From Dudresnaya verticillata (Eukaryota): 64,000 nt of DNA. The first letter of the stretch is position 1. Each line of letters starts with the position of its first letter. Position numbers and translations under genes: made by a program. The notes under the pieces are model-generated. The model saw only the letters and a list, made by a program, of their open reading frames with translations, ran no database searches and had not been told where the DNA came from. Where the stretch lies: assembly GCA_977862235.1 (NCBI GenBank), contig OZ374558.1, positions 372,001 through 436,000 of the forward strand, given 5' to 3'. Positions 1 through 64,000 of the stretch are shown here, one piece after another.

Positions 1-1545
1 ATCGTCAGAGGAGTCGTCATCTGACGAATCGCCACCATCCGAAGAATCATCGTCCGAAGAGTCATCATCTGAAGAGTCACCGTCGCGTTCATCATCTCCA
101 TTCCCACCTGAACCGGAACGATGGAAGCATTTGACCCTGGAGGCGTGCGTGTTGAAGACGCATTTAAATCCCCAACACTTCTTGGTACTACACTGGAAGC
201 TAGAAGAGCAGCGACCGCATTCTGGAGTGAAGCACTTGTTCATTGAAGCCTGAGTGTCGAAAACACACTTATGGCCCCAGCACTTTCCAGTACTACACTG
301 GGAACTCGACGAGCAGCGGGCACATTCCGGGAAGAAGCATTTCTTCTTCGACTCGGAAGTATCGAAAACGCACTTGTGGCCCCAACACTTCCTCGTGCTA
401 CACTGTGCAGCGAACAAGCACCCTGCACATTCTGGAAGGAAACATTTCTTCCGGGACTCCAGAGTTCCCTTGTTACACTTCTTGGGATGCCCATCGCAGA
501 TACCAGATGCGCAATCTGCCGATGCAGTACACAGTTCACACTCCCCCTTCTTGAGACACTTGCCCCTGGAGGCTTCAGTATCAAAGACGCACTTTCCTTG
601 CACGCAATTCTGGGTGGCACATTGCAAACCATTTATGCATGGGGCGCACTCGGGAAGGAAACACTTGTCCAGGGTCTTCTGCTTTCCATCTACACACTTC
701 TTCGGAATACCCTCACATTTTCCAGACTTACACTCATCACCTGATGAACAAGGCTTGCATCTCCCCTTCCCAAAGCATCGCTTACTGTTCCCAACACTTC
801 CCTTTACGCACTTTTTGTTACGGCAGGTCTGCGAACCGCACTGCCCATCTTGTGAGCAGCGCTTGCATTCCTTAAGGAAGCACTTCTCAAGTGACCGGGG
901 AGTACCATCATTGCACTTCTTGGGGATTCCGGAGCACTTTCCAGACGCGCACTCAGAAGCAGCCGAACATGGAGCACATTCCTTCTTCGAGAAGCACTTC
1001 GCCCTGGATGCAGAAGAGTCGAAAATACACTTCCCTTTCTCACAAAGGCCGGTAGAACACTCCCCAGACTCTCGACAGGGGCGACACTCCTTCAAGAAAC
1101 ACTTACGCAGCGACTTCTTCGAGCCGCTATTACATTTCTTCGGAATACCAGAGCACTTTGATTGTTGGCATTCGGCGACAGAATCACACGGAGCGCACTC
1201 AGGCTTCTTCGGCCTTGGCGATGGCGAGGGAGATGGCGAGGGCCTCGGGCTTGATGAAGGCTTGATGAAGCACTTGTCCTTAGACGCAGTGGTGTCGAAT
1301 ACACATTTGCCACCCCAACACTTCTTAGTAGCGCACTGAAACAGGGAAGTGCAAGGGCTACACTCCGGCTTGAACCCGCATCGCAATAGTGACGAAAAGG
1401 AGCCGTTGGTGCACTTCCGTCCCCAGCACTTGAACGACTGGCACTGAGAGGAGTAGAAACAAGTGTGGCACTCGGGACGGCGAAAGGTTGCAAGGGCTGG
1501 TGCGGTCAAAGCCAGCAGAAGAATAGCTGCAGTGAGGTGGGCCAT
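1..1545 (-). CDS. Secreted cysteine-rich tandem-repeat protein (12 x ~35-aa 6-Cys modules, Ser-Pro linker, acidic DSSDD tail); 3' end lies outside the window
   Basis: Manual translation from ATG at 1545: MAHLTAAILLLALTAPALA (signal-peptide-like), then modules such as ECARCSSSSQCSTGKCWGHKCVFDTQASMNKCF, an SPRPSPSPSPSP linker after module 2, and ...GDSSDDDSSDDDSSDGGDSSDDDSSDD at the edge. No stop in 515 codons. Missing from the ORF track because there is no stop inside the window. Confidence 0.9.
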   Translation of the reverse strand, partial: MAHLTAAILLLALTAPALATFRRPECHTCFYSSQCQSFKCWGRKCTNGSFSSLLRCGFKPECSPCTSLFQCATKKCWGGKCVFDTTASKDKCFIKPSSSPRPSPSPSPSPRPKKPECAPCDSVAECQQSKCSGIPKKCNSGSKKSLRKCFLKECRPCRESGECSTGLCEKGKCIFDSSASRAKCFSKKECAPCSAASECASGKCSGIPKKCNDGTPRSLEKCFLKECKRCSQDGQCGSQTCRNKKCVKGSVGNSKRCFGKGRCKPCSSGDECKSGKCEGIPKKCVDGKQKTLDKCFLPECAPCINGLQCATQNCVQGKCVFDTEASRGKCLKKGECELCTASADCASGICDGHPKKCNKGTLESRKKCFLPECAGCLFAAQCSTRKCWGHKCVFDTSESKKKCFFPECARCSSSSQCSTGKCWGHKCVFDTQASMNKCFTPECGRCSSSFQCSTKKCWGFKCVFNTHASRVKCFHRSGSGGNGDDERDGDSSDDDSSDDDSSDGGDSSDDDSSDD

Positions 1546-2574
1546 GTTGCGATCGCCTTTGAGAGAGGGATTGAAAACTTCCCTCTTTGCAGACGGAAGC
1601 TGTTCCAAATCGAGTTAAGTACGTTTTGGGCTCAGATTCTGTGCCCGGCTTCTCGTTCCTGGGATTCTTCTGGAGGAAAGTTCCCTCCTAGAGGAACCAA
1701 GAAGTGGGCTGCTGACAAGAGCAATGCGACCCAGCAAGAGGCTGCCACCAGCATGGGTTGGGCAAAGTGACCAGACCGAGAGCACAGGCCCCACTGCTCA
1801 GTCCATTTCGGGACGTGCCTGTCGGAATTGCAAATGCGTGCCCTTTCTTGGGATATCGTTCTGAGCTTACCTGAGATCGTCTCACCATGAGTAGAGCAAA
1901 AAGAAAAGTATATTATGGTGTAGAGTTGGGGTGGTCGCGTGGGATAGCAAGATAAGCTAAACTACAGCCAGAGGGCATTGACTGTAAACTTGTGCGGCTG
2001 GGTATGTGAGAATTGACTTTCATTCGTGGGTGTCAACAGTGAGAAACTCCAAACTGCAGTGCAGTTACTTACAATACGATCTTCTGCCAAGCAAAAGCTA
2101 TCCAAGCCTCGATTGTCAGTCGAGCAGCTGGCATCTCTAGTGGACACTCTGGTCGAGCTAACCCAAGCGTTTGGAAGAAGGCTCCACTCGATATGTAAAC
2201 GCTGACGGTGGGACGTCGGCAAATTCGTAGAACCCGGCCGTAGCGGCCGTATTCGCAGCATTATTGGCACTGGTGATCGTTACTGAGGCCTTATTGCACT
2301 GACGGTACAGTACTGCGGAATAGCGGCCCGAAAACCGTACCCTACACCTCTATTCAATAGCTTGTAATGGTCGCTGGTCAAGGCAGCGCATTGTACAATA
2401 CGCTATGTAGCGTATTCCAGGATCGTAGCCTGGTGCTGTTTCTGTCATCGCTTTTTGAATGCTCCTCTGGCTCTACGAAGATATGTATCGCGTATTTTGA
2501 GCGACCTAAAAGAGTAATAAGAGAGAAGTGGGATACGAGACTCCCACTTCTCTCCTATTACGCCTTCGACACGA

Positions 2575-3384
2575 TCAACTGATGATGAAGTTGTTGACGA
2601 CGGCGAAGAGCGAGGGATCTGACACCAGGACGACTCGCAGGACCTGCTGACACAGTGCTGACAATTTGCGGTAATATTGTTGCAATAAGTGACTGTAACA
2701 TAAACTGACTAGGATGACGAGAGCCTGAAGAACCGTGGCGCGTTCTGGGCGAGAGATTGTCACAACAGAGATGCCCTCATTGAAGGGGTAAGAAAAAGGT
2801 CGGTGAATTTCGGTCGCTGTGAATTGTGCTGAATTCGCGCCCCTCGTTTGGGCCACGGTAGGTGGTGAGGACGCCACATCCCAATATGTTTACGCTTTCA
2901 CTGATGTGTTAATACGAAGATGACTATGACCCAACGGCAGCCGAGCTCATTTCACTTTCGGACTTGAAACTGTCAAGTTGGTCGCCAGCTCAGAGAGAGT
3001 TGCAGAGAAGTTCTTCCACAAATTGTGCGCGAGGTGTTCCGGTGAAGGAAGTCCCACATCTACCGACAGGCACAGTACGATGAATTTGCTGCTGTCAGCG
3101 CAGACTCCCATGGTCATGCCGCTCTCAAAGATATGGACACTTCACGTGCTCCCTGGAAGATAGGGTCCTTCGTCCCCGTCCTTCGGAGGCGGAGGGGTTT
3201 CTGGCCCCGCCGGTCGCGGCACGGCCGGCACCCAGGCATGTTCTCTAGGGAGCGATGCAGCTGGGTTGTTTGCTGATGAGGACAGACAATCCTCTATTAA
3301 TGACAATAATGATGAACGAGGGAGTATCGGCTGGGGAGACGACATTGTGCCGTCTGTAGAGTAGTGTTGTAGCGCATTCTCCAT
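2575..3384 (-). pseudogene. Possible decayed ORF of unknown function
   Basis: ORFs 3142..3384 and 2575..2877 are in the same frame, separated by a few stops. No motif recognised. Confidence 0.2.
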
Positions 3385-4027
3385 CGGGATCTATCGGACA
3401 GCGTCACGAAAGTGTTGCATCTCGACCTCAGAGTTTACCATCAAGAATCTCACCACTTGGGCCCCTTTGCAAACTGCACATGAGGCATGTCGTGTTGTTG
3501 ACAACTCGACCACAACTCGACGATGTCGTGCGTGATTGACATCAAGCTGCTTCGGTCAACTATAGACGCCGGGGCGATCTATGTACAGTGTACACTGTAG
3601 AGCCCCTATCGCTCTTCTGAGTAAAGTCCCCCTCCCTCTCTCTCGCTTGGCCAACACAACTAAAACGTCTTCCCCTCTACAACGCGATTTTCGAGCGACA
3701 CCCTCGACGAATAGTATATCTTTCAGCGAGCCCCCCACCTACATAAGATACGCCCCTGCCGTGATCGAATGTGCTCGAGAAGCAGAATTCAATTTGACTC
3801 GCACAACAGAAAACAGGCAACGACAGGAATAGCAAATTGCTCGGGAGCTCTTCGACGTTGTCTTCCATGCTCTAAAAGCTTGTTCGGATTGCAACCGGAT
3901 TTGGGATAGAAATCAGCATTGTGGCTATGTTGTACCACACCTCCCGAAGGCTCTGATGAAGTCGCAACTTTATTAACATTAAGCGGAAGGCTTTCAATGA
4001 ACCCTGGCATCTGTTGAAATCAATTGA

Positions 4028-4249
4028 GACCTTTATTGCAATGACAAGAGAGATAAGCCCCTTAAAGGGGCATAGGAAGCAGAACTAATGCAAATGGGAG
4101 GGGAGATAGGTTGCGGTGGTTAATGCTAATCGCGACACATTGAAGAATCAATGCTGCAATCGAACACTGAAATCATAGAAATCATTGAGAAGCCCCTTAA
4201 CCTTAAGGTTAAGGTTAAGGGGCTTCTCTCTTGTTCTTTAATAAAGGTC
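4028..4249. repeat. Foldback/MITE-like element with imperfect ~37-bp terminal inverted repeats and an overlapping perfect 20-bp inverted repeat
   Basis: 4028-4065 gacctttattgcaatgacaagagagataagccccttaa resembles the reverse complement of 4215-4249 (gacctttattaaagaacaagagagaagccccttaa). Arms 4187-4206 and 4209-4228 are a perfect inverted pair with a 2-nt spacer. Confidence 0.55.
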
Positions 4250-6169
4250 CCTCTCTCTGTCTCTCTCTGAAATCTTCAAAAGAAACAAACATTTCTCGTG
4301 TTGTAGCTATTCGGGAATAATGTTGATGATATTCCGACTTTACTTAGGCTTAAGCAAGAGAATCCAAAAGGCGTATAACGTACTGTTTTATGGTATTTAC
4401 ATCCGATTATAGGATTCTCCACTGTTCTGAAAAGTCTTTGCCCCGTAATTAAAGGGCCCTGACTGCATTTAAACTGGTCTGTAACACTGGAGGAAAATCT
4501 CTCCCGGAGAGAAAATCTCCAAAGGCTCGAGGCGAGAGCAGTAATCTAAGACAGGGTATGGTACCAAGATAATAGTGGTAGCGGTACCAGTGAACAGCAT
4601 CTTGTAGAGAAAATGTAGTAGAACAGTTGAACGAATTGCATCTAGGTAGAGCTCTCTCTTTTTAAATGTCAAGATAGCAGGGAAGTGCTTCTTCTTATAA
4701 AAATTCTGAACCGGTTATCAGTTGAGCTGTGTTTGTAAATAAAATTGAACCAGTCTCGAGTACACAGAAATACCTACACATATATACAGTTATCGGATAA
4801 GTGATTCCGGAGGCCATGAAAGTGCTCAAGCCAAGTAAGGAAAGACTCAGTTAGGGACAGCAAGGGGATTTGGCCCAAGACCGTAAAGGGATACTTTAGT
4901 GTTGCCGGCCAAAGGTTGCTGGTGCTCGTCGTAACTCTTTTTTCTCTCTCCGCTTCTCCTCTCCTTGCTCTGTTCGCTTCCTATTGTCACCTTAAATACT
5001 GTGTCGGAGCTTCTCTTGCTGGGCTCTCGTTAGTCTCGAGCTTTTGATATTCTTCCGTTTGTCCATTTCTTTCGAGCGCTTGCAATTTAGTTTTACAATT
5101 AGCCTTTTAGGCAAAGCGTACGTCTTGGCTTCCTGTTTGGTTTGAATTTAACCGTGCTCGTTCATTTTATTGCTTTCATGTCTCTTTCTATGTTTTAGAA
5201 ATGCTTGTATTTTTATTTACTTTCGAGAGTACTGCAATTGTTTGCGTGCGTTAGAGAATCCATGCCTAGCGTTTTACAAGAATAATTATCAAAAGGCGTA
5301 GGATGTCGATAGGAATACAATTATAGAACAATAGTAATCTCTTTTAAACTTTGATTAGATGTTCGATACGAATACAATCATAGAACAAAACAACAGTATT
5401 TTTCAGTGGAACCGATTAGTTACTTGTGGAATGGAAATTCTTCGTTACCCTTAACATTTTAGTCGAATGAACCTTATTTACACCGATTGCTTTTTCAATT
5501 CGATGCAAGATAACCACAGCGAAGACCTCCCGACCCCAGCCCCGAACGAGCCGGTGATATCACTTGAGCCATAGAACACAAGTTTGTGTACAAAAATAGT
5601 GTTCTATGGTTCATTTTTGTCCAACAACTCTATGTATGCCTGCAAATGGGTCCTAGCTGCCTGCCCGGAAACCGGTAAACAAAAAGATCAATAACCAAAC
5701 TTCACGATGACTGCATTTGTTCCTTAACAAAATGGCATGGTAAGACCTCGAACCTGCACGCAAATGCAAGAGTTGCTTAATAACGAGTTCCCCATCTCTC
5801 CTAAAAATGATTGAGGGACGCACCACATAACTAAAAACATTCGTCGAGCCGCATCTAAACCCTTTGCGATGGTATTAAACTACACAGAACCTGATTGTAA
5901 GTTTGTCAGCTTCGGAGCTAGGGCCTATGAGCCAACACGCTATGCTATTATCGATTAATCAAACCATCGATGTGAAGAAGGGCTTGTCTCACCTCTAGAA
6001 TAACTAAGCCTTCTAAGTTGGTCAATGATGAAGGGAATACAGAGGAAAGTGAGGTAGAACGGGATAAATGGGTAGAAAAGTTGGCAAGTGTTATTGTGGT
6101 TCGATGGCTAGAACTCCTGCAGACCTCCAGAAGGTCAGTATTGTAGACTACTCTCCAGCATCGCACGAG

Positions 6170-6243
6170 CACGCACTGGCGGGACTCGATCCCACGACCT
6201 TCGTGGCGGATCAAGCAAAAAGAAACCACTAAGCTATTGCCGT
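6170..6243 (-). ncRNA. tRNA-derived Pol III head (SINE-like or degenerate tRNA)
   Basis: Minus strand has an A box TAGCTTAGTGG (6236-6226), a B box GGATCGAGTCC (6192-6182) and a T-arm GTGGG/ATCGAGT/CCCGC. Acceptor and anticodon stems do not pair, so it is not a functional tRNA. Confidence 0.4.
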
Positions 6244-9200
6244 TTCCTTGTGGATTTGCTTGGTGTAGTCCTGTGATGCTCCCTAGTTAGAACCCTACCT
6301 CAGTAGGTATCTACAGTATAAATAGACCAAGATCTGCACACCGACGTGGTACTTCAGCACGAATACAACAACAGTACTAGACGTAACATAAACTTAACAA
6401 ACTGTTACTTTTAACAGACGGTAGCCGTGAACCGTCGGAGTACTCGTAGCAACATATCTAATGTGTAACTGTTTGACTGCTTGAACGATGAAAAGTGAAA
6501 CAAATAGCTTGAACGGCACTCCAGAAATGGTAGTGGTTAAGCCATGAGTGAACAGCTCTTCATGCCAAGTTATTCAGTGTCACTATATCAGTAACTATCG
6601 GACAGAAGGCATCTAGAGCCGTTTATATAGCCACAATGAAATCGTGGTTCTTCCAGGGAAAGGCAGGGCTTGATACACTTCTTGGAATATATCCTATGGC
6701 GTGTGACAGTAACAAACGCTTGGAAACAACAGCAGTCATTTTCCTACCGTCCGCCGTACGCCTCTGCCTTCATCATCCCAAAAGTGAACACTGATGCCGA
6801 CATCCAGACCTTCTTCTCAGCAACTTGCCATTCTGCATTTTCCGCAAACAAGTTGCGCAGTTGCACAATTTGCCCAAGCACATCTCGCATTACCCCCTTC
6901 ACCAATATGAGTATGCCTGGTGCACGAGCTTTTAAGCCGTTTCCTGGCCCTGGAGTACCCGCTACGAAAACTGAACGGTTCATATCATGCTCATACTTTC
7001 GCAGGAAAAGTGATCTGCTCACAATGTACGTTTGCTGCCAGCCCGCATTCCGGGCTCTTCAGAGTGGGGCGTTTTTGGGCACAGGGCGAAACGACCTGCG
7101 CCTCACTGAGCGCTGTCAGCAGTGTGGACAAAGCCCATTGTAATGCGATTCTGCGCTGTAATGGACTTTTGGCGCGCCGTCGTGCGTTCTGCTCGTCGGC
7201 GAAATTTCTACAAGAAGGGGCAGCCGGCGTCAAGACGGGAGAGGAGAGAGAGCTCAACACAACATCGCGACCAGCATCCACCACACAGGGGAATCCAGGG
7301 AGGGAACCTGCAGCCATCGCCGGCCTACATTGCCCGGCTCTGGAGCACAGTCCCTAGCGGCGAGGCGATCTGTTGCTGCGGTTGGCAACCTCGGCCTGCC
7401 TGGTCGGGCAGTGACCTGGCCCTCCGAGCGGTGGGTGATGGCGACGGATAGGTGTGGCCTTTCTGCGTGCTCATCTGCAAGCCAAGGGACATAGACTCGT
7501 GTGTGTCTGCCACGGGCATTACCGCCATGTGTCTGCAATTCCTTGACGCTTTGGCCAAGTCTCATCACCCACTGCTTCTTGGCAAGCTACTGCCACGCTG
7601 CGTTTCTGCGATAAAGAGACTTGCCAAGCAGCAGGGGTGCCGAGCCTTGCACTGTATACATGCCCTTCGTACTCATATATCGGCGAAGTGGAGTGCAAAG
7701 AGCAGGTCCAAGGTAGACGATTACCCAAGATTCTGTTTTACCTGCCATCTCTGGGTATGGCGTTCTCCACTATCTAGCGGTCGAGCTGCACCGATCTAAG
7801 CCTATCCTCGCTCCGCCCCTGCACGCCGTCATGCTAACCCACCCTCACGATCGTAAGCTCGCGATCCGCTGGCACCTCTGGACGTGCCCCATTCCTCCGC
7901 TTTCTGACAATTCTTTCTTCGTCGGCTCTTCCCACCTTTGACTCAGCTGTTCTCTATCCTCGGTTTCGGGTTTCACGGGGTCCGAATCAGACCGTCCGAG
8001 CCGGCAACGCTTCTATAACATACCGGCTGCCATCCATATCCTTTTTGCGCAACGCGCTTTACCTTTACTTGCGCCAGTAGGTTCCTCACTCTCCCTGACA
8101 ATTCGCCCGGTATTTGTTTTAACATGGGTCTACTGTGTCCTTGTGTGTTGGAATGGGTCGTGGGTGTTGGGTAGCTATGAGGACTCACCTTAAACTGTTT
8201 TCAGAATATTCATCGCGAACGGCATTTGTACTCGTGTCATGGTGTTACTACGGCTGGTACCGATGATAGCAATCTGACCCAGAACTGGCAAGTTTCATGC
8301 ATCTAGTGAGCCTTTGTGGTGGTCGCAGGGGGATCTGGGATATGCAAACTACGGAATGGGGGCAGGGCCAGTACTGAGATCACATTGGTTGACACCTACG
8401 GAACCACACCGTCGAAGGAAACAATGCAGGTAGAATGTATGGGGTTTCGACAACTAGGCTTCTCCCTTTCTTGGAGAGAGAGAACCTTTGTATGTACAAG
8501 CACAATAGGGACGCTAACTCGTCCCAGAGGCTACAGGGACAAGAGAGAGTGCAAAGCGACGGCGGTTGATGGCTAAAGACGGATAGCGTAGCAAATGAAA
8601 TATAAACCGGAAAGTAAGCGCTTGGCTTTTTATCGGACGGGATACTTCTGGTGCATTCAGCTGTATAGGAACCAATATCCCCAAGGACTTGACGAGCGCC
8701 AGGCCCCACAGCGCCATAAGTATCTTGCTATTCCTGAGTAAAGTTAATCTCTCTCTCTGCCTCTATCTCTCTCCATAGGTATCGATACCAATGGCATAGC
8801 ATTCCAGCCCCTCAGCACCGGTAAAATCGCGATAGTGGATGTGTTTCGGGCATTCAGCCGCCATATTCACCAGCTCCAGATTTGCACGAGGAGGTGCGGG
8901 GGTAAATATGTAGCAAAAGGAGCCGCAACAGTGAGATCGAATGCCTCAGACCTGGCACATGTGTTGAGAGTATCCTTATGACGACGCCGAGGGAGTGGGA
9001 GATGAAGCTCAGCTCCGAGACCCAGTTTGCGAGCTCCAACGCATGATCGCAGAAAAGAGCTACTCGGAGAAGGCATGCATGTTCCGTTCTTTTGGTTCGC
9101 AGTTGATGCAGAGGGAAGAGAAAAACGAACCAAGAGCTTTCGTTTGTTCCACCATTTACAACAACACTTGTTGTGCTGGTCTGCCTGGATAGGAAGGGCA

Positions 9201-9825
9201 GGTCGAATTGATAGCCCATATTACAGCAGACGAGTAGGCATCGAAAGGTGTCGGTGTCCGGAGAGGTATGGAGAAGCGAGGGGTGAATGATAAAGCAGAT
9301 AGGGTACTCGGTCACGATGTACTCGGCCATGAGATACCTTGTCAAGGAGCGGGTGAGTGTCTGGGCTTTGCTTGTTGCTTTTCCATCTTCGCGTTTTTTC
9401 TGAGAATTCTGAGATGGACCGCTGCGGGCCACCGGTCCGCGGAGCAACTCGAGGCCTGTTTTTAGAAAAGCACTTTTCTCTCGCGGGCTTCCTTGGTTTT
9501 ACTGACGGCAGCGTCGTGGCAAATGGCGGTAATTGCGTTCTGTGTGCTGAGATCCACACGACCGACATAGTCCATACGACATGCACGCTGCGCGACGAGC
9601 GGTTCGTGGTTGGAAGAGTCCCCAGTCTGTTGCGATACACCCGCTCCTGGTTGTCCAGCTTCGGAAAAACGATCACCGCCACCCACCCCGTGCTCACGTT
9701 TGCTCTGCTCATTCCTCCTGTTTGTCTCCTCCAAGCATCCTATCGTCGTCCGTTTGGCTTTCCCATCTTACATTTATTGTGAACTTTGAGAGCCCTCGCC
9801 TCTTGCTCTCAAGTGAGCAGCAGCG

Positions 9826-11016
9826 ATGAATAACTATCATGCTCCTCGATCATCGGGAAATGAATTCTCAGCAATGAACCTATCAGACCGTTTTCAAGTT
9901 CATTTCGACTCGGCTATGATGATTCTTGGAGAGGAGAACAAGGATTGCCTGCATCTACTAATGAAGATCCCGGGCACGGGGACTGCAAGCCAAACTGTTT
10001 CAGCCAGGATGACCAGGCAGTTTATTGAAAAGCTTTACATGGACAAAGATCGGCTTGAGGTTGTCAAAGCCGTTGCAGAATTCATTTGGGACCCAAAAAG
10101 CAAGCGTCAAGGACTTCGAAGCTCTTTTGAAGCGTACTGTTGGGCTGTGCGACTGTACGAAAATGTTTTGGACTACCAGGAAGATAGAGATGCCAGCTTA
10201 AAGTTGGCTCATCTACAGGAAATAGGTTACTACGGGCAGTATACAGAGTTAAGCATGGCCGCAAACATTTACAGCAGAATCATTCGCGAGGGTCAGGATT
10301 TCGATGGCTCAATCATGTGCCATTTCGGGAAAATGCTTCTGGAGAAGTCTCGGCCGCACGCTGATGTTACTACGGAAGTTAGAGACTTGTACAGGAGAGC
10401 TGTAGAAGACAAAGGAAACCTGGAAGCATGTTATCGCCTTGCTTGCTTGATTCAGGATCGGCCAAGAAGCACTGATGACGAGAAGGAGAATGAAAAAGGG
10501 CTTCTAGAACGTGTTGTTAGTGCTGCGAAAACCCGTGGTGGGGGAGGTACGAGTAGCTTCATTTCTGACACAAAGTACCGTTTGGCTGAGTTTCTATTCC
10601 GGGCCGATAAGAAGGCAGCCGTTTCGCTTCTGCAAGAATCATTCGCCAAGGAGCACCATGTCAAGGCAAAGCTGAGATTGGCAAATCTTCTGAGTGAAGG
10701 CTGTGTGGAGTTTGAAAAGGATGAGGCGCGAGCTACTGCCCTTTGCAAGCAGGTCCTGGAGACAGAAAGGAACGCGGAAGCACTGTTCATTCTGGGGTTC
10801 TTAGAGAAGAACATCAAAACTGCATCAACGTTCATTGTTGCCGGTCTTCTTGATGATCACAACCATGAAGCGGTTGTGTCCCTAGCTCAAATGTTCTCAG
10901 TACGACAAGAGAGTATGGGAGCAACGAGTGCACTACAAGACGACGTACAAACCGGGAAACGACAAGGTTCGGAAGGAAATGGACACTCTCAGCTCAAGAA
11001 GAGCAGAATGAATTGA
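9826..11016 (+). CDS. SEL1-like (TPR-family) repeat protein, copy 1
   Basis: 396-aa ORF with helical repeats such as LYRRAVEDKGNLEACYRLA and HVKAKLRLANLLSEGCVEFEKDEARATALCKQVLETERNAEALFILG. Basic C-terminus LKKSR. True start may be the ATG at 9874. Confidence 0.75.
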   Translation: MNNYHAPRSSGNEFSAMNLSDRFQVHFDSAMMILGEENKDCLHLLMKIPGTGTASQTVSARMTRQFIEKLYMDKDRLEVVKAVAEFIWDPKSKRQGLRSSFEAYCWAVRLYENVLDYQEDRDASLKLAHLQEIGYYGQYTELSMAANIYSRIIREGQDFDGSIMCHFGKMLLEKSRPHADVTTEVRDLYRRAVEDKGNLEACYRLACLIQDRPRSTDDEKENEKGLLERVVSAAKTRGGGGTSSFISDTKYRLAEFLFRADKKAAVSLLQESFAKEHHVKAKLRLANLLSEGCVEFEKDEARATALCKQVLETERNAEALFILGFLEKNIKTASTFIVAGLLDDHNHEAVVSLAQMFSVRQESMGATSALQDDVQTGKRQGSEGNGHSQLKKSRMN

Positions 11017-11981
11017 TGCAAGATTTGATACATACATCTTGGGGACTACTGATATGACAGGGAAAGCAAGAGTTTATTGTCATAGTGCTGATGTCAAACA
11101 TGGACAAGGTTAGAATGCCTATTCTGATATGCTATCTGGACCTGTGCTGGGAAGGCCGTTACGCAATAGCTCTAGAAATGTGTCCAAGGCGCACCTGTCT
11201 GCACAAACCAGAATCATCTCGAACGGGGAATCGTGACACGCGCAATTTTATTTCGGAGAAGACCGATGTCCACGTGGAGGTGAGACTGTTACAGACGAGA
11301 GATGTGGCCCTTAATCTGGTTGTCAATGTTGAAGACCTTGCCATAGTACTACAATGCAATATTTGGCCATTTCCAATGTTCCAGCCTGCCATGCAGGCGA
11401 GGATGCAGACGGCGTTGCGCTCTACGATGATGGAAGCGACTTGCTAGAAGCAATGAGTACACGAGGTGCTTCGAGACTCATTGAGTCGCGTCGCTCTCGC
11501 GTCAGCGATACTTTTGAAGTGCTGCCGGACCTTTTTCAAACACCTGTCCTTTGTGTGTGTGGCAAGAGGCAGAAGCGGGTAGCCCTCTTCTAGGGCGGAG
11601 ATGAGGCCTAAGTAACGAGTAACCTCGGTGGCTGCTGCTAGGCCGAGAGTCCTAGCGGGATAGACTTTCATCCCGTCGACGAGTGCTGATGCGAGAGATG
11701 CGGGACTACTGTATTAACGGGGGAAGCGGTCGCCATGACCCCCCCATTCCAGTAATGTTGGGACGTGTCTTGAGGTCACTGTGATTGTCTTGGGGTTCGA
11801 CGACAGAGCGTGTAACACGACAGGTGTCGAGCGGCATCGAGGAGTCCGGCACTCTGCCACTCTGCCACCTGCTGCTGGCACGGGATCTAGTCGGTTGGGC
11901 GTGTGACTGATATGAGCCTTAGTCGCCTGTGCAATTGCGCATGTTAGAGACTCAATAAATTCCAACATCACGATGGAGTCA

Positions 11982-13757
11982 TTAGCTCTGTTTCCTTTGA
12001 TCTTGGGCAGAGCTGCCCTGCATAGAAATCCATGCCTCTAGCTGAACCTTGACTGTTCCAGCATCAATCGTGGGGTGAACTCCTTCGAACTGTTCCACGG
12101 CCTTGACCGCTTCCTCAAGCTTTCTCGCCATCTTGTCTCCGAAAGCACGATACTTGAAGACTCTTTTTTCTGGCTTCTCAAGGAAAATGAACTGCAAAGC
12201 AGGCATATTTTCCCCAACCAGCTCCAGGAACTTTGGCAGCCGCCTAATGAAACGAGGGTTCCACTCACAGGAGAAATACCCCACTTGGTAGTTTGCAATA
12301 TTTTGTGGTGGCTTCATGTGGATGACGCGAAGGTTGCCACAGGCGGCGAGAAACTCCATGAATTCCTCTGTACCGGTTGAAGTCCATTCAATGATTTCGC
12401 TGGACACTTCGAGAATGGAAATGCTTCTCGCCTTCGACAGAATTGCAGTAATCACCGTGAAGGCCTTCTGCGGACTCATCAGCATGTGCGAAATGTTCAG
12501 TCCAAAGCGAATTTCCAAGCGCCGGATATTCTCAGACCCTTGACCAATTACGCCCAGGGCTGTGTTCTGGAGCGTCTCGGAGCAGTTCAAAAACGTGGTC
12601 ATCGTTGCAGACGTATCGATCTGCAAGATGTAAGCATCGCGAACTTCACTAAGGCATGCCTCCGCTTGTCCGCTCCTGACCTTCGTCATGATTGTCTGCA
12701 AAGAAATCGAACGATTCTTGCAAGACTTGACTCCGCTACTGAGCGAAGGAATTGTAGTGACCCTTCCGTCGGCTGTCTCAAATTCAAACTCAGTAGCATA
12801 ATCGAAGAAAGACGAATCCTCGGCAAGCTTACATTTCATCCGCTGCAAAAAGTTGTCCAGATACTCATCGTTCTCATTGGTGAAGTGCTCCAACCCGTCA
12901 AGATCTTTGCGAGCAAACTCTTCCAAGTATATCAGGAAATGTTGCACGGCAGCGCTTGACAAAGAGCGACACCATGGTGATATGATTCCTCCTCCCATAT
13001 CTGCCAAGTCGAGGCCAACAAAGATACGCTTTAGGGTCACACCGCGCCCGCTTCGACGCCTTATCCAGTTCCTCAGACGCAGCATTCCTCCCACCTCCTG
13101 GAGTAGACCCGAGGGTACCCTGCGAAGCACGATGTGTTCCAAAGCATTCATACCTTTACCAATCTCATGAATCAGTTCCCGGCCAGGAGACCGGACCTCA
13201 AGCTTGACGAGATTCATTGCTTGGGATAGCTGCTTTGCGACACTGGCGTTCACCCTGCCGCCGTCGACAAACGCCAGTTCCTTGACGCCGCTGAAAATGC
13301 AGGGCACGGAAGACAATATGTCTGTAAGACGATCTGCGTCAAGATTCACAGGAAGCCTGAAGATTCTCAACGATGTACCGGCAACCTTCTCAATGTGTTG
13401 AAACTGCTCGGCGGACGGGAACGGGACGGGATGGGATGGGGGGTCTTCGAGTGTGGCGGGCTGAATGGCATCAATGACCTGCCAAGCGGTGCTGTATATG
13501 CCCTTGGCGACTTCCAGAAGTTGAGTGCTTGTTGCAGCTAGGGCGAAAGAATCGACGAAATCTCTGAGGGTTCGGCGGTTGAGAACTTCGCAAGGCGGGT
13601 GTAGACGCTCGAAGATGTCCTGAATAATGTCATTGGGAAGGTCGAGAATGGTGGTCTGCCTGGGTGTTGCCTTGTCACTGGAAAGGGCAGGACGGTTGCT
13701 GTAGCGGATGCGCTTGGCTTCGGGTGGATCTGTTTCGGGAAGCGTTCGGGCGGTCAT
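11982..13757 (-). CDS. F-box protein with degenerate LRR/RNI-like C-terminal region, copy 1
   Basis: 591-aa ORF. N-terminal TILDLPNDIIQDIFERL is an F-box motif, preceded by NLS-like AKRIR. LxxLxL-type strands follow (LVKLEV, LEHIVL, IRRLEI, LRVIHM, LQFIFL). Confidence 0.75.
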   Translation of the reverse strand: MTARTLPETDPPEAKRIRYSNRPALSSDKATPRQTTILDLPNDIIQDIFERLHPPCEVLNRRTLRDFVDSFALAATSTQLLEVAKGIYSTAWQVIDAIQPATLEDPPSHPVPFPSAEQFQHIEKVAGTSLRIFRLPVNLDADRLTDILSSVPCIFSGVKELAFVDGGRVNASVAKQLSQAMNLVKLEVRSPGRELIHEIGKGMNALEHIVLRRVPSGLLQEVGGMLRLRNWIRRRSGRGVTLKRIFVGLDLADMGGGIISPWCRSLSSAAVQHFLIYLEEFARKDLDGLEHFTNENDEYLDNFLQRMKCKLAEDSSFFDYATEFEFETADGRVTTIPSLSSGVKSCKNRSISLQTIMTKVRSGQAEACLSEVRDAYILQIDTSATMTTFLNCSETLQNTALGVIGQGSENIRRLEIRFGLNISHMLMSPQKAFTVITAILSKARSISILEVSSEIIEWTSTGTEEFMEFLAACGNLRVIHMKPPQNIANYQVGYFSCEWNPRFIRRLPKFLELVGENMPALQFIFLEKPEKRVFKYRAFGDKMARKLEEAVKAVEQFEGVHPTIDAGTVKVQLEAWISMQGSSAQDQRKQS

Positions 13758-14551
13758 TGCGGGCTTTGGAGAAGAAGAAGAAGGGAGGAAAGGCCTTGTT
13801 CGTCGTAGCTGGGAAAAGTGTAGGATGACCTACGTCGTTAGTTGAACGCCGCTACTCCATTCAACTGCGGTGCCGCTGATCTCATTCTGAGAGACTGCAC
13901 AGAAACTGTTCCGGAAGACCTGGCAGACCGAGAGCTCTCTTTGCCACGATCAGAGTTGGCGCGAAGCAAAAGGGGTAGTTGCCCGACGACGTCGGGCGGG
14001 AATGTCAGGCAGCAGAGTGATCAATCACAGCGCCGAAACGCGGTGATTCTTGACGAAAGCCAATCGGCTGCCTCGAAGCAACAGCCCCACGTCATCCTGA
14101 GGTGTGCGCGATTTTAATAAAAAACACAATTTTCACTTGAACGAGTTTTTGCATGACAGGCAGTGGCTGTGAGTGGCGTCGAGTACGGTGCCCCTCCTAG
14201 CGGCTTTGAGGATGCCTCTCCCTCAGAAACAGATCCAAGCGCCCCCATCTTCGCACTAAGCTTTTGGAGATGAGCAGTGAGAAAGATGCACTTCTCCATT
14301 TACTCTTGACGCCAGTGTGGACTAATTTGAAGAATAAGGCACGGGACAGCGCGAATTTCCATCTCGTTCTGACAATAGTCAAGCTGCTCTGTCTTGAAAC
14401 TATTATTAATATCGAGGAAGGATGGCCTCAATGTCAATATTGCACCTTTGCCAATCCGTCAATGCTTTACTTCTGTACTCTGTGGATGTTCCTAGCATAG
14501 TTACAAAAATGAACATACATGGAATTAACAATGCACTCGAACAGCGCAGGT

Positions 14552-15256
14552 CTCCTCTCCTGCGCTAGAAGATCGTGCAACAGAGCTCCTGCGCTGCGCT
14601 ACAACGTCTCGCCGGCTTAGCAGCGCTTCCTGCCTCCTGGCATGCCCAAAGAACGCTTTCTACCTTCCAGGCCACGCCGCGTATTGCTTGCTGGGATGCA
14701 TCCCAACAATCCCGAACGCGGCGAGAAATCCGCGACTTGCTGCTACAGGAATGGCGTGCGGCGATATCTGGTCGACGTCCTGCCCCGGTGTACAAATCGC
14801 ATCGATTACCACCAGCCCTGGAGCTACCAAACCACAGCGACAGGAAACTAGCAATCCGTTGGCACCTGCGGACGTTCCCTATCCCGCTGCCCTGCCCAAT
14901 TGCCCGCGAGGAAGTTCGACCCTTCGCCCAATCTCTCCAAGCCCTGTCGCTCCCAGAATCACTCGTCGCTGATCTCTGCGCAACCTCCGATACAATCTCA
15001 TCTATCCGGGATGCCTGCAGCCAAGAGTTTCCCCTGTCTACTGGGAAGTATCCCACTCACAACCCAGTCGGTCCCCACGTAACTGATCCATTTCCGAAGG
15101 ATAGCCCCACCCCCTTTACCGATGATAGGATAACTTTTAATGGACGTGATTAAGAATAACCTTAACAACTGTTGTCTTACCTTACCGGTGTGCTTGCCCA
15201 TGGGCCATCGCCGCCCGCACAAGACCACCCTAAACAACCATTAAAACCAAACATCA
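14552..15256 (+). mobile_element. 5'-truncated LINE remnant (3' end), copy 1
   Basis: Translation SPLLR*KIVQQ...LQRL...SWHAQRT matches the LINE at 38798 (PPLLRQRALQ...LQRR...SWQARHT). EWRAAISGRRPAP...KLAIRWHLRTFP matches the LINE at 33965 (SWEGLCRQRRRRIP...DAGIRWYCGSFP). Possible CAGGT target-site duplication. Confidence 0.7.
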
Positions 15257-15413
15257 CAGGTGGCTTCACGTTCGCACGGGATCACTCTTTGAAGAGAAGG
15301 AACGTTCGGTGGGTACAAGCATAAATTGGGTTCCGGTTCAATCTGAAGCAGAAAGACGGATTCTAGATACGCATCAGGTGCTTGGCGCTGTTGATGGCCA
15401 TTGACGCCCGAAC

Positions 15414-15797
15414 CTAGAGCGCATGGCTGCACGAGGTTGGAATATTGGAGCAATGGCACTTTGGCTTATCACCGGTCTTAGCGCGACAGAAGCAGCTACC
15501 ACCTATGCTCTTGCACGTGGCCTTGCACCGAGCAGCACTGTAGCAGGATTTGGAGCCACCCGTGGTGGTGATGCAGCACTTCTTGAACAGGCCCTTCTTG
15601 GTGGAAGACGCAGTGACGCGTGCCACACTATTGAGACATTTCGAGCCGTAGCGGCCTGCACCACATACACTTACACAACCGCGGACGGGGTTGGAGCACG
15701 TCATTGAGGCGTGGTATCTCTTCCAGGCTTGTATCTGAGAGACGCACAGCGAAAGCGTCAGGAAGAGTGCGATTGTTTTGCTGAGAGAAAAGGACAT
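15414..15797 (-). CDS. Small secreted cationic cysteine-rich protein (defensin/antimicrobial-peptide-like), copy 1
   Basis: 127 aa. Signal peptide MSFSLSKTIALFLTLSLCVSQIQA; 14 Cys in the Lys/Arg-rich mature part; CxxxC and CxC motifs. Confidence 0.8.
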   Translation of the reverse strand: MSFSLSKTIALFLTLSLCVSQIQAWKRYHASMTCSNPVRGCVSVCGAGRYGSKCLNSVARVTASSTKKGLFKKCCITTTGGSKSCYSAARCKATCKSIGGSCFCRAKTGDKPKCHCSNIPTSCSHAL

Positions 15798-15912
15798 CTT
15801 GAGGTGTGTCAGATGCTAGTTGTAGAGACTTGGAGATGAGCCGTTGGATTGATTTCGACTGTTTCGGTGTTGTCGTTTTGAAAAAGGAGAGATCGGTTAC
15901 ACCTGTCCCGGC

Positions 15913-15919
15913 ATTTATA
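15913..15919 (-). promoter_or_regulatory. Candidate TATA box of the secreted peptide gene
   Basis: Minus strand reads gTATAAATg about 120 nt upstream of the ATG. Present in all three copies. Confidence 0.35.
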
Positions 15920-15945
15920 CCATTCCATAGTCGGAGCATGAGCAA

Positions 15946-15963
15946 TAAAGTTGTGATGATGAT
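15946..15963 (+). mobile_element. 18-bp CRE-type LINE tail insertion with 12-bp TSD (also 28093-28110 and 44080-44097)
   Basis: GAGCATGAGCAA-taaagttgtgatgatgat-GAGCATGAGCAA. The insert equals the 3' terminus of the element at 30219-31978. Confidence 0.75.
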
Positions 15964-16610
15964 GAGCATGAGCAAGAAATCCGCCGATCAAGAGGACATT
16001 CGGCTTTGTATTGGAACCAAACATTTTTCGCAATCCCTATCTAGATTGTAACGCTTCATCCTCAAGGCCACAACGTGGAAGCTCTTCCCTGCGACAAGAC
16101 AGAAAATTGAGGTTTGCAGGTTTGTGGTGAGGCTAGTGTCGAGAAGGATACTCAGACGTTTCAGCAAAGATCCTGGTTGCAATCGACGTAGCAACCCGCC
16201 GGGGTTATCAAGTTTGTAATCAATGTCTTAAAGGGTGGGGCTGTGGCATCGATTGTTGCTGGTTCAAGGAAAGTGCGGCACAGACGACTCGCACGGTGGG
16301 CAAATAAGCATTTTGGTTGCAGGGATTGTGACTGCTAATGACACTCAAACCAAATCGCATCACTCTGCGCGAAGCATAGTGCAATTTCTTTTACAATTTT
16401 CGTCATCCGAGTGCGATGGCATTGCCTAAAAAGGTGCCTCGCTGCCGTGCCGCCGTGTTGCTTGTTGATTTGCGGACATCCACAAGCTGAGTGGTAAACT
16501 CAGCTTAGTCAGAGATGACACGATGTGGATGGGTTGTTGCTGGCAAGGATGGTTCAGGCCTTTCCGTGATGTCATGGAGCCAACTCGCAGGAAGGGTTGT
16601 CAACAACCCC

Positions 16611-16771
16611 ATCATCATCATCACAACTTTATTGAAGCAAGACGAACAGCGGAAACCCTAATGACTTAGCCGCTGATGACTACTGGAAGGCCTGGACTAA
16701 CGGGACGTCGACGATTCACGGCGAGGGCGGTGAGCTGGAGAATGCGGGAAACCAGTGGTGAAACTAACGAA
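16611..16771 (-). mobile_element. 161-bp 3' fragment of the CRE-type LINE with 10-bp TSD (also 28758-28918 and 49270-49430)
   Basis: Reverse complement of ~31811-31971 including the (GAT)n tail, flanked by CAACAACCCC on both sides. Confidence 0.9.
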
Positions 16772-18438
16772 CAACAACCCCTGCTGCAAGCTGGTTCCAG
16801 TAGACCCAGCCTTAGGTTAGGGCTTAGGATAGGTCTACTAGAGCCAACTCACGACACACACACATATTCCTTGTGGACATTGGATTTTTATCCTCCGCAT
16901 TGTTCGGATATCAGACAACATACTTAACCGTTCTGTCTGCATATTTTCTAAAGGGTGTTACTTGTTCTTCTTATCTTTGAAGCAGCAAGTAATTTATATC
17001 TATGCCAACATTCGTCGCCAACATTCGTCCCAATAACGTTTTCTCCTCTCCTTTCCGAGCGACAGATCCCAATAAATTGTACCCCTCAATAAATAAATAT
17101 TTGCGGTCACTCTTTCCATTTTGCAGAACGTCATTGCAGCTAGACACGTTCTTTTTCAATATTTATTGAGGGACAGAATATGTGTTGCAATAACCCTTTC
17201 GAACCAACTGTGTTAACACAACGGGTTTATGACTAACGCAATGCGAAAACTGAACCTTCAATATAAATATAAATTTATTGCATTGCGTGCCTACCCTTGA
17301 CACAATACGAATTGAATATATCCCAGACACTACAAAAATGTTATCCCCCTATGAAGCTGTCTATTTAAAGCACGGGCTTTTTTCACGCTCAGAAGTACTG
17401 TTCTAATAACTCCTTGATCTCTAGAAAGAGACATAGTTTCTAGACTTAAAGCTCCAACATTGATATCTATTTCTGGGACAACTGCAAAACTAGAGCGAGA
17501 TGCCATCCATATCAGTTTATTGAACAAGGAAACCCTCTGGTTGTGTCCCCTGGCGAAGTTCTGTCACCATCGCAGCCATGCCTGTCAATTGGATCTGAAA
17601 TCCAACAACCATCCACAGAAGTTTTTGATATGGAAAGAATGTTTTCCGGTTGGAAACAAGTCAAGCTACGGTAACAGAGATGTTCTCTTTTTATTTCTTG
17701 TCTAGGGTGGTCCTATGCGGGCAAATAGGGCCCATGGTGGGCAATAACGTATACAGACGTAGAAGCGTGCCAAGAATGCCAAGAGTGCTGTTCTTTTCAA
17801 TTTTCGTCGCACCAAAAAACGAGAGAGGACCCGTGGCCGTCAAGACACTACCCCGTACAAGGGGTAAGGGGACTCGGACCAACCAGCTTCCAGAAACACC
17901 AAGTCCTGCTTGCTGAAAAGGATGAGATACGTAAAGAAAATCAAGAGAAGACTTCTCCGCCGTCGGGGCGATAACCTTCCAGAAAGCAACAAAGTTTGCA
18001 ATGTGATCTGGTGCTTTTCTCGCCTGCTGACGCGAACTCGGAACGTGTAAGGTTGCGAAAGCACTTCTTCAATGTTCTAAGTGTTGAAATGAAGTGGCTT
18101 CCGAAGGCCAAAACGTTTTGTACCCTGGACTCTTTCTATGGGAGAGAAGTAAAGAGAGCATCATCAGCCAATGCTCAGCTGAGAAACCAGGTGCATGTAT
18201 TCAAGAAAAAATCCCGTCCTTGCTTGGAAGAAGAGCACTCCATATGATCAATGTGTGTGTGTGTCACTATATCAGTAACTATCCGACAGAAGGCATCTAG
18301 AGCCGTCTATATAGGCATAATGAAATCGTAGTTCTTCCAGCGGAAGACAGTTGTTACACAGTGCTTGTTTCATGTCTTGGAACACATGCTATTGCATGTG
18401 ACAGTAACAGACACTAAGAACCAAGAGCAGTCACTCGT

Positions 18439-19130
18439 CTACCGTCCGCCGTACGCCTCCGCCTTCATCATCCCACAAATGAACACTGATGCCGACATCC
18501 AGACCTTCTTCTCAGCAACTTGCCATTTTGCATTTTCCGCAAACAAGTTGCGCAGTTGCACAATTTGCCCAAGCACATCTCGCATTGCCCCCTTCACCTT
18601 CTGTAGCTTCCTGCATTGTTTCAAAACTGCCACACCCATTAGCAAACCTCCTGTCCCACCAGATCCGGAAATCATGGCGATCCGAAATCCTTGCTGCCAC
18701 CAATACCGCCTGCGGGCCCTCTGCAACTCGTTTACCTTTCTTTTCAGCGCGACTAGCCGGTCACATGCCTCCTCCACGCAGCATATCCTTGCTTCTGACA
18801 ACGCCCGAATTTGGATTCGTTTTGCCGTATCGCAGAAAGACCCAATAGGAGGGAGAATTTGTTGCATTGGAAATGTTTGCTTGGAAAGGCCTGTGTCGAA
18901 GAGCGCAGTGGCACAGACCATATTTCTTGGAGAAGCGAAGGGAGTTCTTCTCTTGCTGGATGAACGATTTGGTACGTGCTTTGTGTTCAGGAATTGATCG
19001 GCCCATGTAGCGGTTATGCATATGAGTATGCCTGGTTGTGTACACTGATGCACGAGCTTTTAAGCCGTTTCCTGACCCTGGAGTGCCCGCTACGAAAACT
19101 GAACGATTGATACTCATGCTCATACTTTCA
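18439..19130 (-). pseudogene. Possible degenerate gene: P-loop-like fragment followed by a 160-aa ORF with a coiled coil and a Gly-rich hydrophobic segment (also 32344-33028; internally deleted in copy 1)
   Basis: SVFVAGTPGSGNG resembles a Walker A motif with K>N. It is out of frame with MVCATALF...LVALKRKVNELQRARRR...ISGSGGTGGLLMGVAVL (ATG 18921). Confidence 0.25.
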
Positions 19131-21970
19131 TCGGAAAAGTGATCTGGTCACAGTGTACGTTTGCCGCCAGCCCGCATTCCGGGCTCTTCAGAGTGAGGCG
19201 TTTTTGGGCACAGGGCGAAACGACCTGCGCCTCACTGGGCGCTGTCAACAGTGTGGACGAAGCCCTTTGTAATGCGATTCTGCGCTGTAATGGACTTTTG
19301 GCGCGCCGTCGTGCGTTCTGCTCGTCGGCGAAATTTCTACAAGAAGGGGCAGCCGGCGTCAAGACGGGAGAGGAGAGAGAGAGCTCAACATAACATCGCG
19401 ATCAGCATCCACCACAGAGGGGAACCCAGGGAGGGAACCTGCAGCCATCGCCGGCCTACATTGCCCGGCTCTGGGGCACAGTCCCTAGCGGCGAGGTGAC
19501 CTGTTGCTGCGGTTGGCAACCTCGGCCTGCCTGGTCGGGCAGTGAATTAGCCCTCTGAGCGGTGAGTGATGACGACGGATGGGTGTGGCCTTTTTGCGTG
19601 CTCATCTGCAAGCGCCCTGAGGTATGAGCATCCACAAGGGACATAGACTCGTGTGTGTCTGCTACGGGTATTACCGCCATGTGTCTACAATTCCTTGACG
19701 CTCTGGCCAAGTCTCATCACCCACTGCTTCTTGGCAAGCTACTGCAACGCTGCATTTCTGCGCTGCAAGGACATGCCAAGCAGCAGGGGTACCCGGCTTT
19801 GTACTGTATACATGCCCTTCGTAGTCATATATCGGCGAAAGTGGAGTACAAAGAGCAGGTCCCAGGTAGACGATTACCCAAGCTTCTGTTTTGTCTGCCA
19901 TCTCCGGGTATAGCGTTCTCCCCTATCTGACAGCCGAACTGCTCCGATTCAAACTTCTCCTCGCTCCGCCTCTGCACGCCGTCATGCTAACCATCACGAT
20001 CGTAAGCTCGCGATTTGCTGACACCTCTGGATGTGCCCCATTCCTCCGCTTTCTGACAATTCTTTCTCTGTCGGCCCCTCCCGCCTTTGACTCAACTGTT
20101 CTCTATCTTCAGTTTCGGGTTTCATAGGGTCCGACTCAGACCGTCCGAGCAGACAACGTTTCCATAACATACCGGCTGCCATCCATACCCTTTTTGCGCT
20201 ACGCGCTTTACCTCTACTTGCGCCAGTAGGTTTCTCTCCCTGAAAAGTCGCCCGGTTTTTGTTTTAGCATGGGTCTACTGTGTCCTTGTGGGTTGGAATG
20301 GGCCGTGGGCGTTGGGTAGCTACGAGGACTCACCTTAAACTGTTTCCAGAATATTCATCGCGAACGGCATTTGTATACTCGTGTCACGGTCCTACTACGG
20401 CTGGTACCGATGATTGCAATCTGACCCAGAACTGGCAAGTTTCATGCATCTAGTGAACCTTTGTGGTGGTCGCAGGGGGATCTGGGATATGCAAACTACG
20501 GAATAGGGGCAGGACCAGTACTGAGACCACATTGGTTGACACCTACGGAACCACACTGGCGAAGGAAACAATGCAGGTAGAATGTATGGGGTTTCGACAA
20601 CTAGGCTTGTCCCTTTCTTGGAGAGAGAGAACCTTTGTATGTACAAGCACAATAGGGACGTTACCTCGTCCCAGAGGCTACAGGGCCAAGAGAGAGTGCA
20701 AGGCGACGGCGGTTGGTGGCTAAGACTGATGGCGTAGCAAATGAAATATAAACCGGAAAGAAAGCGCTTGGCTTTTATCAGACGGGATACTGCTGGTGCA
20801 TTCGGCTGTATAGGAACCAATACCCCCAAGAACTTGGCGAGCGCCAGGCCCCACAGCGCCATAAGTATCTTGCTATTCCTGAGTAAAGTTAATCTCTCTC
20901 TCTGTCTCTATCTCTCTCCATAGGTATCGACACCAATGGCATAGAAGTCCATCCCCTCAGCATCGGTAAGATCCCGATAGTGGACGTGTTTCGGGCGTTC
21001 AGCTAAGCCATGTCACCAGCACCAAATTTGCACGAGGAGGTGCGGGAGTAAATCTGTAGCAAAAGGAGCCGCAACAGTGAGATCGAATGCCTCAGACCTG
21101 GTACATGGGTTGAAAGTGCCCTTACGACGACGACGAGGGAGCGGGAGATGAAGCTCAGCTCAGAGACCCAGTTTGCGAGTTCCAACGCATGATCGCAGAA
21201 AAGGGCTACTCGGAAAAGGCATGCATGTTCCGTCCTTTGGCTCGCAGTTGATGCAGAGGGAAGAGAAAAACGAACCAAGAGCTTTCGTTTGTTCCACCAT
21301 TTACAACAACACTTGTTGTGCTGGTCTGCCTGGATAGGAAGGGCAGGTCGAATTGATAGCCCATATTACAGCAGACGAGTAGGCATCGAAAGGTGTCGGT
21401 GTCCGGAGAGGTATGGAGAAGCGAGGGGTGAATGATAAAGCAGATAGGGTACTCGGTCACGATGTACTCGGCCATGAGATACCTTGTCAAGGAGCGGGTG
21501 AGTGTCTGGGCTTTGCTTGTTGCTTTTCCATCTTCGCGTTTTTTCTGAGAATTCTGAGATGGACCGCTGCGGGCCACCGGTCCGCGGAGCAACTCGAGGC
21601 CTGTTTTTAGAAAAGCACTTTTCTCTCGCGGGCTTCCTTGGTTTTACTGACGGCAGCGTCGTGGCAAATGGCGGTAATTGCGTTCTGTGTGCTGAGATCC
21701 ACACGACCGACATAGTCCATACGACATGCACGCTGCGCGACGAGCGGTTCGTGGTTGGAAGAGTCCCCAGTCTGTTGCGATACACCCGCTCCTGGTTGTC
21801 CAGCTTCGGAAAAACGATCACCGCCACCCACCCCGTGCTCACGTTTGCTCTGCTCATTCCTCCTGTTTGTCTCCTCCAAGCATCCTATCGTCGTCCGTTT
21901 GGCTTTCCCATCTTACATTTATTGTGAACTTTGAGAGCCCTCGCCTCTTGCTCTCAAGTGAGCAGCAGCG

Positions 21971-23161
21971 ATGAATAACTATCATGCTCCTCGATCATCG
22001 GGAAATGAATTCTCAGCAATGAACCTATCAGACCGTTTTCAAGTTCATTTCGACTCGGCTATGATGATTCTTGGAGAGGAGAACAAGGATTGCCTGCATC
22101 TACTAATGAAGATCCCGGGCACGGGGACTGCAAGCCAAACTGTTTCAGCCAGGATGACCAGGCAGTTTATTGAAAAGCTTTACATGGACAAAGATCGGCT
22201 TGAGGTTGTCAAAGCCGTTGCAGAATTCATTTGGGACCCAAAAAGCAAGCGTCAAGGACTTCGAAGCTCTTTTGAAGCGTACTGTTGGGCTGTGCGACTG
22301 TACGAAAATGTTTTGGACTACCAGGAAGATAGAGATGCCAGCTTAAAGTTGGCTCATCTACAGGAAATAGGTTACTACGGGCAGTATACAGAGTTAAGCA
22401 TGGCCGCAAACATTTACAGCAGAATCATTCGCGAGGGTCAGGATTTCGATGGCTCAATCATGTGCCATTTCGGGAAAATGCTTCTGGAGAAGTCTCGGCC
22501 GCACGCTGATGTTACTACGGAAGTTAGAGACTTGTACAGGAGAGCTGTAGAAGACAAAGGAAACCTGGAAGCATGTTATCGCCTTGCTTGCTTGATTCAG
22601 GATCGGCCAAGAAGCACTGATGACGAGAAGGAGAATGAAAAAGGGCTTCTAGAACGTGTTGTTAGTGCTGCGAAAACCCGTGGTGGGGGAGGTACGAGTA
22701 GCTTCATTTCTGACACAAAGTACCGTTTGGCTGAGTTTCTATTCCGGGCCGATAAGAAGGCAGCCGTTTCGCTTCTGCAAGAATCATTCGCCAAGGAGCA
22801 CCATGTCAAGGCAAAGCTGAGATTGGCAAATCTTCTGAGTGAAGGCTGTGTGGAGTTTGAAAAGGATGAGGCGCGAGCTACTGCCCTTTGCAAGCAGGTC
22901 CTGGAGACAGAAAGGAACGCGGAAGCACTGTTCATTCTGGGGTTCTTAGAGAAGAACATCAAAACTGCATCAACGTTCATTGTTGCCGGTCTTCTTGATG
23001 ATCACAACCATGAAGCGGTTGTGTCCCTAGCTCAAATGTTCTCAGTACGACAAGAGAGTATGGGAGCAACGAGTGCACTACAAGACGACGTACAAACCGG
23101 GAAACGACAAGGTTCGGAAGGAAATGGACACTCTCAGCTCAAGAAGAGCAGAATGAATTGA
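21971..23161 (+). CDS. SEL1-like repeat protein, copy 2
   Basis: Translation identical to 9826..11016. Confidence 0.75.
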   Translation: MNNYHAPRSSGNEFSAMNLSDRFQVHFDSAMMILGEENKDCLHLLMKIPGTGTASQTVSARMTRQFIEKLYMDKDRLEVVKAVAEFIWDPKSKRQGLRSSFEAYCWAVRLYENVLDYQEDRDASLKLAHLQEIGYYGQYTELSMAANIYSRIIREGQDFDGSIMCHFGKMLLEKSRPHADVTTEVRDLYRRAVEDKGNLEACYRLACLIQDRPRSTDDEKENEKGLLERVVSAAKTRGGGGTSSFISDTKYRLAEFLFRADKKAAVSLLQESFAKEHHVKAKLRLANLLSEGCVEFEKDEARATALCKQVLETERNAEALFILGFLEKNIKTASTFIVAGLLDDHNHEAVVSLAQMFSVRQESMGATSALQDDVQTGKRQGSEGNGHSQLKKSRMN

Positions 23162-24128
23162 TGCAAGATTTGATACATACATCTTGGGGACTACTGATAT
23201 GACAGGGAAAGCAAGAGTTTATTGTCATAGTGCTGATGTCAAACATGGACAAGGTTAGAATGCCTATTCTGATATGCTATCTGGACCTGTGCTGGGAAGG
23301 CCGTTACGCAATAGCTCTAGAAATGTGTCCAAGGCGCACCTGTCTGCACAAACCAGAATCATCTCGAACGGGGAATCGTGACACGCGCAATGTTATTTCG
23401 GAGAAGACCGATGTCCACGTGGAGGTGAGACTGTTACAGACGAGAGATGTGGCCCTTAATCTGGTTGTCAATGTTGAAGACCTTGCCATAGTACTACAAT
23501 GCAATATTTGGCCATTTCCAATGTTCCAACCTGCCATGCAGGCGAGGATGCAGACGGCGTTGCGCTCTACGATGATGGAAGCGACTTGCTAGAAGCAATG
23601 AGTACACGAGGTGCTTCGAGACTCATTGAGTCGCGTCGCTCTCGCGTCAGCGATACTTTTGAAGTGCTGCCGGACCTTTTTCAAACACCTGTCCTTTGTG
23701 TGTGTGGCAAGAGGCAGAAGCGGGTAGCCCTCTTCTAGGGCGGAGATGAGGCCTAAGTAACGAGTAACCTCGGTGGCTGCTGCTAGGCCGAGAGTCCTAG
23801 CGGGATAGACTTTCATCCCGTCGACGAGTGCTGATGCGAGAGATGCGGGACTACTGTATTAACGGGGGAAGCGGTCGCCATGACCCCCCCCCATTCCAGT
23901 AATGTTGGGACGTGTCTTGAGGTCACTGTGATTGTCTTGGGGTTCGACGACAGAGCGTGTAACACGACAGGTGTCGAGCGGCATCGAGGAGTCCGGCACT
24001 CTGCCACTCTGCCACCTGCTGCTGGCACGGGATCTAGTCGGTTGGGCGTGTGACTGATATGAGCCTTAGTCGCCCGTGCAATTGCGCATGTTAGAGACTC
24101 AATAAATTCCAACATCACGATGGAGTCA

Positions 24129-25904
24129 TTAGCTCTGTTTCCTTTGATCTTGGGCAGAGCTGCCCTGCATAGAAATCCATGCCTCTAGCTGAGCCTTGAC
24201 TGTTCCAGCATCAATCGTGGGGTGAACTCCTTCGAACTGTTCCACGGCCTTGACCGCTTCCTCAAGCTTTCTCGCCATCTTGTCTCCGAAAGCACGATAC
24301 TTGAAGACTCTTTTTTCTGGCTTCTCAAGGAAAATGAACTGCAAAGCAGGCATATTTTCCCCAACCAGCTCCAGGAACTTTGGCAGCCGCCTAATGAAAC
24401 GAGGGTTCCACTCACAGGAGAAATATCCCACTTGGTAGTTTGCAATATTTTGTGGTGGCTTCATGTGGATGACGCGAAGGTTGCCACAGGCGGCGAGAAA
24501 CTCCATGAATTCCTCTGTACCGGTTGAAGTCCATTCAATGATTTCGCTGGACACTTCGAGAATGGAAATGCTTCTCGCCTTCGACAGAATTGCAGTAATC
24601 ACCGTGAAGGCCTTCTGCGGACTCATCAGCATGTGCGAAATGTTCAGTCCAAAGCGAATTTCCAAGCGCCGGATATTCTCAGACCCTTGACCAATTACGC
24701 CCAGGGCTGTGTTCTGGAGCGTCTCGGAGCAGTTCAAAAACGTGGTCATCGTTGCAGACGTATCGATCTGCAAGACGTAAGCATCGCGAACTTCACTAAG
24801 GCATGCCTCCGCTTGTCCGCTCCTGACCTTCGTCATGATTGTCTGCAAAGAAATCGAACGATTCTTGCAAGACTTGACTCCGCTACTGAGCGAAGGAATT
24901 GTAGTGACCCTTCCGTCGGCTGTCTCAAATTCAAACTCAGTAGCATAATCGAAGAAAGACGAATCCTCGGCAAGCTTACATTTCATCCGCTGCAAAAAGT
25001 TGTCCAGATACTCATCGTTCTCATTGGTGAAGTGCTCCAACCCGTCAAGATCTTTGCGAGCAAACTCTTCCAAGTATATCAGGAAATGTTGCACGGCAGC
25101 GCTTGACAAAGAGCGACACCATGGTGATATGATTCCTCCTCCAATATCTGCCAAGTCGAGGCCAACAAAGATACGCTTTAGGGTCACACCGCGCCCGCTT
25201 CGACGCCTTATCCAGTTCCTCAGACGCAGCATTCCTCCCACCTCCTGGAGTAGACCCGAGGGTACCCTGCGAAGCACGATGTGTTCCAAAGCATTCATAC
25301 CTTTACCAATCTCATGAATCAGTTCCCGGCCAGGAGACCGGACCTCAAGCTTGACGAGATTCATTGCTTGGGATAGCTGCTTTGCGACACTGGCGTTCAC
25401 CCTGCCGCCGTCGACAAACGCCAGTTCCTTGACGCCGCTGAAAATGCAGGGCACGGAAGACAATATGTCTGTAAGACGATCTGCGTCAAGATTCACAGGA
25501 AGCCTGAAGATTCTCAACGATGTACCGGCAACCTTCTCAATGTGTTGAAACTGCTCGGCGGACGGGAACGGGACGGGATGGGATGGGGGGTCTTCGAGTG
25601 TGGCGGGCTGAATGGCATCAATGACCTGCCAAGCGGTGCTGTATATGCCCTTGGCGACTTCCAGAAGTTGAGTGCTTGTTGCAGCTAGGGCGAAAGAATC
25701 GACGAAATCTCTGAGGGTTCGGCGGTTGAGAACTTCGCAAGGCGGGTGTAGACGCTCGAAGATGTCCTGAATAATGTCATTGGGAAGGTCGAGAATGGTG
25801 GTCTGCCTGGGTGTTGCCTTGTCACTGGAAAGGGCAGGACGGTTGCTGTAGCGGATGCGCTTGGCTTCGGGTGGATCTGTTTCGGGAAGCGTTCGGGCGG
25901 TCAT
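24129..25904 (-). CDS. F-box/LRR-like protein, copy 2
   Basis: 591 aa. Three substitutions seen versus copy 1 (M>I, I>V, V>A). Confidence 0.75.
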   Translation of the reverse strand: MTARTLPETDPPEAKRIRYSNRPALSSDKATPRQTTILDLPNDIIQDIFERLHPPCEVLNRRTLRDFVDSFALAATSTQLLEVAKGIYSTAWQVIDAIQPATLEDPPSHPVPFPSAEQFQHIEKVAGTSLRIFRLPVNLDADRLTDILSSVPCIFSGVKELAFVDGGRVNASVAKQLSQAMNLVKLEVRSPGRELIHEIGKGMNALEHIVLRRVPSGLLQEVGGMLRLRNWIRRRSGRGVTLKRIFVGLDLADIGGGIISPWCRSLSSAAVQHFLIYLEEFARKDLDGLEHFTNENDEYLDNFLQRMKCKLAEDSSFFDYATEFEFETADGRVTTIPSLSSGVKSCKNRSISLQTIMTKVRSGQAEACLSEVRDAYVLQIDTSATMTTFLNCSETLQNTALGVIGQGSENIRRLEIRFGLNISHMLMSPQKAFTVITAILSKARSISILEVSSEIIEWTSTGTEEFMEFLAACGNLRVIHMKPPQNIANYQVGYFSCEWNPRFIRRLPKFLELVGENMPALQFIFLEKPEKRVFKYRAFGDKMARKLEEAVKAVEQFEGVHPTIDAGTVKAQLEAWISMQGSSAQDQRKQS

Positions 25905-26698
25905 TGCGGGCTTTGGAGAAGAAGAAGAAGGGAGGAAAGGCCTTGTTCGTCGTAGCTGGGAAAAGTGTAGGATGACCTACGTCGTTAGTTGAACGCCGCT
26001 ACTCCATTCAACTGCGGTGCCGCTGATCTCATTCTGAGAGACTGCACAGAAACTGTTCCGGAAGACCTGGCAGACCGAGAGGTCTCTTTGCCACGATCAG
26101 AGTTGGCGCGAAGCAAAAGGGGTAGTTGCCCGACGACGTCGGGCGGGAATGTCAGGCAGCAGAGTGATCAATCACAGCGCCGAAACGCGGTGATTCTTGA
26201 CGAAAGCCAATCGGCTGCCTCGAAGCAACAGCCCCACGTCATCCTGAGGTGTGCGCGATTTTAATAAAAAACACAATTTTCACTTGAACGAGTTTTTGCA
26301 TGACAGGCAGTGGCTGTGAGTGGCGTCGAGTACGGTGCCCCTCCTAGCGGCTTTGAGGATGCCTCTCCCTCAGAAACAGATCCAAGCGCCCCCATCTTCG
26401 CACTAAGCTTTTGGAGATGAGCAGTGAGAAAGATGCACTTCTCCATTTACTCTTGACGCCAGTGTGGACTAATTTGAAGAATAAGGCACGGGACAGCGCG
26501 AATTTCCATCTCGTTCTGACAATAGTCAAGCTGCTCTGTCTTGAAACTATTATTAATATCGAGGAAGGATGGCCTCAATGTCAATATTGCACCTTTGCCA
26601 ATCCGTCAATGCTTTACTTCTGTACTCTGTGGATGTTCCTAGCATAGTTACAAAAATGAACATACATGGAATTAACAATGCACTCGAACAGCGCAGGT

Positions 26699-27403
26699 CT
26701 CCTCTCCTGCGCTAGAAGATCGTGCAACAGAGCTCCTGCGCTGCGCTACAACGTCTCGCCGGCTTAGCAGCGCTTCCTGCCTCCTGGCATGCCCAAAGAA
26801 CGCTTTCTACCTTCCAGGCCACGCCGCGTATTGCTTGCTGGGATGCATCCCAACAATCCCGAACGCGGCGAGAAATCCGCGACTTGCTGCTACAGGAATG
26901 GCGTGCGGCGATATCTGGTCGACGTCCTGCCCCGGTGTACAAATCGCATCGATTACCACCAGCCCTGGAGCTACCAAACCACAGCGACAGGAAACTAGCA
27001 ATCCGTTGGCACCTGCGGACGTTCCCTATCCCGCTGCCCTGCCCAATTGCCCGCGAGGAAGTTCGACCCTTCGCCCAATCTCTCCAAGCCCTGTCGCTCC
27101 CAGAATCACTCGTCGCTGATCTCTGCGCAACCTCCGATACAATCTCATCTATCCGGGATGCCTGCAGCCAAGAGTTTCCCCTGTCTACTGGGAAGTATCC
27201 CACTCACAACCCAGTCGGTCCCCACGTAACTGATCCATTTCCGAAGGATAGCCCCACCCCCTTTACCGATGATAGGATAACTTTTAATGGACGTGATTAA
27301 GAATAACCTTAACAACTGTTGTCTTACCTTACCGGTGTGCTTGCCCATGGGCCATCGCCGCCCGCACAAGACCACCCTAAACAACCATTAAAACCAAACA
27401 TCA
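26699..27403 (+). mobile_element. LINE 3' remnant, copy 2
   Basis: Duplicate of 14552-15256. Confidence 0.7.
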
Positions 27404-27560
27404 CAGGTGGCTTCACGTTCGCACGGGATCACTCTTTGAAGAGAAGGAACGTTCGGTGGGTACAAGCATAAATTGGGTTCCGGTTCAATCTGAAGCAGAA
27501 AGACGGATTCTAGATACGCATCAGGTGCTTGGCGCTGTTGATGGCCATTGACGCCCGAAC

Positions 27561-27944
27561 CTAGAGCGCATGGCTGCACGAGGTTGGAATATTGGAGCAA
27601 TGGCACTTTGGCTTATCACCGGTCTTAGCGCGACAGAAGCAGCTACCACCTATGCTCTTGCACGTGGCCTTGCACCGAGCAGCACTGTAGCAGGATTTGG
27701 AGCCACCCGTGGTGGTGATGCAGCACTTCTTGAACAGGCCCTTCTTGGTGGAAGACGCAGTGACGCGTGCCACACTATTGAGACATTTCGAGCCGTAGCG
27801 GCCTGCACCACATACACTTACACAACCGCGGACGGGGTTGGAGCACGTCATTGAGGCGTGGTATCTCTTCCAGGCTTGTATCTGAGAGACGCACAGCGAA
27901 AGCGTCAGGAAGAGTGCGATTGTTTTGCTGAGAGAAAAGGACAT
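27561..27944 (-). CDS. Secreted cationic cysteine-rich protein, copy 2
   Basis: Translation identical to 15414..15797. Confidence 0.8.
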   Translation of the reverse strand: MSFSLSKTIALFLTLSLCVSQIQAWKRYHASMTCSNPVRGCVSVCGAGRYGSKCLNSVARVTASSTKKGLFKKCCITTTGGSKSCYSAARCKATCKSIGGSCFCRAKTGDKPKCHCSNIPTSCSHAL

Positions 27945-30218
27945 CTTGAGGTGTGTCAGATGCTAGTTGTAGAGACTTGGAGATGAGCCGTTGGATTGAT
28001 TTCGACTGTTTCGGTGTTGTCGTTTTGAAAAAGGAGAGATCGGTTACACCTGTCCCGGCATTTATACCATTCCATAGTCGGAGCATGAGCAATAAAGTTG
28101 TGATGATGATGAGCATGAGCAAGAAATCCGCCGATCAAGAGGACATTCGGCTTTGTATTGGAACCAAACATTTTTCGCAATCCCTATCTAGATTGTAACG
28201 CTTCATCCTCAAGGCCACAACGTGGAAGCTCTTCCCTGCGACAAGACAGAAAATTGAGGTTTGCAGGTTTGTGGTGAGGCTAGTGTCGAGAAGGATACTC
28301 AGACGTTTCAGCAAAGATCCTGGTTGCAATCGACGTAGCAACCCGCCGGGGTTATCAAGTTTGTAATCAATGTCTTAAAGGGTGGGGCTGTGGCATCGAT
28401 TGTTGCTGGTTCAAGGAAAGTGCGGCACAGACGACTCGCACGGTGGGCAAATAAGCATTTTGGTTGCAGGGATTGTGACTGCTAATGACACTCAAACCAA
28501 ATCGCATCACTCTGCGCGAAGCATAGTGCAATTTCTTTTACAATTTTCGTCATCCGAGTGCGATGGCATTGCCTAAAAAGGTGCCTCGCTGCCGTGCCGC
28601 CGTGTTGCTTGTTGATTTGCGGACATCCACAAGCTGAGTGGTAAACTCAGCTTAGTCAGAGATGACACGATGTGGATGGGTTGTTGCTGGCAAGGATGGT
28701 TCAGGCCTTTCCGTGATGTCATGGAGCCAACTCGCAGGAAGGGTTGTCAACAACCCCATCATCATCATCACAACTTTATTGAAGCAAGACGAACAGCGGA
28801 AACCCTAATGACTTAGCCGCTGATGACTACTGGAAGGCCTGGACTAACGGGACGTCGACGATTCACGGCGAGGGCGGTGAGCTGGAGAATGCGGGAAACC
28901 AGTGGTGAAACTAACGAACAACAACCCCTGCTGCAAGCTGGTTCCAGTAGACCCAGCCTTAGGTTAGGGCTTAGGATAGGTCTACTAGAGCCAACTCACG
29001 ACACACACACATATTCCTTGTGGACATTGGATTTTTATCCTCCGCATTGTTCGGATATCAGACAACATACTTAACCGTTCTGTCTGCATATTTTCTAAAG
29101 GGTGTTACTTGTTCTTCTTATCTTTGAAGCAGCAAGTAATTTATATCTATGCCAACATTCGTCGCCAACATTCGTCCCAATAACGTTTTCTCCTCTCCTT
29201 TCCGAGCGACAGATCCCAATAAATTGTACCCCTCAATAAATAAATATTTGCGGTCACTCTTTCCATTTTGCAGAACGTCATTGCAGCTAGACACGTTCTT
29301 TTTCAATATTTATTGAGGGACAGAATATGTGTTGCAATAACCCTTTCGAACCAACTGTGTTAACACAACGGGTTTATGACTAACGCAATGCGAAAACTGA
29401 ACCTTCAATATAAATATAAATTTATTGCATTGCGTGCCTACCCTTGACACAATACGAATTGAATATATCCCAGACACTACAAAAATGTTATCCCCCTATG
29501 AAGCTGTCTATTTAAAGCACGGGCTTTTTTCACGCTCAGAAGTACTGTTCTAATAACTCCTTGATCTCTAGAAAGAGACATAGTTTCTAGACTTAAAGCT
29601 CCAACATTGATATCTATTTCTGGGACAACTGCAAAACTAGAGCGAGATGCCATCCATATCAGTTTATTGAACAAGGAAACCCTCTGGTTGTGTCCCCTGG
29701 CGAAGTTCTGTCACCATCGCAGCCATGCCTGTCAATTGGATCTGAAATCCAACAACCATCCACAGAAGTTTTTGATATGGAAAGAATGTTTTCCGGTTGG
29801 AAACAAGTCAAGCTACGGTAACAGAGATGTTCTCTTTTTATTTCTTGTCTAGGGTGGTCCTATGCGGGCAAATAGGGCCCATGGTGGGCAATAACGTATA
29901 CAGACGTAGAAGCGTGCCAAGAATGCCAAGAGTGCTGTTCTTTTCAATTTTCGTCGCACCAAAAAACGAGAGAGGACCCGTGGCCGTCAAGACACTACCC
30001 CGTACAAGGGGTAAGGGGACTCGGACCAACCAGCTTCCAGAAACACCAAGTCCTGCTTGCTGAAAAGGATGAGATACGTAAAGAAAATCAAGAGAAGACT
30101 TCTCCGCCGTCGGGGCGATAACCTTCCAGAAAGCAACAAAGTTTGCAATGTGATCTGGTGCTTTTCTCGCCTGCTGACGCGAACTCGGAACGTGTAAGGT
30201 TGCGAAAGCACTTCTTCA

Positions 30219-31978
30219 GTGATCCACTTAGCCCTCTATTGTTTGCATTGGTCCTGCAACCTCTCTTGTGTCTCCTTCGTACCCGTTTCTCTATGCCTTT
30301 GCAGGTATTCTTCGCCGATGATGGAAACTCTCCTCCTGCCTCGCAGTATGCTCGGTTCAGTTCTTTCTTTCCTCGCAACGGAAGGATCTAAGATTGGGTT
30401 CCATCTCAATCTTTCCAAAACCACTGCTTGGTGGTGGCGCCGTCCCTCTCGAATCCCTGTCACTACTAACGGGTGCCATGTTACTATATCTCACGATGAT
30501 GCTCTAACTGTGCTCGGCTCTCCTATCGGACACTCTGCTGGTTGCCAAGCCCAGTTTCATTCCCGACGGATCAGGGAAACACGTCTGTTGGAAGCGCTTC
30601 CAACTCTAAATGACCCACAAATGGCCTATCATCTCTTGCGCTATTGCTCCGGTGCTTGAAAGCTGATCTATACCCTACGAACTGCCCCGCCGCATCTAAC
30701 ATTTCCTGAGGCCGATCTATTCGACCAAGGGCAGCGAAGGGCATTCGAACGTATTCATCACTCGCTTCCTGACGATTCCTGGACTTGTGCGACACTCCCG
30801 CTTGAATATGGCGGGCTTGGCCTCACCTCTACTACCACGCTTGTCGAGCTTTCCTATATCAGTTCTGTAATGGGGGTTTGGGATTTGTTCACTACTTTGA
30901 TCTCGCCTGCCCTTTCCATGTTCTCTCGCACAGACTCACGGCAGCGGAGTTTGGCTCGAACCTGTAATGCCCTGTGTACTCGGTTCGGATTATCTAGCGA
31001 TTATCACTTTTCAACTCTCCTCTCTCGCACCCAAAAGCGAGGTTACATCCCCCACTTGCAAGAAGAACTCTCCGCGAAGGTTCACGCTCGTTTGGTGGAT
31101 AATTACTGGCCCTCCATCCGTTCGACTGAGAGAGAAGATCGTGTGAAAAGGGCCCGACTTCTCTCCTGTGGTAGTTTGGAATCTAGAATGGCCTTTACCG
31201 CATTCCCCGATCCACACCGAGGCACCTCTGTGTCACCTGCTATATGGGCTACCATGATCGACTTGCGTTTGGGCGCACCTGTATTTGCGCCAGATCTCCC
31301 TTGTTCTGCGTGTCTATCCGTTTCTGGTCGCGTGGTTTCCCTTGACCGTTTGGGGTATCATGCTTCGACATGTCCCTGTGCCCATGGGTCCACTCGTCGT
31401 CACAATTCTATTAGGGATCTCCTTTTTTCTCGTCTCCGTCACCCGTCTATCGGGCTTTCTGTCACGAGAGAGCAGTCCTTTCATCTACAGGACGATCTTC
31501 GACGATTGGACTTGGTGTTGGATGATCCCGCCTTTTCTGATTCATGCATTGGTTATGACCTTACTATTGTGACTCCCTCTACTGCTCGCGCTGTATCCAA
31601 GGCATCTGAAATTCCTGCAGGGGCCGCCCAAGTCGCTGAACGGGACAAGCATCGCAAGTATCGCACTGCTTGTGCAGCACATTGTATTACGTTTCAGCCG
31701 CTGGGATTCGACATTCACGGAGGCATTGGCCCCGAATGCCGTAGCGCACTTCAAAAGCTCGCTTCTTTCCTGGCCAAGTGCCGGGGAACAAATCCTACTA
31801 CTGAATACCATTCGTTAGTTTCACCAATGGTTTCCCGCATTCTCCAGCTCACCGCCCTCGCCGTGAATCGTCGACGTCCCGTTAGTCCAGGCCTTCCAGT
31901 AGTTATCAGCGGCTAAGTCATTAGGGTTTCCGCTGTTCGTCTTGCTTCAATAAAGTTGTGATGATGATGATGATGATG
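30219..31978 (+). mobile_element. 5'-truncated CRE-clade-like non-LTR retrotransposon (RT C-terminal half, Zn knuckle, restriction-like endonuclease), frameshifted
   Basis: Starts at DPLSPLLFAL...FFADDG. ORF 30870..31916 has CSAC...H...C, RRHN, RLDLV...YDLTIV, AERDKHRKY, FQPLGFDIHGG. Ends aataaagttgt(GAT)n. The empty site at ~18071 (cttcttca/atgttct) shows no TSD. Confidence 0.9.
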
Positions 31979-33964
31979 ATGTTCTAAGTGTTGAAATGAA
32001 GTGGCTTCCGAAGGCTAAAACGTTTTGTACCCTGGACTCTTTCTATGGGAGAGAAGTAAAGAGAGCATCATCAGCCAATGCTCAGCTGAGAAACCAGGTG
32101 CATGTATTCAAGAAAAAATCCCGTCCTTGCTTGGAAGAAGAGCACTCCATATGATCAATGTGTGTGTGTCACTATATCAGTAACTATCCGACAGAAGGCA
32201 TCTAGAGCCGTCTATATAGGCATAATGAAATCGTAGTTCTTCCAGCGGAAGACAGTTGTTACACAGTGCTTGTTTCATGTCTTGGAACACATGCTATTGC
32301 ATGTGACAGTAACAGACACTAAGAACCAAGAGCAGTCACTCGTCTACCGTCCGCCGTACGCCTCCGCCTTCATCATCCCACAAATGAACACTGATGCCGA
32401 CATCCAGACCTTCTTCTCAGCAACTTGCCATTTTGCATTTTCCCCAAACAAGTTGCGCAGTTTCACAATTTGCCCAAGCACATCTCGCATTGCCCCCTTC
32501 ACCTTCTGTATCTTCCTGCATTGTTTCAAAACTGCCACACCCATTAGCAAACCTCCTGTCCCACCAGATCCGGAAATCATGGCGATCCGAAATCCTTGCT
32601 GCCACCAATACCGCCTGCGGGCCCTCTGCAACTCGTTTACCTTTCTTTTCAGCGCGACTAGCCGGTCACATGCCTCCTCCACGCAGCATATCCTTGCTTC
32701 TGACAACGCCCGAATTTGGATTCGTTTTGCCGTATCGCAGAAAGACCCAATAGGAGGGAGAATTTGTTGCATTGGAAATGTTTGCTTGGAAAGGCCTGTG
32801 TCGAAGAGCGCAGTGGCACAGACCATATTTCTTGGAGAAGCGAAGGGAGTTCTTCTCTTGCTGGATGAACGATTTGGTACGTGCTTTGTGTTCAGGAATT
32901 GATCGGCCCATGTAGCGGTTATGCATATGAGTATGCCTGGTTATGTACACTGGTGCACGAGCTTTTAAGCCGTTTCCTGACCCTGGAGTGCCCGCTACGA
33001 AAACTGAACGGTTGATACTCATGCTCATACTTTCATCGGAAAAGTGATCTGGTCACAGTGTACGTTTGCCGCCAGCCCGCATTCCGGGCTCTTCAGAGTG
33101 AGGCGTTTTTGGGCACAGGGCGAAACGACCTGCGCCTCACTGGGCGCTGTCAACAGTGTGGACAAAGCCCTTTGTAATGCGATTCTGCGCTGTAATGGAC
33201 TTTTGGCGCGCCGTCGTGCGTTCTGCTCGTCGGCGAAATTTCTACAAGAAGGGGCAGCCGGCGTCAAGACGGGAGAGGAGAGAGAGAGCTCAACATAACA
33301 TCGCGATCAGCATCCACCACACAGGGGAACCCAGGGAGGGAACCTGCAGCCATCGCCGGCCTACATTGCCCGGCTCTGGGGCACAGTCCCTAGCGGCGAG
33401 GTGACCTGTTGCTGCGGTTGGCAACCTCGGCCTGCCTGGTCGGGCAGTGAATTAGCCATCTGAGCGGTGAGTGATGACGACGGATGGGTGTGGCCTTTTT
33501 GCGTGCTCATCTGCAAGCGCCCTGAGGTATGAGCATCCACAAGGGACATAGACTCGTGTGTGTCTGCTACGGGTATTACCGCCATGTGTCTACAATTCCT
33601 TGACGCTTTGGCCAAGTCTCATCACCCACTGCTTCTTGGCAAGCTACTGCAACGCTGCATTTCTGCGCTGCAAGGACATGCCAAGCAGCAGGGGTACCGA
33701 GCTTTGTACTGTATACATGCCCTTCGTAGTCATATATCGGCGAAAGTGGAGTACAAAGAGCAGGTCCCAGGTAGACGATTACCCAAGCTTCTGTTTTGTC
33801 TGCCATCTCCGGGTATAGCGTTCTCCCCTATCTGACAGCCGAACTGCTCCGATTCAAACTTCTCCTCGCTCCGCCTCTGCACGCCGTCATGCTAACCATC
33901 ACGATCGTAAGCTCGCGATTGCTGACACCTCTGGATGTGCCCCATTCCTCCGCTTTCTGACAAT

Positions 33965-35794
33965 ACAAACGCATGTCTTGGGACTCTTTTGGGTGAAATG
34001 CAGTCAGCTCGGGTACCTATTGCAAGATTGGCAAACATCCCTGCTGGTGCCAATTTACAAACGGGGTCCCAAATCGGACCCAACCAGCTATCGACCGATT
34101 GCGCTAGTGTCGCACGGACGACAAATGCTTTCAAAGGCAATCGCGTCTATGATTCGTAAGGAGTACCAGTTTCATCCGACTCAGTTGGGGTTCCGTGAGA
34201 AAACTGGTACCGAAACCGCCATCTTAAGGCATGCAACCAGCACAAAAGCTGGATTCCGGTACACGGCCGTGCTCGACTTGAAGTCGGCATACGATACAGT
34301 ACCCCGCGAGCGGTTGATGTCGAAAGTGAATCAGAAGATGTCACCTACCACGGCGGCAATGGTCGCTCCGGAGTTACAACCAGCAACAGTAGTTACCAAG
34401 GGCGATATCACCGGCACCACTGCAATTGTGTCGCGGGGTGTGCCTCAAGGCGTGTCTTCGAGTCCGACTTTGTACAATGTCAACATGGACTCGTATCCTG
34501 AGTTCATGGATTTGTCAATGTCGGCCTCCGAAAGTGCTGAAGAAATCGACATTACGATCTTTGCTGACGACGTCAAGCTCCGATCCAAGACTAGTACCGG
34601 CCTCCAAACGGCCTTAGATGCGTCCACGAAATGGGCTGATCTTGAAGGTATGCAGTGGGGAACTTCAAAATGCCATGTTTTGGAGCCCGAAAACTGCACC
34701 AAACGAGCAATGTACTACCTGAATGGTCAGAAAATTGACGTGGTAGACACTGCAAAGTACCTGGGAGTGACTCTGAAAGGTACCAAACTGGCACCTGACA
34801 AGAATTTGGAACGAGTTAAGGCGGCTCATCAACGCCTAAACTTACTCAAGGCGGTCGGCGTACACCGCAAATATGTGCCTAGCGCACGACTTGTGGACAT
34901 CTGCCGCACGTATATCTACCCAGTTGCGGACTTTAGCACCCATTTGATGCCGATCGACACGGCCGGCAAGTGCGATTTGAGTCATCAACTCGAGTTGCTG
35001 GACTACAAAGTGGCAGAATTTGCACTTGGGTGCATTGCCAAAGAGCCTATGTGGCCTCGCAGTGGCCGCATCCGCGGGCGCCTACCACGTCATTTGAAGA
35101 TGGCCAAGCTGCCGGACTGGTTGCAGCGTATCCGTCTGCGCCTTCGCAGTCTTGGTAAACGCCTCACAAAACGAGCTCACCGCAACCGTGGCGACGTGCT
35201 CGCCATGACAGATATGTTAGAATTCCGAAGTTTCCGGGCGCAGAATAAGAGTCCTCTGGACATGAGGAACCAGGATCTCCGTGATTCGTGGGAGGGCCTG
35301 TGTCGCCAACGTCGGCGGCGTATTCCAGTTCCCGACTCTGGATTCGTTCCGATTCTACACATTAGGGATCGTAAGCTGCGAGATGCCGGGATTCGATGGT
35401 ATTGTGGGTCATTTCCCGGAAAACCGGATGTCCTCAAGACTCGACTTGGTCCCGAGGTCTACAGGTTGCACAAAGCCCGAATTGAGTCTGGATTGAGTGT
35501 GAAGCGTTGGAATGCGGGCGTGCAAGCCCGACTCCTAGATAGTCTGAAGGCATTTCTGGATGTCTTAGATGACCAAAACTGTGTTGGTCAGAAGCGCAAA
35601 CGCGAGGATTTGAGTCCCGTGCACAGAACGACCAAGAAGCGCAAACCAAGTTAGCAAATCATCGCATTGGAAGCATGTAGTACCGAATATGTTTTAGAGT
35701 TTGCATGAAGGTTGAAGACGTACTCCCTTGCCACATAGTGTAGCGTAGCTACAACTTAGGACACTGAGGCGTCTCTAAATAAATCACACATTTC
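33965..35794 (+). mobile_element. 5'-truncated LINE with uninterrupted RT ORF (33978..35654) and 6-bp TSD
   Basis: SYRPIAL, QLGFR, LDLKSAYD, GVPQG, FADD and KYLG motifs. GACAAT at 33959-33964 and 35795-35800. Empty site at ~20055 and ~7906. Confidence 0.92.
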
Positions 35795-37755
35795 GACAAT
35801 TCTTTCTCTGTCGGCCCCTCCCGCCTTTGACTCAACTGTTCTCTATCTTCAGTTTCGGGTTTTATAGGGTCCGACTCAGACCGTCCGAGCCGACAACGTT
35901 TCCATAACATACCGGCTGCCATCCATACCCTTTTTGCGCTACGCGCTTTACCTCTACTTGCGCCAGTAGGTTTCTCTCCCTGAAAAGTCGCCCGGTTTTT
36001 GTTTTAGCATGGGTCTACTGTGTCCTTGTGGGTTGGAATGGGCCGTGGGTGTTGGGTAGCTACGAGGACTCACCTTAAACTGTTTCCAGAATATTCATCG
36101 CGAACGGCATTTGTATACTCGTGTCACGGTCCTACTACGGCTGGTACCGATGATTGCAATCTGACCCAGAACTGGCAAGTTTCATGCATCTAGTGAACCT
36201 TTGTGGTGGTCGCAGGGGGATCTGGGATATGCAAACTACGGAATAGGGGCAGGACCAGTACTGAGACCACATTGGTTGACACCTACGGAACCACACTGGC
36301 GAAGGAAACAATGCAGGTAGAATGTATGGGGTTTCGACAACTAGGCTTGTCCCTTTCTTGGAGAGAGAACCTTTGTATGTACAAGCACAATAGGGGCGTT
36401 ACCTCGTCCCAGAGGCTACAGGGCCAAGAGAGAGTGCAAGGCGACGGCGGTTGGTGGCTAAGACTGATGGCGTAGCAAATGAAATATAAACCGGAAAGTA
36501 AGCGCTTGGCTTTTATCAGACGGGATACTGCTGGTGCATTCGGCTGTATAGGAACCAATACCCCCAAGAACTTGGCGAGCGCCAGGCCCCACAGCGCCAT
36601 AAGTATCTTGCTATTCCTGAGTAAAGTTAATCCCTCTCTCTGTCTCTATCTCTCTCCATAGGTATCGACACCAATGGCATAGAAGTCCATCCCCTCAGCA
36701 TCGGTAAGATCCCGACAGTGGACGTGTTTCGGGCGTTCAGCTAAGCCATGTCACCAGCACCAAATTTGCACGAGGAGGTTCGGGAGTAAATCTGTAGCAA
36801 AAGGAGCCGCAACAGTGAGATCGAATGCCTCAGACCTGGTACATGGGTTGAAAGTGTCCTTACGACGACGACGAGGGAGCGGGAGATGAAGCTCAGCTCA
36901 GAGACCCAGTTTGCGAGTTCCAACGCATGATCGCAGAAAAGGGCTACTCGGAAAAGGCATGCATGTTCCGTTCTTTGGTTCGCAGTTGATGCAGAGGGAA
37001 GAGAAAAACGAACCAAGAGCTTTCGTTTGTTCCACCATTTACAACAACACTTGTTGTGCTGGTCTGCCTTGATAGGAAGGGCAGGTCGAATTGATAGCCC
37101 ATATTACAGCAGACGAGTAGGCATCGAAAGGTGTCGGTGTCCGGAGAGGTATGGAGAAGCGAGGGGTGAATGATAAAGCAGATAGGGTACTCGGTCACGA
37201 TGTACTCGGCCATGAGATACCTTGTCAAGGAGCGGGTGAGTGTCTGAGCTTTGCTTGTTGCTTTTCCATCTTCGCGTTTTTTCTGAGAATTCTGAGATGG
37301 ACCGCTGCGGGCCACCGGTCCGCGGAGCAACTCGAGGCCTGTTTTTAGAAAAGCACTTTTCTCTCGCGGGCTTCCTTGGTTTTACTGACGGCAGCGTCGT
37401 GGCAAATGGCGGTAATTGCGTTCTGTGTGCTGAGATCCACACGACCGACATAGCCCATACGACATGCACGCTGTGCGGCGAGCGGTTCGTGGTTGGAAGA
37501 GTCCCCAGTCTGTTGCGATACACCCGCTCCTGGTTGTCCAGCGTCGGAAAAACGATCACCGCCACCCACCCCGTGCTCACGTTTGCTCTGCTCATTCCTC
37601 CTGTTTGTCTCCTCCAAGCATCCTATCGTCGTCCGTTTGGCTTTCCCATCTTACATTTGTTGTGAACTTGAGAGCCCTCGCCTCTTGCTCTCAAGTGAGC
37701 AGCAGCGATGAATAACTATCATGCTCCTCGATCATCGGGAAATTAATTCTCAGCA

Positions 37756-38797
37756 ATGAACCTATCAGACCGTTTTCAAGTTCATTTCGACTCGGCTATG
37801 ATGATTCTTGGAGAGGAGAACAAGGATTGCCTGCATCTACTAATGAAGATCCTGGGCACGGGGACTGCAAGCCAAACTGTTTCAGCCAGGATGACCAGGC
37901 AGTTTATTGAAAAGCTTTACATGGACAAAGATCGGCTTGAGGTTGTCAAAGCCGTTGCAGAATTCATTTGGGACCCAAAAAGCAAGCGTCAAGGACTTCG
38001 AAGCTCTTTTGAAGCGTACTGTTGGGCTGTGCGATTGTACGAAAATGTTTTGGACTACCAGGAAGATAGAGATGCCAGCTTAAAGTTGGCTCATCTACAG
38101 GAAATAGGTTACTACGGGCAGTATGCAGAGTTAAGCATGGCCGCAAACATTTACAGCAGAATCATTCGCGAGGGTCAGGATTTCGATGGCTCAATCATGT
38201 GCCATTTCGGGAAAATGCTTCTGGAGAAGTCTCGGCCGCACGTTGATGTTACTACGGAAGTTAGAGACTTGTACAGGAGAGCTGTAGAAGAAAGAGGAAA
38301 CCTGGAAGCATGTTATCGCCTTGCTTGCTTGATTCAGGATCGGCCAAGAAGCACTGATGACGAGAAGGAGAATGAAAAAGGGCTTCTAGAACGTGTTGTT
38401 AGTGCTGCGAAAACCCGTGGTGGGGGAGGTACGAGTAGCTTCATTTCTGACACAAAGTACCGTTTGGCTGAGTTTCTATTCCGGGCCGATAAGAAGGCAG
38501 CCGTTTCGCTTCTGCAAGAATCATTCGCCAAGGAGCACCATGTCAAGGCAAAGCTGAGATTGGCAAATCTTCTGAGTGAAGGCTGTGTGGAGGTTGAAAA
38601 GGATGAGGCGCGAGCTACTGCCCTTTGCAAGCAGGTCCTGGAGACAGAAAGGAACGCGGAAGCACTGTTCATTCTGGGGTTCTTAGAGAAGAACATCAAA
38701 ACTGCATCAACGTTCATTGTTGCCGGTCTTCTTGATGATCACAACCATGAAGCGGTTGTGTCCCTAGCTTAAATGTTCTCAGTACGACAAGAGAGTA
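37756..38797 (+). pseudogene. SEL1-like repeat protein, copy 3, truncated
   Basis: GAA>TAA near 37744 and CAA>TAA at 38770-38772. The 3' end is replaced by a LINE from 38798. Confidence 0.75.
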
Positions 38798-40289
38798 CTG
38801 CGATACGTGCGCAACAGATGAAGCGCAAGCGACGACTTCGGCTCCAAAACGCTACAGGACCCTCTCTAGCCCCAGCCCGCTTCACCCGGCACATGCGATC
38901 TCCCGCCACTGTCCCACCCACGCCAGCTTCCCAAGAATTTTATGTACCTCCTTCCTTCCGGCAGTCCATCCTTCGGGCCATCTCCTCCATGGCAAGCGGA
39001 AAAGCGGTTGGACCAGACAACACACACGTGGAAATGCTGAAGCTCTGTCCCTCCCTCTGTGCTGACTTGCTTTTTGCAGTGTGGCAGTGTTGTGGCCGAT
39101 TTGGAATATTCCCAAGTGCCTGGAATGAGGGCGCCCTGATTCCTGTTCACAAGTCCGGACCGGTTGAAGATCCAGACAACCACCGCCCCCTTTGTATGCT
39201 CTCCCATTTACGCAAAGTTATTGACAGAGCAATCGCCTACGAAATAGAGGGCGTCTACTCACCGCACTACATGCAGCTGGGCTTCCAGCGACACTTGCGC
39301 GCTGATATGGCTATTGCGTTGACTCTCGCGGCCAACGCTACTGGCGACGACTACACTGCTGTTCTGGACATGAAACGGGCTTACGATCGAGTTGACCGCC
39401 ACAAACTGCTGCAAACGTGCTCCGACCGGCTCCCCCCGCACCTCGTCGCTATGATTTCGACAACGCTTGGCCCCTTGACTGTTCACACCGCCGGAGATGC
39501 TACAAACACAATTGCAGAGATTCGCAGTGGAGTGGTCCAAGGCTCGCCTCTCAGCCCAATCCTGTTCAACATTTTTATCGATGCGCTGGCATACGATCTG
39601 TGCGAAAAGCTTGGAAGGCGTGACACAAACCCCCCGGGCCGGCTCTTTGCCGACGACTGCCTCATACATGTTAGTTCGGCTCACGAACTCCGGCAGTCCC
39701 TCCTGGTTTGTGACAAATGGGCACAGAAGTACGGGATGACTTGGTCTGTACAGAAATGTGCTGTGCTGCTCCCACACAGCCACAGAGGCCGCCTTAGCTC
39801 TGCGCAGTTCCGCCTAGCTGGACAGCCTGTCCCCCATCGCGATACGACTCGATACCTTGGAGTGGACATCTCCCCCGACGGACCTCAAACATCAACTGTG
39901 CTGACTCGTGTTGACTCAGCACAGAAGAATCTTCGATCACTAGCCGCACTGGGCATCGTATCACCCAAAATGCCAGCCAGTGCCTGCCGTTTCATATACA
40001 ATACCTTCATACTCTCAACTTACGAGCATGGCTGCACCCTGGTAAGCTATACAGCTGAAACGCAAGCCGCGATGGACAGCCTGGATGCTGCATTCTTCCG
40101 ACTAGTGCTGTCGCAGCCGTCGAAACGCATGCCCCGTACCCGGCTACAGAAGCTCCGCGCGATCTTTCAGATTGAACCGCCTCTCCTGCGCCAACGAGCC
40201 CTACAGAACAAGCTTATCACCTCCCTCCAACGTCGTGCTCGACACCAACCGCGCCTATCGCGCCCCTCCTGGCAGGCTCGACACACATT
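38798..40289 (+). mobile_element. Internal LINE fragment (RT domain) replacing ~1.25 kb of the unit
   Basis: KAVGPD, HRPLCMLS, QLGFQ, LDMKRAYD, GVVQGSPLSP, FADD and RYLG motifs. The flanks correspond to copy-1 positions ~10915 and ~12164. Confidence 0.9.
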
Positions 40290-41892
40290 TTTTTTCTGGC
40301 TTCTCAAGGAAAATGAACTGCAAAGCAGGCATATTTTCCCCAACCAGCTCCAGGAACTTTGGCAGCCGCCTAATGAAACGAGGGTTCCACTCACAGGAGA
40401 AATACCCCACTTGGTAGTTTGCAATATTTTGTGGTGGCTTCATGTGGATGACGCGAAGGTTGCCACAGGCGGCGAGAAACTCCATGAATTCCTCTGTACC
40501 GGTTGAAGTCCATTCAATGATTTCGCTGGACACTTCGAGAATGGAAATGCTTCTCGCCTTCGACAGAATTGCAGTAATCACCGTGAAGGCCTTCTGCGGA
40601 CTCGTCAGCATGTGCGAAATGTTCAGTCCAAAGCGAATTTCCAAGCGCCGGATATTCTCAGACCCTTGACCAATTACGCCCAGGGCTGTGTTCTGGAGCG
40701 TCTCGGAGCAGTTCAAAAACGTGGTCATCGTTGCAGACGTATCGATCTGCAAGACGTAAGCATCGCGAACTTCACTAAGGCATGCCTCCGCTTGTCCGCT
40801 CCTGACCTTCGTCATGATTGTCTGCAAAGAAATCGAACGATTCTTGCAAGACTTGACTCCGCTACTGAGCGAAGGAATTGTAGTGACCCTTCCGTCGGCT
40901 GTCTCAAATTCAAACTCAGTAGCATAATCGAAGAAAGACGAATCCTCGGCAAGCTTACATTTCATCCGCTGCAAAAAGTTGTCCAGATACTCATCGTTCT
41001 CATTGGTGAAGATCTTGAAGTGCTCCAACCCGTCAAGATCTTTGCGAGCAAACTCTTCCAAGTATATCAGGAAATGTTGCACGGCAGCGCTTGACAAAGA
41101 GCGACACCATGGTGATATGATTCCTCCTCCCATATCTGCCAAGTCGAGGCCAACAAAGATACGCTTTACGGTCACACCGCGCCCGCTTCGACGCTTTATC
41201 CAGTTCCTCAGACGCAGCATTCCTCCCACCTCCTGGAGTAGACCCGAGGGTACCCTGCGAAGCACGATGTGTTCCAAAGCATTCATACCTTTACCAATCT
41301 CATGAATCAGTTCCCGGCCGGGAGACCGGACCTCAAGCTTGACGAGATTCATTGCTTGAGATAGCTGCTTTGCGACACTGGCGTTCACCCTGCCGCCGTC
41401 GACAAACGCCAGTTCCTTGACGCCGCTGAAAATGCAGGGCACGGAAGACAATATGTCTGTAAGACGATCTGCGTCAAGATTCACAGGAAGCCTGAAGATT
41501 CTCAACGATGTACCGGCAACCTTCTCAATGTGTTGAAACTGCTCGGCGGACGGGAACGGGACGGGATGGGATGGGGGGTCTTCGAGTGTGGCGGGCTGAA
41601 TGGCATCAATGACCTGCCAAGCGGTGCTGTATATGCCCTTGGCGACTTCCAGAAGTTGAGTGCTTGTTGCAGCTAGGGCGAAAGAATCGACGAAATCTCT
41701 GAGGGTTCGGCGGTTGAGAACTTCGCAAGGCGGGTGTAGACGCTCGAAGATGTCCTGAATACTGTCATTGGGAAGGTCGAGAATGGTGGTCTGCCTGGGT
41801 GTTACCTTGTCACTGGAAAGGGCAGGACGGTTGCTGTAGCGGATGCGCTTGGCTTCGGGTGGATCTGTTTCGGGAAGCGTTCGGGCGGTCAT
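40255..41892 (-). pseudogene. F-box/LRR-like protein, copy 3, C-terminally truncated
   Basis: 545 aa. The last ~60 codons are lost and replaced by antisense LINE sequence. Carries an extra KIF (9 bp) relative to copies 1 and 2. Confidence 0.7.
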
Positions 41893-42686
41893 TGCGGGCT
41901 TTGGAGAAGAAGAAGAAGGGAGGAAAGGCCTTGTTCGTCGTAGCTGGGAAAAGTGTAGGATGACCTACGTCGTTAGTTGAACGCCGCTACTCCATTCAAC
42001 TGCGGTGCTGCTGATCTCATTCTGAGAGACTGCACAGAAACTGTTCCGGAAGACCTGGCAGACCGAGAGCTCTCTTTGCCACGATCAGAGTTGGCGCGAA
42101 GCAAAATGGGTAGTTGCCCGACGACGTCGGGCGGGAATGTCAGGCAGCAGAGTGACCAATCACAGCGCCGAAACGCGGTGATTCTTGACGAAAGCCAATC
42201 GGCTGCCTCGAAGCAACAGCCCCACGTCATCCTGAGGTGTGCGCGATTTTAATAAAAAACACAATTTTCACTTGAACGAGTTTTTGCATGACAGGCAGTG
42301 GCTGTGAGTGGCGTCGAGTACGGTGCCCCTCCTAGCAGCTTTGAGGATGCCTCTCCCTCAGAAACAGATCCAAGCGCCCCCATCTTCGCACTAAGCTTTT
42401 GGAGATGAGCAGTGAGAAAGATGCACTTCTCCATTTACTCTTGACGCCAGTGTGGACTAATTTGAAGAATAAGGCACGGGACAGCGCGAATTTCCATCTC
42501 GTTCTGACAATAGTCAAGCTGCTCTGTCTTGAAACTATTATTAATATCGAGGAAGGATGGCCTCAATGTCAATACTGCACCTTTGCCAATCCGTCAATGC
42601 TTTACTTCTGTACTCTGTGGATGTTCCTAGCATAGTTACAAAAATGAACATACATGGAATTAACAATGCACTCGAACAGCGCAGGT

Positions 42687-43390
42687 CTCCTCTCCTGCGC
42701 TAGAAGATCGTGCAACAGAGCTCCTGCGCTGCGCTACAACGTCTCGCCGGCTTAGCAGCGCTTCCTGCCTCCTGGCATGCCCAAAGAACGCTTTCTACCT
42801 TCCAGGCCACGCCGCGTATTGCTTGCTGGGATGCATCCCAACAATCCCGAACGCGGCGAGAAATCCGCGACTTGCTGCTACAGGAATGGCGTGCGGCGAT
42901 ATCTGGTCGACGTCCTGCCCCGGTGTACAAATCGCATCGATTACCACCAGCCCTGGAGCTACCAAACCACAGCGACAGGAAACTAGCAATCCGTTGGCAC
43001 CTGCGGACGTTCCCTATCCCGCTGCCCTGCCCAATTGCCCGCAAGGAAGTTCGACCCCTCGCCCAATCTCTCCAAGCCCTGTCGCTCCCAGAATCACTCG
43101 TCGCTGATCTCTGCGCAGCCTCCGACACAATCTCATCTATCCGGGATGCCTGCAGCCACGAGTTTCCCCTGTCTACTGGGAAGTATCCCACTCACAACCC
43201 AGTCGGTCCCCACGTAACTGATCCCTTTCCGAAGGATAGCCCCACCCCCTTTACCGATGATAGGATACTTTTAATGGACGTGATTAAGAATAACCTTAAC
43301 AACTGTTGTCTTACCTTACCGGTGTGCTTGCCCATGAGCCATCGCCGCCCGCACAAGACCACCCTAAACAACCATTAAAACCAAACATCA
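42687..43390 (+). mobile_element. LINE 3' remnant, copy 3
   Basis: Duplicate of 14552-15256. Confidence 0.7.
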
Positions 43391-43547
43391 CAGGTGGCTT
43401 CACGTTCGCACGGGATCACTCTTTGAAGAGAAGGAACGTTCGGTGGGTACAAGCATAAATTGGGTTCCGGTTCAATCTGAAGCAGAAAGACGGATTCTAG
43501 ATACGCATCAGGTGCTTGGCACTGTTGATGGCCATTGACGCCCGAAC

Positions 43548-43931
43548 CTAGAGCGCATGGCTGCACGAGGTTGGAATATTGGAGCAATGGCACTTTGGCT
43601 TATCACCGGTCTTAGCGCGACAGAAGCAGCTACCACCTATGCTCTTGCACGTGGCCTTGCACCGAGCAGCACTGTAGCAGGATTTGGAGCCACCCGTGGT
43701 GATGATGCAGCACTTCTTGAACAGGACCTTCTTGGTGGAAGACGCAGTGACGCGTGCCACACTATTGAGACATTTCGAGCCGTAGCGGCCTGCACCACAT
43801 ACACTTACACAACCGCGGACGGGGTTGGAGCACGTCATTGAGGCGTGGTATCTCTTCCAGGCTTGTATCTGAGAGACGCACAGCGAAAGCGTCAGGAAGA
43901 GTGCGATTGTTTTGCTGAGAGAAAAGGACAT
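43548..43931 (-). CDS. Secreted cationic cysteine-rich protein, copy 3 (intact; G>V and T>I)
   Basis: 127-aa ORF with all Cys retained. Confidence 0.8.
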   Translation of the reverse strand: MSFSLSKTIALFLTLSLCVSQIQAWKRYHASMTCSNPVRGCVSVCGAGRYGSKCLNSVARVTASSTKKVLFKKCCIITTGGSKSCYSAARCKATCKSIGGSCFCRAKTGDKPKCHCSNIPTSCSHAL

Positions 43932-44680
43932 TTTGAGGTGTGTCAGATGCTAGTTGTAGAGACTTGGAGATGGGCCGTTGGATTGATTTCGACTGTTTCG
44001 GTGTTGTCGTTTTGAAAAAGGAGAGATCGGTTACACCTGTCCCGGCATTTATACCATTCCATAGTCGGAGCATGAGCAATAAAGTTGTGATGATGATGAG
44101 CATGAGCAAGAAATCCGCCGATCAAGAGGACATTCGGCTTTGTATTGGAACCAAACATTTTTCGCAATCCCTATCCAGATTGTAACGCTTCATCCTCAAG
44201 GCCACAACGTGGAAGCTCTTCCCTGCGACAAGACAGAAAATTGAGGTTTGCAGGTTTGTGGTGAGGCTAGTGTCGAGAAGGATACTCAGACGTTTCAGCA
44301 AAGATCCTGGTTGCAATCGACGTAGCAACCCGCCGGGGTTGTCAAGTTTGTAATCAATGTCTTAAAGGGTGGGGCTGTGGCATCGATTGTTGCTGGTTCA
44401 AGGAAAGTGCGGCACAGACGACTCGCACGGTGGGCAAATAAGCATTTTGGTTGCAGGGATTGTGACTGCTAATGACACTCAAACCAAATCGCATCACTCT
44501 GCGCGAAGCATAGTGCAATTTCTTTTACATGTTGATTCAAAGATGCCGCTTTACAGGTATGAAAAGACTGACCAAGAACAGCGAACTTCGCTGAGCGTCC
44601 CGAAGGGGTATCCAGGGTACTGTATATGGTCCACCGAATAGTTGTCACCAGGATTGACGCCGACTCAAGATGGTTCACAA

Positions 44681-45496
44681 ATGCAGGACGCTAATTTGGG
44701 TACAGTGCCGAAAATGGTTTCAACAACAGTGACTCCCAATACGACTCCCGGGCGATACTCCGCAATGCCTTGTACGCTACTCTCGGGGACATCTAGGCTG
44801 TACTTAAGGGAGCCGGAAACTCTTCGTAGAGAGTTCCGCAAGTTCATCCTTTTCCAACAAGTTGGTAAAGGTGTCACGCTCATTTCCGAGTGGGAACGTC
44901 TCAGACCGATGACCGAGAACCGAGCCTTTCGAGAAAGCAACATCAAAGATGCCGAACCGGAGGAGTACAGCAAGGTTCTCAATCACCTCATGGCTAACAG
45001 TCTTGTTGGTCGTGCTCAGCTTTGGCCACGCAGCGAGTTTGTTCAACCGCATCATCCAAGCTATTTCAAGCTCCAGTCCAATTTGTACCGCGACACCGTC
45101 AAAAACGATCGCCGTAATGGGAAAGAGCTCGAATACATACACAGCTCCGGTACTTGGTTGGAACAGTCGCTTGCCGCCCTGGAACTATTCAAGTCTAGTT
45201 CGCATCCGTAAGAGCAGGGTCGCTTGCTCTTCATACTCGAAGAATCAATTCGTGCCAGTAGGGAAATCCTCGCGATGCGCACATTGCATTTCCACGCCAT
45301 TCTCACGAAGGGGCCAGCACATGCACGCCTGCTTGCTGATCTTTTCGAGGCTAAGGTGGAAGCAAAGCACTCTCAAGTACCTTCCGCACTCTACGCCGAT
45401 GTCTACAATGAGCTCTCTACCAAATACATCAACGAAGCTGCGAAAGGCATCGCTCATAACGCTACCGCGCCCAAGGAGGGTGCGAGCGATCAATGA
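44681..45496 (+). pseudogene. DIRS gag-like ORF1 with one premature stop
   Basis: ORFs 44642..45211 and 45224..45496 share a frame and are separated only by TAA at 45209-45211. Confidence 0.6.
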
Positions 45497-47154
45497 TGGC
45501 TCCCACAGGACCATCACGCCCGGAAACCTGGTCACAGGCGCGATGGGCATCCACCCAACGCCAGGCCAACGAGTGGGCCGGGATTGGAGCATCCTGTTTC
45601 GTGATTCGGATGTTAACATTTGGTATATTGGACCCTCCCCAGCGACCCTTCACAGCTGGTGCTATCCTGCCTGCGGTGCCACAGTCAAAGATGGATATGC
45701 GTTTCGCCAAGTCGGATCTGGAGGAAGGATGCAAAGTTGGTACATACCAACGCGTGTCCGAAGCGTACGCGAAGAAGAAGGTGCAGCAAGGCTGTTACGT
45801 GTCCTCCGCATTTGTGGAATGGAATTCCGGCAAAGGTCGATTCGTTATCAACCTAAAACGCCAGTCATCGCATTGGGACAAGAAGTCTGTTATGATGGAA
45901 TCGCTCAGTTCCTTTGCTTCCTGCCTGGTTCAAGGGGACCACATGCTGTCGTTCGACTGGAAGTGTGGATATCGACATTTCCGACTCCACTCACGCATGT
46001 GGGATTGGTTCTTGTTTCACTACGACGGCTGTTTCTACCGCTGCATTGCATTACCTTTCGGTTGGACGAGGTCACCCTACTGGTTTTGCCATCTCCTAAG
46101 TCCGCTGACTCGGTATATGCGCTCTGCATTGTATTGCCGCGTCCTCCAATGGATAGACGATTACCTCCTCGTCCCTGGAAACGGTTCTTCTCCCAGCACC
46201 TCAAAGGACTGCGAGGATCTCTCGTCAGCTCTGTACGTCCTGTTCAACCGACTGGGATTATTGAGACACCCATCCAAAGGCGTCTGGGGATCCGGCGCCG
46301 CTACCCTGTCACATCTCGGAGTTACAATAGATACAGTAGCATTTCGCTACTTTGTAACCCAGGAGAAGCTAGGGAAACTGCAAGATCATGCGGCGTCCTT
46401 GCTCAAGACAGCAGCCAAAGGTTCTCGGTGGGTACGGGAGCGGTCTATAGCAGAATTTACGGGACGCGCTATATCCCAGCTGCTCCCCCTCCCTCTTGCA
46501 CATTTCTTCACGAGGAGCTTGTACGACGACATGAAGAACTCCAAACCGCGGAGAGGAAGGTATCCGGAGCAATGTGTGCGCCTTTCAAATGCAGGCCTTC
46601 GAGATCTCAAGGCTTGGCGACATATGCTACAGGGGGATGGCAGATTGATAGGTGGCGGCAACCCACATTGGAACCTGCAAACGGACGCAGCAGATGTAGG
46701 TTTTGGAGGAACGGTGGGGCGGAATATGGCTGCTGGCTCTCCCGGAGACGTGGAAGTTCAAGGTATATGGTCTCCGTTCTTGCATCTCAAATCCATTACT
46801 CACCGCGAGCTTTTAGCCGTCCGACTCTCATTGCAGTCCGATCTAGTCCACGCTCGAGTCTCTGGTACCCACGAGAGGCTGATTCTACATGTGGACAACA
46901 TGAGCGTATTTTATATTATCAACAACATGGTATCCAGTACCCCGGAGCTAATGGACGAGCTACGCGCCCTTCACCAAGTCTTAGTGGAGATGAAAGTCAC
47001 CCTACGCGCCGTATGGCTTCCTTCCGCGGTCAACAAGCATGCGGATCGCCTCAGCCGTACCTGGAATCCGAAGGACCTGAAAGCGACTCCTTCACTGATT
47101 CAATCGTTGCAGGAGTCCTTGCAGCTTCAGCGGGTGCGCGTTATTGGCCTCTAG
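45493..47154 (+). CDS. DIRS reverse transcriptase / RNase H
   Basis: RFVINLK, FDWKCGYRH, LPFGW, WIDD, HLG; then LQTDAA, ITHRELLAV, VDN, NKHADRLSR. Confidence 0.9.
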   Translation: MMAPTGPSRPETWSQARWASTQRQANEWAGIGASCFVIRMLTFGILDPPQRPFTAGAILPAVPQSKMDMRFAKSDLEEGCKVGTYQRVSEAYAKKKVQQGCYVSSAFVEWNSGKGRFVINLKRQSSHWDKKSVMMESLSSFASCLVQGDHMLSFDWKCGYRHFRLHSRMWDWFLFHYDGCFYRCIALPFGWTRSPYWFCHLLSPLTRYMRSALYCRVLQWIDDYLLVPGNGSSPSTSKDCEDLSSALYVLFNRLGLLRHPSKGVWGSGAATLSHLGVTIDTVAFRYFVTQEKLGKLQDHAASLLKTAAKGSRWVRERSIAEFTGRAISQLLPLPLAHFFTRSLYDDMKNSKPRRGRYPEQCVRLSNAGLRDLKAWRHMLQGDGRLIGGGNPHWNLQTDAADVGFGGTVGRNMAAGSPGDVEVQGIWSPFLHLKSITHRELLAVRLSLQSDLVHARVSGTHERLILHVDNMSVFYIINNMVSSTPELMDELRALHQVLVEMKVTLRAVWLPSAVNKHADRLSRTWNPKDLKATPSLIQSLQESLQLQRVRVIGL

Positions 47155-47531
47155 GGGACGCCCCGGCGGCTCGAGCCAAGGTAATCAAGGCGCAACTGGG
47201 AGAGTTCTGGGGAGACGGCCAGAGCAGACTCTGGAACCCTCCCCCCCAGTGGATAGCAACCACACTCCTCAAGATCGAGAAAGAGCGAGCTCACGGCGTG
47301 GTGGTGGTTCCGCACTGGACGGGAGCCAGCTGGTACAATTTGTTGCGTCGCGTCTGCCTATCGTCACGTGTGGTCCCATCGACAGAGGGCCCTCTCTTCG
47401 ACTCCGTATCCGTGAATCCGGCTTGGGCACTCGAGCTGGCCGAAGTTGGACCCCGGCACAAGCAGCATTCCAAGCTTCCATCGAGACTCAGCTCCCTAGA
47501 ACTTCGGTTGGGCGCGCAAGCCGAAGACTAG
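47139..47531 (+). other. DIRS DAM-like adenine methyltransferase region, now frameshifted from pol
   Basis: LWNPPPQWIATTLLKIEKERAHGVVVVPHWTGASWYNLL at the end of ORF 44949..47531 matches the typical DIRS MT signature. Confidence 0.75.
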
Positions 47532-48496
47532 CTTCATCTGCACTCGCTTCCACGACAGGGGCTTCGAAGTCAAGCCAGTGGAAGAAGTTCGCCACGTTCT
47601 GTGCGCAGGAAGACCTCATGGCACTGCCCGCGGCCAAAGGGTCTGTCCTGGCATATTTCGGATTCCTTTTCGAAGAAGGGAGAGTTCATTCCCGATCCAT
47701 CGACCATTACGTCTCGGCTATACGGACAAGGCATCAACGCGACGGATTTCCAGATCCTTGCGAGGGACCAGCACTGAGCGACCTCGTTCGGGCTTTTAAA
47801 CGGGAGGACGACGGACGAGGATCACTACAAGATGTTCGTGTGGCCCTCCCCGGGTCTACCATATGGCGTATTAGATGCTTCGGCTTGACACAGAAGGCGG
47901 GTTCCGTTCTGCACCGCGATTCGGCTCTTATCGAGTTTCAGTACCTCATGATGTGGCGTGAATCGTCTGCACGGTCTATTGAAAAGCAGGATGTATCGGT
48001 TACGCATTATACCTCGGGAACTACAGCCTACATTTCGATATCCGCACGCCCACGCTCCTTCAAAGGCCGCCCGGTCCGCGGCATTGAGGCTCACGCACTG
48101 GTTTGTGCTGGATCAGGAGAAGATAACGCGTTGGCACTGCAGGCTTCTTTCTTTAAGCACCAGACATTCTCCTCTCCATCGAGTTTGTATTGGTCACTGG
48201 ATGGCATGAAAATGTCCCCACAATGTGTGACCCGAGCTTTGCAAAACATCCTAGCGAGTTTATCAGTGGTGCCTCCGGCGTTTGGGTTTTATGCCTCACA
48301 CAGTTTGCGAAGCGGTGCTGCGACGGCTTTAGTCCTACTAGGTGTTCCGCTCCCGGTGATTGTTCAACGTGGGGGTTGGCGCACATCCAGAATGGTCATC
48401 AATGTTTACTTCGACGGTCGACTCCGTCAAGACTCGGAAATGGAGCGCTACTTCTGGTCGCTCTTGCCAAGCACATCACTCCCGTCCCTGCAATAG
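47144..48496 (+). CDS. DIRS tyrosine recombinase
   Basis: QWKKFATFC and SIDHYVSAIRTRH (N-terminal domain); catalytic R in MWRES, then HSLRSGAAT, GGWRT and NVY. Confidence 0.9.
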   Translation: MASRGRPGGSSQGNQGATGRVLGRRPEQTLEPSPPVDSNHTPQDRERASSRRGGGSALDGSQLVQFVASRLPIVTCGPIDRGPSLRLRIRESGLGTRAGRSWTPAQAAFQASIETQLPRTSVGRASRRLASSALASTTGASKSSQWKKFATFCAQEDLMALPAAKGSVLAYFGFLFEEGRVHSRSIDHYVSAIRTRHQRDGFPDPCEGPALSDLVRAFKREDDGRGSLQDVRVALPGSTIWRIRCFGLTQKAGSVLHRDSALIEFQYLMMWRESSARSIEKQDVSVTHYTSGTTAYISISARPRSFKGRPVRGIEAHALVCAGSGEDNALALQASFFKHQTFSSPSSLYWSLDGMKMSPQCVTRALQNILASLSVVPPAFGFYASHSLRSGAATALVLLGVPLPVIVQRGGWRTSRMVINVYFDGRLRQDSEMERYFWSLLPSTSLPSLQ

Positions 48497-50730
48497 ACTA
48501 CGACGTGTAGCTCGCCATGTTCTAGTCCCTGCCGCTCTACATCGTCTCCGAAATCGGTTTTTCATGTTGTGTCAAAGATGCCGCTTTACAGGTATGAAAA
48601 GACTGACCAAGAACAGCGAACTTCGCTGAGCGTCCCGAAGGGGTATCTAGGGTACTGTATATGGTCCACCGAATAGTTGTCACCAGGATTGACGCCGACT
48701 CAAGATGGTTCACAAATGAAGGACGCTAATTTGGGTACAGTGCCGAAAATGGTGTCAACAACAGTGACTCCCAATACGACTCCAGGGCGATACTCCGCAA
48801 TGCCTTGTACGCTACTCTCGGGGACATCTAGGCTGTACTTAAGGGAGCCGGAAACTCTTCGTAGAGAGTTCCGCAAGTTCATCCTGTTCCCGCCCTCCCT
48901 CCCTAAGGATTTGATACTCACAAGTTCATCCTTTTCCTCCTCCTTCCTATACCTTGACAAGAGCGCCTAGAAGTGCTTCTATCCTCTTATCTTAGTTGTC
49001 ATCGGTTTGTCAAATGGAGTTCTATTTACAAGTAAAGGCTTCCATTTCTTTTCAATTTTCGTCATCCGCGTGCGATGGCATTGCCTAAGAAGGTGCCTCG
49101 CTGCCGTGCCGCCGTGTTGCTTGTTGATTTGCGGACATCCACAAGCTGAGTGGTAAACTCAGCTTAGTCGGAGATGACACGATGTGGATGGGTTGTTGCT
49201 GGCAAGGATGGTTCAGGCCTTTCCGTGATGTCATGGAGCCAACTCGCAGGAAGGGTTGTCAACAACCCCATCATCATCATCACAACTTTATTGAAGCAAG
49301 ACGAACAGCGGAAACCCTAATGACTTAGCCGCTGATGACTACTGGAAGGCCTGGACTAACGGGACGTCGACGATTCACGGCGAGGGCGGTGAGCTGGAGA
49401 ATGCGGGAAACCAGTGGTGAAACTAACGAACAACAACCCCTGCTGCAAGTTGGTTCCAGTAGACCCAGCCTTAGGTTAGGGCTTAGGATAGGTCTACTAG
49501 AGCCAACTCACGACACACACACATATTCCTTGTGGACATTGGATTTTTATCCTCCGCATTGTTCGGATATCAGACAACATACTTAACCGTTCTGTCTGCA
49601 TATTTTCTAAAGGGTGTTACTTGTTCTTCTTATCTTTGAAGCAGCAAGTAATTTATATCTATGCCAACATTCGTCGCCAACATTCGTCCCAATAACGTTT
49701 TCTCCTCTCCTTTCCGAGCGACAGATCCCAATAAATTGTACCCCTCAATAAATAAATATTTGCGGTCACTCTTTCCATTTTGCAGAACGTCATTGCAGCT
49801 AGACACGTTCTTTTTCAATATTTATTGAGGGACAGAATATGTGTTGCAATAACCCTTTCGAACCAACTGTGTTAACACAACGGGTTTATGACTAACGCAA
49901 TGCGAAAACTGAACCTTCAATATAAATATAAATTTATTGCATTGCGTGCCTACCCTTGACACAATACGAATTGAATATATCCCAGACACTACAAAAATGT
50001 TATCCCCCTATGAAGCTGTCTATTTAAAGCACGGGCTTTTTTCACGCTCAGAAGTACTGTTCTAATAACTCCTTGATCTCTAGAAAGAGACATAGTTTCT
50101 AGACTTAAAGCTCCAACATTGATATCTATTTCTGGGACAACTGCAAAACTAGAGCGAGATGCCATCCATATCAGTTTATTGAACAAGGAAACCCTCTGGT
50201 TGTGTCCCCTGGCGAAGTTCTGTCACCATCGCAGCCATGCCTGTCAATTGGATCTGAAATCCAACAACCATCCACAGAAGTTTTTGATATGGAAAGAATG
50301 TTTTCCGGTTGGAAACAAGTCAAGCTACGGTAACAGAGATGTTCTCTTTTTATTTCTTGTCTAGGGTGGTCCTATGCGGGCAAATAGGGCCCATGGTGGG
50401 CAATAACGTATACAGACGTAGAAGCGTGCCAAGAATGCCAAGAGTGCTGTTCTTTTCAATTTTCGTCGCACCAAAAAACGAGAGAGGACCCGTGGCCGTC
50501 AAGACACTACCCCGTACAAGGGGTAAGGGGACTCGGACCAACCAGCTTCCAGAAACACCAAGTCCTGCTTGCTGAAAAGGATGAGATACGTAAAGAAAAT
50601 CAAGAGAAGACTTCTCCGCCGTCGGGGCGATAACCTTCCAGAAAGCAACAAAGTTTGCAATGTGATCTGGTGCTTTTCTCGCCTGCTGACGCGAACTCGG
50701 AACGTGTAAGGTTGCGAAAGCACTTCTTCA

Positions 50731-51215
50731 GTGATCCACTTAGCCCTCTATTGTTTGCATTGGTCCTGCAACCTCTCTTGTGTCTCCTTCGTACCCGTTT
50801 CTCTATGCCTTTGCAGGTATTCTTCGCCGATGATGGAAACTCTCCTCCTGCCTCGCAGTATGCTCGGTTCAGTTCTTTCTTTCCTCGCAACGGAAGGATC
50901 TAAGATTGGGTTCCATCTCAATCTTTCCAAAACCACTGCTTGGTGGTGGCGCCGTCCCTCTCGAATCCCTGTCACTACTAACGGGTGCCATGTTACTATA
51001 TCTCACGATGATGCTCTAACTGTGCTCGGCTCTCCTATCGGACACTCTGCTGGTTGCCAAGCCCAGTTTCATTCCCGACGGATCAGGGAAACACGTCTGT
51101 TGGAAGCGCTTCCAACTCTAAATGACCCACAAATGGCCTATCATCTCTTGCGCTATTGCTCCGGTGCTTGAAAGCTGATCTATACCCTACGAACTGCCCC
51201 GCCGCATCTAACATT
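50731..51215 (+). mobile_element. 5' part of the same CRE insertion as 30219, truncated
   Basis: Same junction (cttcttca/gtgatcc) and sequence as 30219-30703, ending abruptly at the Gypsy. Confidence 0.9.
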
Positions 51216-53961
51216 GGTCTTACTTGGCTACTTCAAAGTAACCAAAAGGTCGCTGTGGCACACGTTCTATCGGCTATCCGTCCGGTAAGTCTCCGGAATC
51301 GGTTACAATCTGACCTGAACTTCGCCCAGCGTGGCCTCAAAAAGGATTTCAAAGGCTTCATTAAGCATACCCTTAAGGTTTCAGATGCCTTCCAGTTGGT
51401 TGACCAAGGTCCAAAGGCTAAGTCAAAGGACCAGAAACTTAACAAGTCATACCGTTCAGGAAACAACTCTACTACGCATACCTTTACGGAAATAACGTCA
51501 ACCTCAACAGGTACCAAACCTCAACGCGAGTTACCACCTTGCCCATTTGGTCCCTGTCGTGCAAAAGGGCTGAAGCATTTTATCAAGCATTGCCCAGAAG
51601 CAACCTACGAGGAAAAATCGAAGATGTACGAAGACCTTAAAGCCGCTAAACTTCGCGACGGTCCATCTCGGTCTACCCGTAGCCGAACTGGTTCTACTTC
51701 AACAAGTTCAAAGTCTACTTCCTCACCTATTGGTTCTAAACCGAGGACTTCGGGGCGAGTTGGTACTAAAACGTATCTCCCTGCAGTCGAACACTCTTTG
51801 GAGCATCCTTCCTGCAAGATTACCTTATCGGATGGTACCGTAGCGCTTACAGCTACTGGTCGTACCGACGATGGTAGTGACGACAGTCTCGTATCCCGAA
51901 AGGTTGCTGAAAAAGCAGTTCTCCAAGGAATTGGTAGGATGACAGCCATCAAACCTATTAAGTTGAGAGTCGCTCTCAAAGCTGGAGACGAATCTCAGCA
52001 GTTCTCCTTCTCCCGATCATGGACACCTCCGAGGACAGTACTTCATTTGTCTTCGGGACAACTTGCTCTCGTGAACGTAACTTACTTAGTTGCTGATGAG
52101 GAGCTTACGTGTGAGGACCTCCTCATTGGTTTACCGGTACTGCAGCATTTGCAGGTCGACACCAGAACCTTATTGAAATACAACCGTTCTGAATTGGATG
52201 GTGCAGACTGCTCCAGCATTGGTAACCCCACAAGGGAAAATCAAAAAGGTGCTATGAGCAGGATGATGATCTCGAGACTTAACCTAGTGACTGAAAATGG
52301 TACATCGACCACCACAGGTACTCAGGATGACCCACTCGTGGAACGTCCTCGCGTGAGTTACTTCCAGGCAAGGAACGAGGAGGATCCTTTTCCTGACCCC
52401 TCGTTGTTAGACCCAGTGGACAGTGACCAGCATGGTAATATTGAAGATGCCATCCAGGTCATGAAAAAAGCCGCCTTTGACGCAGGACTTCCTACAACCT
52501 CAAAGGAGACACTGTGCAAGATTGTGGACGAACACAAAAATATCTTCCGCACTGGTTTCTCTTCTGGTGAACCTGCACGGCTTCCTCCACTCAAGGTTGA
52601 ACTTACGCCTGACGCGCGACCTGTCAAGGTTCGCTTAAGAAATTACTCTCAGGAGCAGCGTTCGTTCCTTGCAAAATTTGTGGTGGAGCTCGTCCGGCAT
52701 GGATTGGCCTATCCGAACCCTACATCCGCATGGGCATGTGCACCTTTGTTGGTTCCCAAACCTGGTCCTGCAAGATATCGTTTTACTGTTGACTTACGCC
52801 CAGTCAATAAGTTCACCATGAAGCATCAGTACCCGATGCCAAACTTGGAACATGAACTCACTGAGCTATCTACCTCAAAGGTATATGCTACCTTTGATTT
52901 CTCACATGGTTATTGGCAGCTCGAGCTCGCTCGAGAATCGCAAGCCCTGCAGTCCTTTATAACCCCCGATGGCATTTATTCGCCTACGCGTGTCCTGCAC
53001 GGTACTACCAACGCGGTGTCACATTTACAGTCCTCTCTCGCGACAATACTACCCGACAAACTGCGTCGCAAGACTCTACGCTGGTTGGACGACGTTCTTG
53101 CCCACGATTCCACCATATCAGGTTTACTCGAGTCTATTCGTTCACTGTTTAGTCTCTTCGTACAGTACAACCTGAAATTACATCCGGTGAAGTGCACTCT
53201 CTTCGCAAAAACCATTCGCTGGTGTGGGAGACTGATTTCACCAACAGGTATTCGCTATGACCCAGCTCACCTTAATGGTCTCCTTCAAATGGCTCTTCCT
53301 ACCACCGGGGCACTCCTTCAACAATTTATCTGTGCTCTACAGTGGGTAAGATGCGGTATTCCCAACTTCACCAAATTGGTACAGCCCCTGCATGACTTCA
53401 TGGAGCTGATATATGACCATGCTGGTAAACGCACTAAGCGTGCCGTCGCGCGCTTCAGCTAGCCACCTTTGGCTGGAATCACCATCTTACGGAAACCTTT
53501 GAAGAATGCAAGAAAGCTCTCGCCCTTCAGGTTACGCTCGCGCATCGCGACTACAAAAAACGCCTCTGCATCTATACAGACGCATCCGATACCATATGGT
53601 CTGGTATCCTCACTCAGCTTCCCCACAAGGACCTTCCGCTACCGCCTTCGGAACAAAACCACGAACCTTTGGCATTCCTCTCAGGTCGATTTAACAAGAC
53701 CCAAATGGGTTGGTCCACTTTGGAGAAGGAAGCCTATGCGGTTGTCGCCTCCTTAACGCGCACCCACTGGCTTACTGCTACCCCCGAGGGTTTCGACTTG
53801 TATACGGATCATAACAATTTGATCTTCCTCTTCGACCCACTCTCGGTAGTTCCTGATCTCTCTCAGACTACCATTCGTAAGGTTCTCCGTTGGGCTGTCT
53901 GCCTCAGCGTTTACAATTATACTTGTTTCCATTTCAAGGGGCCGGACAATGTTTGGGCTGA
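51216..53961 (+). mobile_element. Ty3/Gypsy LTR retrotransposon internal fragment (gag C-terminus, protease, RT, RNase H), frameshifted
   Basis: CPFGPC...H...HC knuckle, DDGSD protease motif, RFTVDLRPVN, FDFSHGYWQ, WLDD; after a frameshift at ~53460, YTDAS, EKEAYAV, YTDHNNL, NVWAD. No LTR in view. Confidence 0.92.
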
Positions 53962-54757
53962 CACTACAAGTCCATTTCCGGGCCAGATCAATAAAGTCCC
54001 ATAAATTTTATTCAGGGCCGGGCCATACAATTACTGCTGCGGCGTGATGAAAATTCTGTACAGAAATTATATCCGTATCGGGCCAGACCTAGAAAATAGG
54101 ACTTAAGCCCCCGATAGATTTGGCGCCACGGCGCAGCCCGTTTAATCATCTTTGTGCGCCACGTACGTTGCGCTTGCACGATGAAGGAGCTGATCCGGAC
54201 AGTTAAACCCGTTGTCTCACGTTAACACTTTTACGCCTTTACAACATCAGTTGCTCAGTACTGAGACCACCTCAAGCGTTTATCGTATACACCGACTTGA
54301 CTTTGCTCAGACCAGTAGTATTGCTGTTCTGAACAATTACTGTGAAGTTCGAGACGCGCTTACATGACATTCTGAAACATGAGCAGTACTGCTCCTGCCC
54401 AACGAAGCAGTTGTTCTACAACAATACTGGCATCACTATTCTACGATACAATGAATGCGTCAGGTCACCGTTACTATCGTCCGCGCGCGTTGCATTTGTA
54501 GCTCCAGAGTAATGAAAAGTTGTCGTTTGCTTTACTTGTACACATTGGTCATAGTATCCTACCTACGCTAATCGTTAGAATATTTCCGGTACGAATCCGG
54601 AAAGATTCGAACAATTGTTCGAATGTTCACGCATGTCCACCTGATACCTTTACGCTAGAAGAGACTTTCAACGCTAGCGTTACGGCACATATATCTGTGT
54701 TGGTGATGAAGCTTCATGTGTTGGTGATGAAGCTTCATCATCAACACAGGTAAATGT

Positions 54758-55248
54758 GCCGTACGGCTCCTTGAAAGCTGCCATGCTTGCGTACGCGAAT
54801 CGATCTTCATCATAAGCACAGACGCAAATACGAAATGGACAGAAATGTTAGAGTCGGATCCTTACCGTACGGTGCTCGGCGTGATTGTAGGACTGGGTAT
54901 GCGTACGCGAAACTCACCTTGCCAATTGACAACTAATGTAGAAGAGACTTCCAACACTTGCAGTCATGTGGGCCGTACAGCTCCTTGAAAGCTGCCATGC
55001 TTGCGTACGCGAATCGATCTTCATCATAAGCACAGACGCAAATACTTCGCTTCGAAGTGGACAGAAATGTTAGAGTCGGATCCTGACCGTACGGTTCTCG
55101 GCGTGATTGTAGGACTGGGTATGCGTACGCGAAACTCACCTTGCCAATTGACAACTAAGGTAGAAGAGACGTCCAACACTTGCAGTCATGTGGGCCGTAC
55201 GGCTCCTTGAAAGCTGCCATGCTTGCGTACGCGAATCGATCTTCATCA
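54758..55248. repeat. Tandem repeat, ~214-221-bp unit, ~2.25 copies
   Basis: gccgtac(g/a)gctccttgaaagctgccatgcttgcgtacgcgaatcgatcttcatca at ~54758, 54972 and 55194. Confidence 0.9.
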
Positions 55249-56498
55249 ACTTGAGATTCACATGGTGATGAGACCTCTCAGAGAATGTCAGAGAATGAGG
55301 CGGACCGTGAGGTGAAGCGCACTTCGCCGCGCTCGGCTTGTCGTACGACAGGCTAGCGAGATTGAGCGCAAAGAAAATGTGTGAGATGCGTGGGTTCAGA
55401 CGCATAGGCACGACGGTCGTCGTCGATGCGTACGCGTCTGACCCGTCGCGATCGAACGCTGCATCAGTAAATCTGCCGAAAAGGCGGACTTTCGACATTT
55501 CTGTCATCTGATCCTCGAGAATCGCACGTACGTGCGCGTGCATCGCACAATGCATGCAGCCATAGCAATGGAGAACGCCACGCAAAATGCATAATGCGAG
55601 CATGCGGTGGCCACGGTTGGGGGTTGTTCTGTCAGTATCGATTATTTCTGGACAGTTATTGGCCAGATTTGTATTTCTGAAACGAGCTGCGGTACCGCAT
55701 GTCCACTGAGCCAGTAGAGTGAACTGTACATATCTGTAAGACGAGATCCCATGATCTCACAGTGTCGAGACCTTGAAAAAGATATTTAAATGTCCCATTG
55801 CCCAATCAGAGCTCAATGTATTTACATCATTTCAACGCTTATTGGTCGTCGTGATGCAATGAATATACGCACAGTCAAACGGGGTCTTCCATGTTTAATA
55901 AGGGTAAAAACAGTTTGCAGTACTGCACTGTAATCCATGGTCCCATGCCCACGTGGAGCTCGACTATGCTACCACCATTCGGGGTCTGTATGACCTATAC
56001 CCTGCACGCGCCTACCATATCAATGAATTTGCTCGTACCAGCGCTCGTTTTTTTCTCTTCTAAACATCTTTCCTGTACTTTCGAAACTCTCTATTTGTTG
56101 GTACAGGCCATACCCCCTTGTAAGTCTCGTCCGATACGTCTAATGATCTGGAACTGCAGTGGGAGTAAATATCGAAGCTTTTACAGAATAGCTATTGTTC
56201 GACATCCAGTACTGGTCAAGAACAAATACGCATATCTGATTTAAATTGCGCAGAGCAGAAGAGGTATTAAATTGATATTTATTGAAATACCATGACACCG
56301 TGTTTTCGATAGTAATACTGGTAGCTTGCCAAGCTGTACAGCTGAGCACAACTTAAGTTACTGAATGCATTCACTGCATGCAGTAACGAGGTACGGATCC
56401 GAGGTAAAGAATATTCTCTAAATGAAATGAAATAGCTACGCATTAATATTAAGGGGTTGCGCAGCAGATTTACTAGAAACAAATATTTAAGGTTAGCG

Positions 56499-59280
56499 TC
56501 AAGCAATTCTTGGTGGGTACCCATTAACGCGCCTTTGGAAGGACATTTTCCCGCCTTGTGATAAAGTTTCGCAGTGTCTGACCTCCCCTTTATCTGCATC
56601 GAACACACAACTCCGTACGGAGTTCTCCCCGTTCTGACAAAAGTGATACAACGCAACCCTTCGTACGCTGGGATGCAATTGGAGAACACGAAACGACTGA
56701 GAACTTAAAGGTTCTTCTATATGAAGAATAGAGTTTCCAGATGGTTTGCAACGCACGCAAAGCACCCACACACTATCTGGTACCAGAAGTGCACATAAAA
56801 CAACAAAAAGGTAAGGTTTCGCATCAGGGCTGGTATATGGTACCAGAAAGGGTCTTCCAATATCTTCAGGACTGAGATATGCTTGAATAACAGTGTTGAA
56901 GTAAATGCAATCGAACGCGGCAGGGGTTCCTATTTGCACGCCATTGTTTCCAACCCTAATTCTTTTCGCCAACTTATAAAGTTGAGGGATAGAACTATCT
57001 CCTCGACTGAGCCGTTCAGTGGAAGGATAAAATGCATTCAGGCTTTTCCAGGTTGATGTAAGGGCGTCCTCTACATCCCTCTCCGGAAGGCAAAGAGCTT
57101 TGGCTACATCCTGCGCTGTCGTACGACTTTTGCATATCCATTTCGAAGATTTCTGTACAGAAAAGTTTCCAGCTCTTCCTTGCTTCCCTATCTGCTTTTC
57201 TAGAGTGCGGTTAATATGTCCGCTAATGGCCGCGTCAGCTTTTGCCAGAATGTCGGAATCCTTCTCCTCGTCGAGCAAATGCACTTCTTCTCCGAGCAGC
57301 AGCCTTCGTTCGAAGCGCTTTTTTTGGATTTCGTGTTCAGGAGAACCGGAAAGTGCTAGCAGTACTGCTAGTCTTGCTTGCCAATCATTCCCCACACAAT
57401 GATCTATCGCCGAAAGGTGGGAATTTTTCTGGTTGCTTCTTTGAAGACATCGTTTCAGAGGTTGGTGCGCACACTCAAACACCAACTCCATAAACTCTCT
57501 AACATGTCCGAAGGCAGGTATGGAGTGTTCATAGAGTTCAATTAGACGGTGGAGGTTTGGTTTATCCAGCAGTTTCCTCTTCTCTTCAACCTCTGTACAG
57601 AGCTTTTCGCCACCTTCCACGTACCGTTTGGAGAGTACTCTCAACTCCGATATATAACTCATATTACTACCCCGGACGGTATCATAGGCCTTAAACCCAT
57701 CCAGTTCTTGCTCTGGCCACCAATAAGTGAATGCCACAAGCCGCTGGAAAAGTTTGAGAAGCTCCAGAGTTCGGTCGTATTCAGTACGGTTTGATCGAAT
57801 GAAAGCTCTTAAAATTGTGAACATCGGTACCGACACAACTAAGACACAGAATGTTCCCGAAAGGCTCATTGTGTTCAGCTTCTTGACATCCTCATTAAAT
57901 ACTCGCTTCTGTTTTATAAGTCCATTTTTAGTGACACCAGCACATATTCTGGCGTCCGCCTGTATTCTTAGTTCCTTTGTTGGGAGGCTGAGAAACATCG
58001 CTAGCATAATGTTTTTCGACAGTCCTGTCAAGAGATGATCTGGTGCCACGAGATTGGAACGGTACGCGTCGAACAGTCCTGTCACGACGGGTTCTCCTTG
58101 AACATTCTTCTGAATGCCTTATCGTGCGTCTTGCAAGGCGTTTTGGAAATATAGTAGAGGACAGTTACTGTCTGAGGCTTTGGATTGTCGTACGAGTCCA
58201 AGGAAGCTTGCATCTGCGTCCGCAATGCCATTTTTTCTAATAGACGTATGTCTCTCGCCGTGTCGAAGGAAAGCGGAATTCCTTGCGTGAACCTGTGTTG
58301 TATACCCATACCTCGTCCCATCAGCCTGTGATTTAGGGAGTCTTCGGAAGGAACACAAAGTGCACGGAGCATTTCTAACATGACCGACGACGTCAATCGT
58401 GCCCGCGGATGCTGGGTAGTCCGCAACGTACCCAACGACGTCGATAAATATTTTGACTGCCACACCGTCCGGTGTGAATCCATCTACTCCTTCTGAAGCT
58501 GCCTTAACCAAGTCTGCAACTATGAATCTCAATACCTCATTGGATGAAACTCCGGGAGGTGTTAAGCTAACTATCCGTACGGATGAAGCTGACCTTCGTG
58601 CCTCTGGGGTAACGAAATGGGGAGCATGTAACAACCTCCAGCTGACCCTTGAGAGCTCATTGTAACAGACGTTTGAAAGTCATCACAATATAAGAGTACT
58701 CTATATACAACGTATGGTTGCCCTCCCTTCTGAAGGATTCCATGCTTTTTGTTACTGCTCCGACTGGAAGGGAGATTGGGGAACAGACTGGTTCCGGGCA
58801 CATAGCAGACCCTCTCAACAACATGTTGTATTAATTTGTCCGGCTCTATTGCTATTATCCTGCAATTGATCTCAGTAAAACTCCGTACGGAGTCCCATTT
58901 TATCCAAATGACTGTCTTGGAAGCCTCCCCGTCCTCATTTCTCCAGAACCAATGCACAAGAATAGGGAAGACAGATGAGGGCGCTTCACACGTATTTTTC
59001 TTTGTATTGCGTAGAAGACAACATAGGTCTGAAGGGAGTACTCCCAAGGCAGAATACTCAGTATCACTTCTTGTTCCGGGTCCGGATGCAGAATCTTTTA
59101 AACATTCCATCACTTTCTTCTCGCGTTTTGATAAGTGTGCAAGCTTTACGGACCTTTCAAAGCTTTTTGTTGTCTTTCCATTTGCTCCAACGCTCAGCTC
59201 AAGGCCTCCTCAACTCTATCGTGGAAAGGTTTGTTCCGCCCACCACTCGCGGGCGACTGCCAGCTCCCTCAGCAAACAGG
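56499..59280 (-). pseudogene. CACTA/Plavaka-related DDE transposase, 5'-deleted, with one frameshift and premature stops
   Basis: YRVLLYCDDF, GGCYM (frameshift ~58610), GYVADYPA, PCTLC, TAA at 58119-58121 in frame with PDHLLTG, KPNLHRLIE, FECAHQPLKR. Confidence 0.8.
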
Positions 59281-59284
59281 GACA

Positions 59285-60440
59285 GTGAGCAGCATGGATA
59301 CGATCGCGGTTACGGAAGCGGAAGAACGGGCGAGGATCTAGGTGGTTATCATGGTTACAATGGATCTACAGATGGCTATAGAGGATCGTACGATCGTCAT
59401 TATGGGGAGCGTCATGGTACCCAGCAGCCGTATCGCAGTCAAGGTTACTACAATTCTGGAGACTACAACTCCAGAGGTTATAAGTACGATGACGGGTACA
59501 ATGCCGGTACCGGCGACGGATATGGTTACAGTGGTGGATACAATGGTGACGAAAACCGCATGGACCCGTATCACTCGCACAAAGATTACGGGAGTTCTTC
59601 GCGAGCTGTTACTGGTCAATACGGTCACGCAGGTTCCTCGTACGAAGAACCGACGCAATATCACCGCCGCAGGAACAGCCGATGGATACCAGTGATCCTT
59701 ACCGAAGCTCGCGTTATCCTGCTTCCCGTGCCCCAGCTGTCCGTGCGCCTACCTTTCAGGAGGCTTTCAAGCGTAACAGCACATCTCAAGCAGGACCTAG
59801 TGGCTCAGGTGAAGCCGGTCCGAGCAGCTCAGCTCAAGTAGCTCCCAGTACTGGGACGCATGTCGAGGAAGAAGTGCTAGACCTTCGTCCCCCGGAGACC
59901 CGCACTCGCCCAGGCACGCCGATTCGAGAGCCCGAGCGTGGCCCTGGCAGAAATGGTCCTGTACAGGAATCTGAATTGCGCCGCGCCATTACGCCGTACG
60001 TTGAGAAGGTTTCGGAACGGGAGAATGGTGGTGCCGGTACCTGCAAGGGACCCAAGCAAACTTCCACGCCTAGTCAGCCGTCTCCCTTCGCCCCGACCTC
60101 GCACCAGCAAGCCTTGAGGGATCGCCTTGCTCGGGAGAGTGCGAGCGCTGAAAAGTCTCGAGGCAATGAAGCCGTACGGCATGTGAAGGAGGGCTCGGGC
60201 GTGCCCGGCCCTGCCCGCGTGCAGTCTTCAATTGATGATGGAGAGGTTGCATCCAAAGAGCTGGCTTCCAGCACCGCTGCAAATAAGAAGAGTAGTCGTC
60301 TGTCTGGCTCCCCCGCTACGAAGAAGCTCCGGTCCGACGAGGGTCCATCAGCCTCCTCATGTGCTGATGGACCCGGCGCTGCTCCGCCTACCGACAAGAC
60401 TAAAGCGAACCGTATGGTTGGCAAGGGAAGGACAGAGTAA
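59285..60440 (+). pseudogene. Low-complexity cargo gene fragment (Gly/Tyr/Asp-rich, then Ser/Pro/Ala-rich), 5'-truncated and frameshifted
   Basis: HGYDRGYGSG...GYGYSGGYNGD in ORF 58975..59841 appears to continue in ORF 59682..60440 (MDTSDPYRSS...KKLRS). No start codon of its own; the upstream frame is antisense to the transposase. Confidence 0.55.
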
Positions 60441-60750
60441 TCTGATGAGAGTTGAGTACCAATTCTGTGCTTGAGCTGGTGGAATCGCGAACGCGTTCGC
60501 TACTCGAGTGGCAAGTACAAGATCTTGTGTGCTACATGGAGCTCATTCTAGAATTCATGCAGGATAGAGGTCTCCCCGGTGCCAGAAAGTGAACTGTGAC
60601 CTTGAGTGGCACCATAGTTGCAATATTGCTGTTGTAGTACAGCTATTTGTATGGACCAATGGTAGTAAATGTACGAGATTGATGTGTTTTGTGTTTGAAA
60701 ATTATCTTTTTATTAACACGAAGCGTGCGTTTCAGCAAGCAGCCAGAACG

Positions 60751-61270
60751 TGCGGGCGTACGCCATTACTTGCATACAACCTAACACAATTATGTTTACC
60801 GTGTTGTATCGTATCTATCCCTGCTGACGAATGTAAACTTCGTAGTACTACGTTTGTCTCCAGATTCAATCTGCAACTGCAATCTGTATAGTTTCATCTG
60901 TATAAGCATTGAATACATCGCTAAAATCGCGTAGGATTGTTGTAGCACGTCGTTGACGTATGTTAACATAGTAGTAGTATAGTAAATGTATATACTTTTG
61001 GATCCAGAATCCACGGTTGTATCTGCATGAACATGCAGATAACTCACGCTTCGTGAGTTTAAGAATACAGCCAGCACTTGCGGGCGTACGCCATTACTTT
61101 AAGTTGCGTACAACCTAACACAACTATGTTTGTCCCGTTGTGTCGTACCTATCCCCGCTGACGTATGTAAAAATCGTAGTACTACGTTTGTTGCGTGAAG
61201 CAATTTTATTTATCGCACGGGACTGTGCTAGGTCGTCGTCGATGTACATATATGTAAACATCGTAGTTTG
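60751..61270. repeat. Diverged tandem duplication, period ~328 bp
   Basis: tgcgggcgtacgccattactt...caacctaacacaa...cgtagtactacgtttgt at ~60751 and ~61079. Confidence 0.75.
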
Positions 61271-62285
61271 TCGGAAGAATGCGAAGATCAGCACGTTCGC
61301 GCTTGTTGGGAGGGAGCAGTACATGTACAGATCCGCTAGTTTTCCATCAAGTTGATGATTGGTTAGGAATGATCCTACCAAGATGCATGATCTGTCCACT
61401 CCACAAGACCCTCAAGAAGGAGTATACTCAGATGAGTGTCTTCATAACCCGCATAACCTGCTTGCATAAGCACGAATGCAAAACGCATTACATTTGACAG
61501 AATATTGTTGTAACAATTGTAACAATATTGTTATTTAAATATACGCATGTGTGTGGGAACATCACAAAATTGTGTGGATAGACCATACATAGAAAAGCTT
61601 TAAAGCTTTTCTAAGAATTCTTCGTACGAAGTAAATGCCAATCTACAACAATGGCACATTTGTATAGAAGTGGATAAATAACAAACGGGAATATCCAATT
61701 AATGTACAACTGAAACTTCTTTCCCTAACGTGCGTACGCACTGACCCACTTCTGTGAGATCCAAATAGTTCAACAGATAAATAATCCTATGTATGATACT
61801 AGCATCCTTACGGATAACATCCTTACGGATAATGGCATATGCCATTCTAGAATTTAGAAAACCCTGTCGCAGTGCTATGTAGATGTAGTGAGAACTTCAG
61901 AAATACATGTAAGAACAGCAATTGACTGCTGCGGCTGCAGCTCTGCAGTCGGTCAATTTCTGTTCTTCTAAAGTTATTAATAATCACATAAAACTCCGTA
62001 CGGATGGGTATCGATCGGTCTTCGATGGCAACCATCAAACTGGAATGCGTGTATATAGCATTATTATATGATTACTTTTAAATCGAATAAAACTAGAGAT
62101 GTTGAAAAGGTCCAGTAGGAAACCATACGCGCGAAGTAGCGCTACTTATCAGCTTGAGGGTTTTAGGGATCGCTAACTTTGAAAGTATTTAATGGTACCA
62201 TTCCTCGCATGTGTGCGTACGCGACTGATTGTGTATAAGTATCCAATTAAAGTACTTTACCCGTTGAGTATCAATATATTTATTG

Positions 62286-63536
62286 TTATAGACTGGCTAT
62301 TCCATTGTCCCATTGCTCCTCAATATTATTACCAGAGTTACATTCCCCCATATCCGCCTCCCTGTCCTCCTCCCTTAAATCCACTCCAACTTCTTCCTCG
62401 TTCAGCCTTTTGAACTCCTTTTCGTGCATGCGTACGCATTTGCTTTCCAAAATATTCTTCTGGTTGTACGTTCCAGGGAGCAAATCCTGCAAAGAGAGGC
62501 TGTCCAGCACAATCTTGCATGGGTCGCAGAATCGATTACTCACAAAGCTTGTTGAGTCCAGACTCTTTTGCACTATCTCCTTGATGGTGTGACCCAGAAT
62601 AACAACACATCGCAATGCAGACTTCTGCGTACGCATGAAAGCAGTTTCACCGGATACCCGGCAATATTCGACACAAATGTTCATTGCGACCTGTACCATG
62701 TGAAAAGAGCGACGGATTGTTCTTTTCTCTCCACCAGAGTGCTTCCTGTTGTTCCCGGTACCGGAAACAACATAAACGTCATACTCGCTCAGCAGAACGA
62801 AATCCTCATACTCTTCTAAAATGTTTGAGAAGAGCTTGGAGTTGTAGCTATCGGCTTGCAGGATTTTGGATTCGTCCGAACCTATTGAGCAAATCTCAGT
62901 GTCGGGGATTGCACTGACTTGCCGATCAGTACGAACAGAGCCTTTCCCACTGTTATCCGTACGGATAGCTCCAGAGAGTGCGCCATTTTCCCTCGCCTTG
63001 CCCTCCGAACTGGGCCCATTCCAAAATGCAATACTGGATTGCTGGTCTTGTAACTCAGTACTGAGTGCTTTCCAGTTCACAAGCATGAACCCGATGTTTT
63101 GGAAGAAGGACAATTTCACAGCATCACGGGATGAATGCAGCTGGGTACCCAGTTTCCGATAGACCCTAAGTGCCCCGTGGATTGCCACTTCGTCGGAAGT
63201 TGGGTTCTCCGAAGGGGTGAGTTCACGAGATGCCCTGGACTTCTCCAACTGTGCCCTGGCGTGTAGAATGTGGTCCACATTCACAGCTCCAGACTTCAAC
63301 CAATCCGGACGGATTATTTTTGCCTGCGGATGCCCTTGCAGGTGTTCACCTCCAGAATAATCAGAAGGGCCTTCCAATTTGAGTTGAGATGTTAAAGACG
63401 GATTAGCAGCGGAGGATGAAGTTTGGTCTTTGGCTCGTACGAGACCAAATGGACCATTGGATTTCGGGTCAAGCCCAGACGTCTGTACGGAACCCTTTCC
63501 TCCTGGACAGGACCCTTTTGTGACCGGCGACTCCAT
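62286..63536 (-). CDS. Hypothetical 416-aa protein, probably transposon cargo
   Basis: Long ATG-initiated ORF with a disordered N-terminus, a helical C-terminal half and an acidic tail. No family recognised. Confidence 0.6.
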   Translation of the reverse strand: MESPVTKGSCPGGKGSVQTSGLDPKSNGPFGLVRAKDQTSSSAANPSLTSQLKLEGPSDYSGGEHLQGHPQAKIIRPDWLKSGAVNVDHILHARAQLEKSRASRELTPSENPTSDEVAIHGALRVYRKLGTQLHSSRDAVKLSFFQNIGFMLVNWKALSTELQDQQSSIAFWNGPSSEGKARENGALSGAIRTDNSGKGSVRTDRQVSAIPDTEICSIGSDESKILQADSYNSKLFSNILEEYEDFVLLSEYDVYVVSGTGNNRKHSGGEKRTIRRSFHMVQVAMNICVEYCRVSGETAFMRTQKSALRCVVILGHTIKEIVQKSLDSTSFVSNRFCDPCKIVLDSLSLQDLLPGTYNQKNILESKCVRMHEKEFKRLNEEEVGVDLREEDREADMGECNSGNNIEEQWDNGIASL

Positions 63537-63629
63537 AAAGATCCCGAACGGGTCTCGAAATATGTTGAAGAATAGGTTTTGAACAACAGTAAACTTGAAC
63601 TGGCCATGATGCCTGCCTATCCCTTCCTC

Positions 63630-63998
63630 TCATTGCTTTCTCGTGGCAGCAGGCTGCAAACTGAACATCAAGGCTCCCAGACCAGCTGCACCACGGCTTC
63701 CCACTGAAAGATTCGTGGAGGGCACCGTATCGTTACAGTTTGTACGGGATCCATCAGGTTTCGAAGAACTTCGAAACAAATTGCAGACCAGTACTGGTAC
63801 ATTAAACGACATAATACGAGAAATAAGCATTGGATTGACAACAATATCAATGGAAGGCGTCAATGCATCTAGTTTCTTCTTCATCTCAGACTTTGTTGAC
63901 TTTCGGAAGGTTTTGCCGGTACCGGTTGCACCTTGGCTTCTGGACAGCAGCTGAACATGCCCACGAAGATCTTTCACTTGATCCTGAAGGGCACTTAC
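63630..63998 (-). CDS. C-terminus of a hypothetical protein (start outside the window)
   Basis: Frame is open to the window edge (VSALQDQVKDLRGHVQLLS...). Confidence 0.45.
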   Translation of the reverse strand, partial: VSALQDQVKDLRGHVQLLSRSQGATGTGKTFRKSTKSEMKKKLDALTPSIDIVVNPMLISRIMSFNVPVLVCNLFRSSSKPDGSRTNCNDTVPSTNLSVGSRGAAGLGALMFSLQPAATRKQ

Positions 63999-64000
63999 AA

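Follow-up and report, generated by a model that had tools for sequence, protein, structure and literature searches.

A broken transposon at the end of the window (64,000 nucleotides of Dudresnaya verticillata DNA, contig OZ374558.1) carries, about every 130 bases and in coding DNA as well (mean gap 128 bp), a short palindrome whose centre is fixed as GTAC and whose arms vary from site to site while still pairing with each other. This array is confined to the element. With a probability of roughly one half, we consider it to be a selected self-mark that is read by its shape, a small hairpin, by a putative element-encoded protein. The features of the region are as follows (positions in the window).

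51126..53961, plus strand: Gypsy pol fragment (RT, RNase H), the insertion target and a negative control without the signal
53962..53970, plus strand: terminus CACTACAAG, CACTA/EnSpm-type, breaking the RNase H frame of Gypsy at GPDNVWAD; the opposite end of the element falls outside the window
53979..54095, plus strand: two subterminal 17-nt direct repeats with a CGGGCCAGA core, 82% alike
54054..63926, no strand: dispersed N4-GTAC-N4' array, 58 GTAC sites with at least three of four arm pairs and 20 variant-centred sites
54665..54777, no strand: imperfect inverted (fold-back) duplication, 113 bp, which opens the tandem array and contains a CTAG-centred 12-mer
54758..55248, plus strand: tandem repeat (2.3 copies) of a 222-bp unit that holds four GTAC sites
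56502..59209, minus strand: Plavaka/EnSpm-type DDE transposase, broken, with 13 GTAC palindromes of at least 10 bp
59203..60437, plus strand: Gly/Tyr/Ser-rich low-complexity frames without a family match, five GTAC palindromes of at least 10 bp
60438..62288, no strand: intergenic region, nine GTAC palindromes and 16 with other centres, all of at least 10 bp
62289..63998, minus strand: 3' part of a conserved accessory gene that continues beyond the window, nine GTAC palindromes of at least 10 bp

Judged by its sequence, this transposon is of the Plavaka/EnSpm type; it is broken, has red-algal relatives and is nested in a Gypsy element. In the transposase, PCTLC (a C(2)C motif) and the conserved acidic YCDDF, ADYP and FECAH align with homologues; the three acidic motifs presumably form the catalytic triad of the DDE transposase. 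For the H(3-4)H motif a conserved PDHLL is present, with no invariant histidine pair assignable. The Pfam Plavaka family PF18759 is matched below its cut-off and over a 186-aa fragment only (E 9e-4, 18.9 bits, cut-off 26.3), and no close relative of the transposase was found, the best identities being 52% among 16 near-length matches and 57% among 14 short ones. The gene is disrupted by a stop codon (58119-58121), a frameshift near 58610 and the loss of its 5' part, and the adjoining low-complexity frames probably represent the 3' portion of another cargo gene, which an internal deletion would have brought up against the transposase. The CACTA label given in the preliminary description agrees with the terminus, where CACTAC at 53962 breaks the Gypsy frame and has the 5'-CA(C) end of the Plavaka/EnSpm (CMCT) clade (PMC12730594), but Plavaka/EnSpm-type is the more apt name. 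Elements of this clade also have terminal inverted repeats at either end and a target duplication of 2-3 bp, of which the distal copies would lie beyond the window here.

Within 53962-64000, GTAC occurs 94 times and is the centre of perfect palindromes of at least 10 bp at 49 sites and of at least 12 bp at 32, compared to means of 31.9±5.3, 0.51 and 0.15 in 500 dinucleotide shuffles (maxima 46, 3 and 3). The numbers estimated by eye in the preliminary description (about 90 and 49) are thereby confirmed, and its eight positioned examples and seven unpositioned 12-mers were all recovered. Of the remaining 15 palindromic 4-mers, none is the centre of more than five sites of at least 10 bp in the same interval. 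In coding DNA, 14 perfect 12-mers stand against 0.12 in 1000 codon shuffles. The claim that the signal begins at the CACTA end and is specific to the element also stood, as the adjacent Gypsy sequence (50700-53961) holds 15 GTAC and no GTAC palindrome of at least 10 bp, no GTAC palindrome of 8 bp or more lies in 50001-54000, and the 172 GTAC in the remaining 54 kb of the window show symmetry close to chance (53, 43, 46 and 44 matches at arm positions 1-4; four matching pairs at one site). An assembly or sequencing artefact, or chance, is extremely improbable: the signal stops at a biological boundary, reading frames are respected with proteins that align with homologues, and sites are preserved in diverged internal duplicates. 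Tandem amplification as the source was ruled out, the signal persisting without the ten duplicated sites (84 of the 94 GTAC lie outside duplications). Total GTAC is three times background while asymmetric GTAC is at background level, and since the asymmetric count (about 36) is that predicted by chance, the symmetric sites come on top of the ordinary ones and were not made by converting them.

Matching pairs at successive arm positions number 69, 65, 57, 51, 33, 24 and 25 over the 94 GTAC (chance about 23.5). Symmetry thus ends after the fourth position, and the unit is therefore a 12-mer, N4-GTAC-N4'. The 32 perfect 12-mers have 26 distinct arms, and perfect 12-mers occur at 31 of 84 non-duplicate sites versus 0.5 expected when arms are swapped between sites; co-variation of the arms is therefore not a product of sequence preference, and a degenerate single consensus is ruled out. 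The earlier statement that arms differ and are not one repeated motif is upheld by both results, but the arms are not wholly free, as C is preferred directly beside the core. The commonest 8-mers in the element are GCGTACGC (12 times) and CCGTACGG (ten times).

The length of the stem varies with its composition. Arms rich in G/C are shorter than AT-rich ones: the fourth pair occurs at 11 of 12 sites whose inner arm has at most one G/C, at 18 of 26 with two and at two of seven with three (p=0.003). A fifth pair is no commoner than chance (9 of 31). Centres related to GTAC are tolerated to different degrees, although these variants were picked post hoc, after inspection of the data: three inner pairs flank 11 of 70 GGAC/GTCC and nine of 88 GAAC/GTTC, which make up the 20 variant-centred sites of the array (eight GTCC, three GGAC, five GAAC and four GTTC), but none of 80 GCAC/GTGC, although this transition variant is the one to be expected from decay. 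The two conserved genes contain most of the variants (17 of 87 versus three of 71 elsewhere, p=0.004). As both strands carry variant centres, a signal at the RNA level is ruled out. Hairpin stability is predicted to be low (median -1.9 kcal/mol), and the hairpins would need help to extrude from relaxed duplex DNA.

An alternative to selection is an enzymatic writer. After element-linked nicking or modification at GT[A/C/T]C, the 3' end would turn back through a mini-loop and be extended by about four bases templated by the opposite flank; repeated events would make and mend sites without benefit, purifying selection filtering protein changes only. One-step copying is the simplest route to arbitrary symmetric arms, and the sharp cut-off after four pairs agrees with it. 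Seven sites (one a tandem duplicate) have a broken outer base in the centre between perfect arms, as against two with an intact centre and a single inner-arm mismatch, which hints at active arm repair. That such copying occurs here is indicated by the fold-back duplication and by palindromes with other centres in the two non-coding parts (10 and 16 versus 2.9 and 2.2 in shuffles), and a methylation-driven writer was proposed by Elhai for HIP1 (PMC4390886). The writer nevertheless needs an extra step for the tripled GTAC, asymmetric GTAC is not depleted in the element, and the writer predicts neither shorter GC-rich stems nor even spacing nor variants concentrated in coding DNA. We regard it as rather unlikely. 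An old, 82%-identical duplication (60724-60857 and 61052-61191) also weighs against it: copying in either direction should alter the arms together, but both palindromes are identical in each copy, with none of the 19 mismatches in the 22 palindrome columns (p=0.025).

Spacing and coding DNA are the further lines that bear on selection. The 78 sites of this one decayed copy, to which all within-element statistics refer, are evenly spaced (CV 0.65 versus 0.89±0.10, p=0.001), whereas spacing of asymmetric GTAC is random (CV 0.91). Evenness was not significant for the 58 GTAC-only sites (p=0.058), for GTAC palindromes of at least 10 bp within the transposase (p=0.59) or when symmetric labels were permuted over the 94 GTAC (p=0.20); variant centres fill gaps with marginal significance overall (p=0.047; 0.18 and 0.11 within genes), and no 10-11-bp phasing between sites was found. 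The two conserved genes together hold 22 palindrome sites of at least 10 bp. Synonymous opportunities for a palindrome are used in 14 of 27 cases, and their density (1.8 per 100 aa) exceeds that in 17 homologues (0-1.1). Residues are atypical at several palindrome sites, the V of RVLS for instance occurring in none of 27 homologues, and the proteins of the element appear to have been bent to accommodate palindromes. The arm-length trade-off, centre tolerance, spacing and synonymous use point to selection on the hairpin rather than to pure mutational copying. Among the three mechanisms first offered for the array, selection for hairpins fits best, whereas copying of one flank onto the other does not by itself account for the GTAC excess, the relation of GC to length, the spacing or the centre tolerance.

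Under selection for a hairpin self-mark, fold-back template switching, seen as the excess of any-centre palindromes in the non-coding parts, would supply symmetric stems, and those with a GTAC cap, or with the less effective GTCC or GTTC, would be kept once past a threshold of stability, even where this changes amino acids. Even coverage would allow a candidate reader to mark or protect the entire element, as VANC does for VANDAL. To our knowledge, the way in which a transposon discriminates its own DNA from that of the host and escapes silencing has been detailed only for VANDAL/VANC, with fixed motifs, and a dense signal with free but pairing arms would represent a different recognition logic. 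If true, self-recognition by DNA shape would be a hard target for sequence-guided host defence, and the self-mark would be strong enough to reshape the element's own proteins.

Candidate readers are suggested by the giant Plavaka (EnSpm/CACTA) elements of red algae, which carry the accessory genes PAG1-3 (Petroll et al., 10.1101/2025.02.11.637652). PAG2 encodes a methylase (PF01555) with a SET domain and PAG3 a ParB-like domain with a 2OG oxygenase, and inverted-repeat arrays in these elements were proposed as self-binding sites (10.1101/2025.02.11.637652). The putative reader may be the PAG2 N6/N4 methylase-SET, the PAG3 ParB-oxygenase or the accessory protein of 62289-63998. On one strand all accepted centres read G-D-A-C, a pattern compatible with an enzyme that modifies adenine in unpaired DNA. 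CpG observed/expected is 0.99 in the element versus 0.85-0.97 in its neighbours, without sign of methylation protection. The element resembles the PAG Plavakas in transposase type, host group (judged from homologues) and large size with accessory genes, and the palindromes would offer a concrete substrate for putative self-modification by such genes. It differs in that the PAG elements have tandem inverted-repeat arrays beside PAG3, and the main text of that preprint lacks the string "palindrom" (10.1101/2025.02.11.637652), whereas here the sites are scattered over coding as well as non-coding DNA and have non-repeated, co-varying arms. A domain search of the window ORFs turned up none of the methylase, SET, ParB and oxygenase domains; neither PAG2 nor PAG3 is in the visible 10 kb, the element running past the window and being likely internally deleted.

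The accessory gene is possibly PAG1. Relatives of its protein have about 750-900 aa (the window copy has an in-frame stop near 63630), and a coiled coil and a mostly helical domain are predicted; a homologue adjoins the transposase at one related locus (L002). No Pfam family was found in 29 homologues and no PDB sequence matched. A two-sequence model was uninformative (pLDDT 34), while a model of the homologue P0032 built from 103 sequences was good (356 residues at pLDDT of at least 90); used as a single query, the whole model matched nothing in PDB or BFVD at E<=0.001 with Foldseek, and in VIA-align the coiled coil alone was matched (Z<=6.4). Peptides that a GTAC palindrome could encode number 12 each in P0032 and P0079 versus 5.2 and 4.5, which is not significant over 144 proteins, and their positions mostly differ from those in the window protein. 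Rfam gave no matches over 53000-64000, and the viral contigs searched yielded nothing.

The sites could also be duplex operators for dimeric element proteins of the ParB/parS type such as PAG3, either one tolerant dimer or several family-specific ones, in which case the symmetry would mirror two-fold binding. The ParB-like domain of PAG3 and the adjoining inverted-repeat arrays (10.1101/2025.02.11.637652) agree with this, as do the C beside the core, the two commonest 8-mers and the fixed quasi-palindrome of a related contig described below. Such operators are improbable since a single dimer with independent half-sites yields no arm co-variation, the arms are too diverse, and the trade-off between GC and length tracks stem stability.

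RAG forms hairpins. CMCT transposases are related to RAG1 (PMC12730594), and the palindromes might be scars of transposase hairpin chemistry (P-nucleotide-like, after internal GT|AC cleavage) or of host repair in the region. A hairpin tip at GT|AC would generate new GTAC centres, and a cluster of long palindromes lies behind the transposase at one related locus (L001). This origin is very improbable: length changes are usual in such scars but reading frames pass through the sites, GTCC/GTTC centres are left unexplained, the neighbouring DNA is without signal, and eleven related loci lack the GTAC signal (two of 256 GTAC with at least 10 bp).

The likeness to cyanobacterial HIP1 noted earlier, with free arms, holds in that palindromes are over-represented within and between genes and their arms vary. 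HIP1 (GCGATCGC) is a hyper-abundant, non-randomly spaced palindrome within and between genes, and whether selection or a methylation-linked writer maintains it is still debated (PMC5861425, PMC4390886). It is one fixed sequence, genome-wide and bacterial, whereas this array has four fixed bases with co-varying arms in one eukaryotic transposon and is absent from the other 54 kb. The HIP1 question becomes testable here because the many copies of a transposon family allow paired changes in the arms to be scored. VANC motifs in Arabidopsis VANDAL elements, the targets of an element-encoded anti-silencing protein, are family-specific and dense, with other motifs in relatives, and are fixed, non-palindromic, mainly non-coding, co-oriented and tandem-amplified (PMC5735166). 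Shared are a short motif, high density and a DNA transposon; unlike VANC motifs, the arms are variable, 22 sites of at least 10 bp are genic and only ten of 94 are duplicated.

Integron attC sites and phage N4 hairpin promoters are hairpins read by structure, few in number and positional. Hairpin-loop hotspots of APOBEC3A are likewise read by structure, as accidental targets (PMC7952602). Under the hairpin reading, all three share with the array a short fixed core, a stem in which pairing rather than sequence matters, and transiently unpaired DNA, but none labels a eukaryotic transposon along its length. Literature searches, with subscription papers thinly covered, returned no description of the feature, although supplementary Fig. 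13 and Table 6 of the preprint may describe its inverted repeats, and the accessible part of PMC3201870 has nothing on a GTAC loop.

A more specific form of the self-mark reading is tentative: the code would be structural, any 4-bp stem capped by GTAC, with an accessory enzyme recognising the extruded hairpin and marking or protecting self, and sister families would use related cores, e.g. GCGTTCGC. Dispersed 6-9-mer enrichment was absent in 12 of 13 loci examined (L012 repeats L010). The L017 contig, one of the eleven related loci and without a transposase, encodes a distant accessory protein (profile E 1.8e-50, no direct BLASTP match) and carries 19 copies of GCGTTCGC, a fixed quasi-palindrome HIP1-like in look, as is GCGTACGC of the window element; the copies lie in coding and non-coding DNA and have the same G-T-x-C core as the window element.

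The element, a broken, probably Plavaka/EnSpm (CACTA) transposon at 53962-64000, holds 94 GTAC sites. Of these, 49 are the centre of a perfect palindrome reaching 10 bp or more, and in 32 it extends to 12 bp or more. The counts agree closely with the roughly 90 sites and about 49 palindromes (10 bp or longer) of the preliminary description, every example of which was found in place. The shuffle control proposed there (500 dinucleotide shuffles of the element) gives 31.9 GTAC sites, 0.51 palindromes of at least 10 bp against the 49 seen, and 0.15 of at least 12 bp (maxima 46, 3 and 3). The element end, CACTAC at 53962, interrupts the RNase H frame of the Gypsy element next door, and symmetric sites begin about 95 bases inward, which upholds the claimed start at the CACTA terminus. 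The Gypsy element lacks GTAC palindromes at 10 bp, as had been noted, although its GTAC sites number 15 and not about 13, and in the remaining 54 kb of the window (172 GTAC) symmetry is at chance level. The signal is real and strong, and an artefact is hardly credible as its source. As the asymmetric GTAC sites of the element (about 36) already equal the chance expectation, the symmetric sites are a surplus.

Outward from GTAC the arm positions pair at 69, 65, 57, 51, 33, 24 and 25 of the 94 sites (chance about 23.5), and the unit is therefore N4-GTAC-N4'. The arms do differ between sites as earlier described (26 different arms among the 32 perfect 12-mers), with the restriction that C is preferred at the base adjoining the core. 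When 10 sites in duplicated copies are set aside, 31 of 84 are perfect, and swapping the right arms among sites reduces this number to 0.5 (at most 4 in 5000 swaps), which rules out a degenerate consensus as the source of the symmetry. Two conserved genes are found in the element:

59209-56502, minus strand: transposase, with a stop, a frameshift and the 5' part missing
63998-62289, minus strand: second conserved (accessory) gene, with 240 relatives at E<=0.001

The transposase matches the Plavaka profile weakly and has 16 homologues (24-52% identity), one from Gracilariopsis chorda, which makes a florideophyte red alga the likely host. A homologue of the accessory gene adjoins a transposase at the related locus L002. 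Judged by PMC12730594, the palindromes probably sit in a Plavaka/EnSpm element, visible here from one end only. No Pfam family was found for the accessory gene in 29 relatives tested; in the predicted model of a homologue, a disordered N-terminus is followed by a coiled coil and then a mostly helical domain, and searches with the whole model gave no clear structural match. Giant red-algal Plavakas are described in 10.1101/2025.02.11.637652 as carrying the accessory genes PAG1 (function unknown), PAG2 (PF01555 methylase and SET) and PAG3 (ParB-like and 2OG oxygenase), the latter beside inverted-repeat arrays. PAG2 and PAG3 are absent from the visible 10 kb of the element.

The two conserved genes contain 14 perfect 12-mers, where 0.12 is expected from 1000 synonymous codon shuffles, and use 14 of 27 opportunities offered by synonymous choice for 12-mers and 22 of 33 for 10-mers. 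Such opportunities are themselves denser in the element proteins (1.8 per 100 residues) than in 17 homologues (0-1.1), and palindrome-encodable positions exceed those in residue shuffles of the two proteins (16 against 6.6 and 11 against 3.2). The sites fall in columns of lower conservation, often with atypical residues. The raised density together with the atypical residues suggests that the force driving the motif has likely altered amino acids.

Counting tolerated variant centres, the 78 symmetric sites have a mean gap of 128 bp and are more evenly spaced than random (CV 0.65 against 0.89±0.10, p=0.001), and with the tandem array left out p falls to 0.0006, while asymmetric GTAC is spaced randomly (CV 0.91). 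Against evenness, the p value is 0.058 when the 58 sites with a GTAC centre are taken alone, 0.59 for transposase GTAC palindromes of 10 bp or more and 0.20 under permutation of the symmetric labels, and no helical phasing was found among symmetric sites. An internal duplicate (82% identical) has 19 mismatches between its copies, all of them outside the 22 columns occupied by palindromes (p=0.025).

Arm length hints at a structural threshold: of the 45 sites outside duplicated copies that have all three inner pairs, AT-rich arms show the fourth pair in 11 of 12 cases, intermediate arms in 18 of 26 and all-GC arms in 2 of 7 (p=0.003). Duplex reading of the sites by ParB-type dimers is considered improbable. 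Three inner pairs also flank GGAC/GTCC (11/70) and GAAC/GTTC (9/88), centres selected after inspection (p=1e-8 and 1e-5, still significant when corrected for all 4-mers), but none of the 80 GCAC/GTGC sites. Variant-centre sites are concentrated in the conserved genes (17/87 against 3/71 elsewhere, p=0.004; against 3/50 in strictly non-coding DNA, p=0.04), where protein constraint may forbid GTAC. Their presence on both strands favours a DNA-level over an RNA-level signal. Predicted folding energies of the hairpins are weak (median -1.9 kcal/mol), so that a hairpin would extrude only under supercoiling, where the DNA is exposed as a single strand or with the help of a protein.

In the two non-coding parts, 10 and 16 palindromes reach 10 bp or more around centres other than GTAC, against 2.9 and 2.2 in shuffles (the value 10 being equalled by the highest of 150); the two genes have 1 and 1, without excess. 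A fold-back duplication of 113 bp lies at the start of the tandem array. Template switching is a known mutational mechanism; these two observations indicate that it likely operates in the element, where it can supply stems. Between the 222-bp tandem copies (54755-55248) most substitutions are T/G transversions, an odd spectrum or sequencing error. Outside the element, two long, near-perfect hairpins (2514-2562, stem of about 19 bp; 4187-4228, a 42-bp palindrome) suggest fold-back events in host DNA too.

These statistics, drawn from one decayed copy, lead us to read the GTAC palindromes as a selected, shape-read self-label, with a probability of about one half. Stems would arise by fold-back mutation, those capped by GTAC (or GTCC/GTTC) and past a stability threshold would be kept at roughly even coverage, and a protein encoded by the element would read them, so that the element would be marked or protected. 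An enzymatic writer making the palindromes without benefit to the element is a less likely origin; its main point is the excess of sites with perfect arms and a broken outer centre base (7) over those with an intact centre and one inner-arm mismatch (2), which weakly favours active repair at GTAC. For the self-label, a beta-class N6-adenine methylase would fit the shared G-D-A-C strand, and PAG2 may be such an enzyme acting on these sites. Some of this class act on single-stranded DNA (PMC7544214), and APOBEC3A picks out small hairpin loops in DNA by their structure (PMC7952602). The GTAC palindromes work like HIP1, the iterated palindrome of cyanobacteria (PMC5861425, PMC4390886), and like the targets of VANC, the Arabidopsis anti-silencing protein (PMC5735166), but lack the fixed sequence of both. 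No description of the feature was found in the part of the literature searched, and it belongs with the iterated transposon self-motifs, with a possibly new recognition logic.

In eleven related loci, which total 66 kb and whose transposases, where there is one, are 27-49% identical, 2 of 256 GTAC sites centre a palindrome of 10 bp or more, and the feature is therefore family-specific; scars left by transposase or host are a very improbable origin. Locus L001 shows eight palindromes of 10-20 bp with varied centres within about 220 bases behind the transposase stop (L001:3180-3405). The 6.6-kb contig L011/L017 (L017:1-6579, G001:C114), on which no transposase was found, bears a gene distantly homologous to the accessory gene and a second gene resembling those beside three related transposases; both are accessory genes of Plavaka type. 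It holds 19 copies of a fixed 8-mer, GCGTTCGC / GCGAACGC, out of 33 in the 2.1-Mb assembly G001; the first 4.8 kb of the contig has 15 where 0.14 would be expected. The copies occur on either strand, within and outside coding sequence, at fairly even spacing (CV 0.64, p=0.03). One step further out, the flanking base pair is symmetric in 9 of the 19, and the symmetric pairs are of three kinds (p=0.04). Sites with one mismatch number only 3, and two of these are complete palindromes (GCGTACGC and GCGATCGC). This 8-mer is itself a HIP-like family motif, and its core is a tolerated variant centre of the window element; no enriched dispersed word was found in the other 12 of the 13 loci examined. 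The contig probably comes from an alga and was binned with a prokaryote, and L010 and L013, contigs of the same bin with red-algal-type Plavaka transposases, are likely host contamination.

Elsewhere in the window, a unit of about 12.1 kb bearing an F-box-like gene occurs as three tandem repeats (6577-50736, 96-99.8% identity), the later copies broken by LINE-type, DIRS-type and Gypsy insertions. The DIRS-like element (44523-48890) has reverse transcriptase and tyrosine recombinase frames and 333-bp direct repeats at its bounds, and the LINE-like insertion ends in an inverted 162-bp piece of the unit (31811-31972). At 1-1614, on the minus strand, a likely secreted cysteine-rich protein with repeats of about 35 residues and without Pfam match is encoded.
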